In this document: piece after piece, positions 1 through 64,000 of the stretch
Layout of the letters: every line of letters begins with the position of its first letter
Numbering within the stretch: the stretch's first letter is position 1
Assembly: GCA_964035545.1 (NCBI GenBank)
Contig: OZ037773.1
Coordinates: 10,693,751 to 10,757,750 of the forward strand
Source of the DNA: Bugula neritina
Lineage: Eukaryota > Animalia > Bryozoa
Length of the DNA stretch: 64,000 nucleotides
Reading direction: 5' to 3'
Position numbers and translations under genes: made by a program
The notes under the pieces: generated by a model
The model's database searches: none
What the model saw: the letters and a program-made list of their open reading frames with translations, nothing else
What the model was told of the DNA's origin: nothing

Positions 1-659
1 AGGATCCTACCAGAAGTGGCCAACTGGAGAAGTAGTTGCTAACAGGTCGTTTGAAGGCCTCACGGTGTCTGGTATGACCTTATTCATTAAATCATCAATT
101 GTAAAGGAAAGGTATTAAAATGAAACTTGCAATAAAGATGCATGTCATTGTTTTATCAAATGCATGGCAGTATGTGGGTATTTAATAAGACAGCAGGGCA
201 AGTGGAGATGAATCTTATATGATATATCACAGTAAGATTGCACAAACTTTACATTGTAGAGGCAGCTAAACTCTCCTCATATATGCACTTCAGAGAAGCA
301 ATGAAACTTCACAAGAAAACTTTGCTCGAAAAAGCAGACCTTGATAAAGCGATAGACTTTATGGATGTGATTGAAGAAGATGTTCCTAAAGGTAAGACAA
401 ATCTAGCATAAGTGAATTATTCAATCTCATTCCATCTAAATATATTGACTCAAGCACTAATACGAGACAGATTATACAACTCATGTCTATGTGTATAGGA
501 TCTTGGAGCATGCAGTTTGAAAGGGGGAGTGGCCTCGTTTCACTAAGATCTCTGCTATGGCAAGGCTATGTGTTCTTCCATGTGCCTGGCACTAGGAAGT
601 TCGGTTCTGTATATTTTGGAAATGGAGAAAAGAATATGGACTTGTGTTTCATGCTGTAA
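1..659 (+). CDS. RSPH9: Radial spoke head protein 9, last three exons (<1-71, 260-391, 499-659); 5' part lies outside the window
   Basis: GT-AG splicing gives ...GSYQKWPTGEVVANRSFEGLTVSEAAKLSSYMHFRE...DVPKGSWSMQFERGSGLVSLRSLLWQGYVFFHVPGTRKFGSVYFGNGEKNMDLCFML*, matching the conserved RSPH9 C-terminus (GSWS..ERG...LRSLLW.G...GEKNMDLPFML). Confidence 0.93.
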
Positions 660-1132
660 CTAGATAGAATGCTGAGTAAGATGGAAATAGCTCGGAATAC
701 TGCAGCAAATGGGAAGACAACTTGAATTGTTAATTACATATAGTGTATTATATGAATAGAAGTTACTTTAGTCTATTCACACTAACTGAGCCTCTGTGAA
801 TATTTATCAACGCATTGCATTTCAAATATCTACCTACTCTTACAAGTATAATTATGCAATTGCTTTTTGTGTTTATATAAATAAATTAAACTATTTGTAA
901 CAGTGAAATATTTCTGCTTTATAAAGAAGGCATTCACAGAGCCATATAATGTTGAACTATTTACATAAAGGTTGAACATATTTATTGGGCTATTCTGAAG
1001 TGAGATGACAAAATAAATACATTTCCCCAACTCCCCACATGCTAGGGACACCCAACAGATATGACTCAATATGAAGAGCATAGAAGTGCTTGTTGGGTAG
1101 AAATATAGACATTAGATAAGAAGTTGTCTCCC

Positions 1133-3663
1133 TTAGAGAATAATACAACAGGTTACCACTTTCTTCTTCTTCTTTCTCACCACCCGGCCTGAAAACAGTA
1201 CTCACAGTGAGTGAATGATGAAACAATACTCACAGTGAGTGAATGAGAAGAGAAACAGTACTCACAGTGAGTAAATGAGAGGAGAAACAGTACTCACAGT
1301 GAGTGAATGATGAAACAGTACTCTCAGTGGGTGAATGATGAAACAATACTCTCAGTGAGTGAATGAGAGGAAAAACAATACTCACAGTGAGTGAATGAGA
1401 GGAGAAACAGTACTCTCAGTGAGTGAATGATGAAACAGTACTCTCAGTGAGTGAATGAGAGGAGAAACAGTACTCTCAGTGAGTGAATGAGAGGAAAAAG
1501 ATAGGGTATTGTTGAGAAAACAGGAGGACAAACAGAGATGGCAGCAAGACTTATAGAGAAACAAAACCAATAAGAATCAACTCATAGTATTGTATAGATC
1601 TACCTTCCATAATATCATTAATTCTGGACTCTACAGCCTCCTGGTGAGGAGATTTGTCGGGTAGAGAACTGTTCTAAAATATACCAGAGTTAGTATATGT
1701 TCTATAGTATACAGTATATTGTATAGTATATGTTCTATAGTATACAGTATATTGTATAGTATATGTTCTATAGTATACAGTATATTGTATAGTATATGTT
1801 CTATAGTATACAGTATATTGTATAGTATATGTTCTATAGTATACAGTATATTGTATAGTATATGTTCTATAGTATACAGTATATTGTATAGTATATGTTC
1901 TATAGTATACAGTATATTGTATAGTATATGTTCTATAGTATGCAGTATATTGTATAGTATATGTTCTATAGTATACAGTATATTGTATAGTATATGTTCT
2001 ATAGTATACAGTATATTGTATAGTATATGTTCCATAGTATACAGTATATTGTATAGTATATGTTCTATAGTATACAGTATATTGTATAGTATATGTTCCA
2101 TAGTATACAGTATATTGTATAGTATATGTTCTATAGTATACAGTATATTGTATAGTATAGAGTATAGACTCTAGTACATAGTATATAATACAGTATAAGA
2201 ATACAGTAGAGTGTAGCTAGTGTAGTAAAGTACATAGTATATAATATAGTATAAGAATACAGTAGAGTGTAGCTAGTGTAGTAAAGTACATAGTATATAA
2301 TATAGTATAAGAATACAGTAGAGTGTAGCTAGTGTAGTAAAGTACATAGTATATAATACAGTATAAGAATACAGTAGAGTGTAGCTAGTGTAGTAAAGTA
2401 CACAGTATATAATATAGTATAAGAATACAGTAGAGTGTAGCTAGTGTAGTAAAGTACATAGTATATAATATAGTATAAGAATACAGTAGAGTGTAGCTAG
2501 TGTAGTAAAGTACACAGTATATAATAAAGTATAAGAATACAGTAAAGTGTAGCTAGTGTAGTAAAGTACACAGTATATAATATAGTATAAGAATACAGTA
2601 GAGTGTAGCTAGTGTAGTAAAGTACATAGTATATAATATAGTATAAGAATACAGTAGAGTGTAGCTAGTGTAGTAAAGTACATAACACATAAAACTTACT
2701 TTTGAATCACTTCTGAGAGCAAAGTTTTGTCGGATTACTGCAGTTCGGGAAAATACTGTAAGTACATAAAGAATACTGCAAGTATATAGAGAGAATACTG
2801 TAAGTACAGAGAGAATACTGTAAGTACAGAGAGAATACTGTAAGTATATAGAGGGAATACTGTAAGTATATAGAGAGAATACTGTAAGTATATATATAGA
2901 GAATACGGTAAGTATATATAGAGAGAATACTGTAAGTATATAGAGAGCATACTGTAAGTATATATAGAGAATACTGTAAGTATATAGAGAGAATACTGTA
3001 AGTATATAGAGAAAACTGTAAGTATATAGAGAGAGAATACTGTAAGTGAATTAAGAAGACACTAACTCTGCTCTTCAGGTTTCTGTTGTATCTCCCCATT
3101 TTCTTCATCCAAGACTAAATCATGAAACGAGATAGTAAGTTAGTGAGGATGTTGATAGGAGTAAGTATTAACAGAGTAAGTATAGACAGAGTAAGTACAT
3201 ATAGAGTAAGTACAGACAGAGTAAGTATTACAGAGTAAGTATATACAGAGTAAGTACATATAAAGTAAGTATAGACAGAGTAAGTATATACAGAGTAAGT
3301 ATATAGTGAGAGTAAGTATATACAGAGTAAGTATAGGCAGAGTGAGTACATATAGAGTAAGTACAGACAGAGTAAGTATTACAGAGTAAGTATATACAGA
3401 GTAAGTACATATAGAGTAAGTACAGACAGAGTAAGTATATACAGAGTAAGTATATAGTGAGAGTAAGTATATACAGAGTAAGTACCTTCACCGAGGAGAG
3501 GGAGCTGGGCAGCTGATGAGGTAATCTTGGAATGAGTGGCGTGTAGCGGCCATTTCTCATTTGCCGCGAAGAAGGGGGTGTCGGAGGAGCGCGGCTCGAT
3601 GGTTCTCCCCGAAGACTGCAACTTCTCGGGACGACGCAGACTGGACTGTGAAGCATTTTTCAT
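1133..3663 (-). CDS. Small orphan protein ending in polybasic + CaaX tail; exons approx 3663-3486, 3114-3066, 2755-2700, 1673-1603, 1188-1133
   Basis: Five AG/GT-bounded exons join in phase: MKNASQSSLRRPEKLQ...|VLDEENGEIQQKPEEQ|IFSRTAVIRQNFALRSDSK|NSSLPDKSPHQEAVESRINDIME|GRVVRKKKKKVVTCCIIL*. Start codon uncertain. Confidence 0.65.
1190..1495. repeat. Intronic minisatellite, 28-31 bp unit
   Basis: AAACAGTACTCWCAGTGAGTGAATGA repeated; ends at the acceptor of the CaaX exon. Confidence 0.9.
1693..2685. repeat. Two adjacent intronic arrays: 33 bp x ~14 (1693-2160) and 56 bp x ~9 (2174-2685)
   Basis: TAGTATATGTTCTATAGTATACAGTATATTGTA; GTACATAGTATATAATAYAGTATAAGAATACAGTAGAGTGTAGCTAGTGTAGTAAA. Confidence 0.95.
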
Positions 3664-3805
3664 GAGGAAGAGATGGATATGAGAAGGCAGCACAGAGAAT
3701 GTGAGGTAGAGATGGATATGAGAAGGCAGCACAGAGAATGTGAGGTAGAGATGGATATGAGAAGGCAGCACAGAGAATGTGAGGAAGAGATGGATATGAG
3801 AAGGA
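2752..3805. repeat. Three arrays: ~22 bp (2752-3047), ~18-20 bp (3160-3485), 40 bp (3668-3805)
   Basis: GAGAATACTGTAAGTATATA; AGAGTAAGTATAKAC; AGATGGATATGAGAAGGCAGCACAGAGAATGTGAGG. Confidence 0.9.
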
Positions 3806-4759
3806 ATCTGCTACAAACACTTCAGTGATTATAATAATAGAGTTTAGTCACACGAGACTGTTGTACAGGACGTCATAACACAACTCACTGTTTGGAGTTA
3901 TGTACTCAAGTCTAAATTATTCTTATCACTACAAACAACGAGACAGTCAATAATCTGATGATACATTTATATATTTACATTGTATAAACTGTGCATAGAA
4001 TATTATAGACTGTTACATGATCAAAATACAGGAGACATAGAGCACACAACTCCTTTTTACTATCAACTAATAAATATAGACACTATTCTAAACAAACACA
4101 TGTTGTAACCTTATATATGTATATGTATATATAACTATATGTATGTATATGTATATATAACTATATGTATATGTATTATGTATATATAGCTATATGTATG
4201 TATATGTATATATAACTATATGTATGTATATGTATATATAACTATATGTATATGTATTATGTATATATAACTATATGTATGTATATGTATTATGTATATA
4301 TAACTGCATGTATGTATGTATACATGTGCATGCATATAAGTATGTACTATATATGTGGTGTGTATAATGTACTGCACAAATGTTATTTGACGACAGCTGC
4401 ACTTTGATTGGCTAAATAATCTTAGCTAACATCAGAGCTGTGATATAATTGGCTAATGAATGGGCCAGCCCACTACTACAGATCATGTTGGCAAATAATG
4501 AATAAAAAACTATTACAAAAATACACTTTCTATAGCTATCAGGCCCAGCCTTAGCAGTTATAGAACAAGTAGTAACAGCCTCTCTACACACTGTATATAA
4601 ATTAGAATAGTTTTTAGCTTAGAGTTATCTTCTATTTTGTGGAATGTGCAATGTCCAGTGTATTTGATTGAATTGCAAAGACTTAAACCTCTGTTTGATT
4701 TAGTCAGTTAAAACTCCATATTGAATGCCTGTCATATATCACTTAGGGTTGTCTCCTCC

Positions 4760-7700
4760 TCATACGTTGCTAGAGAAAGAAGCCAGGTTAACTTCACACA
4801 TGGGGCCACCAAATCCTGCCAGACAAGTACACGTAGCTACGGGGTGGTTACCAGACGCCCCTCTCCTACACGTGCCACCATTCATGCACTCCACGTCAAA
4901 GGTGCAGCGAACTGCAGTGAGAATAATACAGTACTAGCTAGAAGGTGAACTGCAGTGAGAATAATACAGTACTTGCTAGAAGGTGAACTGCAGGTAGTTG
5001 TGAGTGTAATGTAGGTTATAAGAGGTGATGGTACTGCACACTTACATTGCTCACACCTGCGTCCAGCTGTATACGGAGGTCTACACAGACAGACGGCTCC
5101 CAGACACTGGTTCACGCAAGTCCCGCCATTCAAACAACCTCCCTGCTCCGAGCAAAAGTCTTTCTGGAAACCCCTTGGACCTGCAATAATCAGTACAGTA
5201 TGTATATAGTAACAGTACTACTATGAGTATGGATATAGTAACAGTACTACTATGAGTATGGATATAGTAACAGTACTACTATGAGTATGTATATAGTAAC
5301 AGTACTACTATGAGTATGCATATAGTAACAGTACTAGTATGAGTATGGATATAGTAACAGTACTACTATGAGTATGTATATAGTAACAGTACTACTATGA
5401 GTATGTATATAGTAACAGTACTACTATGAGTATGTATATAGTAACAGTACTACTATGAGTATGGATATAGTAACAGTACTACTATGAGTATGTATATAGT
5501 AACAGTACTACTATGAGTATGGATATAGTAATAGTACTACTATGAGTATGGATATAGTAACAGTACTACTATGAGTATGGATATAGTAACAGTACTACTA
5601 TGAGTATAGATATAGTAACAGTACTACTATGAGTATGTATATAGTAACAGTACTACTATGAGTATGGATATAGTAACAGTACTACTATGAGTATGTATAT
5701 AGTAACAGTACTACTATGAGTATGGATATAGTAACAGTACTACTATGAGTATGTATATAGTAACAGTACTACTATGAGTATGTATATAGTAACAGTACTA
5801 GTATGAGTATGGATATAGTAACAGTACTACTATGAGTATGGATATAGTAACAGTACTACTATGAGTATGGATATAGTAACAGTACTACTATGAGTATGGA
5901 TATAGTAACAGTACTACTATGAGTATGGATATAGTAACAGTACTACTATGAGTATGGATATAGTAACAGTACTACTATGAGTATGGATATAGTAACAGTA
6001 CTACTATGAGTATGTATATAGTAACAGTACTACTATGAGTATGTATATAGTAACAGTACTAGTATGAGTATGGATATAGTAACAGTACTACTATGAGTAT
6101 GTATATAGTAACAGTACTACTATGAGTATGGATATAGTAACAGTACTAGTATGAGTATGGATATAGTAACAGTACTACTATGAGTATGTATATAGTAACA
6201 GTACTACTATGAGTATGTATATAGTAACAGTACTACTATGAGTATGTATATAGTAACAGTACTAGTATGAGTATGGATATAGTAACAGTACTACTATGAG
6301 TATGTATATAGTAACAGTACTACTATGAGTATGTATATAGTAACAGTACTACTATGAGTATGTATATAGTAACAGTACTACTATGAGTATGGATATAGTA
6401 ACAGTACTAGTATGAGTATGGATATAGTATAAGATACTAACAAGGATCTCCAAGACGGAACTTGCCACTCCTGTCCACAGTAGCGACTGGAGAGCTCAGT
6501 GAGAGTGAGCGAGCAGAGTTACGAGAGAAGATAACCTGACTGACCCCCCTGGAGTTGAGAGACACAGCGACTGGTCTGATTGGCTGACGACTGGACTGCC
6601 TAGAGGAAGTGCCAGGAAGTGCTACGCCCACTGGACTGACACCTGATTGGTTGTCCTCCGCAAACTCCACCCCTGGTGGTGGCACTTCATCTCGGGGGTT
6701 TGTGCCCCTATTTTGACTAATAGTCTGAGAGAATGGAACTGCACCACGAGGTTGGGGGAGGATGGGCCCCGTCTCATCAATATCATCATTAACAAGAGGG
6801 GCAACTCCATCCACTGGCACAATTCTCTACAGAATCAGTATATGTACTATATACAGTATAATATATACTATACAGTATAATATGTACTTATATACAGTAT
6901 AATATGTACTATACAGTATAATATATACTATATACAGTATAATATGTACTATACAGTATAATATATACTATACAGTATAATATGTACTATACAGTATAAT
7001 ATGTACTATACAGTATAATATGTACTATACAGTATAATATATACTATACAGTATAATATATACTATACAGTATAATATATACTATACAGTATAATATATA
7101 CTATATAGTATGATATGTACTATATACAGTATAATATGTACTATACAGTATAATATGTACTATACAGTATAATATGTACTATACAGTATAATATGTACTA
7201 TACAGTATAATATGTACTATACAGTATAATATGTACTATACAGTATAATATGTACTATACAGTATAATATGTACTATACAGTATAATATATACTATACAG
7301 TATAATACATACTATACAGTATAATATATACTATACAGTATAATATGTACTATACAGTATAATATGTACTATACAGTATAATATATACATACCCGTCTAT
7401 CAATTCTTCGTCTGCTGACTGGAGAGCTACAAAATATAAATGATATATAATACACACAGCATGTACTGAATACACACAGCATGTACTGAATACACACAGC
7501 ATGTACTGTTGATACTCTGGAAGGTAAGTAAGCACGGTATTACAGCAGTACGTAGTCATAGATACTCTGGAAGGTAAGTAAGCACGGTATTACAGCAGTA
7601 CGAGGTCTCACCTGTTTGTAGCCCGAGTTCTAGCTGTGTTAGTAGCTGCAGGAACTGCGGGTCGGCTGTTCTGCACTCCAACAGGCGCTGGGGAAGCCGC

Positions 7701-10700
7701 AGAGGTTCCTCTAAACGCGGGCACTGCGGGAGGTGAGCGTGGGCCCAGTACACCGCCTATAGCTGAGGGTTCTACAATCAGTACACTGCCTATAGCTGAG
7801 AGTTCTACAATCAGTACACTGCCTATAGCTGAGGGTTCTACAATCAGTACACTGCCTATGGCTGAGGGTTCTACAATCAGTACACTGCCTATGGCTGAGG
7901 GTTCTACAATCAGTACACTGCCTATGGCTGAGGGTTCTACAATCAGTACACTGGCTGAATTGTGAGTTAACAGAATAAGGTGAAGTCTATGCAAGATGAG
8001 TTAACAGAATAAGGTGAAATCTCACCTCTTTTTGTACAATCAAATCCAGAGTAGCCTGGGGCACATTTACACCAACAGAGGTTTCCTTGAGTGGACACGG
8101 TACCCCCGTTCCGACAAGTACCTACAGAAACAGAGAACTGAGGCTACAGCTGCTCTGTAACACTAAGAGGTATTCTAGTATATAATATACAAGGGAGGAG
8201 GCAACTCTCACCACTATTCTCATAGAGTCGTTTACATGTTGGTTGACCGTCAGCATCGAATCCTTTTCTTGTGCAGTCAAACTGTTTGGTGCTGTCCGTG
8301 TACATCTCTATAGCATATCGTATTATAGTAATATGGTATTATAGCATATGGTACATAGTAATATAATACAATATAATAGAATAATATAAAAGAGACAAGT
8401 AAGTGGAGAGAAGAGATCCAGAAGAAGAGGAAGTGAGAGAACGTGAGACATGTTGGTGACAAATTACTTGTCAATGAGTCATGTTGGCTGATTATTGTCA
8501 GTTTGGCAGAAGAATATTCCAGTTGGCCAACTCTGTGTTCAGTATCTTTCTAGTGTCTAGTATCTTTCTAGTCTCTAGTGTCTAGTATCTCTCTAGTGTC
8601 TAGTGTCTAGTATCTCTCTAGTATCTCTCTAGTATCTAGTGTCTAGTATCTCTCTAGTCTCTAGTATCTCTCTAGTGTCTAGTATCTCTCTAGTCTCTAG
8701 TGTCTAGTATATAGTATCTTTCTAGTCTCTAGTGTCTAGTATATAGTATCTTTCTAGTCTCTAGTGTCTAGTATATAGTATCTTTCTAGTCTCTAGTGTC
8801 TAGTATATAGTATCTTTCTAGTGTCTAGTGTCTAGTATATAGTATCTTTCTAGTGTCTAGTATATAGTATCTTTCTAGTGTCTAGTGTCTAGTATATAGT
8901 ATCTTTCTAGTGTCTAGTGTCTAGTATATAGTATCTTTCTAGTCTCTAGTGTCTAGTATATAGTATCTTTCTAGTCTCTAGTGTCTAGTATATAGTATCT
9001 TTCTAGTGTCTAGTGTCTAGTATATAGTATCTTTCTAGTCTCTAGTGTCTAGTATATAGTATCTTTCTAGTGTCTAGTGTCTAGTATATAGTATCTTTCT
9101 AGTCTCTAGTGTCTAGTATATAGTATCTTTCTAGTGTCTAGTGTCTAGTATATAGTATCTTTCTAGTCTCTAGTGTCTAGTATATAGTATCTTTCTAGTC
9201 TCTAGTGTCTAGTATATAGTATATGTAGTATATAGAGTATAGTATACAAAGTATAAGTCTATAGAATATATAACAGTAGTATACTATACATGAGAGTATA
9301 AGGTTTAGACGTCACTTTTATTCAACTCATTTGTCATTTTCATAAAACAACCACCAAAAGACGAATACAACCAATAGAGAGTAAATAACATTTACTTTCC
9401 TAATTAATATGTAAATTCAAATTTTAATTAATTTATTTATTCGGATTGTTGAAAGTGGTGACCACAGCTATTAGCGTGTAATTTATTTCATACGTTATGT
9501 AACATCACAGGTAAACACTTCAGGTAAACGGTTTGACCTCACCAACCTAATCCTATGACGGATGGATGAGTTTATGGCCACCAGTTGATGTGTCGTGAGA
9601 TATTATATAATAATGACATAATAATTACCTGTACAGGGGTTGTAGTTGTCCCCCTCAAAGAACTCAGAAATATACGTCTGTAGCCCACACTGTCTGGCCA
9701 CTGGGCGGCTGGAGGTACATTCCCAGTACATGCACTTAGTCTGCTGGTCACTGATGAACCTAATCTGCGATATGTACTGCTATATTATATACTATGTACT
9801 GCTATATTATACACTATGTACTGCTATATTATATACTATGTACTGCTATATTATACACTATATACTGCTATATTATACACTATACACTGCTATATTATAC
9901 ACTATGTACTGCTATATTATACACTATATACTGCTATATTATACACTATGTACTGCTATATTATACACTATATACTGCTATATTATACACTATGTACTGC
10001 TATATTATACACTATGTACTGCTATATTATACACTATGTACTGCTATATTATACACTATGTACTGCTATATTATACACTACGTACTGCTATATTATACAC
10101 TATGTACTGCTATATTATACACTATGTACTGCTATATTATACACTATATACTGCTATATTATACACTATATACTGCTATATTATACACTATGTACTGCTA
10201 TATTATACACTATATACTGCTATATCATACACTATTTACTGCTATATTATACATTATACACTGCTATATTTCCCCAATGAAGTAGAAATAAGAAATTTAA
10301 AGAACTTGGACCATCTTAATTTCTCCACTACTGCTCCTATATGCTCCCAATGTTACTTCTGCAATTTTGCAACCTCCGTCTATTCTTTGAAGAAATGCTT
10401 ATGCCTGTGTGATCAGCTGTGATTGGCCAGTAGTGTTGATTAAAACTGCATATTTCACATGTTCCTGCTTTCGACAATAGTGTTATTGTTGATTGTCATA
10501 TTATGGCATATAATGGGAATAGCTTCTTGGATTTTATTGTAATATATAAGAAAATAATATAATTCCAGGGATTACTCCAACACCATTTCCTTTGAGACGG
10601 TCACGTCTACATGCCGCAGTTCATACTTGGCATATTTTATAAAGAGAATGAGTGTAGAGTGATATACTGTAGAGTAGTATACTGTAGAGTGATATACTGT

Positions 10701-13700
10701 AGAGTGATATACTGTAGAGTGATATACTGTAGAGTGATATACTGTAAAGTGATATACTGTAGAGTGATATACTGTAGAGTGATTACTGTAGAGAGATATA
10801 CTGTAGAGTGATATACTGTAGAGTGATATACTGTAGAGTGATATACTGTAGAGTGATATACTGTAGAGTTATATACTGTAGAGTTATATACTGTAGTGAT
10901 ATACTGTAGAGTGATATACTGTAGAGTGATATACTGTAGAGTGATATACTGTAGAGTGATATACTGTAGAGTGATATACTGTAGAGTGATATACTGTAGA
11001 GAGATATACCGTAGAGTGATGTACCGTAGAGTGATATACTGTAGAGTGATATACTGTAGAGTGATATACTGTAGAGTGGTATACTGTAGAGTGATATACT
11101 GTAGAGTGATATACTGTAGATTGATTTACTGTGGAGAGATATATATTAATCAACTGACTAATCAATTAATTATTTAACACCTCCTAAAATTAAAAACAAC
11201 CTGAAATATTAATATAAATTAGGCTAATAATAGATGCACTACATAATAATATTGTCAATCTTTTTGCCTGTTTTTCTGAGCAGTAGAACTCCTGGAGAGA
11301 TTGAGAGTGGATAGAGTAGGTAGAGGTACACTGAGAGTAGGTAGAGGTACGCTGAGAGTAGGTAGAGGTACACTGAGAGTAGGTAGAGGTACACTGAGAG
11401 TAGGTAGAGGTACACTGAGGGTAGGTAGAGGTACACTGAGGGTAGGTAGAGGTACACTGAGGGTAGGTAGAGGTACACTGAGAGTAGGTAGAGGTACACT
11501 GAGGGTAGGTAGAGGTACATTGAGAGTAGGTAGAGGTACACTGAGAGTAGGTAGAGGTACACTGAGAGTGGGTAGAGGTACACTGAGAGTAGGTAGAGGT
11601 ACACTGAGAGTAGGTAGAGGTACACTGAGAGTAGGTAGTGGTACACTGAGAGTAGGTAGAGTAGGTAGAGGTACACTGAGAGTAGGTAGAGGTACACTGA
11701 GAGTAGGTAGAGGTACACTGAGAGTAGGTAGAGGTACACTGAGAGTGGATAGAGTAGGTAGAGGTACACTGAGAGTAGGTAGAGATACACTGAGAGTAGG
11801 TAGAGATACACTGAGAGCAGGTAGAGGTACACTGAGAGTGGGTAGAGGTACATTGAGAGTAGGTAGAGGTACACTGAGAGTAGGTAGAGGTACACTGAGA
11901 GTAGGTAGAGGTACACTGAGAGTGGGTAGAGGTACACTGAGAGTAGGTAGAGGTACACTGAGAGTAGGTAGAGGTACACTGAGAGTGGGTAGAGGTACAC
12001 TGAGAGTAGGTAGAGTAGATATATTACTACAACAATGACTAGAGAGAGGAATAGAATGTTACAAGTATCAGGTTAGGTGTGACATGAGGGGAGTGAGACT
12101 TGAAAGGAGTGAGACTTGAGAGGAATGAGACTTGAGAGTGAGACTTGAGAGTGAGACTTGAGAGGAGTGAGACTTGAGAGGAGTGAGACTTGAGAGGAGT
12201 GAGACTTGAGAGGAGTGAGACTTGAGAGTGAGACTTGAGAGGAGTGAGACTTGAGAGTGAGACTTGAGAGTGAGACTTGAGAGGAGTGAGACTTGAGAGG
12301 AGTGAGACTTGAGAGGAGTGAGACTTGAGAGGAGTGAGACTTGAGAGGAGTGAGACTTGAGAGTGAGACTTGAGAGGAGTGAGACTTGAGAGTGAGACTT
12401 GAGAGTGAGACTTGAGAGGAGTGAGACTTGAGAGGAATGAGACGTGCAGATGAAAGAATGCACTAAAAGCTTCCACTACTAAAAATTTGAAAAAGAAACT
12501 TATTTTCCACTTTCTATTTTTAAATATCTATTTATATGTGACAATTAATTGCAACGAGTGTGAATAATTGGTTGATTAATTGGTTGTATCTCCTGAACCG
12601 TCTTAGCATTACATCAACATATCATATAGCTATACCATATCATATAGTATATCATATCATATAGTTATATCATATCATATAGTATATCATATCATATAGC
12701 TATACCATATCATATAGTATATCATATCATATAGCTATACCATATCATATAGTATATCATATATAGTATATCATATCATATAGTTACATCATATCATATA
12801 GTTATAGGACGCACAGACAGACACACAGACAGACAGATAGCAGTTGGGTGTTGACGCAGTAACAGGTAATAATTAGCTGAGAGACGTTGTGGTAAACATG
12901 ACACAAGTCAACTCATTTGCTTTTTAATTTATTTATACAACTTGAAACATTATTAATTAAATAAACTACACAATAAATTACCAGTGCAGAAGAAAATATA
13001 AATTACTGCTACACAAAATGCCTAATTTATTTTCACACTTAGTAAAACTTCCACCCAAAAGCTACCTGGTGACAACTGCATTAGCAGCTAATATGACGGA
13101 AACTCATTCATTTTTGTTTAATTAATTTTACACCTTGAAGCAAACTTAATGTAACAATTTGCAGAGTAAATTGAAAATATAAAAAATGGATGAGCCAGAG
13201 TTGTACTGAAGTTAGGAATAAATATCCACCCATAAGATTGATAGGCTGAGGTGAAGTCATTAGGCTGACATGCAATTAGTGAAAACTAATTCACACACAT
13301 CATGCAGCAGGTTGCTGGCAGGTGATTTACTTTCTTAGCTTAAATTAAATTATCAATAACTAATAAATAGATGGCTTAATTTGTTGTCTAGAAGATAGTA
13401 GAGCGAGCTGCACTTAGACCAGACCTGACCAACCATTTGTTAGGATTAATGGTGGAGAAGATGACTTGCAATTCTCCCAGACCAGACCAGGTTGAAGGAC
13501 CGGGACACAAGCTGTCATGGTTAATTATATTTAGATTGTGCTAAGTTGAGTAGCATGAAGCAGAGAAAACATTCTGGAGAATGTCAGAGTTTCTCATACA
13601 GGAAGTTGTTGTGTGAGAAGTCAAAGAATTTAAAGATACAAAATATTTACATACTTTCTAATAGTGAGAAATACTTTCTAATAGTGAGAATTACTTTCCA

Positions 13701-15777
13701 AAAAAGAGAATGAATAACATAAGATGTAGAATGAATAACTGAACATTTAAGATGTAGAATGAATAACTGAACATTTAAGATGAAGAACGAAATGCGACAG
13801 AGACGAGACTAGTGTCACATGACAGAGATGAGACTGGTGTCACATGACAGAGACGAGACTAGTGTCACATGTTGATGTATAAACCCGCAGGAAATATCTG
13901 GATAATTAAAGGAAATATAATTAATTGATTTGCTACATGTAATATTTAGACTTCATTGTTATAGTTTACATTTAGCTCTCATTATATATTAAAGTAATAT
14001 AACACATTGTAAAAGGTTGGTAACACTCCTTTCCCTAACTTATAGTACATAGACATTTCTCATATGACCAGGTAGCTTGTATATAGTATATACAGCAAGT
14101 ATTTACTAATTGGGGATGACTCTATACTCTATAATCATTCTACACTCTAGCAACGTGCATTTATGATTATAGAACGAGTATAAAGTGTATTGAGAGAGAT
14201 ATAAAGAGAGTATTTCTAGAGAGAGTATATCTAGAGAGAGTATATCTAGAGAGAGTATATATAGAGAGAGTATATCTAGAGAGAGTATATCTAAAGAGAG
14301 TATATCTAGAGAGAGTATATCTAGAGAGAGTATATCTAGAGAGAGTATATCTAGAGAGAGTATATCTAGAGAGAGTATATCTAGAGAGAGTATATCTAGA
14401 GAGGGTATATCTAGAGGGTATATCTAGAGAGGGTATATCTAGAGAGGGTATATCTAGAGAGAGTATATCTAGAGAGAGTATATCTAGAGAGAGTATATCT
14501 ACAGAGAGTATATCTAGAGAGAGTATATATAGAGAGAGTATATCTAGAGAGAGTATATCTAGAGAGAGAGTATATCTAGAGAGAGTACACAGAGAGAGTG
14601 TAGAGTGAATGCAGCAGCTGCAAGACTTCTTGGCTGACACTAACCAAGTGATAAATCAACTTCACACACTTCACAGCTTGCCAAACCCAGACACTACATC
14701 CCACTCCTTCTCAACACTTTCCTCTTTAAATATCTAATATATATCACTATATATAATAGACCAGTATCACTATATATAATAGAACAGTATCACTATATAT
14801 AATAGACCAGTATCACTATATATAATAGACCAGTATCACTATATATAATAGAACAGTATCACTATATATAATAGACCAGTATCACTATATATAATAGAAC
14901 AGTATCACTATATATAATAGACCAGTATCACTATATATAATAGAACAGTATCACTATATATAATAGAACAGTATCACTATATATAATAGACCAGTATCAC
15001 TATATATAATAGAACAGTATCACTATATATAATAGACCAGTATCACTATATATAATAGAACAGTATCATATATATAATAGACCAGTATCACTATATATAA
15101 TAGACCAGTATCACTATATATAATAGAACAGTATCACTATATATAATAGAACAGTATCACTATATATAATAGAACAGTATCACTATATATAATAGAACAG
15201 TATCACTATATATAATAGACCAGTATCACTATATATAATAGACCAGTATCACTATATATAATAGAACAGTATCACTATATATAATAGACCAGTATCACTA
15301 TATATAATAGACCAGTATCACTATATATAATAGAACAGTATAATGTACTTACTACTATCATATATCACATAATGTACTTACTATCATATATCACATAATA
15401 TACTTACTATCATATATCACATAATGTACTTACTATCATATATCACATAATATACTTACTATCATATATCACATAATGTACTTACTATCATATATCACAC
15501 AATGTACTTACTATCATATATCACATAATGTACTTACTATCATATATCACACAATGTACTTACTATCATATATCACATAATGTACTTACTACTATCATAT
15601 ATCACATAATGTACTCACCACTCTTCCGTGCTTTGGGTTGATTCGGAAACAGAGACGAGGGGAGATGACTGGCCGAGTCGGCATGAAACTTGAAGATGAT
15701 TGGAGGAACTGGGAGTGGAGAGGGACGAACAGACTGAGTAGAGTGAAGGACTTTAATAAATAACGAGAAAGGCGCAT
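4760..15777 (-). CDS. Secreted protein: signal peptide, six-Cys chitin-binding type-2-like domain, EGF, Pro/Ser/Arg-rich linker, two more EGF domains; 9 exons (approx 15777-15619, 9765-9629, 8307-8212, 8121-8026, 7756-7612, 7426-7393, 6826-6442, 5180-5046, 4911-4760)
   Basis: All exon phases are compatible. EGF motifs CRNGGTVSTQGNLCWCKCAPGYSGFDC, CLNGGTCVNQCLGAVCLCRPPYTAGRRC and CMNGGTCRRG...CTCLAGFGGPMC; hydrophobic N-terminus MRLSRYLLKSFTLLSLFVPLHS; CBM14-like spacing C..RFISDQQTKCMYWEC..PVARQC..PC..C. Confidence 0.8.
5197..6427. repeat. Intronic minisatellite, 29 bp x ~42
   Basis: ATATAGTAACAGTACTACTATGAGTATGK fills the whole intron. Confidence 0.97.
6836..7390. repeat. Intronic minisatellite, ~21 bp
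   Basis: TACTATACAGTATAATATR repeated, filling the intron. Confidence 0.95.
7746..7952. repeat. 33-bp x ~6 array containing the splice acceptor
   Basis: CTATRGCTGAGGGTTCTACAATCAGTACACTGC; on the minus strand each unit carries YATAG|GC. Confidence 0.95.
8540..9225. repeat. Intronic minisatellite, ~32 bp built from TCTAG subunits
   Basis: GTCTAGTATATAGTATCTTTCTAGTSTCTAGT. Confidence 0.95.
9772..15617. repeat. Chain of unrelated arrays in intron 1 of the EGF gene: 22 bp (9772-10265), 15 bp (10653-11135), 21 bp (11302-12018), 13/16 bp (12090-12440), CATAT-rich (12618-12805), ~15 bp (14205-14590), ~24 bp (14741-15340), 26 bp (15342-15617)
   Basis: Units TACTGCTATATTATACACTATG; GTAGAGTGATATACT; GAGAGTAGGTAGAGGTACACT; GAGTGAGACTTGA; TATATCTAGAGAGAG; CAGTATCACTATATATAATAGAM; TTACTATCATATATCACATAATGTAC. 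Confidence 0.95.
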
Positions 15778-15807
15778 GTTGTGGTAGTGTGAGAGACAGG
15801 TATATGA

Positions 15808-18438
15808 TATAGTATAGAGAGAGAGAAATATATAGTAGAGAGAGAGAAATATATAGTAGAGAGAGAGAGAGAAATATATAGTAGAGAGAGAGAAATATAT
15901 AGTAGAGAGAGAGAAATATATAGTATAGAGAGAAATATATAGTAGAGAGAGAGAAATTTATAGTATAGAGAGAGAGAGAAATATATAGTAGAGAGAGAAC
16001 GGTTGGTTAGTAGAACTAGAGAATGGCGTGTGAATGGATTGTAAAGACGTTAAGACTGGTAATCCCCTCAGACTGTGTCATGCATGTATTCCCACGGATA
16101 TGTGGATTAGAGATTATCTCCAGGCAGTTAAATGCTGGCAACTGTTCAGTCACTTCAGTGTGTATCTCCGCAATGGCTTTCACTCCACACTTACCCTTTA
16201 TATATACAATAGACTGAGGGGTGTTAGCAAATCTCAGTGCGATAGACACAACTACCCAACCACAACATCACTCATTTGTCATGTTGACTGCTTCAACAAT
16301 CCTATTAGCTACGCCTGCATTCATTGTGATAATTGAGAGAGAGGACACACTATATATATTATACTATATATAATATACTATATATTACATGTGTACACAC
16401 TATATATAATATACTATATATTACATGTGTACACACTATATATATTATACTATATATTACATGTGTACACACTATATATAATATACTATATATTACATGT
16501 GTACACACTATATACATTATACTACATATTACATGTGTACACACTATATATAATATACTATATACTACATGTGTACACACTATATATATTATACTATATA
16601 CTACATGTGTACACACTATATATGATAACAATAGTCTATATAATACTTTGTAGAAAGTAGCAGCATTCCATGAAAAGCGAGGGACATTGTGACGTGACGA
16701 CATGGTGGTGTGTTGGGACATTGTGATGTGACAGTATGACATGGTGGTGGTGACATTGTGACGTGACAGTATGACATGGTGGTGGTGACATTGTGACGTG
16801 ACAGTATGACATGGTGGTGGTGACATTGTGACGTGACAGTATGACATGGTGGTGGTGACATTGTGACGTGACAGTATGACATTGTGACGTGACAGTATGA
16901 CATGGTGGTCGTGACATAATGCAGGTGACAAACAACAAGAACGCTGAGATATACACAATATATACACATCTATATTTCAGTTGATGAATATAATAACAGT
17001 TGGGTTGAGTTTATTATAATAGCAAGGTTTATTCAGTAAGGATGATTTGTGTTCTATATACAGGTTGTCAATAGAGTGTCACCAATATCACCAGTATGTG
17101 GTGCTAGTAGTGACAGCAGTGTATGGTGTCAGCGGTATGTGGTGCTAGTAGTGACAGCAGTGCAAGGTAACTGAGTGGTAAAGTGAAGCACCAACTTGTT
17201 GCTGTCACAGTCAATCAATCTGCTGCCGTCCTCCACCACTTGGATCCTTTCCTTTGCTCCTTTGTTTCTTGCTTTTCATGCCACTTTTAGAAGACTTTGT
17301 CTTTTGTTTCAACTTGTGTGTCGAGTCTTTTTTCATGGCTTTAGCTGCTGGTTCTATGATATAATATTAAGTAATATGATGTGCAGCATAACGCTATAGA
17401 CATACTACTTATGTGGTACTATATAGACATACTACTTATGTGGTACTATATAGACATACTACTTATGCGATACTATGTAGACATACTACTTATGTGGTAC
17501 TATATAGACATACTATTTATGTGGTACTATATAGACATACTACTTATGTGATACTATGTAGACATACTACTTATGTGGTACTATATAGACATACTATTTA
17601 TGTGGTACTATATAGACAAACAAACACTAAAACTACTTATGTGATACCACGTAGAATATGTTATATAATCTGGTATTATTACAGGGTAAACACAAACATC
17701 GCTCACCATGACCATCAGCAGCTGAAGAGCACGAGGCAGCTGCAGGTGTATTGGCGGAGAGAGCGGCGGTAGACGAGTCATTAGTCTGAGTAGACGACTC
17801 TCCCTTGGCATGGGCAGACGACCACAGCGCATTCCTCAGAACCTGAGGGTAATTAGACAGAGAATGAAGGAATTGTCACTACATGCTATATTATAGGGAG
17901 TTGTCACTACATGCTATATTATAGGGAGTTGTCACTACATACTATATTATAGGGAGTTGTCACTACATACTATATTATAGGGAGTTGTCACTACATACTA
18001 TATTATAGGGAGTTGTCACTACATACTATATTATAGGGAGTTGTCACTACATACTATATTATAGGGAGTTGTCACTACATACTATATTATAGGGAGTTGT
18101 CACTACATGCTATATTATAGGGAGTTGTCACTACATACTATATTATAGGGAGTTGTCACTACATACTATATTATAGGGAGCTGTCACTACATACTATATT
18201 ATAGGGAGTTGTCACTACATACTATATTATAGGGAGTTGTCACTACATACTATATTATAGGAAGTTGTCACTACATGCTATATTATAGGGAGTTGTCACT
18301 ACATACTATATTATAGGGAGTTGTCACTACATGCTATACCATAGGGAGTTGTCACTACATGCTATATTATAGGGAGTTGTCACTACATACTATATTATAG
18401 GGAGTTGTCACTACATACTATATTATAGGGAGTTGTCC
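15808..18438. repeat. Arrays at 15808-16000, 16347-16625 (33 bp), 16682-16915, 17390-17650 and 17872-18438 (28 bp x ~20); the last two fill C1D introns
   Basis: For example GTTGTCACTACATACTATATTATAGGGA and GACATTGTGACGTGACAGTATGACATGGTGGTGGT. Confidence 0.92.
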
Positions 18439-20590
18439 ACTCACACGTTTACTGGCTTCCTTGTTGACTTTAGGAGCATGTTTAGCATCTTCCAGCTGCT
18501 TCAGTCTTTGCAAGTGAGTTTTTACTCTGTCCAACTCTTTACTAAGATTATGATCAATTGGATTTATCCCTTTAGTCTTTAGATATACTACATCCAATGG
18601 AAAATACTAAACATAGTATACAATATAATAAGGATGATATAGTGTATATTATAAAACATTACCAAGTACGTCATAAAACACTAACTCACCCCAGAAGAGA
18701 GAGTTGGCTGCATAAAGAGAAATTAGATCCAGTTTTGCTCTTTGTAAAGGAGATATCTAAATTGTATAGATATATCATAAGTATATAGGTATATCATAAG
18801 TATTGAAATATATCATAAGGATATAGAGATATATCATAAGTATAGAGATATATCATAAGTATATAGAGACACATCATAAGTATAGAGATATATCATGAGT
18901 GTAAAGATATATCATACATATAGAGATATATTAGTATCAAATGAGTTGCACAAGATTAAAAATTAGTTATTTATATTGTGAATATGCAGTACTTGAGATT
19001 AAGATCATTACAATAACTATAAGTTTTTGTGCCTTTTACTATAAAAACAATGATTATTCTCATCATTAGCAGAGTGAGTATCAGTATGGACATTCTATAT
19101 AACAATTATTGACATAATTCTACTCAAACTTATTACTATGGTCACACTATCTCAACCAGACTGATGGTCAAAATTAACATCAAGTCATTCACACTGAGTA
19201 TTAAAATCACAGCAATAGTAGGCAGTATAGACACTATTAATCTCAGGACAATGCTCATCGTGATGATGTTAGTATATTATGAGTGTTAATAATCTAAGGA
19301 ACTATTATAATAATACTTCTAGCTCCTTGAAAAATGATTATTCTCAGGCTATTACAATGAAGAACACAGTAAAGTTAAATAAATATGAAATTTGACATCA
19401 ATACCAAAATCAATGTGAAACGCAGTGAAACTAAATGTCAATACCCAGTATCATACTACTAACAAACAAACCTAAAACCAACAAATATAATTACCATTAA
19501 TGATTGGTGACCAATGACTACCACCAACATTTAAATTTTATAAGTCAAAAGTAAAATTAGAGTAAAACTAGAAACGACATTAACTTTTTAAGTCAAAGCT
19601 AATAAAAAGCAATCTGATGATTTAAATCACCAACAATGATAATTAATAACTAATATTAATAACATAATGATAATTTACATTATTAAACTAAAAATTAAAA
19701 ACTATGTTTAATAATATTATTCATTTATCCTCATTATGACAATTATTATAATATTAAAACGTTGGCATTAATTTTTATCAAGTAATTATTTTAGTTCTAC
19801 TATTAGTATTAGTAATTGAGTTTTAGACTTAGTATTACTCAGTCTACTCTTAGTATTACTCAGTCTACTCTTAGTATTACTCAGCCTACTCTTAGTATTA
19901 CTCAGCCTACTCTTAGTATAACTCTATAAGTATAACTATAAGTATAGGTACAACATTAACTAAACTTGAACTAATACTAGTACTAGTACTAGTAGTATTA
20001 CTATAACTATTAGTATTACTATAGAGTATAGTCTAAGGCTAACTCTAAATGTTCAACTATAAGATAAACTTTAAGTTAAGGTATTATTAGTATTAGTATT
20101 ACTATTAGTATTAGCATTAGTATTTAATTAGTATTACTAGAAATATAACAGCACAAAACTAAGTATAACTATTACTAGTATTACTAGTAGTAGTATTACT
20201 AGTAATACTAGTATTACTAGTATTAGTATTACTTATACTATTAGTATTACTATAACTATAAGTATAACTTTTAGATTTAGTCTTAGATTTAAATTCAATT
20301 CAACTTTCAGTACAACTACAAGTATCACTGATAGTGATACGGATACTCATAGTCATAGCGATATTCAATGTCATCTTGATCTTGTGACCCGTCATCTCAT
20401 CTGTCACTGTAAGTGTAAGTGTAACTGTAAGTCTCACCTCTGCAGCAACATCAGCTGTTGAAGCTTGGAGCAATGGTTGAAGGCATTCCCCAACTGAAAT
20501 TACGGAATTATATAAGCCATTTATAGAATGTGACAATTCTTTTAGTTGACCTTCTGACTCTACATTTGTCTTAGTCTTACGCAGAGACAT
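17211..20590 (-). CDS. C1D: Nuclear nucleic-acid-binding protein C1D (Sas10/C1D family); 5 exons (approx 20590-20438, 18756-18690, 18590-18445, 17842-17707, 17354-17211)
   Basis: Spliced translation ISPLQRAKLDLISLYAANSLFW|MYLKTKGINPIDHNLSKELDRVKTHLQRLKQLEDAKHAPKVNKEASKR|VLRNALW matches C1D (PLEQAKVDL..AYTLNSMFWVYL.T.GVNP..H...ELERI...FVKNALW). Confidence 0.9.
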
Positions 20591-21255
20591 GATATTTTCT
20601 ACAGCCCTATGGGCTTTCAATGGCTTGAACGTTCTTTTCACTAGCGACCTTCACACATGCAGCCGTATAGTTAAAATTTTGGTTTAGGCCTGTAAGATGT
20701 TCGTATACGTAATCACTCCTGACCTTTTCTGTTAGACAAATGGGTGCAGTTTATTGTTTGAGACTAATGAAAAACGCATTACTCTTTTAAAGAGTTTACT
20801 TCTCTTGTAATACTAACGCGAGCGCATCACATATGAAGCTAAATTATTTTTTGTCGTGATCAAGACGTTTTCTCCAAACAATTTTGTGAAACAGAAAATA
20901 GTAAAATTGGTATCATAAATATTTACCCAATCACGGACGTTGAAAACGTTTCTCTGTCCAATAGGAGTGCGTGAAAATTTTTACACTCGCGCAGCGATTG
21001 ACTATTGACTAGATGCCTACCGTCTCGAGCGTTTGAGTTCGACTGCATTTAATTGCACTCGACGTTTTGTGATTGTGTGACTGGGCCCTCAATAACTCTC
21101 TGACGTGAGCTTGGAGGAAAACCGGAAATGTCATTTTACAGTTCTCTATTTCATCCTAGTGATATTTAAAATACGCATAAGACAAGTGATAAATGACATC
21201 TCAGCGATAGTGTTACTGAAATTCAACTCATCACATTTGATTCAATTTCATAATC
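20591..21255. promoter_or_regulatory. Putative bidirectional promoter between C1D and the C1orf198 homolog
   Basis: About 660 bp between divergent start codons; locally CpG-rich (CGCG motifs), CCAAT at ~20927 and ~20958, TGACGT at ~21101, ETS-like CCGGAA at ~21122. Confidence 0.55.
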
Positions 21256-24200
21256 ATGATGACAATGAGTAGCAAATATGCTGACGAGTATTTTGGTTCG
21301 TTGAATAGCATGTGCAAAGGAATAACTAAACAGAAAATAGCGTTTTCTTCTTTACTGGGCAACCAATGGGAAAGTTTGACTCTCAGTGACCAAGACGCTC
21401 TTTTAGATGAACATTTTGTGGCACCTCACATCAAACAGAAGTACCTTCAAGCTGAAGATGACGACAAAAGCACAAATAACTGTGATTTACCAGACTTCTT
21501 CCCTAAATACAAAATTAAATGTGGTCAGAAGATTGTTGAAGATGACGAGGTTTGTAACTTTGTCGAACTCGATAGACGATTAGTCGTAGTGACACTTTGA
21601 CTCCCACTGATTCTGACTGAGATGAGTGCGAATTATAAACTCATGATTTTAATGATAGCAAATTTAAGTAGATTTTGTACCTAATTAAAACAGTCATACT
21701 TTTACTGTTTTAGTTTTATACTACTGTCAACGTCATAGTTTTTCATAATCATTAGATTTATTAATTAATAATAATAAGAATAATAAATAACTTTTATTCT
21801 AAATATTGAATTTAATAACGTGTAGCAACTACATTGAAATGGGCTATAAACTATTTTTATTTCAATAATCGTCATTGTAATTTTGCATTTCCAGGTGTAT
21901 GGGCTAAGTTAATTTCTACTAACTAGTATTATAATTTTTTTAAGTTAGATAGACCTAAAACTATAAGGAGAATTCTTATTGCTACACTCATCTTGGTAGA
22001 TAAAGTAGCACAATATAAACCATTAACTGACCAACTGTGTATTTCTGTGTCGCTTACATTAGAAAGTTGTACTTTACTCTGCATGCAGGGAGAGATGTGG
22101 CAGGATGAACATTCCGGGCCCTTCAGTTGGGAGACTTTGGTATGTCTATATTTGCTCTCTGCTATGTCTATATATGCTCTCTGCTATGTCTATATATACT
22201 CTCTGCCATGTCTATGTTTATTTTCTACTATATCTATATTTACACTCTACTATGTCTATATTTACTTTCTACTATGTCTATATTTGCTCTCTGCTATGTC
22301 TATATTTACTCTCTGCTATGTCTATATATACTCTCTGCTATGTCTATATATACTCTCTGCTATGTCTATATATACTCTCTGCTATGTCTATATATACTCT
22401 CTGCTATGTCTATATATACTCTCTGTTATATCTATATTTACTCTCTGTTATATCTATATTTACTCTCTGTTATGTCTATATATATACTCTCTGTTATGTC
22501 TATGTCCACTCTCTGTTATGTCTATGTTTACTATCTGCTATGTCTATATTCACTCTCTGTTATGTCTATGTTTACTGTCTGCTATGTCTATATATACTCT
22601 CTGTTATGTCTATATTTGCTCTCTGCTATGTCTATATATACTCTCTGCTATGTCTATGTTTACTATCTGCTATGTCTATATATACTCTCTGCTATGCCTA
22701 TGTTTACTGTCTGCTATGTCTATGTTTACTATCTGCTATGTCTATATTCACTCTCTGCTATGCCTATGTTTACTATCTGCTATACTTGTATTACTACAGA
22801 GCCAAAGTGAGTTCTGTATGACGGATGATATTGGCAATGCTGATACAGTCAAGACTAAAACCAGGGATCCTAAACGACCGAAATCTCCAAGATTAATGAG
22901 GAGTAGCAGTACAGACCAACTTACTCCACGTCCTGGAGACTTAGAGAGGTAGGTAACAGCAGAGATGTCCTGTAGACTTAGAGAGGTAGGTAACAGCAGA
23001 GATGTCCTGTAGAGTTAGAGAGGTAGGTAACAGCAGAGATGTCCTGTAGAGTTAGAGAGGTAGGTAACAGCAGAGATGTCCTGTAGAGTTGTAAAGGTAG
23101 GTAACAGCAGAGATGTCCTGTAGAGTTAGAGAGGTAGGTAACAGCAGAGATGTCCTGTAGAGTTAGAGAGGTAGGTAACAGCAGAGATGTCCTGTAGAGT
23201 TAGAGAGGTAGGTAACAGCAGAGATGTCCTGTAGAGTTAGAGAGGTAGGTAACAGCAGAGTAGAGTTAGAGAGGTAGGTAACAGCAGAGATATCCTGTAG
23301 AGTTAGAGAGGTAGGTAACAGCAGAGATGTCCTGTAGAGTTAGAGAGGTAGGTAACAGCAGAGATGTCCCGTAGAGTTAGAGAGGTATATAAGATAGAGA
23401 TAGAGTATAATGTATATATCATGTGTACACTCAGGTCTGGAAGCACAGACTTCCACCTCCTGCGAGACATCTGGGAGGCCCACCACTGCACCACTCCGGA
23501 TGGTGAAATGCCACCTTCTCTCCAGTCTTTTTTATCTCGGTCTCAAAACTCTCTTAACGCGGGAGAACTGAATACTAGTTCCACCAAACCTCTTTCTGCC
23601 TCGTCTGACGGAGTCTCGGTGAGCCATACTTCATGACTGTTACTAGTACTATGTATTCTCTCTAACTGTTACTAGTACTATGTACTCTCTCTAACTGTTA
23701 CTAGTACTATGTACTCTCTAACTGTTACTAGTACTATGTACTCTCTCTAACTGTCACTAGTACTATGTACTCTCTCTAACTGTTACTAGTACTATGTACT
23801 CTCTCTAACTGTTACTAGTACTATGTAGTCTCTCTAACTGTTACTAGTACTATGTAGTCTCTCTAACTGTTATTAGTGCTATGTATTCTCTCTAACTGTT
23901 ACTAGTACTATGTACTCTCTCTAACTGTTACTAGTACTATGTACTCTCTCTAACTGTCACTAGTACTATGTACTCTCTCTAACTGTTACTAGTACTATGT
24001 ACTCTCTCTAACTGTTACTAGTACTATGTAGTCTCTCTAACTGTTACTAGTACTATGTACTCTCTCTAACTGTTACTGGCACTATGTACTCTCTCTAACT
24101 GTTACTAGTACTATGTAGGATCTGCATGCTGAAGCTCCAGTCAGTGAAGCTCCAGTCACTGAAGCTCCAGTCAGTGAAGCTCCAGTCAGTGAAGCTCCTG

Positions 24201-25703
24201 TCGGGTCACACAGTGTAAATCTCCCCAAATCTCCTACAAGTCAAAAAGTCACACATTTTGGTTCAAGAGTCACGGGTTCCTCTCTGACTAAGAAACCAGA
24301 AGTAACATCTCACTCTACAGTTGACTCAGGTAACACTCTACAGTTGACTCAGGTAATAGTCTACAGTTGACTCAGGTAACACTCTACAGTTGACTCAGGT
24401 AATAGTCTACAGTTGACTCAGGTAACACTCTACAGTTGACGCAGGTAACATCTCAGTCATATTTAGTTCCTAGTGGCGTAGTTGTGTATTCAATAGAATT
24501 AAAGAAATATTTTGGTCGGCATTTATTACATTACATTTTGGTGAGTAAAGAAATATGTTTGTTGGCAATCTTCTTTAAACTGCTCAACCAATCAAAGCTT
24601 TTAAATGTCCGATTGTCACGAGGTAACACTGCTGTTTCTTCACAGATTTTTATTGCTGTTTGTTTGGTTTTAGGGGACTTGGTAGCTACAGCTCCGTTGG
24701 CAACCAAAGAAGAAGATGATGACATAACGAGGGATATGAGAGGTGGGTTAGTGACATCACGAGGGATATGAGAGGTGGGTTAGTGACATCACGAGGGTCA
24801 TGAGAGGTGGGTTAGTGACATCATGAGGGTCATGAGGGGTGGGTTAGTGACATCATGAGGGAAATGAGAGGTGGGTTAGTGACATCATGAGGGTCATGAG
24901 AGGTGGGTTAGTGACATCATGAGGGTCATGAGAGGTGGGTTAGTGACATCATGAGGGATATGAGAGGTGGGTTAGTGACATCATGAGGGTCATGAGAGGT
25001 GGGTTAGTGACATCATGAGGGATATGAGAGGTGGGTTAGTGACATCATGAGGGGTATTAGAGGTGGGTTAGTGACATCATGAGGGTCATGAGAGGTGGGT
25101 TAGTGACATCACGGGGGTCATGAGAGGGGGGGGGTTGAAACTGAAGCTTCATTTTTCAGGTCTTTTAATCTGGCAATTCTACTTTTAGATGATGTTGCAA
25201 AAATGTCAGAAATAAAAGTAAAAATGAAAGAAAACCTGTGTAATGAGCCAATCAAAGACAAGCCAGTTTCTGCTGAGCCAATTAAAGACAAGCCAGTTTC
25301 TGCTGAGCCAATCAAAGACAAGCCAGTTTCTGCTGAGCCAATTAAAGACAAGCCAGTTTCTGCTGAGCCAATGAAAGCGCCGACTGAAGAGATAGATATC
25401 CTGGCCAAGTTCGGAGTGACATTTGGCTATAGTGCTCCCTCCTCCCAGGTCAGTTCATGCTGTGACTTGTTCCTATACAGAACTTCACGTCTGCTTCTAA
25501 GGAACTGGTGCAGACGTATTGGCAATGTGCCAGAGTGTCGCCGTCTTTGAATTAGCTCTTTACTGGAATGTTTGTAGGATAGCCTGGATGGAGCCACTGC
25601 AGGTACAGCCACTGCAGGTACAGCCACTGCAGGTACAGCCACTGCAGACTCTACAAATGCTACTGATTTACCTGCAGGCTTTGATTTCCTCAGCTCATGG
25701 TAG
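21256..25703 (+). CDS. C1orf198: C1orf198 homolog (DUF4706); 8 exons (approx 21256-21549, 22089-22139, 22800-22948, 23435-23618, 24119-24329, 24674-24742, 25189-25448, 25578-25703)
   Basis: YFGSLNSMCKGI...QWESL...QDALLD...FP...GQKIV...WQDEHSGPFSWETLSQSEF and C-terminal GFDFLSSW* match the family's WQDEHSAPFSWET and GFDFLDNW signatures; exon phases consistent. Confidence 0.9.
22140..25125. repeat. C1orf198 intronic arrays: ~22 bp (22140-22790), 37 bp (22930-23390), 29 bp (23636-24117), 23 bp (24311-24450), 32 bp (24719-25125)
   Basis: Each intron has its own unit; three units include the upstream exon tail plus the GT donor. Confidence 0.95.
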
Positions 25704-27579
25704 CTATCTCCGACATTACAGTCTTCAGTCTATTTCGTCATTGGTGGGATAAGATAACTCCTACTCTACCCCCTGTCCATCTCTAAACAGAGGGACTGAA
25801 AGCAAGCACTTAGCTCTGTGTGTCTCAACATGGTGTGTGTTGGCCAGTAGATATGTTGACAGATTATCTAGTAGCTGTTGGGGGACAACTCTTAGTATTA
25901 TAACATTTCTGTCAACTTCATGTGGAATAGTTGGGGTTCTAGTGAATATAATGGTTAGGTTTGTGCATGCTAGCAGACTGCATCTATAAAAAGTTTACTT
26001 ATTGCCTGGGTTATATTATATTTTCATATATTATATTCATATCTAAATTATACTATATTTTCATGTCTACATTATATTTTATTCTCATATCTATTTTGTA
26101 TTGTGTAATATGTTTCTTGAATAAATCTGCATTTACAAATAAATTAAATACTGTTTAAAAAGTTGTTCACTGTTTGACATAGTCATCATTTGGTGTAGAA
26201 TAGAGAGAGTAGTAGTATATACACTGCTGACTCTGTAACTGATGACTGATTTGGTGTAGAATAGAGAGAGTAGTAGTATATACACTGCTGACTCTGTTAC
26301 TGATGACTGCCAGGATAAGAAATCTGGGAGGAAGGAGGTAATGATGCCAATCTACAGTATCAGTTCTCGGCAGCCAGTAACTTCAGTTCCCTGGCCTCTC
26401 TCTAGATATCTTGTATATTATCTGAATGTATTTATATATTATCTGAATATAATTATTTATATATTATATTATATATATCTAGATAATAACCCCTCCTTCC
26501 TTCCCTAGTACAGCATGTAATGTGTATGTATGTTGTTATGTAATGTACCAAGTAGAGCTCTATGTAACATACTCACTGCACTATAATACATGGCATTATG
26601 TAACATAATATGGGCCAGGCTAACAGCTTATCCAAGGTTGAAGGCGGCCCACTGGCACTATGCATCAGTGAAATTAGAAATAATGAAACATAATAATATG
26701 CTAAAGTCTAAGCCTAATTTCAACAAAGTTATTTCTGGTCATCAGGCTACATAGCCAGCTAAACCTGGCTATACTTATTTATTCTTCATGTATACCAGTG
26801 GTTCCCAACCTTCCTGTATACTCATCACAAATAGAAATATAAACAATCCGAAGTTCAACAGTTTTAAAACACTGCTACCTATATAGATTCTTAAAGTATT
26901 AAGTAATTTAATTTTTATTATAGGCTATCATTATTTGTTAATTTCAAAAAATTATACTGTCTGCTGTAACCTCAATTTTAATGGAATAGGTTTCATATTT
27001 TGTTTATATCTCATCCCACTGTCACTTGATTTGTATATGTTGTACTTGGCATGTTAGTTAACTTACTTTGGGTTTCATTCGTTGTTATACACAAAGTTGT
27101 CACTCAATATTCTATGGTTGATCAATTCTATTTGCTCTGACAACTTTTCGGTCTGACAGACTCAAAAATATAAGAAAGGACCAGTCGGTACACCTTTTCT
27201 ACTTCTACAGTGTTAGTATAATGCATTAGTCACAAACTGTACACAGGCACTATACTTTGAGCATCACACAATGGAGTAAGTTTAGGGACATGAGTCATAC
27301 AGCACATCCTGTGAAGGGGTTTGTACTATCTCTGAGTAATCAGCAGACATAATGGAGAACATGTACTCTACTATATTTATATATAGTGTATATACAGTGT
27401 ACTATACAGTGTATATACAGTGTACTATACTTATATACAGTGTACTATACTTATATACAGTGTACTATTCTAATATACTGTGTACTATACTTATATACAG
27501 TGTACTATACTTATATACTGTGTACTATACTGATATACTGTGTACTATACTTATATACAGTGTACTGTACAATGTAGTG

Positions 27580-30430
27580 TAACATCTGCCCATCCCATGT
27601 GATGTAACTAATGAGGTGGCCCTTCCTTGTAGTTGGCTTGTTCCTGCTTCTACAAGCAGCCTTTCGTCTCACATTCTGGCAGTTAGTCTCTGTGCAGCCT
27701 CGTTTTGTCTCCCTGCAGCTTACCTGAGGAGATGTGACAGTATGCCAAGGAATCACTGTACCTCAGTCTCTACATCTCACCTCAAGGTAGTTCTCACCTC
27801 AAGGTAGTTCTCACCTCAAGGTAGTTCTCACCTCAAGGTAGTTCTCACCTAGTGTCTGTTACTTTATTCATTTTATTTCAACTATAGATATATTTCTATT
27901 AATATGTTGTATTTTATCTCCACCACACACACACACACATATAATCCTAATAATAAGATCTATTTTATATTAACTATAACACAACAGTACATGTATACAA
28001 CACATAATGGAGGATATTTGTATGCAGGATATCTGTATATGCAGGGATACATTACACATCAGTGTCTCACCATCATTATGAATATCATATAAGAAAAATA
28101 TACCCAGTCTTTGTTCAGTGAAGTCAGCAACATCCTGCCCTTGTATATGAATGTAGGTTAAGTGTGGGTCGGGTGCTTAGACACCCCACATGTTTCTCTT
28201 GTGTAGCCATAGGATGTGAGGCTGGAGATTATCATTATAGATAATTTATAATAACTGTGTATATATAAAGAGAGTTTTTAGTGGTGATGTTATGATATAC
28301 CAGTAGGCCAGCAGAGTGAGTGTATTATACAGTATATATAATAGAGTGTATATAAACTCCTTCATTCTAGTTGCTACCACTCTCTCTACTACCAGCATCT
28401 TCTCTGGCACTTGACATATTCATCTGCTGCTACATCACCACTAGCTAGCACCTACCTAGTACCACTCTACACACAGTATCCAGTAGTACCACTCTACTCA
28501 CAGTATCCAGTAGTACCACTCTACACACAGTATCCAGTAGTACCACTCTACTCACAGTACCCAGTAGTACCACTCTACACACAGTATCCAGTAGTACCAC
28601 TCTACACACAGTATCCAGTAGTACCACTCTACTCACAGTACCCAGCAGTACCACTCTACTCACAGTACCCAGTAGTACCACTCTACACACAGTATCCAGT
28701 AGTACCACTCTACACACAGTATCCAGTAGTACCACTCTACTCACAGTACCCAGCAGTACCACTCTACTCACAGTACCCAGTAGTACCACTCTACTCACAG
28801 TATCCAGTAGTACCACTCTACTCACAGTACCCAGTAGTACCACTCTACTCACAGTACCCAGTAGTACCACTCTACTCACAGTATCCAGTAGTACCACTCT
28901 ACTCACAGTATCCAGTAGTACCACTCTACTCACAGTATCCAGTAGTACCTAGTAGTAGTAGCTAGCATAGTAACAAGAACCTACAAGTACCTTGTACAGT
29001 TGAGGTCACTCTACCCCTTTATCTCACCAAAGGTAAGTCTACATTCATAAGGATTCAAACTACAGTATGTTTTGTTGATTAAAACTACAGTATGTTTAGT
29101 TGATTAAAACTACAGTATGTTTAGTTGTATTATGGCTGTGTACTTATTTACTAAAGTTGTAAACACTCATTAGTACACAGCAACAACTTGAAATCAAAAC
29201 ATAATATTGTATGTATATATTGTATTGTTACATTATATTATCTGTATATTGTATTGTGTTGTTATATTATATGTATATTGCATTGTTATATTGTATTGTT
29301 ACAATATATTATATGTATATTGCAATAAAGTACAGATGATAAAATTTTGGTTTTTATAATTTAAATTCGTTTGTACTTGAAAATTTATATCTATAACATT
29401 AAATTTCCGAGTGCAAAACTCATTATAAGTAAAAATGCTCAGTAATGAAATCTGTTTGACTAGCTCTATATAAAATGAGTAGATATGAATTATATGTGTG
29501 TGTGTATTGTGTGTTGTGAAGTGCTTTATGTGACAGCTGCATGGGAATACAACTACTCAGAACTTGGTGCTTGTTTGCTAGACATAGGTTTACATACAAA
29601 CAATAGTCTATGAACTGCTTAGAGTAATTTACTGTCAGACAATTGGCTGACTAAATAGTACTCTTTAGCTGGTATTTAATTGGTGCACTTTCTAAATACC
29701 CACTTGCTGTGTTCTAATATAAACCCATAATAGCCACATAATATTAACATAATCTAAACATAAGGTAGAGACTGCTGTACCTGTTACTGTTACCTGTTAC
29801 TATTATCTGTTACCATTACCTGCTGCTCATAGCTGTCTCTATCCACCCTTAGCTGTCTTTATCCACCACTAGCTGGCTCTCTCAACTACGTCTAATTACT
29901 GCCCTGAACTCTGACTGAACTTGTGCTGACCCAAACCCAGTCAGTTCATTTATTAGCTTTCTCTAATTAGTGGGACTTCTCTAATTAATAGGAATTACCT
30001 AGTTAATACGAATTACCTAATTAATGGGAATTACCTAATTAATAGGAATTATTGAGTTGGGGTTCAGGGGTCACAACCTTTGTCGCAGCATTCTAGACTA
30101 TATATCTTAACCTATATGTAATGTTATCCTGTCTAATGTATTCTTCCGAAGCCTTGGATATAGCCTCGTGTAATTTCACGCAGTCTCGCATATTCTCATG
30201 TGATCTCATGTACTTTCGTGTAAAATCTTGTAGTATAATTCGGTTGTAAACACCGTCTTTCTATAAATCGATCAGAGCAAGATCGATCTATGGAAAAACG
30301 GTGAAATGGTACCCACCAAATTAGAAAAGTTGGTACAAACAGAAAAGTAAATTCACCCAATAAGGAGAGTGCAAACAATAAGATATGTTTGATAATTTGG
30401 TGATTGGATGACCTATATTCACCTGTTGTC
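27580..30430 (-). pseudogene. Possible decayed multi-exon gene or lncRNA
   Basis: GC-richer islands flanked by AG/GT (approx 30260-30112, 29960-29820, 29038-28950, 28443-28357, 28222-28107, 27780-27585) separated by repeat-filled spacers as in neighbouring genes; only 30260-30112 is a clean open exon (KDGVYNRIILQDFTRKYMRSHENMRDCVKLHEAISKASEEYIRQDNITY); the rest contain stops. No homolog recognised. Confidence 0.25.
28457..28950. repeat. 27-bp minisatellite x ~18
   Basis: CAGTAYCCAGTAGTACCACTCTACWCA. Confidence 0.95.
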
Positions 30431-30441
30431 AACCATATCAT

Positions 30442-30454
30442 GTTGCTAAGCAAC
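30442..30454. promoter_or_regulatory. RFX X-box-like motif GTTGCTAAGCAAC
   Basis: Matches the palindromic X-box consensus; reverse CCAAT nearby at ~30401. Motif match only. Confidence 0.4.
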
Positions 30455-30964
30455 GCTCAACATCATCCTCTACTATAGAATAAAATGGGGCACTATGATC
30501 GATACAGAATGTGGGATAAGAGGTCTAGCACACTTGTGATTCAAAAAGTGTTCATGTGTATAATATGTGTCCATGTGTATAATATGTGTCCATGTGTATA
30601 TGTGTTCATGTCTATGTGTATAATATGTGTCCATGTGTATAGTATGTGTCCATGTGTATAATATGTGTTTATGTGTATAATATGTGTCCATGTGTATAAT
30701 ATGTGTTCATGTCTATGTGTATATTATAGCCGTATACATGTATATATTTATCCGATATGTGTGTGTGCTTGAGCTAGATAACAATTGTTAATTCAATAAA
30801 TATAATTTTATTGGTTATATTCACTGATTGTTACATAAAGGAGACAGGCGTTTATTTAACTCAGTTCGTACAGCTAGCAGAGAGCTTGCATCTGATTGGC
30901 TAGAGGCTGAGTATACTGCTCAGTAGCTGGTTGATTAAGAGTGAGAGAGCTTGCATCTGATTGG

Positions 30965-33900
30965 TTAAGAACTGATAATGCTGTTCTCACTGGCTGTGCC
31001 TTCTGCTGCAGTTCCTAGCGCTGGTTCTGATTTGCGGGAGGATGGGGTGCTGCTCAAAGCCCCACCAAATCCATGACAAGATGAGCGTTTCATGATAGTG
31101 GCTATCAAACTCTTAACAAACTTCAGACTGAATCCCCCAGTAGATACTGTGCCTACTGCAAAGGAGAAACAGCACGTCATGTGACTTACTCAATACCATA
31201 CAGTCATGTGACATACTCAATACCATACAGTCATGTGACATACTCAATACCTTACAGTCATGTGACATACTCAATACCATACAGTCATGTGACTTACTCA
31301 ATACCTTACATTCATGTGACTTACTCAATACCATACAGTCATGTGACATACTCAATGCCATACAGTCATGTGACTTACTCAATACCATATAGTCATGTGA
31401 CCTACGCAATACCATACAGTCATGTGACTTACTCAATACCATACAGTCATGTGACTTACTCAATACCATACAGTCATGTGACTTACTCAATACCATACAG
31501 TCATGTGACTTACTCAATACCATACATTCACGTGACATACTCAATGCCATACAGTCATGTGACATACTCAATACCATATAGTCATGTGACCTACGCAATA
31601 CCATACAGTCATGTGATATACTCAACATGCAGTCATGTGACTTACTCAACTTACTTAATACTATATAGTCATGTGACTTATTTACTGATTGTATGATAGA
31701 GACAAACCTTTTGTTAGGTTCACAATGGATCCAATGATGAACTGGAGTATTCCTGAGATGTACAGCAAACCAACAGCAACACCCGCCAAGTTGGCTGCAA
31801 GAAAAGAAGAGTAGCTACACACAATACACAAGTAACTACACAGAAAACACAAGTAACTACACACAATACACAAGTAACTACACACAATACACAAGTAACT
31901 ACACAGAAAACACAAGTAACTACACACAATACACAAGTAACTACACACAATACACAAGTAACTACATACAATACACAAGTAACTACACACAATACACAAG
32001 TAACTACACACAATACACAAGTAACTACACACAATACACAAGTAACTACACACAATACACAAGTAACTACACACAATACACAAGTAACTACACACAATAC
32101 ACAAGTAACTACACACAATACACAAGTAACTACACAGAAAACACAAGTAACTACACACAATACACAAGTAACTACACACAATACACAAGTAACTACACAC
32201 AATACACAAGTAACTACACACAATACACAAGTAACTACACAGAAAACACAAGTAACTACACACAATACACAAGTAACTACACAGAAAACACAAGTAACTA
32301 CACACAATACACAAGTAGCTACACACAATACACAAGTAGCTACACACAATACACAAGTAACTACATACAATACACAAGTAACTACACAGAAAACACAAGT
32401 AACTACACACAATACACAAGTAACTACACACAATACACAAGTAACTACACACAATACACAAGTAACTACACACAATACACAAGTAACTACACACAATACA
32501 CAAGTAACTACACACAATACACAAGTAACTACACACAATACACAAGTAACTACACACAATACACAAGTAACTACACACAATACACAAGTAACTACACACA
32601 ATACACAAGTAACTACACAGAAAACACAAGTAACTACACACAATACACAAGTAACTACACAGAAAACACAAGTAACTACACACAATACACAAGTAACTAC
32701 ACACAATACACAAGTAGCTACACACAATACACAAGTAACTACATACAATACACAAGTAACTACACAGAAAACACAAGTAACTACACACAATACACAAGTA
32801 ACTACACACAATACACAAGTAACTACACACAATACACAAGTAACTACACACAATACACAAGTAACTACACACAATACACAAGTAACTACACACAATACAC
32901 AAGTAACTACACACAATACACAAGTAACTACACACAATACACAAGTAACTACACACAATACACAAGTAACTACACACAATACACAAGTAACTACACACAA
33001 TACACAAGTAACTACACACAATACACAAGTAACTACACAGAAAACACAAGTAACTACACACAATACACAAGTAACTACACAGAAAACACAAGTAACTACA
33101 CACAATACACAAGTAACTACACACAATACACAAGTAGCTACACACAATACACAAGTAACTACATACAATACACAAGTAACTACACAGAAAACACAAGTAA
33201 CTACACACAATACACAAGTAACTACACACAATACACAAGTAACTACACACAATACACAAGTAACTACACACAATACACAAGTAACTACACACAATACACA
33301 AGTAACTACACACAATACACAAGTAACTACACACAATACACAAGTAACTACACACAATACACAAGTAGCTACACACAATACACAAGTAACTACATACAAT
33401 ACACAAGTAACTTACCAGCAATTGTTGCAGTGGAAGAAATCAAATGACTGATGACAATCTCTGCCCAGCTGAAATATTTTAACTTGAAGCAGTAGCTTCC
33501 CATAATGCACTGCACTCCTGGGTCAGGTGACTGGTACATCTTTATAACTTTCAGTGTGAAGTTGATGGCTGAAACAGGAGTTGAGTGACTGGGCATTTTA
33601 TTTCAGTAGAGTTATGTTCTCACGATATTATGTTCTCACATAGGTAAATATTTCGGTTTGTTAAGAGTTGTGTTCTCACAAAATTATGTGAAATACTCAC
33701 AGCCGAAGCCGCAGAAGCATTGTGTTATGAAGATGGGGTCAAGAAAGTCAGCCAGGAGTTTGTGGACGACAAAGAGGGAGATGCTGCACAGAGGAGCAAA
33801 TACCAGCAGCATGATGATAAAGTAGACCGGCCCGCAGCACTTCTCAAGTTGATGACCTGAAGGAGTGTAGGAATACAAGAGTGAGTAGGAATACAGTAAT

Positions 33901-34653
33901 GTAGAGAAACGTGAGTGTGTAGGAATACATGAGTGTAGAGTGTAGGAATACATGCAGGAGTGAGTGAATAGGAATATGTGAGTGAGTATACTCACTCACA
34001 TATATGTAGGAATACATGAGTGTAGGAATACAGGAGTGAGTAGGAATACAGGAGTGAGTAGGAATACGTGAGTGTGCAGGAATACGTGAGTGTGCAGGAA
34101 TACATAATAAAGGATATATTAGTGTATATACCTTTCCAAAGCAGAGAGAGCATTTGGAAGGACAACTCCCATGTATCAGCATGCACAAGATGGCATAGAA
34201 GTATTCTGGAATATTCCTAGAGAGAAGGAGAGTACAGAAGGACTGAGACATGATGGATTATGAGATAAAGGTACGACAGCAAGCATATGACAGCGAGGTA
34301 CGGTAGCAAGCATATGACAGTGAGGTATGGCAGCAAGCATATGACAGCGAGGTACGGCAGAAAGCATATGACAGCGAGATACTCACCTGCAGGTAGAAGA
34401 CCTGATAGAGCCCTGAACAGGCAGATTTGACATACAGAAAGGGGATATCCAGTAGTTCTAGGTGTATGAATATGCAGAGAGCCACGATCAGCATGGTAGC
34501 ACAGGGGATGGGCAGCCCAGCTCCAAGGCCGTATACAGAAGGGGAGCTCTTAGTAGACAGGACACCACTGCGCTTGCTTGTAGCACTACCCCCACTCTTG
34601 TGACTCACACTGCTGGATCCGCTCCTCTGACTCATGCCGCTCTTAGTAGCCAT
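30965..34653 (-). CDS. Rhomboid RHBDD1/RHBDL4-like protein, predicted catalytically inactive; 6 exons (approx 34653-34387, 34216-34132, 33856-33701, 33568-33416, 31793-31708, 31155-30965)
   Basis: Spliced: ...QEYSRILLCHLVHADTWELSFQMLSLLWKGHQLEKCCGPVYF...QCFCGFGSINFTLKV...FSWAEIVISHLISSTATIAANLAGVAVGLLYISG, collinear with RHBDD1 (RLLLSPLHHADDWHLYFNMASMLWKGINLE...CAVGFSGVLFALKV...WVELVAIHL...GHLAGILVGLMY). Reading frame intact. Confidence 0.85.
31177..33412. repeat. Rhomboid-gene intronic arrays: 27 bp (31177-31680) and 21 bp x ~76 (31811-33412)
   Basis: GTCATGTGACWTACTCAATACCATACA; GTAACTACACACAATACACAA. Confidence 0.97.
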
Positions 34654-35193
34654 GCTGACCTTGACACAGCCTTGTAGCAGTAGGTAGGTGAGGCAACTCT
34701 AGTACCAGCTAGGTGTCCATATCAATTGGTGTGTCCAATTTTTCTATTTTTAAGTAGTTTCAATGTTTGCAGTTTTTAGTAAAATTATTATAATATAACA
34801 ATTTAAACTATGCAGAATTAATATAATTTAAATGCTTGAAATATTTTGATTGTAATAACAAATATTATACCGATGCGCTTTGCATATACTATGTGTATTG
34901 TATATAATATGTGTATTGTATATAACATTATGCACATTGTATAATATATTAGGCATATTGTACATATTACTTATATTTTGACAAAAATTTACAACTTGGA
35001 TATTTATTCATGAAAACGTAAGTTGTGTGTAAGTTGGTTTAAATTAAGTAAATTAAAAAATAAATCAAGAAATATATTAGACATTAGAAGTAGTAAATCA
35101 AGAAATATTGTGAAAGAGTACATAGACATGGTAATGAAGGGTGATTTGTTGTCAGTTTGTACTACATGGCACGTTATCATTAAGTCTATGGGG

Positions 35194-36055
35194 TCACGTG
35201 CGCTCGGCCTGGGAGGCCATAAACTCATGAAAACTGACGTACCCATCCCCATTATAATCATCTTCTTTCAGAACTGAGTCTATGATTGAAATAATTTGGT
35301 CTTCAGACATTTCTTCAACTCCCTGCGCCCCGTCGGTGCCTACAAAATATTACCTGCAGAATATTATACTAAACTATTACCAGCATAATATTATACTAAA
35401 CTATTACCTGCAGAATATTATACTAAACTATTATCTGCAGAATATTATATTAAACTATTACCTGCAGAATATTATACTAAACTATTACCTGCAGAATATT
35501 ATACTAAACTATTACCTGCAGAATATTATACTAAACTATTACCTGCAGAATATTATACTAAACTTTTACCTGCAGAATATTATACTAAACTATTACCTAC
35601 AGAATATTATATTAAACTGTTACCTGCAGAATATTATACTAAACTATTACCTGCATGCTCTTCATGACTATGTTTTATAGCTTTGACCAACTCCAGCCCA
35701 TCTAGAAAGTTATTGTTGTCAAAGTCGTGGAGTTTGAAATAGTGAAACTGTAGCTCCTTCTCTGACATGTCTTTCTTATCCTTTGTGTTGATTTGATGTT
35801 GCAGCTCTTCCAGTACATGACTGAAAGACAATGCGTACTAGTGACTAGTAACTACTGACTACTCACTAGTAAAATCTAGTTACTCACTAGTAACTATTGA
35901 ACAGTAATAGTAACTACTCACTCTTTGGTAATGTGGTGTTTGAACCCGTCACTTACAGAATTCTCTACAAGCCCTGGCGCACTCTCAGCATCAACTTCTG
36001 TCCAACCAACAATAAGAGCAGAGAATAGCAATGTGAACCCCACGAGCTGCTTCAT
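35194..36055 (-). CDS. MCFD2: MCFD2, EF-hand ER cargo-receptor subunit; 3 exons (approx 36055-35922, 35820-35652, 35339-35194)
   Basis: Signal peptide MKQLVGFTLLFSALIVGWTEVDA; DHVLEELQ..MSEKELQFHYFKLHDFDNNNFLDGLELVKAIKH; second EF hand IDSVLKEDDYNGDGYVSFHEF. Confidence 0.92.
35349..35655. repeat. 27-bp x ~11 array filling MCFD2 intron 2
   Basis: TTACCTGCAGAATATTATACTAAACTA (minus strand ...TTCTGCAG|GTAATAG...). Confidence 0.95.
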
Positions 36056-37059
36056 GGTACAACCTGTAATGTATTAACATTAATATAGTATAGTATGAAT
36101 GTATTATATTAGTGTTATTATAGTTTAGTATCAATATGTTATATTAACACTAATATAGTATCAATGTACTATATTAACACTAATGTAGTGTCCAAGTACT
36201 ATATTCAAAATACTGTAATATAGTATCAATGTATTATATTAACACTAATATAGTATCAATGCACCATATTACCACTAATACAATATAGTATCAATGTATT
36301 ATATTCACATTGATATATCAATGCATTATATTAACACTAATATAATACAGTATCAATTCACTATATTCACACAGTCTCCTTTGATATATCTAAGCCTAAT
36401 TGGAGTTATGTTTACTGTAGAATAAATATATATCAGGCACTAGAGTCGTTTTATTACATTTATTTGCTACAAATTAGTAGCATTTCAATAAAATTTAAAC
36501 ATTAATTAATAATTACAAAAAATACAACACATATGATGCATAAAACAGTTGATAGATGCTCTATATACATGTATATACATTTACTACTTGGATGTACAGA
36601 AAAAGGATATGATGTGATGAGTTTACAATTCTATGAATACACAACTCAAGTTTTATGAATACACAACTCAAGTTCTATGAATACACAACTTCAATTCTAT
36701 GAATACACAACTCAAGTTCTATGAATACACAACTCAAGTTCTATGAATACACAACTCAAGTTCTATGAATACACAACTCAAGTTCTATGAATACACAACT
36801 CAAATTCCTTCAAATAACTTCCTGAGGCAAGTAAAAACTTGATTATTATGATTGATACTAGAGCAAGCAGTGTTAGAAGACTTTGATGACTGCGGGCTAA
36901 GAACCGCTGCGGGCTAGGGGCCGTTACTGGTTGGGGGCCGTTGCTGGTTGGGGGCAGTGCTGTTTGGGGGTTTGGGAGTAGCTGAGTTAATAAATCAGGA
37001 GAGCTTTTAGCGCCCCTTGATTGTAGCATACTGACATAATGATAATGTAACGATTGACT

Positions 37060-37506
37060 TCATGACAGTTTAGTAGAATGTTGGAATACACATTCGTTAA
37101 GTCTAGCCATAAACTCCGCATCTCTTCCTGTGAGATCAGAGAAGAACTGTTGCCTGTAGAAAGGTGGCCAGCCCGCATACCACTGGTTGAAAAGTTTAAG
37201 TTGGCACTGGAAGATGGTTGGTGGTTTATCAGAGACCGTGACATGGTTCATAGCGTCAAATAGAGTGTCCACCTAACAACCAGAGCAAGAGAAGCTAGCA
37301 GCAACCATTTCCTTAAAGACAGAAGAGGTAAAGCAAATCAACTGAAGTGATACACAAGTGACATGTGGTCTTACATTAGACGGCACAGCCTTGTCGAGGA
37401 GTATTTTCAAAAACTCCTCTTTTTCATGAGTTCTAAAGTTGGTGAACCAGCTAAGACAACACGCTATTTCCTTTTCACACTGAGAAGACGCATCTGAATT
37501 GGCCAT
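37060..37506 (-). CDS. C14orf119: C14orf119 homolog (DUF4508); 2 coding exons (37506-37375, 37272-37060)
   Basis: EKEIACCLSWF....EKEEFLKILLDKAVP|..LFDAM..VTVSDKPPTIFQCQLKLFNQWYAGW matches the family motif (EMKCILHWF...KAVP...PPSIFECQLHLWDQWF.GW). Confidence 0.88.
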
Positions 37507-38031
37507 GGCCTGTGAACAATGGCAGCAAAAGATGAATGACTAAGAGTGGCAGTAACAATGAAAAACAGCTGAAAACATTTACTTTTTGCTAGAAATGAAT
37601 TGAACACTTCTAATACAAGACATTGCAGGTTCAGGTTGACACCAAAATATTAAACTGCTCCAATAGTCACTAGACACTACAGCGACTTTCACAAAGACTC
37701 ACAATCTTGCTTTGTCACTATTTTACTAAATCTAAACAGCAAAACTGAAACAACTAGAATCATCACCATCATCATGTCAACAACTACAAGTACTTCCAGT
37801 AACAGCAAGTCAATAAATGAAGCTTACTATTACTATTACTACTACTATTAGTATTAGTATTACGACATTAATTATGACAATTAATATTACCATTACTATT
37901 ACTCAACTACTATTGGTATCACTACTAATACTAATAGTAATAGTAATACTAACACTAAATCTAATACTAATAGTAATGATAATAGACAATAGTAAATTTA
38001 AATATATCTTTACAAGTTAGCAGTTTAATTA

Positions 38032-38238
38032 TGAATAAATATACGAGAAACATTGTTGTTTTATTACTTTATTAGGCAAAGTAGTTAACTTATATTTCGG
38101 GCACAACTGTGTCCATCTTCAAAGTAACATTCATTGTTACTCTGAAGATGGACACAGTGGTGCCCAAAATATAAGTTAATTACTTTGCCTGATAAAGTAA
38201 TAAAACAACAATGTTTCTCGTATATTAATATTTATTCA
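38032..38238. mobile_element. Near-perfect ~200-bp palindrome carrying two inverted degenerate type-I hammerhead motifs; Penelope-like element remnant
   Basis: Arms ~38038-38129 and 38135-38226 are reverse complements with a few mismatches and a 5-nt loop; each arm reads (C/T)TGAAGA-T-GGACAC-AGT(G/T)-GTGCCC-(G/A)AAA-TATA. Confidence 0.65.
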
Positions 38239-38343
38239 CAATACTATAGCAAATGTAATACTAATACTAATACTAAAAGTAAATCTAATAGTAAATTAAA
38301 ATTATGATGCTACATCTATTGCCGTACAATCATAACATTAACG

Positions 38344-38356
38344 GTTACCTAGCAAC
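38344..38356. promoter_or_regulatory. RFX X-box-like motif GTTACCTAGCAAC
   Basis: Matches X-box consensus, upstream of the C14orf119 homolog. Motif match only. Confidence 0.45.
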
Positions 38357-38692
38357 TAGTTAATAGGAATCTAAATTGCATTTAAAACTAAAAATTAGTA
38401 TGTATCAAAACTTAGAATTAGACCTATGGAAAATGCTAAATCCATATTCATATTGATATTTTATTACTATTTATTACTACTTCACAGACAAATGCCGCAG
38501 CTAAACCTCTATAGGTTGTTAAACAGAGGTGCTAAAACTATTGAATATTATAGCCAAATTTTACCTGTATACGCTTTGTCTAAACTATACAACTACGTGG
38601 ATCATACCCTCAAAACTAATACTCAAATTAATACCAAACCGGGCACAAAACTCTAAAAATACAACATAAGCTTTCAAAAGAAAAAATAATAT

Positions 38693-38963
38693 TGTAGTAA
38701 GGACGTAATGCGCGCGTCCCCCGTATTCCTTCAGCCTATCCAAGTGCGTCACGTGATAGGCCTCAGTTAGTAGTAGTTTTGCAGTAGAGAGAGCGTGCTA
38801 ACTAAGCGAAGATGTAATCTCTAGTCGGTGTACGTGCTGTATCTTTTATATAATTAGTAGTAAATAAACTTGGAAGCTTTTACCTAAATACTTTATTGCT
38901 GTAGATAAATAGACATAATTACAAGCTAGGAACCCACGCATAGTAGTTACACAAATTACTACA
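38693..38963 (+). repeat. 5' LTR (271 bp) of a Gypsy element
   Basis: TG...CA ends with a perfect 8-bp inverted repeat TGTAGTAA/TTACTACA; internal TATA-like and AATAAA motifs; immediately followed by a PBS. Confidence 0.85.
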
Positions 38964-38964
38964 G

Positions 38965-38983
38965 TGGTGGCAGCAGTGGGATT
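38965..38983 (+). other. Primer-binding site complementary to the 3' end of tRNA-Leu
   Basis: TGGTGGCAGCAGTGGGATT, 1 nt after the LTR end; complementary to ...AATCCCACYGCTGCCACCA-type tRNA-Leu 3' ends. Confidence 0.75.
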
Positions 38984-39024
38984 TCTAGCTACTGTATGAG
39001 AACAATGAGAAGTATTAGAACATC

Positions 39025-42000
39025 ATGGACGAGGGAGTAACTTCAATGGAAGGAGGTGAGCAGAACATTATTATAGGCCCTCTCGGAGCTGGAGAGGAGG
39101 TATATAGGAACATGTTGGAGGTTCCCGTGTTCACAGGCTGCGAGGATATTGAACAATTCGTTCAAGAATTCCGTGAAACTGCCGCCATTGCAAGATGGCC
39201 GCCAAGAGTAACTCTTACAAAACTGCGGATGGCACTGACGGGAGAAGCCAAGCCGTACGGGTGGAAGCCTAGCATAAACGGGATCATTGCTACACTACGG
39301 GCCCGTTTTGGCATGCCCGTTGCCGTCGCCAAGTCCAGACTGCGAGGATTACTCCGCAAGACATGTACACCGCTTTCTGACCACGCCACTCTGGTGCAGA
39401 GACTGGCACGGACCGCGTATAGCGATCTGCCAGAAACACACAGACGGCACTACACATTCGAAGCCTTTGTACAGTCTCTCAATTCTTTGGACTTCCACCA
39501 CCAGTTACAAGCCAAGGGAGTGACCACAATTGAGGCTGCAATCCAAGAGAACAAGGCCTACGCTGGAGCCGAACGACTCTATAAAACGGAAGAGGCCACG
39601 CCCCAGCCCTCTAGGGAACCAGACCATCCGGTCCGCATAGCTGCCGCGACCACTAAAACCCCCATAGAGACGGAGATAAGCCGCTTGATGACTAGACTGG
39701 GACAATTGGTGGCGACGATAACATACAACCACTCAAGGAAGAGCAAGAGGACGACAGCAAAACCCCCCAGACCCATGATGCGACGCTGGGAAAGCGGCAA
39801 TCAGGGGCACCGCCACCTGAGCGGCCCACGATTCAAACGGCAGCAGAAACCACAACCTCCCCGGAGACCCCCAGAGCTCCGCGGACACACACAGAGAGAA
39901 AAACGGGGTGGGTGTCGCCAAGAGCCCGTACGGGCCCAGCGACACACCCCCCGTCAATGGCAAACACCTCGCCGTACCAGCCAACCAGGTCGACCACGAG
40001 ACCCCTTCTCTCTGCCTCTCACCAACCGCTTCAGTCCGTTACCAGTAATGGAACAGATCAGCGAGGCCCCTCAGGGCATCGGGGAGGATCAGAACACCTC
40101 CCCGCAAGGAAACTCTCACCGGCCCCGCAAACCGCGGAACAAACGGGCACAGCCCCGTTCGGCCGAGACCGAGCACGCTGGGGGAATACGGGTACAACCT
40201 CACGGAGGCAGCTACTTCTTGCCAGGGAAGGTGGCCGGTAAAGCTGTCACCTTCCTGTTAGACTCCGGGTGTACCACTAATATCCTCAGCCGTCGGGTCT
40301 TCGACACCCTCCCTCTCAAGGAGAGGGGAGCCTTAGCTCCCTATACCGGGGAACCGGGCACCCTAGCTGACGGGTCACGGATTCCTTTCTACGGTATCAT
40401 AGAATTGGCTGGGCGCGTCCGCGACCAAGCCATTCAGGAAACCTTCGTCATCAGCCCACTGGAGGAAGATGCCATACTAGGGATGCCGTTCTTGAAGAGA
40501 CACGGGTGCCATATTGACTTTAGCAAGTCAGCCATGCTAATGGGCGGCAAAGAGCTCACCTGTGTCGACAAGTTCGGTCGTCCTCTAGCGGGAGGTGTGC
40601 AGGTAGTACGCAACTGTACTATACCCGGCCGCTCCCGGGCTACCGTTCACTGCAGAGTGAACAATAGCCAACTCTCGGGGCTAGGGGTTGTCGAAGGTGC
40701 GCACTCTAGAATCCAACTCGCCAGCAGTCTTAACCGGCTGACTGACCGAGGAGAGATCTTGGTGCAGTGTGTCAACCCCTTCTCCGAAACGGTACAATTA
40801 CCGTCAGGATCCATGCTGGGTCGATTCCACTCCATCCAGGAGGAGGATGTAGGGCCGTCGCTGGGAGCTGCGACGGAAGGTCCCCAACAGAGCCCGTCAG
40901 TTAGGCGGGGGACCGTCCCATCACACGTCAAAGAGCTATACCAGGCAGCGTGTAACGGCTGCACGGGCAACGTGGAACGCCAGACTATGGCTCAGTTGCT
41001 ACGTGATTATAGCGACGTGTTCAGCAGTGGGGACCATGACGTCGGCCTGACCACAGCCGTCCGTCATGAGATACCGCTGGCTGCAGGGACTACCCCTATT
41101 CGGCAGCCCACCAGGAGGCTGGGACCCGAGAAGGAAAAGGAGGTAAGCCAACAAGTCCGGGATCTTTTGGACCGCGGCCTCATCGAGCCAGCACATAGTG
41201 CGTGGAGTTCACCGGTCGTTCTGGTCCGAAAGAAAGACGGCAGTTGGCGGTTCTGTGTGGATTATCGCAAGCTCAATAGCGTGACCATACAGGACGCCTA
41301 CCCCTTACCCAGGATCGACGAATCTCTGGACGCCTTAGCCGGCAGCAAGTACTTCAGTACGCTAGACTTGTTGAGCGGCTATTGGCAGGTTCCCCTCAGC
41401 CCAGACGCCCAGGAGAAGGCGGCGTTCATCACGCGGGACGGCTTATGGAAGTGGAAAGTCCTCCCCTTCGGACTGACTTCCGCCCCCGCCACGTTCCAGA
41501 GGCTCATGGAACAGGTCCTCAGTGGACTCCACTGGAAGACACTGCTAGTATACCTCGACGACGTCATCGTGATCTCCCCAGACTTTCAGACGCACGTCAG
41601 CCGTCTGCGGGAGGTCTTCGATCGACTCCGAGGCGCCAATCTGAAGCTCAAACCCTCCAAGTGCGCTCTCTTGCAGCCAGAGGTGAAGTACCTGGGGCAC
41701 ATCGTCGGCCGCCACGGCGTGGCGACGGATCCTGAAAAGGTACGAGCTATAGAAGATTGGGTAACCCCCCAGGATTTGACCGGGCTGCGGGCTTTCCTGG
41801 GGCTGGTAGGGTATTACAGGCAATACATACCAGACTTTGCGGGGGTAGCGCAGCCGTTAAACCGGCTCACCGCAAAGGGGGTGACCTGGCAGTGGACTCC
41901 CGTCGAACAGAGAGCGTTCGACTGCCTCAAAGGCCGCCTGCTGGAGGCCCCTATCCTGGCCTATCCAGACCCTGCCCTGGAGTACATCCTCGATACTGAC

Positions 42001-44484
42001 GCCAGTGACCAAAATGTCGGCGCTGTGCTGTCCCAGGTGCAGGAGGGCCGCGAAGTAGTCGTGGCCTACTACAGTAAGTCTCTCTCGCCCACTGAACGAA
42101 ATTACTGCACTACCCGAAAGGAATTGCTGGCAGTAATCAAGTCGGTGAAGCATTTCAGACCTTATCTATACGGCAGGAAGTTCCGCTTGCGGACCGACCA
42201 CGCCTCCTTGATTTGGTTATGTAAGAGAGCAGAACCGTCCAGCCAAGTCGCCCGATGGCTCGAGGTCCTAGCTGAGTTCTCTTACCGGATCGAGCACCGA
42301 CCCGGTAAGAAACACGGCAATGCTGATGGACTGAGCCGGCGACCGGACGAGGGGTGTAAACAGTGCCTCAACATCGAGAAGAGGGACGGAGGTCCTCCAA
42401 AATCCGAGTTGAGAGCACTGAACCACTCTGAAACGGAGTATGACTGGGACCAGGGTCAACTCCTACAGAAGGCCGCTACGCCCCCGGAGGCTATCCAACG
42501 CCTCCGTGCCAATCCTGTCTTGGCTGATAACGTTAGGGAGCTACGAAGACTCCAGGAGGACCTCCCTGGAGTGGTAGCCGACGTATATCGTGCCAAAAAG
42601 GAGGGGCGACGACCCAGTGAAGAACAACTGCGGCAGGGATGCACCGAGTTACGGTCGTACTGCCAACGTTGGGACTCCCTGCGGATCGGGCCAGATGGTC
42701 TGCTGACCATCACAGTGGCTGCTCACAACAACCAGTACGGCAGGAAGAGGGTGATCTGCCCAGCCGCCATACGCCGGGAGTTAGTATGGGACACCCACAA
42801 GCAAGCCCACGCCGGGGCGAGCAGGGTGCTCTCCAAGTTACGACTCCGGTGGTACTGGCCCGGCATGGAGCGTGAGGTGCGGCGTAGAGTCAAACAATGC
42901 GAAATCTGCCAGGCCAGCAAGCATGGCCGTCTCCCTGGTGAAGCGGGACGGCGAAGGTTATATGCTGGAAGGCCGTGGCAGGTGGTAGCTATCGACCTAG
43001 TCGGACCCATGCCCGTCACCCCCAGAGGAAACAGTTGGATCCTAGTATTAACCGACCACTTTACACGGTGGGCGGATGCCCTGGCTATTCCAGATGCGTC
43101 CGCCCCCACAGTGGCCAGGGTGCTGGATCAAAATGTATTCTGCTATCTTGGACTACCTGAGCAAATACATTCGGACCAGGGGGCTCAATTCCAGTCCCAA
43201 CTGTTGAGCGACCTCTGCCGCCTCTGGGGAGTAAACCAAAGCAGGACCACCCCGTACCATCCTCAGGGCAACGGGGTGGTGGAACGCAACAATCGCATGT
43301 TGGGCGATGCACTGCGCAGTCTGCTCCTCGGCCGGGGTCAGGAGGAGTGGGATACGGTACTGCCGCAAGTCATGCGGGCCTACCGTAGTACACCACACAC
43401 CAGTACGGGGGAAACCCCTAACCTCCTGATGCTCGGTCGAGAGACGCGAGTGCCTGACCACCTCACATACCACATCCCAGAGCAGGACTATACCATCCAC
43501 GAGTATGCCAGTAAATTGATAGAGGACCTGAGGGCCGCACACGAAATACTGCGGGCGAAGCAGTGGCAGGTACGGCGAGAGGACTCTCAGGAACCACCTC
43601 TCTATCGAACTGGGGACTGGGTGTGGATGGTCAACTACCGTAGGCGTCGAGGACAAGCGGCTAAGCTCCAGCCTAAGTTTGTGGAACCCTACGTAGTAGT
43701 TGAGGCTATGCCCAATCATACGTACAAGTTGGAGCGATCTGGACAGGTCTCTGTCCAGAACGAAACCCGCTTGAAACCGTATTGGGCTAGCCCAGGAGCA
43801 GCAGGAGCAGCCCCCCCGTTGTTGGAGCCCAGGAGGCAGACAGTAACGCGTGGGCGGCAACGGCATGGACCCGAGTACGAAGTGGTCGTGCCGCGGGGAG
43901 AGGACTTGGTGAGGCAGGAGACGCCACTCCCACCAACGGAAGTGCGCCCACCGCCCCCAGTACCAAGTCTACCCCCACCACTTCCGGTTCCGCATCCGCG
44001 TCCGGAAGTGCAAAACCCCCCCGTGGGAGGGGCTCCATCTGGAGACAACAGCGGAGAGGGGAACACCACCACCAACGGCGGGCCAGAAACACCACAGGTG
44101 GAGCAAAATAGCCCACCAGTGAGTACGCCGCCCCAACCAACAGCTACAACTCCCTCTCCAGCTGATACGTCACCTCCCCTGGAACGGGGACAGCGTACTA
44201 GACAACCCCCAGCATACCTTCAAGACTACATATGTGACCGTGTTACAAACGGCAGTTATGAAAGTCTAGCTGGGCGCCGTACGGAAGGACTGGCAGCAAA
44301 GCGTGGGAGTTGTGAACACCACGGAAATCTCAACTTTTGCGAAGGCGGAGTAGTAAACAAAACTACTACGCCCGGGGCAAATAGTTCCAGCCGTGCGCAA
44401 CAACCACGCTGCCCAGTCTTTTCGTACGCTGACGTTGTCAAGGGAAGACGCATTCAAACTCAATCCACGGACATCCAAGCTTGA
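39025..44484 (+). CDS. Gag-Pol polyprotein, 1819 aa
   Basis: Protease LLDSGC; RT LPFGL and YLDD; RNase H DTDASD..E..TDH; integrase H-x4-H..CEIC zinc finger and D(IDLVGP)-D(SDQG)-E(VERNNR). Confidence 0.95.
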   Translation: MDEGVTSMEGGEQNIIIGPLGAGEEVYRNMLEVPVFTGCEDIEQFVQEFRETAAIARWPPRVTLTKLRMALTGEAKPYGWKPSINGIIATLRARFGMPVAVAKSRLRGLLRKTCTPLSDHATLVQRLARTAYSDLPETHRRHYTFEAFVQSLNSLDFHHQLQAKGVTTIEAAIQENKAYAGAERLYKTEEATPQPSREPDHPVRIAAATTKTPIETEISRLMTRLGQLVATITYNHSRKSKRTTAKPPRPMMRRWESGNQGHRHLSGPRFKRQQKPQPPRRPPELRGHTQREKRGGCRQEPVRAQRHTPRQWQTPRRTSQPGRPRDPFSLPLTNRFSPLPVMEQISEAPQGIGEDQNTSPQGNSHRPRKPRNKRAQPRSAETEHAGGIRVQPHGGSYFLPGKVAGKAVTFLLDSGCTTNILSRRVFDTLPLKERGALAPYTGEPGTLADGSRIPFYGIIELAGRVRDQAIQETFVISPLEEDAILGMPFLKRHGCHIDFSKSAMLMGGKELTCVDKFGRPLAGGVQVVRNCTIPGRSRATVHCRVNNSQLSGLGVVEGAHSRIQLASSLNRLTDRGEILVQCVNPFSETVQLPSGSMLGRFHSIQEEDVGPSLGAATEGPQQSPSVRRGTVPSHVKELYQAACNGCTGNVERQTMAQLLRDYSDVFSSGDHDVGLTTAVRHEIPLAAGTTPIRQPTRRLGPEKEKEVSQQVRDLLDRGLIEPAHSAWSSPVVLVRKKDGSWRFCVDYRKLNSVTIQDAYPLPRIDESLDALAGSKYFSTLDLLSGYWQVPLSPDAQEKAAFITRDGLWKWKVLPFGLTSAPATFQRLMEQVLSGLHWKTLLVYLDDVIVISPDFQTHVSRLREVFDRLRGANLKLKPSKCALLQPEVKYLGHIVGRHGVATDPEKVRAIEDWVTPQDLTGLRAFLGLVGYYRQYIPDFAGVAQPLNRLTAKGVTWQWTPVEQRAFDCLKGRLLEAPILAYPDPALEYILDTDASDQNVGAVLSQVQEGREVVVAYYSKSLSPTERNYCTTRKELLAVIKSVKHFRPYLYGRKFRLRTDHASLIWLCKRAEPSSQVARWLEVLAEFSYRIEHRPGKKHGNADGLSRRPDEGCKQCLNIEKRDGGPPKSELRALNHSETEYDWDQGQLLQKAATPPEAIQRLRANPVLADNVRELRRLQEDLPGVVADVYRAKKEGRRPSEEQLRQGCTELRSYCQRWDSLRIGPDGLLTITVAAHNNQYGRKRVICPAAIRRELVWDTHKQAHAGASRVLSKLRLRWYWPGMEREVRRRVKQCEICQASKHGRLPGEAGRRRLYAGRPWQVVAIDLVGPMPVTPRGNSWILVLTDHFTRWADALAIPDASAPTVARVLDQNVFCYLGLPEQIHSDQGAQFQSQLLSDLCRLWGVNQSRTTPYHPQGNGVVERNNRMLGDALRSLLLGRGQEEWDTVLPQVMRAYRSTPHTSTGETPNLLMLGRETRVPDHLTYHIPEQDYTIHEYASKLIEDLRAAHEILRAKQWQVRREDSQEPPLYRTGDWVWMVNYRRRRGQAAKLQPKFVEPYVVVEAMPNHTYKLERSGQVSVQNETRLKPYWASPGAAGAAPPLLEPRRQTVTRGRQRHGPEYEVVVPRGEDLVRQETPLPPTEVRPPPPVPSLPPPLPVPHPRPEVQNPPVGGAPSGDNSGEGNTTTNGGPETPQVEQNSPPVSTPPQPTATTPSPADTSPPLERGQRTRQPPAYLQDYICDRVTNGSYESLAGRRTEGLAAKRGSCEHHGNLNFCEGGVVNKTTTPGANSSSRAQQPRCPVFSYADVVKGRRIQTQSTDIQA

Positions 44485-44549
44485 ACGCTGAGTATGATTA
44501 CAAATACCGGGTTCTCAGGTAAGCTTGCTCTGAGCTAACATTTCCACTC

Positions 44550-45002
44550 ATGGAAACCAGTCTACCATCAGTCAGTTCTGATTTAATCGCCTTGATTGAA
44601 TCACAACTACTGGGGACTGAGTCTTACGTGAAAGGCGACGAGAACATAAAGATGGCCGACGATCTACTAGATCTGGAGCTTGACACTATGTCTCTCTGTC
44701 AGTCTACACGACACGAATCAGTCCCTCGAGTGCTATCTGTAAAGATGTATGACTCCCAGACTAGTAACAGTCGGTTGTCATCAGAATTATGGTGTAAAGA
44801 TCATATTCGATCTAACAGTAATTCTGCTCTTTTAGATACCGCTCTCTCTCCTCTCTCTGGTGACATGCCGTCACTAGAAATGGCTTGGAACGAGGAACCC
44901 GTTCCCACTACTCTTCCGGAGGCACTCCTACAACAATCATGCTGGGTTACAACAGATACAGAAACACTGATACGAGAGCACAAGGGGCTAGACTTAGTAT
45001 AA
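44550..45002 (+). CDS. Acidic 150-aa ORF downstream of pol, unknown function
   Basis: ATG-initiated, non-repetitive ORF 65 bp after the pol stop; no recognisable motif. Confidence 0.35.
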   Translation: METSLPSVSSDLIALIESQLLGTESYVKGDENIKMADDLLDLELDTMSLCQSTRHESVPRVLSVKMYDSQTSNSRLSSELWCKDHIRSNSNSALLDTALSPLSGDMPSLEMAWNEEPVPTTLPEALLQQSCWVTTDTETLIREHKGLDLV

Positions 45003-45081
45003 CTGTTAATGTTGATTAACAGTTAAATGCAAAATCACTATCAATTAAAATATCATTGTTAGACTTAGTGGTACAATAGGA

Positions 45082-48000
45082 ATGTGGATTAAACGGATCA
45101 GTATCGGGCAGTTTAGAGTTCATTCTCTCATTCCGATTTTATTAATTTTATCAAGTTCTTGCTTCTGCCTTGGTCTAACTGAGGCGTGGATTAGAAATAT
45201 CTATGAGGGCAAGTCTCTCAGCTCTACTAAGTACACTCCTGATTGGGACTCCATAGACTCAAGACCGCTACCTTCATGGTATGACAGCGCAAAGTTCGGG
45301 ATATTTATTCACTGGGGAGTGTTTTCTGTACCAAGCTATGATTCTGAGTGGTTCTGGTGGTATTGGCAAGGAACTTCTCCTAAGCCAGACGTTGTAAGTT
45401 TTATGGCAGGTAATTACCCACCAGATTGGACGTATGCAGACTTTGCAAGCCAATTTACTGCTGAAATGTACGACCCGAATCACTGGGCTGACTTATTCAA
45501 AGCCTCGGGTGCCAAGTAAGTTGCATTTACATCAAGTGTAGATGAAGTAAAGAAGTGGGAACCTTGTTAATAAAGTTACTTTCAAGAGTTACTAGTCTTC
45601 AGTGTAAAAGTGAACAATTATCATGGATACTACGTTATCATGCTGACAATATTTGCAAACTATGTGTTATAGTAATGAAAGAAATACTGCTAGTCTAGCA
45701 TATAGCTCTGACTGCGAGTAGTCTAGACTCTAGTACATATCTCTGACTAGTCTAGACTCTAGTACATATCTCTGACTATAGTGGGTCATATTTTCAGGTA
45801 CGTGGTTCTTACAAGCAAACATCATGAGGGGTTTGCAAACTAGCCTACAAAGTACTCCTTCAACTGGAACTCCATGGCAGTTGGCCCCAAGCGGGATCTA
45901 GTAGGTGAGTATTTTTACTGAGTAGGTAGCTAGTGCATCTAATAACTTTATTCGTGATCAGCTTATCCTGGCACTGGGTCACTAGCAGTATATTATATGT
46001 GTTTATATATGACGTGTTTATATATATGTGTTTATATACGTGTTTATATACGTGTTTATATATGTGTTTATATATGTGTTTATATATATGTGTTTATATA
46101 TGTGTTTATATATGTGTTGATATATGTGTTTATATATGTGTTTATATATGTGTTTATATATGTGTTTATATATGTGTTTATATATGTGTATATATATGTG
46201 TATATATATATGTGTGTTTATATATGTGTTTATATATGTGTTTAGGTGAGCTAGCCTCAGCTATAAGGAACAGAACTGATATAAAGTTTGGACTTCATCA
46301 CTCCATGTTTGAGTGGTTCAACCCTCTCTGGAAACTGGACAGTAGCTCCAAGTTTGCTACAAACTACTTTGTGCATGTGAGTATGTATTATATACTCTGT
46401 ACATGTGAGTATGTATTATATACTCTGTACATGTGAGTATGTATTATATACTCTGTACATGTGAGTATGTATTATATACTCTGTACATGTGAGTATGTAT
46501 TATATACTCTGTACATGTGAGTATGTATTATATACTCTGTACATGTAAGTATGTATTATATACTCTGTGCATGTGAGTATGTATTATATACCAACTACTA
46601 CTATTATATATCAATGTAATACAGGGAAAGACACTACCAGAGTTGTACGAGATTGTGAATATGTATAAACCAGAAATTATCTGGTCTGATGGAGATCCTG
46701 CCCCTTCCTGGTACTGGAATTCTACCGTCTTCTTGGCCTGGCTGTACAATGACAGGTGATGTAGTGGTAGTATAATGACAGGTGATGACAGGTGATGACA
46801 GGTAATGTAGTGGTAGTATAATGACAGGTGATGTAGTGGTAGTATAATGACAGGTGATGACAGGTGATGTAGTGGTAGTATAATGACAGGTGATGGCAGG
46901 TGATGTAGTGGTAGTATAATGACAGGTGATGACAGGTGATGTAGTGGTAGTATAATGACAGGTGATGACAGGTAATGTAGTGGCAGTATAATGACAGGTG
47001 ATGACAGGTGATGTAGTGGTAGTATAATGACAGGTGATGGCAGGTGATGTAGTGGTAGTATAATGACAGGTGATGGCAGGTGATGTAGTGGTAGTACAAT
47101 GACAGGTGATGTAGTGGTAGTATAATGACAGGTGATGACAGGTAATATATTCGTAGTATAATGACAGGTGATGACAGGTGATGTAGTGGTAGTATAATGA
47201 CAGGTGATGACAGGTGATGTAGTGGTAGTATAATGACAGGTGATGACAGGTGATGACAGGTGATGTAGTGGTAGTATAATGACAGGTGATGGCAGGTGAT
47301 GTAGTGGTAGTATAATGACAGGTGATGACAGGTGATGTAGTGGTAGTATAATGACAGGTGATGGCAGGTGATGTAGTGGTAGTATAATGACAGGTGATGA
47401 CAGGTAATATATTCGTAGTATAATGACAGGTGATGACAGGTGATGTAGTGGTAGTATAATGACAGGTGATGACAGGTGATGTAGTGGTAGTATAATGACA
47501 GGTGATGACAGGTGATGTAGTGGTAGTATAATGACAGGTGATGACAGGTGATGTAGTGGTAGTATAATGACAGGTGATGACAGGTGTGATATTGTTTTGC
47601 ACAGCCCAGTTAAAGACACTGTAGTGGTGAATGACAGATGGGGCAACGGTTGTGGCTGTAAACATGGAGGATACTATACCTGTGCTGATAGATATAATCC
47701 AGGTGATTCTTGTGCTACTTCCTCTCTCATTCATTTACTATATGGTTGGCTGGTGTTAATCAGGTCATGTGTTAGTCACTATATGATTGGCTGGTGTTAA
47801 TCAGGTCATGTGTTAGTCACTATATGATTGGCTGGTGTTAATCAGGTCATGTGTTAGTCACTATATGATTGGCTGGTGTTAATCAGGTCATGTGTTAGTC
47901 ACTATATGATTGGCTGGTGTTAATCAGGTCATGTGTTAGTCACTATATGATTGGCTGGTGGTAATCAGGTCATGTGTTAGTCACTATATGATTGTCTGGT

Positions 48001-49898
48001 GTTAATCAGGTCATGTGTTAGTCACTATATGATTGGCTGGTGTTAATCAGGTCACTTAGTCAACCACAAGTGGGAGAACTGTCTCACCATTGACAAGTAC
48101 TCCTGGGGATTCAGACGTAACTCTAACATAGAAGACTTCCTCTCTATTGAGGATCTGCTCAGTCAGTTGGCTTCCACGGTCAGCTGTGGTGGGAATATGC
48201 TACTCAATGTCGGCCCAACACATGATGGGAGGATAATTCCAGTGTTTGAGGAGAGACTGAGACAGATTGGTCAGTGGCTAGCTGTGAACGGAGAGGCCAT
48301 CTACTCAACAGTTCCATGGAAGATTGCTCAGAATGATACGCTTGCCAGCAGTGTGTGGTAAGGGTATGAGTTGTCACATCTCTCTCTCTCTGTAGGAGTT
48401 GTCACATCTCTCTCTGTAGGAGTTGTCACATCTCTCTCTCTGTAGGAGTTGTCACATCTCTCTCTGTAGGAGTTGTCACATCTCTCTGTGTAGGAGTTGT
48501 CACATCTCTCTCTGTAGGAGTTGTCACATCTCTCTCTCTGTAGGAGTTGTCACATCTCTCTCTCTCTGTAGGAGTTGTCACATCTCTCTCTCTGTAGGAG
48601 TTGTCACATCTCTCTCTCTGTAGGAGTTGTCACATCTCTCTCTCTCTGTAGGAGTTGTCACATCTCTCTCTCTGTAGGAGTTGTCACATCTCTCTCTCTG
48701 TAGGAGTTGTCACATCTCTCTATGTGTAGGAGTTGTCACATCTCTCTCTGTAGGAGTTGTCACATCTCTCTCTCTGTAGGAGTTGTCACATCTCTCTCTC
48801 TGTAGGAGTTGTCACATCTCTCTATGTGTAGGAGTTGTCACATCTCTCTATGTAAAGGAGTTGTCACATCTCTGTGTAGGTACACTGCTAAGAAGAATGC
48901 CGAGAGTATAACAGGATATGACATATACGCTATCGTGCTGTCCTGGCCGGAGGATAATGTGCTGGTGTTGGGAGCTCCCTTAGCCACCAGCTCTACTAGT
49001 GTTACTATGTTGGGGTACGGCGACCAGACACTGCAGTGAGTACACAATGAACTGTAGGCTACATACTGTATACTGTGTGATATACTATATACTGTGTGAT
49101 ATACTGTGTACTGTGTGATATACTGTGTGATATACTGTATACTGTGTGATATACTATATACTGTGTGATATACTGTATACTGTGTGATATACTGTATACT
49201 GTGTGATATACTATATACTGTGTGATATACTGTGTGATATACTGTGTGATATACTGTATACTGTGTGATATACTGTGTACTGTGTGATATACTGTATACT
49301 GTGTGATATACTATATACTGTGTGATATACTGTACACTGTGTGATATACTGTATACTGTGTGATATACTGTATACTGTGTGATATACTATATACTGTGTG
49401 ATATACTGTACACTGTGTGATATACTGTATACTGTGTGATATACTATATACTGTGTGATATACTATATACTGAGTAATATACTGTACACTGTGTGATATA
49501 CTGTATACTGTGTGATATACTGTATACTGTGTGATATACTATATACTGTGTGATATACTGTACACTGTGTGATATACTGTACACTGTGTGATATACTGTA
49601 TACTGTGTGATATACTGTATACTGTGTGATATACTATACACTGTGTGATATACTATATACTGTGTGATATACTGTATACTGTGTGATATACTATATACTG
49701 TGTGATATACTATATACTGTGTGATATACTATACACTGTGTTATATACTGTGTAGTTTAATAAATCATAGCCTGTGAATCTTGCTGCAGGTTGCAGAGGG
49801 GTGTCAATGGTATCAGAGTCAAGTTTCCTCACCTGTCTATTGATAAGTTGCCTTGCAAATGGGCCTGGGTTCTTAAGATGGTTAACCTTGGTAACTGA
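45082..49898 (+). pseudogene. FUCA: Alpha-L-fucosidase (GH29, FUCA1/FUCA2-like) with premature TAG in exon 2; exons 45082-45515, 45798-45904, 46246-46376, 46625-46755, 47605-47702, 48051-48357, 48880-49035, 49790-49898
   Basis: [49 protein letters not shown], nucleophile motif [34 protein letters not shown] at 45841-45843 replaces the conserved Trp of HHEGFxNWP. Confidence 0.88.
45998..49755. repeat. Fucosidase intronic arrays: 12 bp (45998-46243), 28 bp (46371-46590), TGACAGGTGA-based (46746-47586), 41 bp (47746-48054), ~25 bp (48368-48879), ~20 bp (49063-49755)
   Basis: Six of seven introns are almost entirely a single private array. Confidence 0.95.
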
Positions 49899-50039
49899 GG
49901 AACTCCGCAAGTACGTCCTACACAGATGCTTTGTCCACCAGCCAGGCATTAGCTAAGCTATGTTGACCAGCCAGTCATTAGCTCAGGCATCTACTTATAT
50001 TTCATCAATTCATGTGACACACATATATATCCTGTGTGC

Positions 50040-51980
50040 ATACAATATATACACTCTCTATACGATATATACACTTTCTATACAATATATACACTTTCTA
50101 TACAATATATACACTTTCTATACAATATATACACTTTCTATACAATATATACACTTTCTATACAATATATACACTTTCTATACAATATTTACACTTTCTA
50201 TACAATATATACCCTTTCTACACAATATATATACACTTTCTATGCAATATATACACTTTCTATACAACATATACACTTTCTTTACAATATATACACTTTC
50301 TATACAATATATACACTTTCTATATAATATATACACTTTCTGCTATACAATATATACACTTTCTTCTATACAATATATACACTTTCTGCTATACAATATA
50401 TACACCTTCTTCTATACAATATATACACTTTCTATACAATATATACACTTTCTATACAATATATACACTTTCTATACAATATATACACTTTCTATACAAT
50501 ATATTATACACTTTCTATACAATATATTATACACTTTCTATACAATATATACCCTTTCTACACAATATATACTCTTTCTATACAATATATACTCTTTCTA
50601 TACAATATATACACTTTCTATATAATATATACACTTTCTGCTATACAATATATACACTTTCTGCTATACAATATATACACCTTCTTCTATACAATATATA
50701 CACTTTCTATACAATATATACACTTTCTATACAATATATACACTTTCTATACAATATATACCCTTTCTACACAATATATATACACTTTCTATACAATATA
50801 TACACTTTCTATACAACATATACACTTTCTTTACAATATATACACTTTCTATATAATATATACACTTTCTGCTATACAATATATACACTTTCTTCTATAC
50901 AATATATACACTTTCTGCTATACAATATATACACCTTCTTCTATACAATATATACACTTTCTATACAATATATACACTTTCTATACAATATATACACTTT
51001 CTATACAATATATACACTTTCTATACAATATATTATACACTTTCTATACAATATATTATACACTTTCTATACAATATATACCCTTTCTACACAATATATA
51101 CTCTTTCTATACAATATATACTCTTTCTATACAATATATACACTTTCTATATAATATATACACTTTCTGCTATACAATATATACACTTTCTGCTATACAA
51201 TATATACACCTTCTTCTATACAATATATACACTTTCTATACAATATATACACTTTCTATACAATATATACACTTTCTATACAATATATACCCTTTCTACA
51301 CAATATATATACACTTTCTATACAATATATACACTTTCTATACAACATATACACTTTCTTTACAATATATACACTTTCTATACAATATATACACTTTCTA
51401 TATAATATATACACTTTCTGCTATACAATATATACACTTTCTTCTATACAATATATACACTTTCTGCTATACAATATATACACCTTCTTCTATACAATAT
51501 ATACACTTTCTATACAATATATACACTTTCTATACAATATATACACTTTCTATACAATATATACACTTTCTATACAATATATTATACACTTTCTATACAA
51601 TATATTATACACTTTCTATACAATATATACCCTTTCTACACAATATATACTCTTTCTATACAATATATACTCTTTCTATACAATATATACACTTTCTATA
51701 TAATATATACACTTTCTGCTATACAATATATACACTTTCTTCTATACAATATATACACTTCCTATATAATATATACACTTTCTGCTATACAATATATACA
51801 CTTTCTTCTATACAATATATACACTTTCTGCTATACAATATATACACCTTCTTCTATACAATATATACACTTTCTATACAATATATACACTTTCTATACA
51901 AAATATGCACTTTCTATACAAGATATACACTTTCTATACAATATATACACTTTCTATACAATATATACACTTTCTATACA
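50040..51980. repeat. Intergenic ~20-bp minisatellite with higher-order periodicity
   Basis: TACAATATATACACTTTCTA; variant blocks recur about every 540 bp. Confidence 0.95.
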
Positions 51981-52170
51981 ACGTATTTTATGAACAAAAC
52001 CATGTGTAGAGCTTATTGCCGCAATAGCTTTCGGTTTTCAATCAAGTTGCTGGCATTTCAGCATTTTTGACAATAACTGGAGCTTTATAGTAGAGTTGGT
52101 AGTATTGAATCTCTACTAAGTGTAACTTGAGAGTTGTGAGAGAGTTGGTAGTATAAACACACTCGTTAAG

Positions 52171-55100
52171 ATGGGACAGAAGTTGACATATCGAAGAGAC
52201 TTCAATGCTGGCAGTCTTGTAGGCAACTCTGTAGACATATATGGTGGCAGTTACCTCTGTCTACCTTGCCGGTGCACCACCAGAACTGGTGTCTACGTCT
52301 CAACCATCATCTCTCTGGTAATATTCCACTTTAACTCTGCTTCAAGTCTGTATAATAGAGATATATTACATGTATGCTGTATAGTAGAGATATATTACAA
52401 CTGTATGCTGTATAGTAGAGAGATATTACAACATGTATGCTGTATAGTAGAGATATATTGCAACTGTATGCTGTATAATAGAGATATATTACAACATGTA
52501 TGCTGTATAGTAGAGATATATTACAACATGTATGCTGTATAGTAGATATATATTACAACTGTATGCTGTATAATAGAGATATATTACAACTGTATGCTGT
52601 ATAGTAGAGATATATTGCAACTGTATGCTGTATAATAGAGAGATATTACAACTGTATGCTGTATAATGGAGATATATTACAACTGTATGCTGTATAATGG
52701 AGATATATTACAACTGTATGCTGTATAATGGAGATATATTACAACTGTATACTGTATAACTTAGGTCTGGGGTATCACAGCCATTATACTGGATTTGACG
52801 AAGATTGGTGAGTGAATGTTTACATATATATAAGTCGATCTTAGGTAATGGTTTTAAATACTGTGTGCTTCTACCAGACTGACCTGTCTGATGTTAAAGT
52901 ATGTATCACACTGACCTGTATATTAAAGTATCTACCACACTGATCTGTATATTAAAGTATGTATCACACTGACCTGTATATTAAAGTATCTACCACACTG
53001 ATCTGTATATTAAAGTATGTATCACACTGACCTGTATATTAAAGTATGTACCACACTGACCTGTATGTTAAAGTATCTACCACACTGATCTGTATATTAA
53101 AGTATGTATCACACTGACCTGTATATTAAAGTATCTATCACACTGACCTGTATATTAAAGTATGTACCACACTGACCTGTATATTAAAGTATGTATCACA
53201 CTGACCTGTATATTAAAGTATGTACCAGACTGATCTGTATATTAAAGTATGTATCACACTGACCTGTATATTAAAGTATGTATCACACTGACCTGTATAT
53301 ATTAAAGTATGTACCAGACTGACCTGTATATTAAAGTGTGTACCACACTGACCTGTATATTAAAGTATGTACCACACTGACCTATATATTAAAGTATGTA
53401 CCACACTGACCTGTATATTAAAGTATGTACCACACTGACCTGTATATTAAAGTATGTATCACACTGACCTGTATATTAAAGTGTGTATCACACTCACCTG
53501 TATATTAAAGTATGTACCACACTGACCTGTATATTAAAGTATGTACCACACTGACCTGTATATTAAAGTGTGTACCACACTGACCTGTATATTAAAGTAT
53601 GTACCACACGGACCTGTATATTAAAGTATGTACCACACTGACCTGTATATTAAAGTATGTACCACACTGACCTGTATATTAAAGTATGTACCACACTGAC
53701 CTGTATATATTAAAGTATGTACCACACTGACCTGTATATATTAAAGTATGTATCACACTGACCTGTATATTAAAGTGTGTACCACACTGACCTGTATATT
53801 AAAGTATGTATCACACTGACCTGTATATTAAAGTGTGTACCACACTGACCTGTATATTAAAGTATGTATCACACTGACCTGTATATTAAAGTATGTATCA
53901 CACTGACCTATATATTAAAGTATGTACCACACTGACCTGTATATTAAAGTATGTACCACACTGACCTGTATATTAAAGTATGTATCACACTGACCTGTAT
54001 ATTAAAGTGTGTATCACACTCACCTGTATATTAAAGTATGTACCACACTGACCTGTATATTAAAGTATGTATCACACTGACCTGTATATTAAAGTGTGTA
54101 CCACACGGACCTGTATATTAAAGTATGTACCACACTGACCTGTATATTAAAGTATGTACCACACTGACGTGTATATTAAAGTATGTACCACACTGACCTG
54201 TATATTAAAGTATGTACCACACTGACCTGTATATATTAAAGTATGTATCACACTGACCTGTATATTAAAGTGTGTACCACACTGACCTGTATATTAAAGT
54301 ATGTATCACACTGACCTGTATATTAAAGTGTGTACCACACTGACCTGTATATTAAAGTATGTATCACACTGACCTGGATATTAAAGTATGTATCACACTG
54401 ACATATATATTAAAGTATGTACCACACTGACCTGTATATTAAAGTATGTACCACACTGACCTGTATATTAAAGTATGTACCACACTGACCTGTATATTAA
54501 AGTGTGTATCACACTCACCTGTATATTAAAGTATGTACCACACTGACCTGTATATTAAAGTATGTATCACACTGACCTGTATATTAAAGTGTGTACCACA
54601 CTGACCTGTATATTAAAGTATGTACCACACGGACCTGTATATTAAAGTATGTACCACACTGACCTGTATATTAAAGTATGTACCACACTGACCTGTATAT
54701 TAAAGTATGTACCACACTGACCTGTATATATTAAAGTATGTATCACACTGACCTGTATATTAAAGTGTGTATCACACTGACCTGTATATTAAAGTATGTA
54801 TCACACTGACCTGTATATTATTTGTTTTTGTAGACTACTATTACCTCTCACCAAACTTTAACCTCAAATTCTACACTATTTGGACCACAGCCGTACTTCT
54901 GGCTCTCATCACTATGAAGTACATGGTAAGCCATTTTCTATATTGATATATTGAGTTATGTACTGATACTATACACTGAGGTGACCTGATACTATACACT
55001 GAGGTGACCTGATACTATATACTGAGGTGACCTGATACTATATACTGAGGTGACCTGAGATTATATACTGAGGTGACCTGAGACTATATACTGAGGTGAC

Positions 55101-56830
55101 CTTAGACTATACACTGAGGTGACCTGAGACTCTATACTGAGTTGACCTGATACTATATACTGAGGTGACCTGAGACTATATACTGAGGTGACCTGATACT
55201 ATACACTGAGGTGACCTGAGACTGTATACTGAGGTGACCTGAGACTATATAAACTGAGGTGACCTGATACTATATACTGAGGTGAGCTGAGACTATATAC
55301 TGAGGTGACCTGATACTATACACTGAGGTGACCTGAGACTATATACTGAGGTGACCTGAGACTATATACTGAGGTGACCTGAGACTATATACTGAGGTGA
55401 CCTGAGACTATACACTGAGGTGACCTGATACTATACACTGAGGTGACCTGAGACTATATACTAAGGTGACCTGATACTATGCTATGTTGCAGGAAAAGTT
55501 ATGGTGGCTCTGTATACCCTATCTTTTCTTGACCTCTGGTTACATCATCGGGCTGATAGCTGACACAATTATTTTTCTGTCTCATGGTAAATACCCTGAC
55601 TGTTCATCTATACTATATATTGTTATATATAATATTGTTCTGTATTATATTGTTATGTATTATATTGTTATGTATTATATTGTTATGTATTATATTGTTA
55701 TGTATTATATTGTTATGTATTATATTGTTATGTATTATATTGTTATGTATTGTATTGTTATGTATTATATTGTTCTGTATTATATTGTTCTGTATTATAT
55801 TGTTATGTATTATATTGTTATGTATTATATTGTTATGTATTATATTGTTATGTATTATATTGTTATGTATTATATTGTTCTGTATTATATTGTTATGTAT
55901 TATATTGTTATGCACTACATTATTATATATTATTATACATTATATTGTATTGTTATATATTTTATAGAATCGTTTGAAGTTCCAATTCATTATTTACACT
56001 TTGCCGTTAACATCCCTATGACGTTGTTTCAGGTATTTAAAAGTTATCAGTACTTACAGTACCTACAGTACATTAAATACATACAGTATACTTACAGTAT
56101 ACCTACAGTACATTAAATACTTACAGTATATTTTCAGCTCTGGACTGTGCTGCACTGCGCTTACTATGTCTATGAAATGAGATGCAATCATGTGACCACC
56201 CTCCCGGCAGCTACCGCCACTATCTCTCTCAATCGCTGCCCCAGGTGGTGTTACAACTTCTTCTTACAACACATTACTGGTGCTGCCGGTGCTTCCGGTA
56301 CAAGTGGAGATACTGGTGCTTCTCATGAGCATCAGCTTCTTAATCCTCGACCTACACCCGGTATGTAATATAGTAATATAGTGTGTAATATAGTGTGTAA
56401 TATAGTGTGTAATATAGTAATATAGTAATATAGTGTGTAATATAGTAATATAGTGCGTAATATAGTGTGTAATATAGTAATATAGTGTGTAATATAGTAA
56501 TATAGTGTGTAATATAGTAATATAGTGTGTAATATAGTAATATAGTGTGTAATATAGTAATATAGTGTGTAATACAGTAATAATATAGTGTGTAATATAG
56601 TAATATAGTGTGTAGTGTAGTGTGTAATATAGTAATATAGTGTGTAATATAGTGTGTAATATAGTGTGTAATATAGTGTGTAATATAGTAATATATGATA
56701 TATTATGATAATATTGGAGGAATGAGAGCAAGAGCAACTCACCCCCCACACGCTGTGCAAGAGGCAACCTTCTAATCATATTTCCGACGAATCAGTTGAC
56801 TCCAGACTCCTCTTCGACCAATCAGCAGTA
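52171..56830 (+). CDS. Orphan multi-pass (about four TM) membrane protein; exons approx 52171-52317, 52765-52807, 54834-54925, 55493-55586, 55969-56031, 56138-56360, last exon from ~56720 (end uncertain)
   Basis: Six exons join in phase with canonical sites; hydrophobic segments GVYVSTIISLVWGITAIIL, FYTIWTTAVLLALITM, WWLCIPYLFLTSGYIIGLIADTIIFL, HFAVNIPMTLFQLWTVLHCAYYVY. Confidence 0.7.
52350..56695. repeat. Membrane-protein-gene intronic arrays: ~32 bp (52350-52760), 29 bp x ~66 (52876-54820), 23 bp (54965-55480), 15 bp (55618-55915), AATATAGT-based (56365-56695)
   Basis: CACACTGACCTGTATATTAAAGTATGTAY; TGAKACTATAYACTGAGGTGACC; TATTGTTATGTATTA. Confidence 0.95.
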
Positions 56831-57442
56831 AGTCAGAAATCTATACATGCCTCTTCTGCTGGCAATATGACGCCATAACTCCCAAAACCTCTCACACGCT
56901 TTGCTAATAGACCTTCTTAGGAGTTTTCATATTCAACATACACTCTATACTTGTGAGCAGAAGGTATTATATTCTATGCAAAGTTTACTTATGGTGCATA
57001 ATTTCATTTTACAGGACAATAATGAGGAGTCATCTACCCTTCTTACTTGTCTGATTCGTCACTACCAAATATTGTTATGATTTTCTCCAGTTTGATGTTC
57101 ATTAGTAAACAAACAATAAAAATTATTTCAAGGGTGAAAATGTTTTTGCTCTGTCATTATAGGAGGCTGTGTGCCAGTTACTTTCTAGTTCTGTAGTATT
57201 TATTGCAAGTTATATTTTTTGTAGTATTTGTTACATTTCACATTATATATACTTATTAAACAAACTATATTTTTACAACAATAAACTGAACAGAAATTGT
57301 ATAAGGAATTAACATGAAGTTGTGCGACTATATAACAACATATCAGAAAAATATCTCAATATAGGAAGCAGAGCTTTTCAATGATACAAAGATTTGGGTG
57401 AAATAATGACAGCCAAATGATAACAGTCAGGCAAGTGTTTAG

Positions 57443-60400
57443 CTACTGACTTTCCAAGAAAATGGCTTTTACTGCAGAACCATCTGAGTCTTCAAAATAA
57501 GCATCTCCTACTAGGAAGTCTGTCAAGAAGTTGTGCAGCATGAAGTCGTATTCTTCAGCTTCACTAAAGCATTCTCCTTCTTCAATGCAAACGGATGTGT
57601 AGTTGGTAACATCAGCTGCCGATTTACAGTCAATTACTCTAAGACGGTACTTCCTGTCTCTACCATCCACATTCCAAATGTGCACGAACTCTCGACCAAC
57701 TAGGGTGTCCGGACATCTTACAATCTCTGCAGCTTTATTTACCACACTCACAGGAATATCCAACTTCTGATTGATTACATTCTCTTCAAATGAACTTGGA
57801 ACTTGGGTGAACGATTTAATTGTTGAAGACAACAACCGTCTCTTTTTGTCAATCTGGGACTGCAGTTTTACTTGAATTCTCTCACCAATTTCTTCTGAAA
57901 CTTGCGTCGCTCGGCATTTAGATGTACTTTGGAGTGTCCTTGAAGCTTTAATTGAGTTATATATGGATCCACTTTCAAAAGTATCCAACCATTCAAAGGT
58001 TTTATTAGTCGCAAAGGCTACTTTAGCCGACAAATGTGCAGCAGTTGAATTTTGTGAATTACGACACAAATTATCAGTCATACCTAAAACACTTTCTGCA
58101 ATCATGTTGTCTGATGGGGCATTAGTAGCAAGAACAACTCTTTCAGGAGGAAGTTCGTACAGTTCCCCTCCTTGAAGGTACCGTGTTAGTTGTCTGACCA
58201 TTACTTGCTCAAATGACTTGGCTGTTTGAGAGGCCAGAGAGAGTAAAGCATGATCTGGTTCAACAGCATTGAGGTGTAAAGCTACAGGGTCTTCAGAATT
58301 GGTAATGTTGAAACAGTTAAAATCTTTACTCCACAAAAGTTCAGGTTCTTGTACAAGTTTCTGGACGTTCTTATAGGCCTGGTTTAGTATTCGACTGCTT
58401 TCAAGGTTGGAGACATTTTCTTTCCGGTACAAGCATGTCATCCATGGCCCTGTTAACCGTTTCCCAAAAAGTCCTCCAATGAGCAGCTCTTGTCTTACAA
58501 CATCTGACTGCAAAGCTGATAGAATACCTTTAGAAATTTCCTTTTCAGACACATCAGAGAAATACATTATAAGTAATTTCAGCAGATAGTAAATGTTGCC
58601 GCAAAGAGCAAATAGAACGTGAAATCTATTGCCAACGTATCGCATTATAAGCCTATGATCTTCCTTTTGATGATCAAAGAATGCTTTAAATTTATTTGGT
58701 TCACCTGAAGAATTTTTTCGTTTCATCTTTGATATATTTATGATGAGTTTCAGCAAGACCGACTCATTTCCAGGAAGGGTGGAGGAGACATTTTGCTTTA
58801 ATTCATAAGATTTTGCCAACTTTCTATACTCTATAGAAAGGCTGTCCAATGGATGTATATTGCAATTCAGTTCCATTAAGGAGTGGCCCACATATTGTTC
58901 CAGTTTTGCTGTAACACAACTATTTACAGCAGCTCGATCACTCAAAGTTGAAGTGATGTTTTCTTTGACTTTGCTCAGCACCTCCAGCCTGTCACAGTTG
59001 GTATTAAAACTGCAGTAACAGTCCACCGCATTTTCTAAAGCTGAGATGATGTGCTCTGAATAATCTGATGCTTGACTACCAGCTACAACAGTGACATCAA
59101 GGACAAAGTGTCCGGAGTCTGTATTAACATGAACTTCGTTCAGATGTTTCCATTTTACTGTTGTAGCATCCCATGCTAGATTCACAAAGGTAGAATTTAG
59201 AATTGCCTCAACAGTTTGAACCATAGAAAGAAGACGCATCTCAGCTATCATGTTCAAGACCGAAGTCACCGAAGGCATGGATGAGAAAGATATGTCAAAC
59301 AGCAATAAAGAGATTTCCTCAATCAAACTTGAAATAAACCTGGTTGGTACCCGGTGACGAGCGCATAGATAAACAGCTTTACGGATTTTTTCTTGGTACT
59401 TGCCGCTTTCTTTTGTCTCTACTACTGCGTTTGTCTTTGAGTTTTTTGAGATTTCTTGCAGTCGTAGAGCTTCTTGCAATTCATCCATTGCCACTTCTTG
59501 ATCTTGAAGCTCCAATTTGAGAGCAGAATTTTGCTTTTTGAGTTTAGAAATTTGTTGTATGTATGCAAGCTCTATAGCTCTGTTGGTAGCCACAGCTTGC
59601 TGAGTTTTACTGTTGCTATGGACAACCTGAATAAGCTGTTTCTTTGTTTCAGCCAATTTTTGTCTAAGAGGTAAGTTCCTATTTTCAGCTCTTCTCATCT
59701 TACTGTAAACTCTTTTGTACATTTTCTTCTGTTTGTTACAAGCTTTTCGTGCTTTTTCCAATTTAATTTCGATTTTAGCCTTTTCAGACACTAGACTTAA
59801 GTTCTGTTTAATCAATTTGCTTGTCTTCAGCTGAATGTACTTGTACTTGAAGTTAAGCTGATTTAATTGATTTGATAAGTTTGTAGAGTGTTTGCTAGAC
59901 TTTGACTTTAGCTGGGAATCCTTAGCTGACAGTTTTGAGTGTTGAGGTTCTGCAGGTTGGGTATTCGCAAGTGTTGGGGATTGTCTTGGCAACTTCGTCT
60001 TTGTTGATGGTCCGCGGGCTACAGGCTGCTTCAGTGTCGATGGTCCGCGGGCTACAGGCTGCTTCAGTGTTGATGGTCCAGCTACTGGCTGATTCAGTGT
60101 TGATGGTCCGGCTACTGGCTGATTCAGTGTTGATGGTCCGGCTACAGGCTGCTTCAGTGTTGATGGTCCGGCTACTGGCTGATTAGTTTCTACTGGCTGT
60201 AGCTTCAGGTATTTTGATGGCTGTATATTCAGCTGTGTTTGGTATTGTAATGGCTGTATATTTAGTTGTGTTTGGTATTGTAATGGCTGTACATTTAACT
60301 GTGTTTGGTATTGTAATGGTTGTAGCTTCAGGTATTGTAATGGCTGTACATTCAGCTGTGTTTGGTATTGTAACGGCTGTACATTCAGCTGTGTTTGGCT

Positions 60401-61225
60401 TTTTGGTGACTCTACGTTTAGCTCTGATCGACTTTGTGGTTGCTCTGCGCTCAGCTGTGGTTGACTTTGCAGTGACTGTCTGCTCAGTTGTGGTTGACTT
60501 TGCAATGACTGTCTGCTCAGCTGTGGTTGACTTTGCAATGACTCTCTGCTCAGCTGTGGTTGACTTTGCAATGACTGTCTGCTCAGCTGTGGTTGACTTT
60601 GCAATGACTGTCTGCTCAGCTGTGGTTGACTTTGCAATGACTGTCTGCTCAGCTGTGGTTGACTTTGCAATGACTGTCTGCTCAGCTGTGGTTGACTTTG
60701 CGATGACTGTCTGCTCAGCTGTGGTTGACTTTGCAATGACTGTCTGCTCAGCTGTGGTTGACTTTGCAATGACTGTCTGCTCAGCTGTGGTTTACTTTGC
60801 AATGACTGTCTGCTCAGCTGTGGTTGACTTTGCAATGACTGTCTGCTCAGCTGTGGTTGACCTTGCAATGACTGTCTGCTCAGCTGTGGTTGACTTGCCT
60901 GCCGATCAGGAAAATCAAACAAAGTCAAATCTACTAGTTCTATATCTAAAAATGCAATCATTTGAACTCTGATATGCCGCCTTTTTACAGATTTGTTTTT
61001 CTTTTGGTATTCTTGCCAAATCTCCTCAATGTCAGACTCTATCAATCTACTGCTAAACTTTTCTGGAAGGGTCATGAATACGTGCTTCACCTTCTCCGCA
61101 ATTGGCTGGCCGTGTCGCAGTTGTTTCAACATGACCACAATATGACCATGTTTTAAGCACTTTAGTGTAGTCAGTGAGTTTAGCTCTTCACCAAAAGAGT
61201 TTAGTATCTCTAAGTAGTCCATCAT
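57443..61225 (-). CDS. Intronless DDE-transposase-like protein, copy A (~1260 aa), CxxH-type (hAT/P/MULE/Kolobok-like group)
   Basis: Candidate triad D (LAWDATT), D (LSDRAAVN), E (DNMIAESVLG); CNIH after the second D; GNRFH motif; preceded by a coiled coil and Gln-rich repeats. First ATG at 61225 (ORF track starts at GTG 61237). Superfamily not resolved; no TIRs found. Confidence 0.72.
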   Translation of the reverse strand: MMDYLEILNSFGEELNSLTTLKCLKHGHIVVMLKQLRHGQPIAEKVKHVFMTLPEKFSSRLIESDIEEIWQEYQKKNKSVKRRHIRVQMIAFLDIELVDLTLFDFPDRQASQPQLSRQSLQGQPQLSRQSLQSQPQLSRQSLQSKPQLSRQSLQSQPQLSRQSLQSQPQLSRQSSQSQPQLSRQSLQSQPQLSRQSLQSQPQLSRQSLQSQPQLSRQSLQSQPQLSRESLQSQPQLSRQSLQSQPQLSRQSLQSQPQLSAEQPQSRSELNVESPKSQTQLNVQPLQYQTQLNVQPLQYLKLQPLQYQTQLNVQPLQYQTQLNIQPLQYQTQLNIQPSKYLKLQPVETNQPVAGPSTLKQPVAGPSTLNQPVAGPSTLNQPVAGPSTLKQPVARGPSTLKQPVARGPSTKTKLPRQSPTLANTQPAEPQHSKLSAKDSQLKSKSSKHSTNLSNQLNQLNFKYKYIQLKTSKLIKQNLSLVSEKAKIEIKLEKARKACNKQKKMYKRVYSKMRRAENRNLPLRQKLAETKKQLIQVVHSNSKTQQAVATNRAIELAYIQQISKLKKQNSALKLELQDQEVAMDELQEALRLQEISKNSKTNAVVETKESGKYQEKIRKAVYLCARHRVPTRFISSLIEEISLLLFDISFSSMPSVTSVLNMIAEMRLLSMVQTVEAILNSTFVNLAWDATTVKWKHLNEVHVNTDSGHFVLDVTVVAGSQASDYSEHIISALENAVDCYCSFNTNCDRLEVLSKVKENITSTLSDRAAVNSCVTAKLEQYVGHSLMELNCNIHPLDSLSIEYRKLAKSYELKQNVSSTLPGNESVLLKLIINISKMKRKNSSGEPNKFKAFFDHQKEDHRLIMRYVGNRFHVLFALCGNIYYLLKLLIMYFSDVSEKEISKGILSALQSDVVRQELLIGGLFGKRLTGPWMTCLYRKENVSNLESSRILNQAYKNVQKLVQEPELLWSKDFNCFNITNSEDPVALHLNAVEPDHALLSLASQTAKSFEQVMVRQLTRYLQGGELYELPPERVVLATNAPSDNMIAESVLGMTDNLCRNSQNSTAAHLSAKVAFATNKTFEWLDTFESGSIYNSIKASRTLQSTSKCRATQVSEEIGERIQVKLQSQIDKKRRLLSSTIKSFTQVPSSFEENVINQKLDIPVSVVNKAAEIVRCPDTLVGREFVHIWNVDGRDRKYRLRVIDCKSAADVTNYTSVCIEEGECFSEAEEYDFMLHNFLTDFLVGDAYFEDSDGSAVKAIFLESQ

Positions 61226-64000
61226 ATAAAAAGTCACAAAGCAGCAGAAAAAGCGCCGTTTTTCATCATATTATTTTAGCTAAAAAACAAATAAAATAAT
61301 TAGACTTTTCAATGCCAGTGACCATATAATTAGAGTTAATAACTGAATGAAGGTTGAAAAATTTACTAAAGCAATTTTCTGAGCACACTCAAATCCAACT
61401 AGAGGGTTTTCAATTTAATTAAACAATTTAGTTCACCTGTTGTATCCTAGAAGTAATCGTTTATAGAGACATGCACAGCTTTTGTTATGATGATCATCAT
61501 GTGTTATTCAAACTCTAGCTAGTCTATCAATGAATGATATAACTGCAGGTTATTGTAATTATAACCACGCCTATAGGTTGCCTATTGTTGATATGATATG
61601 ACTGTACTATTGTGACTGTAATAAGCCAAGACTTATCTCTTCAGCTGTAAACATTGGTGTGCTTGTAATGTGTTGCGGTTTGTGAAAGGAGCTAATTGCA
61701 GGACTAAGTAGACTGAAAGCATATTTGATTTCTCTGTTTTCATGGCTTATTCAGAAAAATTAAACTCGTTTACTTTTAAGCCAGAAGAATTGGCTGAATT
61801 AAGCATTTTAAAGAATGGTCATATTGTAGCTATTTTTCGAAAGTTGCCCCACAAAGGCATATGCAAGCCAAAAGAGATATACCGAGTGTTGCCAGACCAG
61901 TTCAAGTGTAGAATCACCGAGTTGACAATCGAACAGGTTTTAAAAGAATATAAAAAATGAATAAGAATATTGGAAAGAAGAGCGCCGTGGCTAGAATGAT
62001 AACATTCTTGGATGTGGAAATAGGGAACTCTACAACTCCTTTAGATTTACGTTTGCTGCCAAAGGCACCTTACCAATGCTCTATCAGTAGCAGGAACAGA
62101 ATACATCTGGCGCACAAGTTAACCCAAATAAGAGCCGATGAAACGGCTAAAAAGAACTTGTCTTTGACTTTTGAAATTACAAAACTAAAAGAGAGGCTAC
62201 GGATGGCACATTTTAAAGCAAGGAAATACTACCGTAGACATAAAAGAGCCTTAGGAAAAATCGATTTCCTTGAGAAAAACATAAATGGCCTCAAAAGGAC
62301 TGTAACAAGGGTTAAAAAGCAAATGACTTTTTGCCATAAAAGAGAACAAAAAAATAAAACGGAATCAGAAAACAAACTGACCCTCATTAGAGTTGCTATG
62401 CGACGGGAGTATTTAGAACTAAAAAAGCAGAATTCTATTTTGAAGGATAGAATTATAGAGTTGGAAGTAAAGCAAGATGAGCTAAATGATGATGTTGATA
62501 CCCAGCAGTTGAAAACCAAAGACAGTGGAAAATATGTGGAAAACATTCGTAAGGCTGTTTACTATTGTGCTCGTCGGCAGGTGCCAATGAATTATATTTC
62601 TGATATATTGGGTAAAAGCGTTGAGTTACTGACAGGTATCAGCGTGAGTCCACTTCCATCAGGATCTTCATGTTCAAACATGATAGCTGAGATGCGTCTT
62701 CTTTCTATGGTTCAGGCTGTTGAGGCAATTCTAAATTCTACCTTTGTGAATCTAGCATGGGATGCTACAACAGTAAAATGGAAACATCTGAACGAAGTTC
62801 ATGTTAATACAGACTCCGGACACTTTGTCCTTGATGTCACTGTTGTAGCTGGTAGTCAAGCATCAGATTATTCAGAGCACATCATCTCAGCTTTAGAAAA
62901 TGCGGTGGACTGTTACTGCAGTTTGAATACCAACTGTGACAGGCTGGAGGTGCTGAGCAAAGTCAAAGAAAACATCACTTCAACTTTGAGTGATCGAGCT
63001 GCTGTAAATAGTTGTGTTACAGCAAAACTGGAACAATATGTGGGCCACTCTTTAATGGAACTGAATTGCAATATACATCCATTGGACAGCCTTTCTATAG
63101 AGTATAGAAAGTTGGCAAAATCTTATGAGTTAAAGCAAAATGTCTCCTCCACCCTTCCTGGAAATGAGTCAATATTGCTGAAGCTCATTTTGAGTATTTC
63201 AAAGATAAAGTACAAGAGCTCATCAGGTGAGCCAAGCAAGTTTAAAGCATTCTTTAGTCAGCAACAAGAAGATCATAGGCTTATAATGCGATACGTTGGC
63301 AATAGATTTCACGTTCTATTTGCTCTTTGCGGCAACATTCACTATCTGCTGAAATTACTTATAATGTATTTCTCTGATGTGTCTGAAAAGGAAATTTCTA
63401 AAGGTATTCTATCAGCTTTGCAGTCAGATGTTGTAAGACAAGAGCTACTCATTGGAGGACTTTTTGGGAAACGGTTAACAGGGCCATGGATGACATGCTT
63501 GTACCGGAAAGAAAATGTCTCCAACCTTGAAAGCAGTCGAATACTGAACCAGGCCTATAAGAACGTCCAGAAACTTGTACAAGAACCTGAACTTTTGTGG
63601 AGTAAAGATTTTAACTGTTTCAACATTGCCAATTCTGAAGACCCTGTAGCTTTACACCTCAATGCTGTTGAACCAGATCATGCTTTACTCTCTCTGGCCT
63701 CTCAAACAGCCAAGTCATTTGAGCAAGTAATGGTCAAACAACTAACACGGTACCTTCAAGGAGGGGAGCTGTACGAACTTCCTCCTGAAAGAGTTGTTCT
63801 TGCTACTAATGCCCCATCAGACAACATGATTGCAGAAAGTGTTTTAGGGTTGTCTGATAATTTGTGTCGTAATTTACGCAATTCAACTGCTGCACATTTG
63901 TCAGCTAAAGTAGCCTTTGCGACTAATAAAACCTTTGAATGGTTGGATACTTTAGAAAGTGGATCCATATATAACTCAATTAAAGCTTCAAGGACACTCC
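57931..64000. repeat. Large inverted repeat: arms 57931-59254 and 62677-64000 (>=1324 bp, ungapped)
   Basis: AACATGATAGCTGAGATGCGTCTT at 62677 is the reverse complement of 59254 downward; the window end AAGGACACTCC matches 57931; near-duplicate antisense ORFs in the track (METFSFRY..., MDPLSKVS...). Confidence 0.95.
61742..64000 (+). CDS. DDE-transposase-like copy B, split by a 1-nt frameshift at ~61957, runs off the window end
   Basis: 61742-61960 is homologous to the copy A N-terminus (LKNGHIV/LKHGHIV, LPDQF/LPEKF); a second frame opens at ATG 61957 and stays open to 64000 with the same WDATT, SDRAAVN, CNIH, GNRFH and MIAESVLG motifs. Confidence 0.75.

What the first reader, a model, noticed from the sequence alone, without database searches (positions are those of the whole stretch)
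57443..64000. Head-to-head transposase-like pair with a homogenised catalytic half and diverged N-termini
Seen: two intronless paralogs point away from a ~515-bp spacer (61226-61741). Their N-terminal and coiled-coil regions are only weakly similar (LKHGHIV/LKNGHIV; TKESGKYQEKIRKAVY/TKDSGKYVENIRKAVY). Identity jumps abruptly to near 100% at 59254/62677, just before the first catalytic Asp, and continues ungapped for at least 1324 bp. Established: a D..D-CxxH..E layout marks hAT/P/MULE/Kolobok-type transposases, whose end recognition typically involves N-terminal domains. Inference: an old inverted duplicate kept alike by arm-to-arm gene conversion, or a two-gene palindromic element or domesticated pair with one shared catalytic core and two different N-terminal modules. 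I know of no described element with this layout.
Basis: partly seen in the sequence, partly recalled or inferred. Interest (0 to 1): 0.78.

Follow-up and report, generated by a model that had tools for sequence, protein, structure and literature searches.

The report
Gene conversion between inverted transposase-like paralogs
Two old, back-to-back copies of an unnamed transposase-like gene in a bryozoan genome have had the catalytic 1.8 kb of their coding sequence copied from one to the other (gene conversion). This is an ordinary process, but the gene family is widespread and unannotated, and its predicted fold is closest to the Hermes hAT transposase.

Summary
Gene A (57443-61225, minus) and gene B (61742 to 521 bases past the window's end, plus) diverge from a 516-bp spacer. 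They share an ungapped 1786-bp inverted repeat (57469-59254 / 62677-64462) with 60 mismatches.

Outside the arms the genes are saturated at synonymous sites. Inside, dS is 0.03-0.06, except for a 97-bp island that keeps the old 71% identity. That pattern points to mosaic gene conversion between ancient paralogs.

It is not a palindromic two-gene transposon. There are no terminal repeats, the flanks and N-terminal halves are single-copy, and other family members sit alone or in tandem. B also carries a frameshift in its N-terminal domain.

The family is large (3628 cluster representatives) and unnamed. Other paralog pairs show an older, core-limited homogenisation.

This scan has already noted gene conversion between inverted paralogs of other gene families in this genome (Bugula neritina), but not at this locus.

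The parts
57443..61225 (-). Gene A: intact intronless ORF. It is 1264 aa from the GTG at 61237; the first ATG is at 61225 and the stop at 57443-57445.
60923..61222 (-). A N-terminal helical domain (about aa 6-105, family motif NGH[IV]). The fold is predicted confidently but has no clear solved relative.
59942..60901 (-). In-frame tandem repeats inside gene A (33-bp and 30-bp units, aa 113-432). They sit in the family's variable linker.
59438..59830 (-). A coiled-coil-like region (about aa 470-600). The family profile here matches only coiled-coil proteins in the PDB.
59255..59416 (-). First 54 residues of the conserved core in A (TKxGxKY...). This stretch was not converted: 52% aa identity to B, pS 0.77.
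57469..59254 (-). Arm A of the converted tract. It covers A aa 662-1256: catalytic core, long helix and C-terminal beta-barrel.
62677..64000 (+). Arm B of the converted tract. It continues to window-equivalent 64462, beyond the window (L008:1212).
58664..58760 (-). Unconverted island in arm A (arm positions 495-591). It has 28 mismatches, pS 0.71 and pN 0.16.
63171..63267 (+). The same unconverted island in arm B.
57980..59185 (-). RNase H-like DDE domain with an all-alpha insertion domain (A aa 685-1086). Conserved residues: D690 (59168-59170), D767 (58937-58939), C792/H795 (58853-58864), W932 (58442-58444), E1048 (58094-58096).
57494..57691 (-). C-terminal small beta-barrel (A aa 1183-1248). 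Its topology resembles SH3/Tudor domains, but it was not searched on its own.
   Evidence: secondary structure of the model
61226..61741 (.). 516-bp spacer between the two divergent start codons. It is single-copy in the genome and is presumed to hold both promoters.
61742..61960 (+). Gene B, first 72 codons (N-terminal domain). It ends at a TGA at 61958-61960, directly after an A6 run at 61952-61957, which is the frameshift point.
61957..64000 (+). Gene B main frame: 855 aa from the ATG at 61957, in a frame open from 61954. The stop is at window-equivalent 64519-64521 (L008:1269-1271).

Best explanation
A and B are ancient, divergently transcribed paralogs of an unannotated metazoan family of roughly 900-aa proteins. 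The family architecture is an N-terminal helical domain, a variable linker, a coiled coil, a Hermes-like DDE catalytic domain with an alpha-helical insertion domain, a long helix and a small C-terminal beta-barrel.

Shown:
- The 3' 1.8 kb of the two genes was made alike by recombinational copying between the inverted copies. The tract runs from 28 codons before the first catalytic Asp to 7 codons past the family's conserved C-terminus.
- There were at least two tracts or ages: dS is about 0.026 in the inner part and about 0.056 in the outer part.
- A 97-bp island was skipped and keeps the old divergence.

Inferred:
- The mechanism is double-strand-break repair using the inverted copy as template. 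This could be non-crossover conversion, or crossovers that merely flip the central 3.4 kb.
- The N-terminal halves stay different because at about 70% identity or less they no longer offer the homology that conversion needs.
- The pair arose by a local inverted duplication. It is not a mobile unit now.
- Both copies stayed under purifying selection for a long time, so the proteins do, or until recently did, something. By fold, the most likely activity is DNA cleavage or transposition chemistry of the hAT type.

Whether they are still transposases of an element with unrecognised ends or host-retained genes is open.
For: Arms: 1786 bp ungapped with 60 mismatches.

Synonymous divergence: pS is 0.77 in the 162 nt before the boundary and 0.71 in the island, against dS 0.026 in the inner arm and 0.056 in the outer arm. 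Omega is 0.08 in the island and 0.2-0.4 in the tracts.

In every other family pair, identity in the 54 residues before the boundary tracks identity after it. In A/B it is 52% against 94%.

Trees: A and B are sisters in both partitions, with an A-B path of 2.4 against 0.041 substitutions per site.

Not a mobile unit: the flanks, spacer and N-terminal halves are unique in the genome, and there are no TIRs.

The same core-limited lowering of pS is seen in L012/L011 and L011/L015.
Against: No reads, alternate haplotype or related species were available, so the direction, the age in years and the ongoing nature of the conversion are not shown.

A single partial inverted duplication that overwrote one gene would give nearly the same picture. 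Only the island and the two dS levels argue for repeated or patchy conversion.

pS in the poorly alignable N-terminal parts of other pairs may be inflated by misalignment.

Catalytic activity is inferred from a predicted structure and conserved residues only.

Short or degenerate TIRs would escape the exact-seed test.
Confidence: 0.8

Rival explanations
1. A single recent structural event, not gene conversion. A 1.8-kb 3' piece of one gene was duplicated in inverted orientation and joined to the 5' half of an older, already diverged neighbour, creating a chimera. The arms have simply been diverging since.
For: One continuous ungapped block with sharp ends. The outer end lies just past the conserved C-terminus.
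Against: The 97-bp island has ancestral-level synonymous divergence inside the block. The two halves of the block have twofold different dS. The unconverted 54 core residues just upstream are homologous and collinear, so the recipient already had a full-length core.
Confidence: 0.1
2. A functional two-subunit system: a domesticated or mobile pair that works as a heteromer. Selection, aided by conversion, keeps one shared catalytic core, and two different N-terminal modules recognise two different DNA sites.
For: Both genes were long under purifying selection. The N-terminal domain folds confidently, and its weak structural neighbours are mostly winged-helix/HTH DNA-binding domains. A shared spacer could be a bidirectional promoter.
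Against: B's N-terminal domain is cut by a frameshift in an assembly of QV 53.7. Selection does not explain identity at synonymous sites. There are no TIRs and no other copies. Family members elsewhere are single or tandem. The same core/N-terminus contrast appears between genes on different chromosomes. The N-terminal fold matches are below the noise level.
Confidence: 0.06
3. The inverted arms serve as a hairpin-RNA source. Read-through transcripts would fold into 1.8-kb dsRNA and yield small RNAs that silence the transposase family.
For: A long, 97%-identical inverted repeat separated by 3.4 kb.
Against: The genes are transcribed away from each other, so a normal transcript holds only one arm. 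The arms show coding constraint, with omega 0.08-0.4 and third-position bias of changes. Other family members are only about 67% identical in DNA, which is too far for small-RNA targeting.
Confidence: 0.03
4. Assembly artefact: a false inverted duplication or a collapsed haplotype.
For: The locus is about 120 kb from the end of the scaffold. Fold-back chimeras do occur in long-read assemblies.
Against: The arms differ at 60 sites in a mosaic pattern and are joined to unique, mutually diverged 5' halves. The assembly has 132x HiFi coverage and QV 53.7.
Confidence: 0.01

Closest known systems
Hermes and other hAT-superfamily transposases
   Different: No Pfam hAT family matches (PF05699 and the others). 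PF05699 rings at 14 other places in this genome but never at this family's loci. There is no BED zinc finger. Instead the protein has a novel helical N-terminal domain, a long coiled coil and a C-terminal beta-barrel. No TIRs or 8-bp target duplications were found. Sequence identity to Hermes is about 10%.
P element / THAP9 and MULE / IS256 (ISCth4) transposases, and Kolobok and Dada, which share the C/DxxH motif
   Different: These matches are weaker than the one to Hermes. The family has no THAP domain and no zinc fingers. Dada has CCCC and CCHC fingers, introns and DxxH. Kolobok could not be compared because no sequences were at hand.
Concerted evolution by gene conversion between inverted paralogs, as seen in palindrome arms and domain-restricted conversion in multigene families
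   Same: Sharp tract ends, homogenised synonymous sites, a patchy tract with an unconverted island, and restriction to the better-conserved domain.
   Different: Nothing essential. The converted genes happen to be transposase-like, and the tract starts inside the conserved core rather than at its edge.
Domesticated transposase genes (for example THAP9, ZBED and other hAT-derived host genes)
   Same: A single-copy locus without recognisable ends, long-term purifying selection and an intact catalytic triad.
   Different: Orthology across species was not testable. The same genome holds decayed family copies, B is frameshifted, and the family's 3628 clusters at 50% identity look more like a multicopy element.

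Membership tests
hAT superfamily transposase | RNase H-like catalytic fold with a DDE triad | tested here: met
hAT superfamily transposase | CxxH motif after the second Asp, and an alpha-helical insertion domain with a conserved Trp | tested here: met
   C792xxH795 is invariant. The insertion domain aligns with that of Hermes. W932 (in the GPWM motif) is nearly invariant. Residue-level equivalence of W932 with the Hermes Trp was not checked.
hAT superfamily transposase | hAT C-terminal dimerisation domain signature (Pfam PF05699) or other Pfam hAT families | tested here: not met
   No Pfam hit at E<=1 in A, B or nine relatives. The six-frame PF05699 scan of the genome hits 14 other loci, none belonging to this family.
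hAT superfamily transposase | N-terminal BED zinc finger | tested here: not met
   No zf-BED hit. The N-terminal domain is helical and has no Cys/His cluster.
hAT superfamily transposase | Short terminal inverted repeats and 8-bp target-site duplications | tested here: not met
   There are no inverted repeats beyond chance around A, B or the pair, around relatives on metagenome contigs, or at the ends of the C5 duplications. Degenerate TIRs could have been missed.
Gene conversion between paralogs | Abrupt switch from diverged to near-identical sequence, including synonymous sites | tested here: met
   pS is 0.77 before the boundary, against dS 0.026-0.056 after it. DNA identity changes from 71.6% to about 99%.
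Gene conversion between paralogs | Mosaic tracts, or discordance between gene parts relative to other family members | tested here: met
   A 97-bp island at 71% identity lies inside the arms. Identity before and after the boundary is concordant in all other pairs. Path lengths are 2.4 against 0.041.
Composite or palindromic two-gene transposon | Terminal repeats bounding the unit, and more than one copy of the unit | tested here: not met
   The inverted homology ends inside the coding sequences. The flanks and the inner 3.4 kb are single-copy. No TIRs were found.
Domesticated transposase | Orthologs at a conserved position in related species | not testable with these tools
Domesticated transposase | Long-term purifying selection on an immobile single-copy gene | tested here: inconclusive
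   Omega is 0.08 in the island and 0.2-0.4 in the tracts, and the locus is single-copy. However, B is frameshifted, and active transposases also evolve under purifying selection.

The most novel reading that the evidence does not exclude
The family may be a lineage of Hermes-fold DDE transposases, at the rank of a superfamily or a deep hAT branch, that has not been described. It lacks a BED finger and the hAT sequence signature. It has its own N-terminal helical domain, a coiled coil and a C-terminal beta-barrel, and it is spread over many animal phyla. In Bugula it behaves like a locally duplicating gene family whose catalytic cores are repeatedly homogenised while the putative DNA-recognition N-termini diversify. 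That would be a natural way to generate new specificities on one conserved enzyme.
Probability: 0.2. Interest if true: 0.6.

Novelty: new variant of a known kind. Interest (0 to 1): 0.35.

Why it matters
The mechanism at this locus, gene conversion between inverted paralogs, is textbook and recurrent in this genome, so the pair itself adds little.

The by-product is more useful. A large family has no Pfam model and no name, yet a confident Hermes-like catalytic fold and an unusual domain set. It comprises 3628 cluster representatives and is found in annelid, echinoderm, mollusc, nematode and bryozoan data.

If Repbase or Dfam do not already hold it, it deserves a family model so that such genes stop being annotated as 'hypothetical protein'.

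The locus is also a clean teaching example. It shows how conversion tracts stop where homology runs out, and how an unconverted island dates the true age of a duplicate.

Tried and rejected
- Pfam scans of A, B and nine relatives found only noise.
- Sequence and profile searches of the PDB found only coiled-coil hits.
- Rfam on the window found nothing.
- ESM Atlas returned only unnamed clusters, one auto-named 'tag-278'.
- The N-terminal domain fold search gave no match above noise.
- TIR searches were negative around A, B and the pair, on metagenome contigs and at the C5 duplication ends.
- Comparing metagenome contigs to find element ends failed, because the contigs are the same loci from different samples.
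- The island was tested as a conversion from a third paralog. It was rejected, since A and B are both only 57-62% identical to L011/L012 there.
- Dada was read up and rejected on its zinc fingers, introns and DxxH. The KolobokP paper gave no usable criterion.
- Literature look-ups of the two named homologs found no paper.
- A profile-profile comparison with canonical hAT genes of this genome could not be run.
Full report
**Origin.** The window is G000:C9:10693751-10757750 of a 216,009,554-base, 321-sequence assembly. Size, sequence count (320 scaffolds plus the mitochondrion) and nine chromosomes match the published Bugula neritina assembly tzBugNeri2.1 (216.00 Mb, HiFi 132x, QV 53.7; PMC11480708). 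Earlier notes of this scan also name that bryozoan. The sequence is not human-like, and nothing here is viral apart from one retroelement that I noted in passing only.

**The observation.**
- Gene A is an intact 1264-aa ORF on the minus strand (57443-61237, first ATG at 61225).
- Gene B starts at 61742 on the plus strand and runs off the window. With the next 10 kb (L008) its stop lies at window-equivalent 64519-64521.
- The repeat finder reports a single inverted pair, 57931-59254 / 62677-64000, at 97%. Searching the whole genome and aligning the two genes extends it to 57469-59254 / 62677-64462. That is 1786 bp ungapped with 60 mismatches.
- Upstream, blastn recovers only 102 bp at 71.6%.
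- Protein identity is 31% in the N-terminal 255 aligned residues. It is 52% in the 54 conserved core residues directly before the boundary and 94% after it.
- B is not one open frame. Its first 72 codons end at a TGA beside an A6 run (61952-61960), and the remainder reads in another frame. That frame also offers an ATG at 61957 and an 855-aa ORF. At QV 53.7 this shift is probably real in the sequenced haplotype.
- A's extra length comes from about 320 codons of in-frame 33- and 30-bp tandem repeats (59942-60901) in the family's variable linker.

**Why this is gene conversion.**
- The 60 mismatches are not spread evenly. Arm positions 495-591 hold 28 of them (71% identity). The rest of the inner kilobase is about 99% identical and the outer 0.8 kb about 97%.
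- By Nei-Gojobori counting, the stretch before the boundary has pS 0.77 and the island pS 0.71, both saturated. The converted parts have dS 0.026 (inner) and 0.056 (outer).
- Selection on the protein cannot erase synonymous differences, so copying between the arms is required.
- In all 54 other pairwise comparisons within the family, identity in the 54 residues before the boundary tracks identity after it. Only A/B is discordant.
- Maximum-likelihood trees put A and B as sisters in both partitions. The path between them is 2.4 substitutions per site before the boundary and 0.041 after it.
- The island is not borrowed from another paralog. A and B are both only 57-62% identical to the C5/C6 copies there.
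- The outer end of the tract lies 24 bp before A's stop, seven codons past the family's conserved C-terminus, after which the two 3' ends are unrelated.
- Omega is 0.08 in the island and 0.2-0.4 in the tracts, so both genes were maintained as coding sequence.

**What the genes encode.**
- Pfam finds nothing in A, B or nine relatives. PDB sequence and profile searches find only coiled coils in the middle of the protein.
- A word-index search found eight relatives of about 900 aa without Pfam domains.
- A profile search of 1.84 billion cluster representatives found 3628 at E<=1e-3 and 456 at E<=1e-30, many of them fragments. The few named ones are 'hypothetical' or 'uncharacterized' proteins of Capitella teleta and Anneissia japonica. 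Atlas clusters point to molluscs, nematodes and fungi.
- With a 39-sequence alignment (A2), AlphaFold2 gives a confident model of A residues 607-1264 (pLDDT 92.9, pTM 0.85). The model shows a b1-b2-b3-a-b4-a-b5 RNase H-like fold, a roughly 200-residue all-alpha insertion, the Glu-bearing helix, a 53-residue helix and a small C-terminal beta-barrel.
- Foldseek ranks the Hermes hAT transposase first (E 1.7e-6), then the P element transposase (7e-5) and ISCth4.
- D690, D767, C792, H795, W932 and E1048 are invariant or nearly so in the family and identical in A and B.
- Several distant relatives begin with a PPKKKR-type basic motif. This fits nuclear proteins, which is an inference.

**Is it a mobile two-gene element? 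No evidence supports this.**
- The inner 3.4 kb (both N-terminal halves plus the spacer) and the left flank occur once in the genome. So does the right flank, apart from a common ~450-bp repeat about 3 kb downstream of B.
- No inverted repeat longer than expected from shuffled flanks bounds A, B or the pair.
- Elsewhere in the genome the family has four other long ORFs (801-917 aa): C6 holds two in tandem, and C5 holds two intact copies plus one broken copy. There are also many decayed fragments on C1-C5.
- The C5 copies lie in 10-17 kb segmental duplications whose ends differ between pairs. One end is a (TA)n run, and there are no TIRs.
- By contrast, canonical hAT elements recognised by PF05699 do exist in this genome, including three equal-scoring 563-aa ORFs on three chromosomes. 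None coincides with this family.
- Relatives on metagenome contigs show no TIRs either, but those contigs are short and redundant.

**A wider pattern.** In L012/L011 (different chromosomes) and in L011/L015 (tandem), windowed pS is 0.45-0.95 over the first roughly 290 codons but 0.10-0.44 over the core. DNA similarity between the C5 and C6 copies is detectable only over the core, at 87%. Misalignment may inflate the N-terminal values. Still, the shift is consistent with older, core-limited exchange among family members. The A/B pair is the most recent and sharpest instance of a general tendency, not a special device.

**Verdict.**
- The locus is an ancient inverted duplicate of a hAT-like-fold transposase gene. 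Its catalytic two-thirds were homogenised by patchy gene conversion.
- It is not a palindromic element, and nothing requires a two-module heteromer.
- This scan has already filed gene conversion between inverted paralogs of other families in this genome (BCL11-like, MUC4-like, PPT2) as ordinary.
- The residual interest lies in the unannotated, widespread protein family.

**Limits.** Repbase/Dfam are not available here. The C-terminal barrel was not searched on its own.

Noticed in passing
window 39025-44484 (+): The GC-rich block (58% GC against about 35% around it) is one intact 1819-aa ORF with Ty3/gypsy-type gag-protease-RT-RNase H-integrase motifs. It is an apparently young LTR retrotransposon. 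I observed it only and did no further work on it.
   Followed up: no
window 59942-60901 (inside gene A): About 320 codons of 33-bp and 30-bp minisatellite units have expanded in frame inside a coding sequence, giving QPQLSRQSLQS-type and QPVAGPSTL-type repeats. The reading frame is kept.
   Followed up: partly
window 55016-56730, 45933-47734 and 49960-51154: Dense arrays of short tandem repeats with units of 8-23 bp. The block at 50-52 kb has 22% GC and a GC skew of -0.89. This minisatellite richness seems typical of the genome.
   Followed up: no
L008:4184-4630 (window-equivalent about 67.4-67.9 kb): A ~450-bp repeat unit. It has more than 80 matches genome-wide, often in tandem arrays on C6, C5, C2, C1 and C7.
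   Followed up: no
L008:6242-7805 (window-equivalent about 69.5-71 kb): Exon-like pieces of a methylcrotonoyl-CoA carboxylase beta-like gene. I identified it by eye from conserved peptides. The exons are separated by microsatellite-filled introns.
   Followed up: no
G000:C5:8076001-8106000, 8236001-8266000 and 8266301-8296300 (L037-L039, L065-L070): Three copies of a 10-17 kb segmental duplication, 94-97% identical, each carrying one family member. Two are intact and one is broken by stops. One duplication end sits at a (TA)n run.
   Followed up: partly
L011/L012 (C6 and C5) and L011/L015 (C6 tandem): Other paralog pairs of the family also have much lower synonymous divergence in the catalytic core than in the N-terminal third. 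This suggests older core-limited gene conversion, including between chromosomes.
   Followed up: partly
G000:C1:30462367, C3:28905230 and C5:1593917: Three equal-scoring canonical hAT dimerisation-domain matches lie in 563-aa open frames on three chromosomes. They are probably a recently active ordinary hAT transposon.
   Followed up: no
alignment A3, N-termini of P0022, P0028, P0029, P0032, P0039 and P0041: Distant family members start with a PPKKK(R/K)-like basic motif. Many have a CxxC pair just before the coiled coil. Both features are absent from A and B.
   Followed up: no
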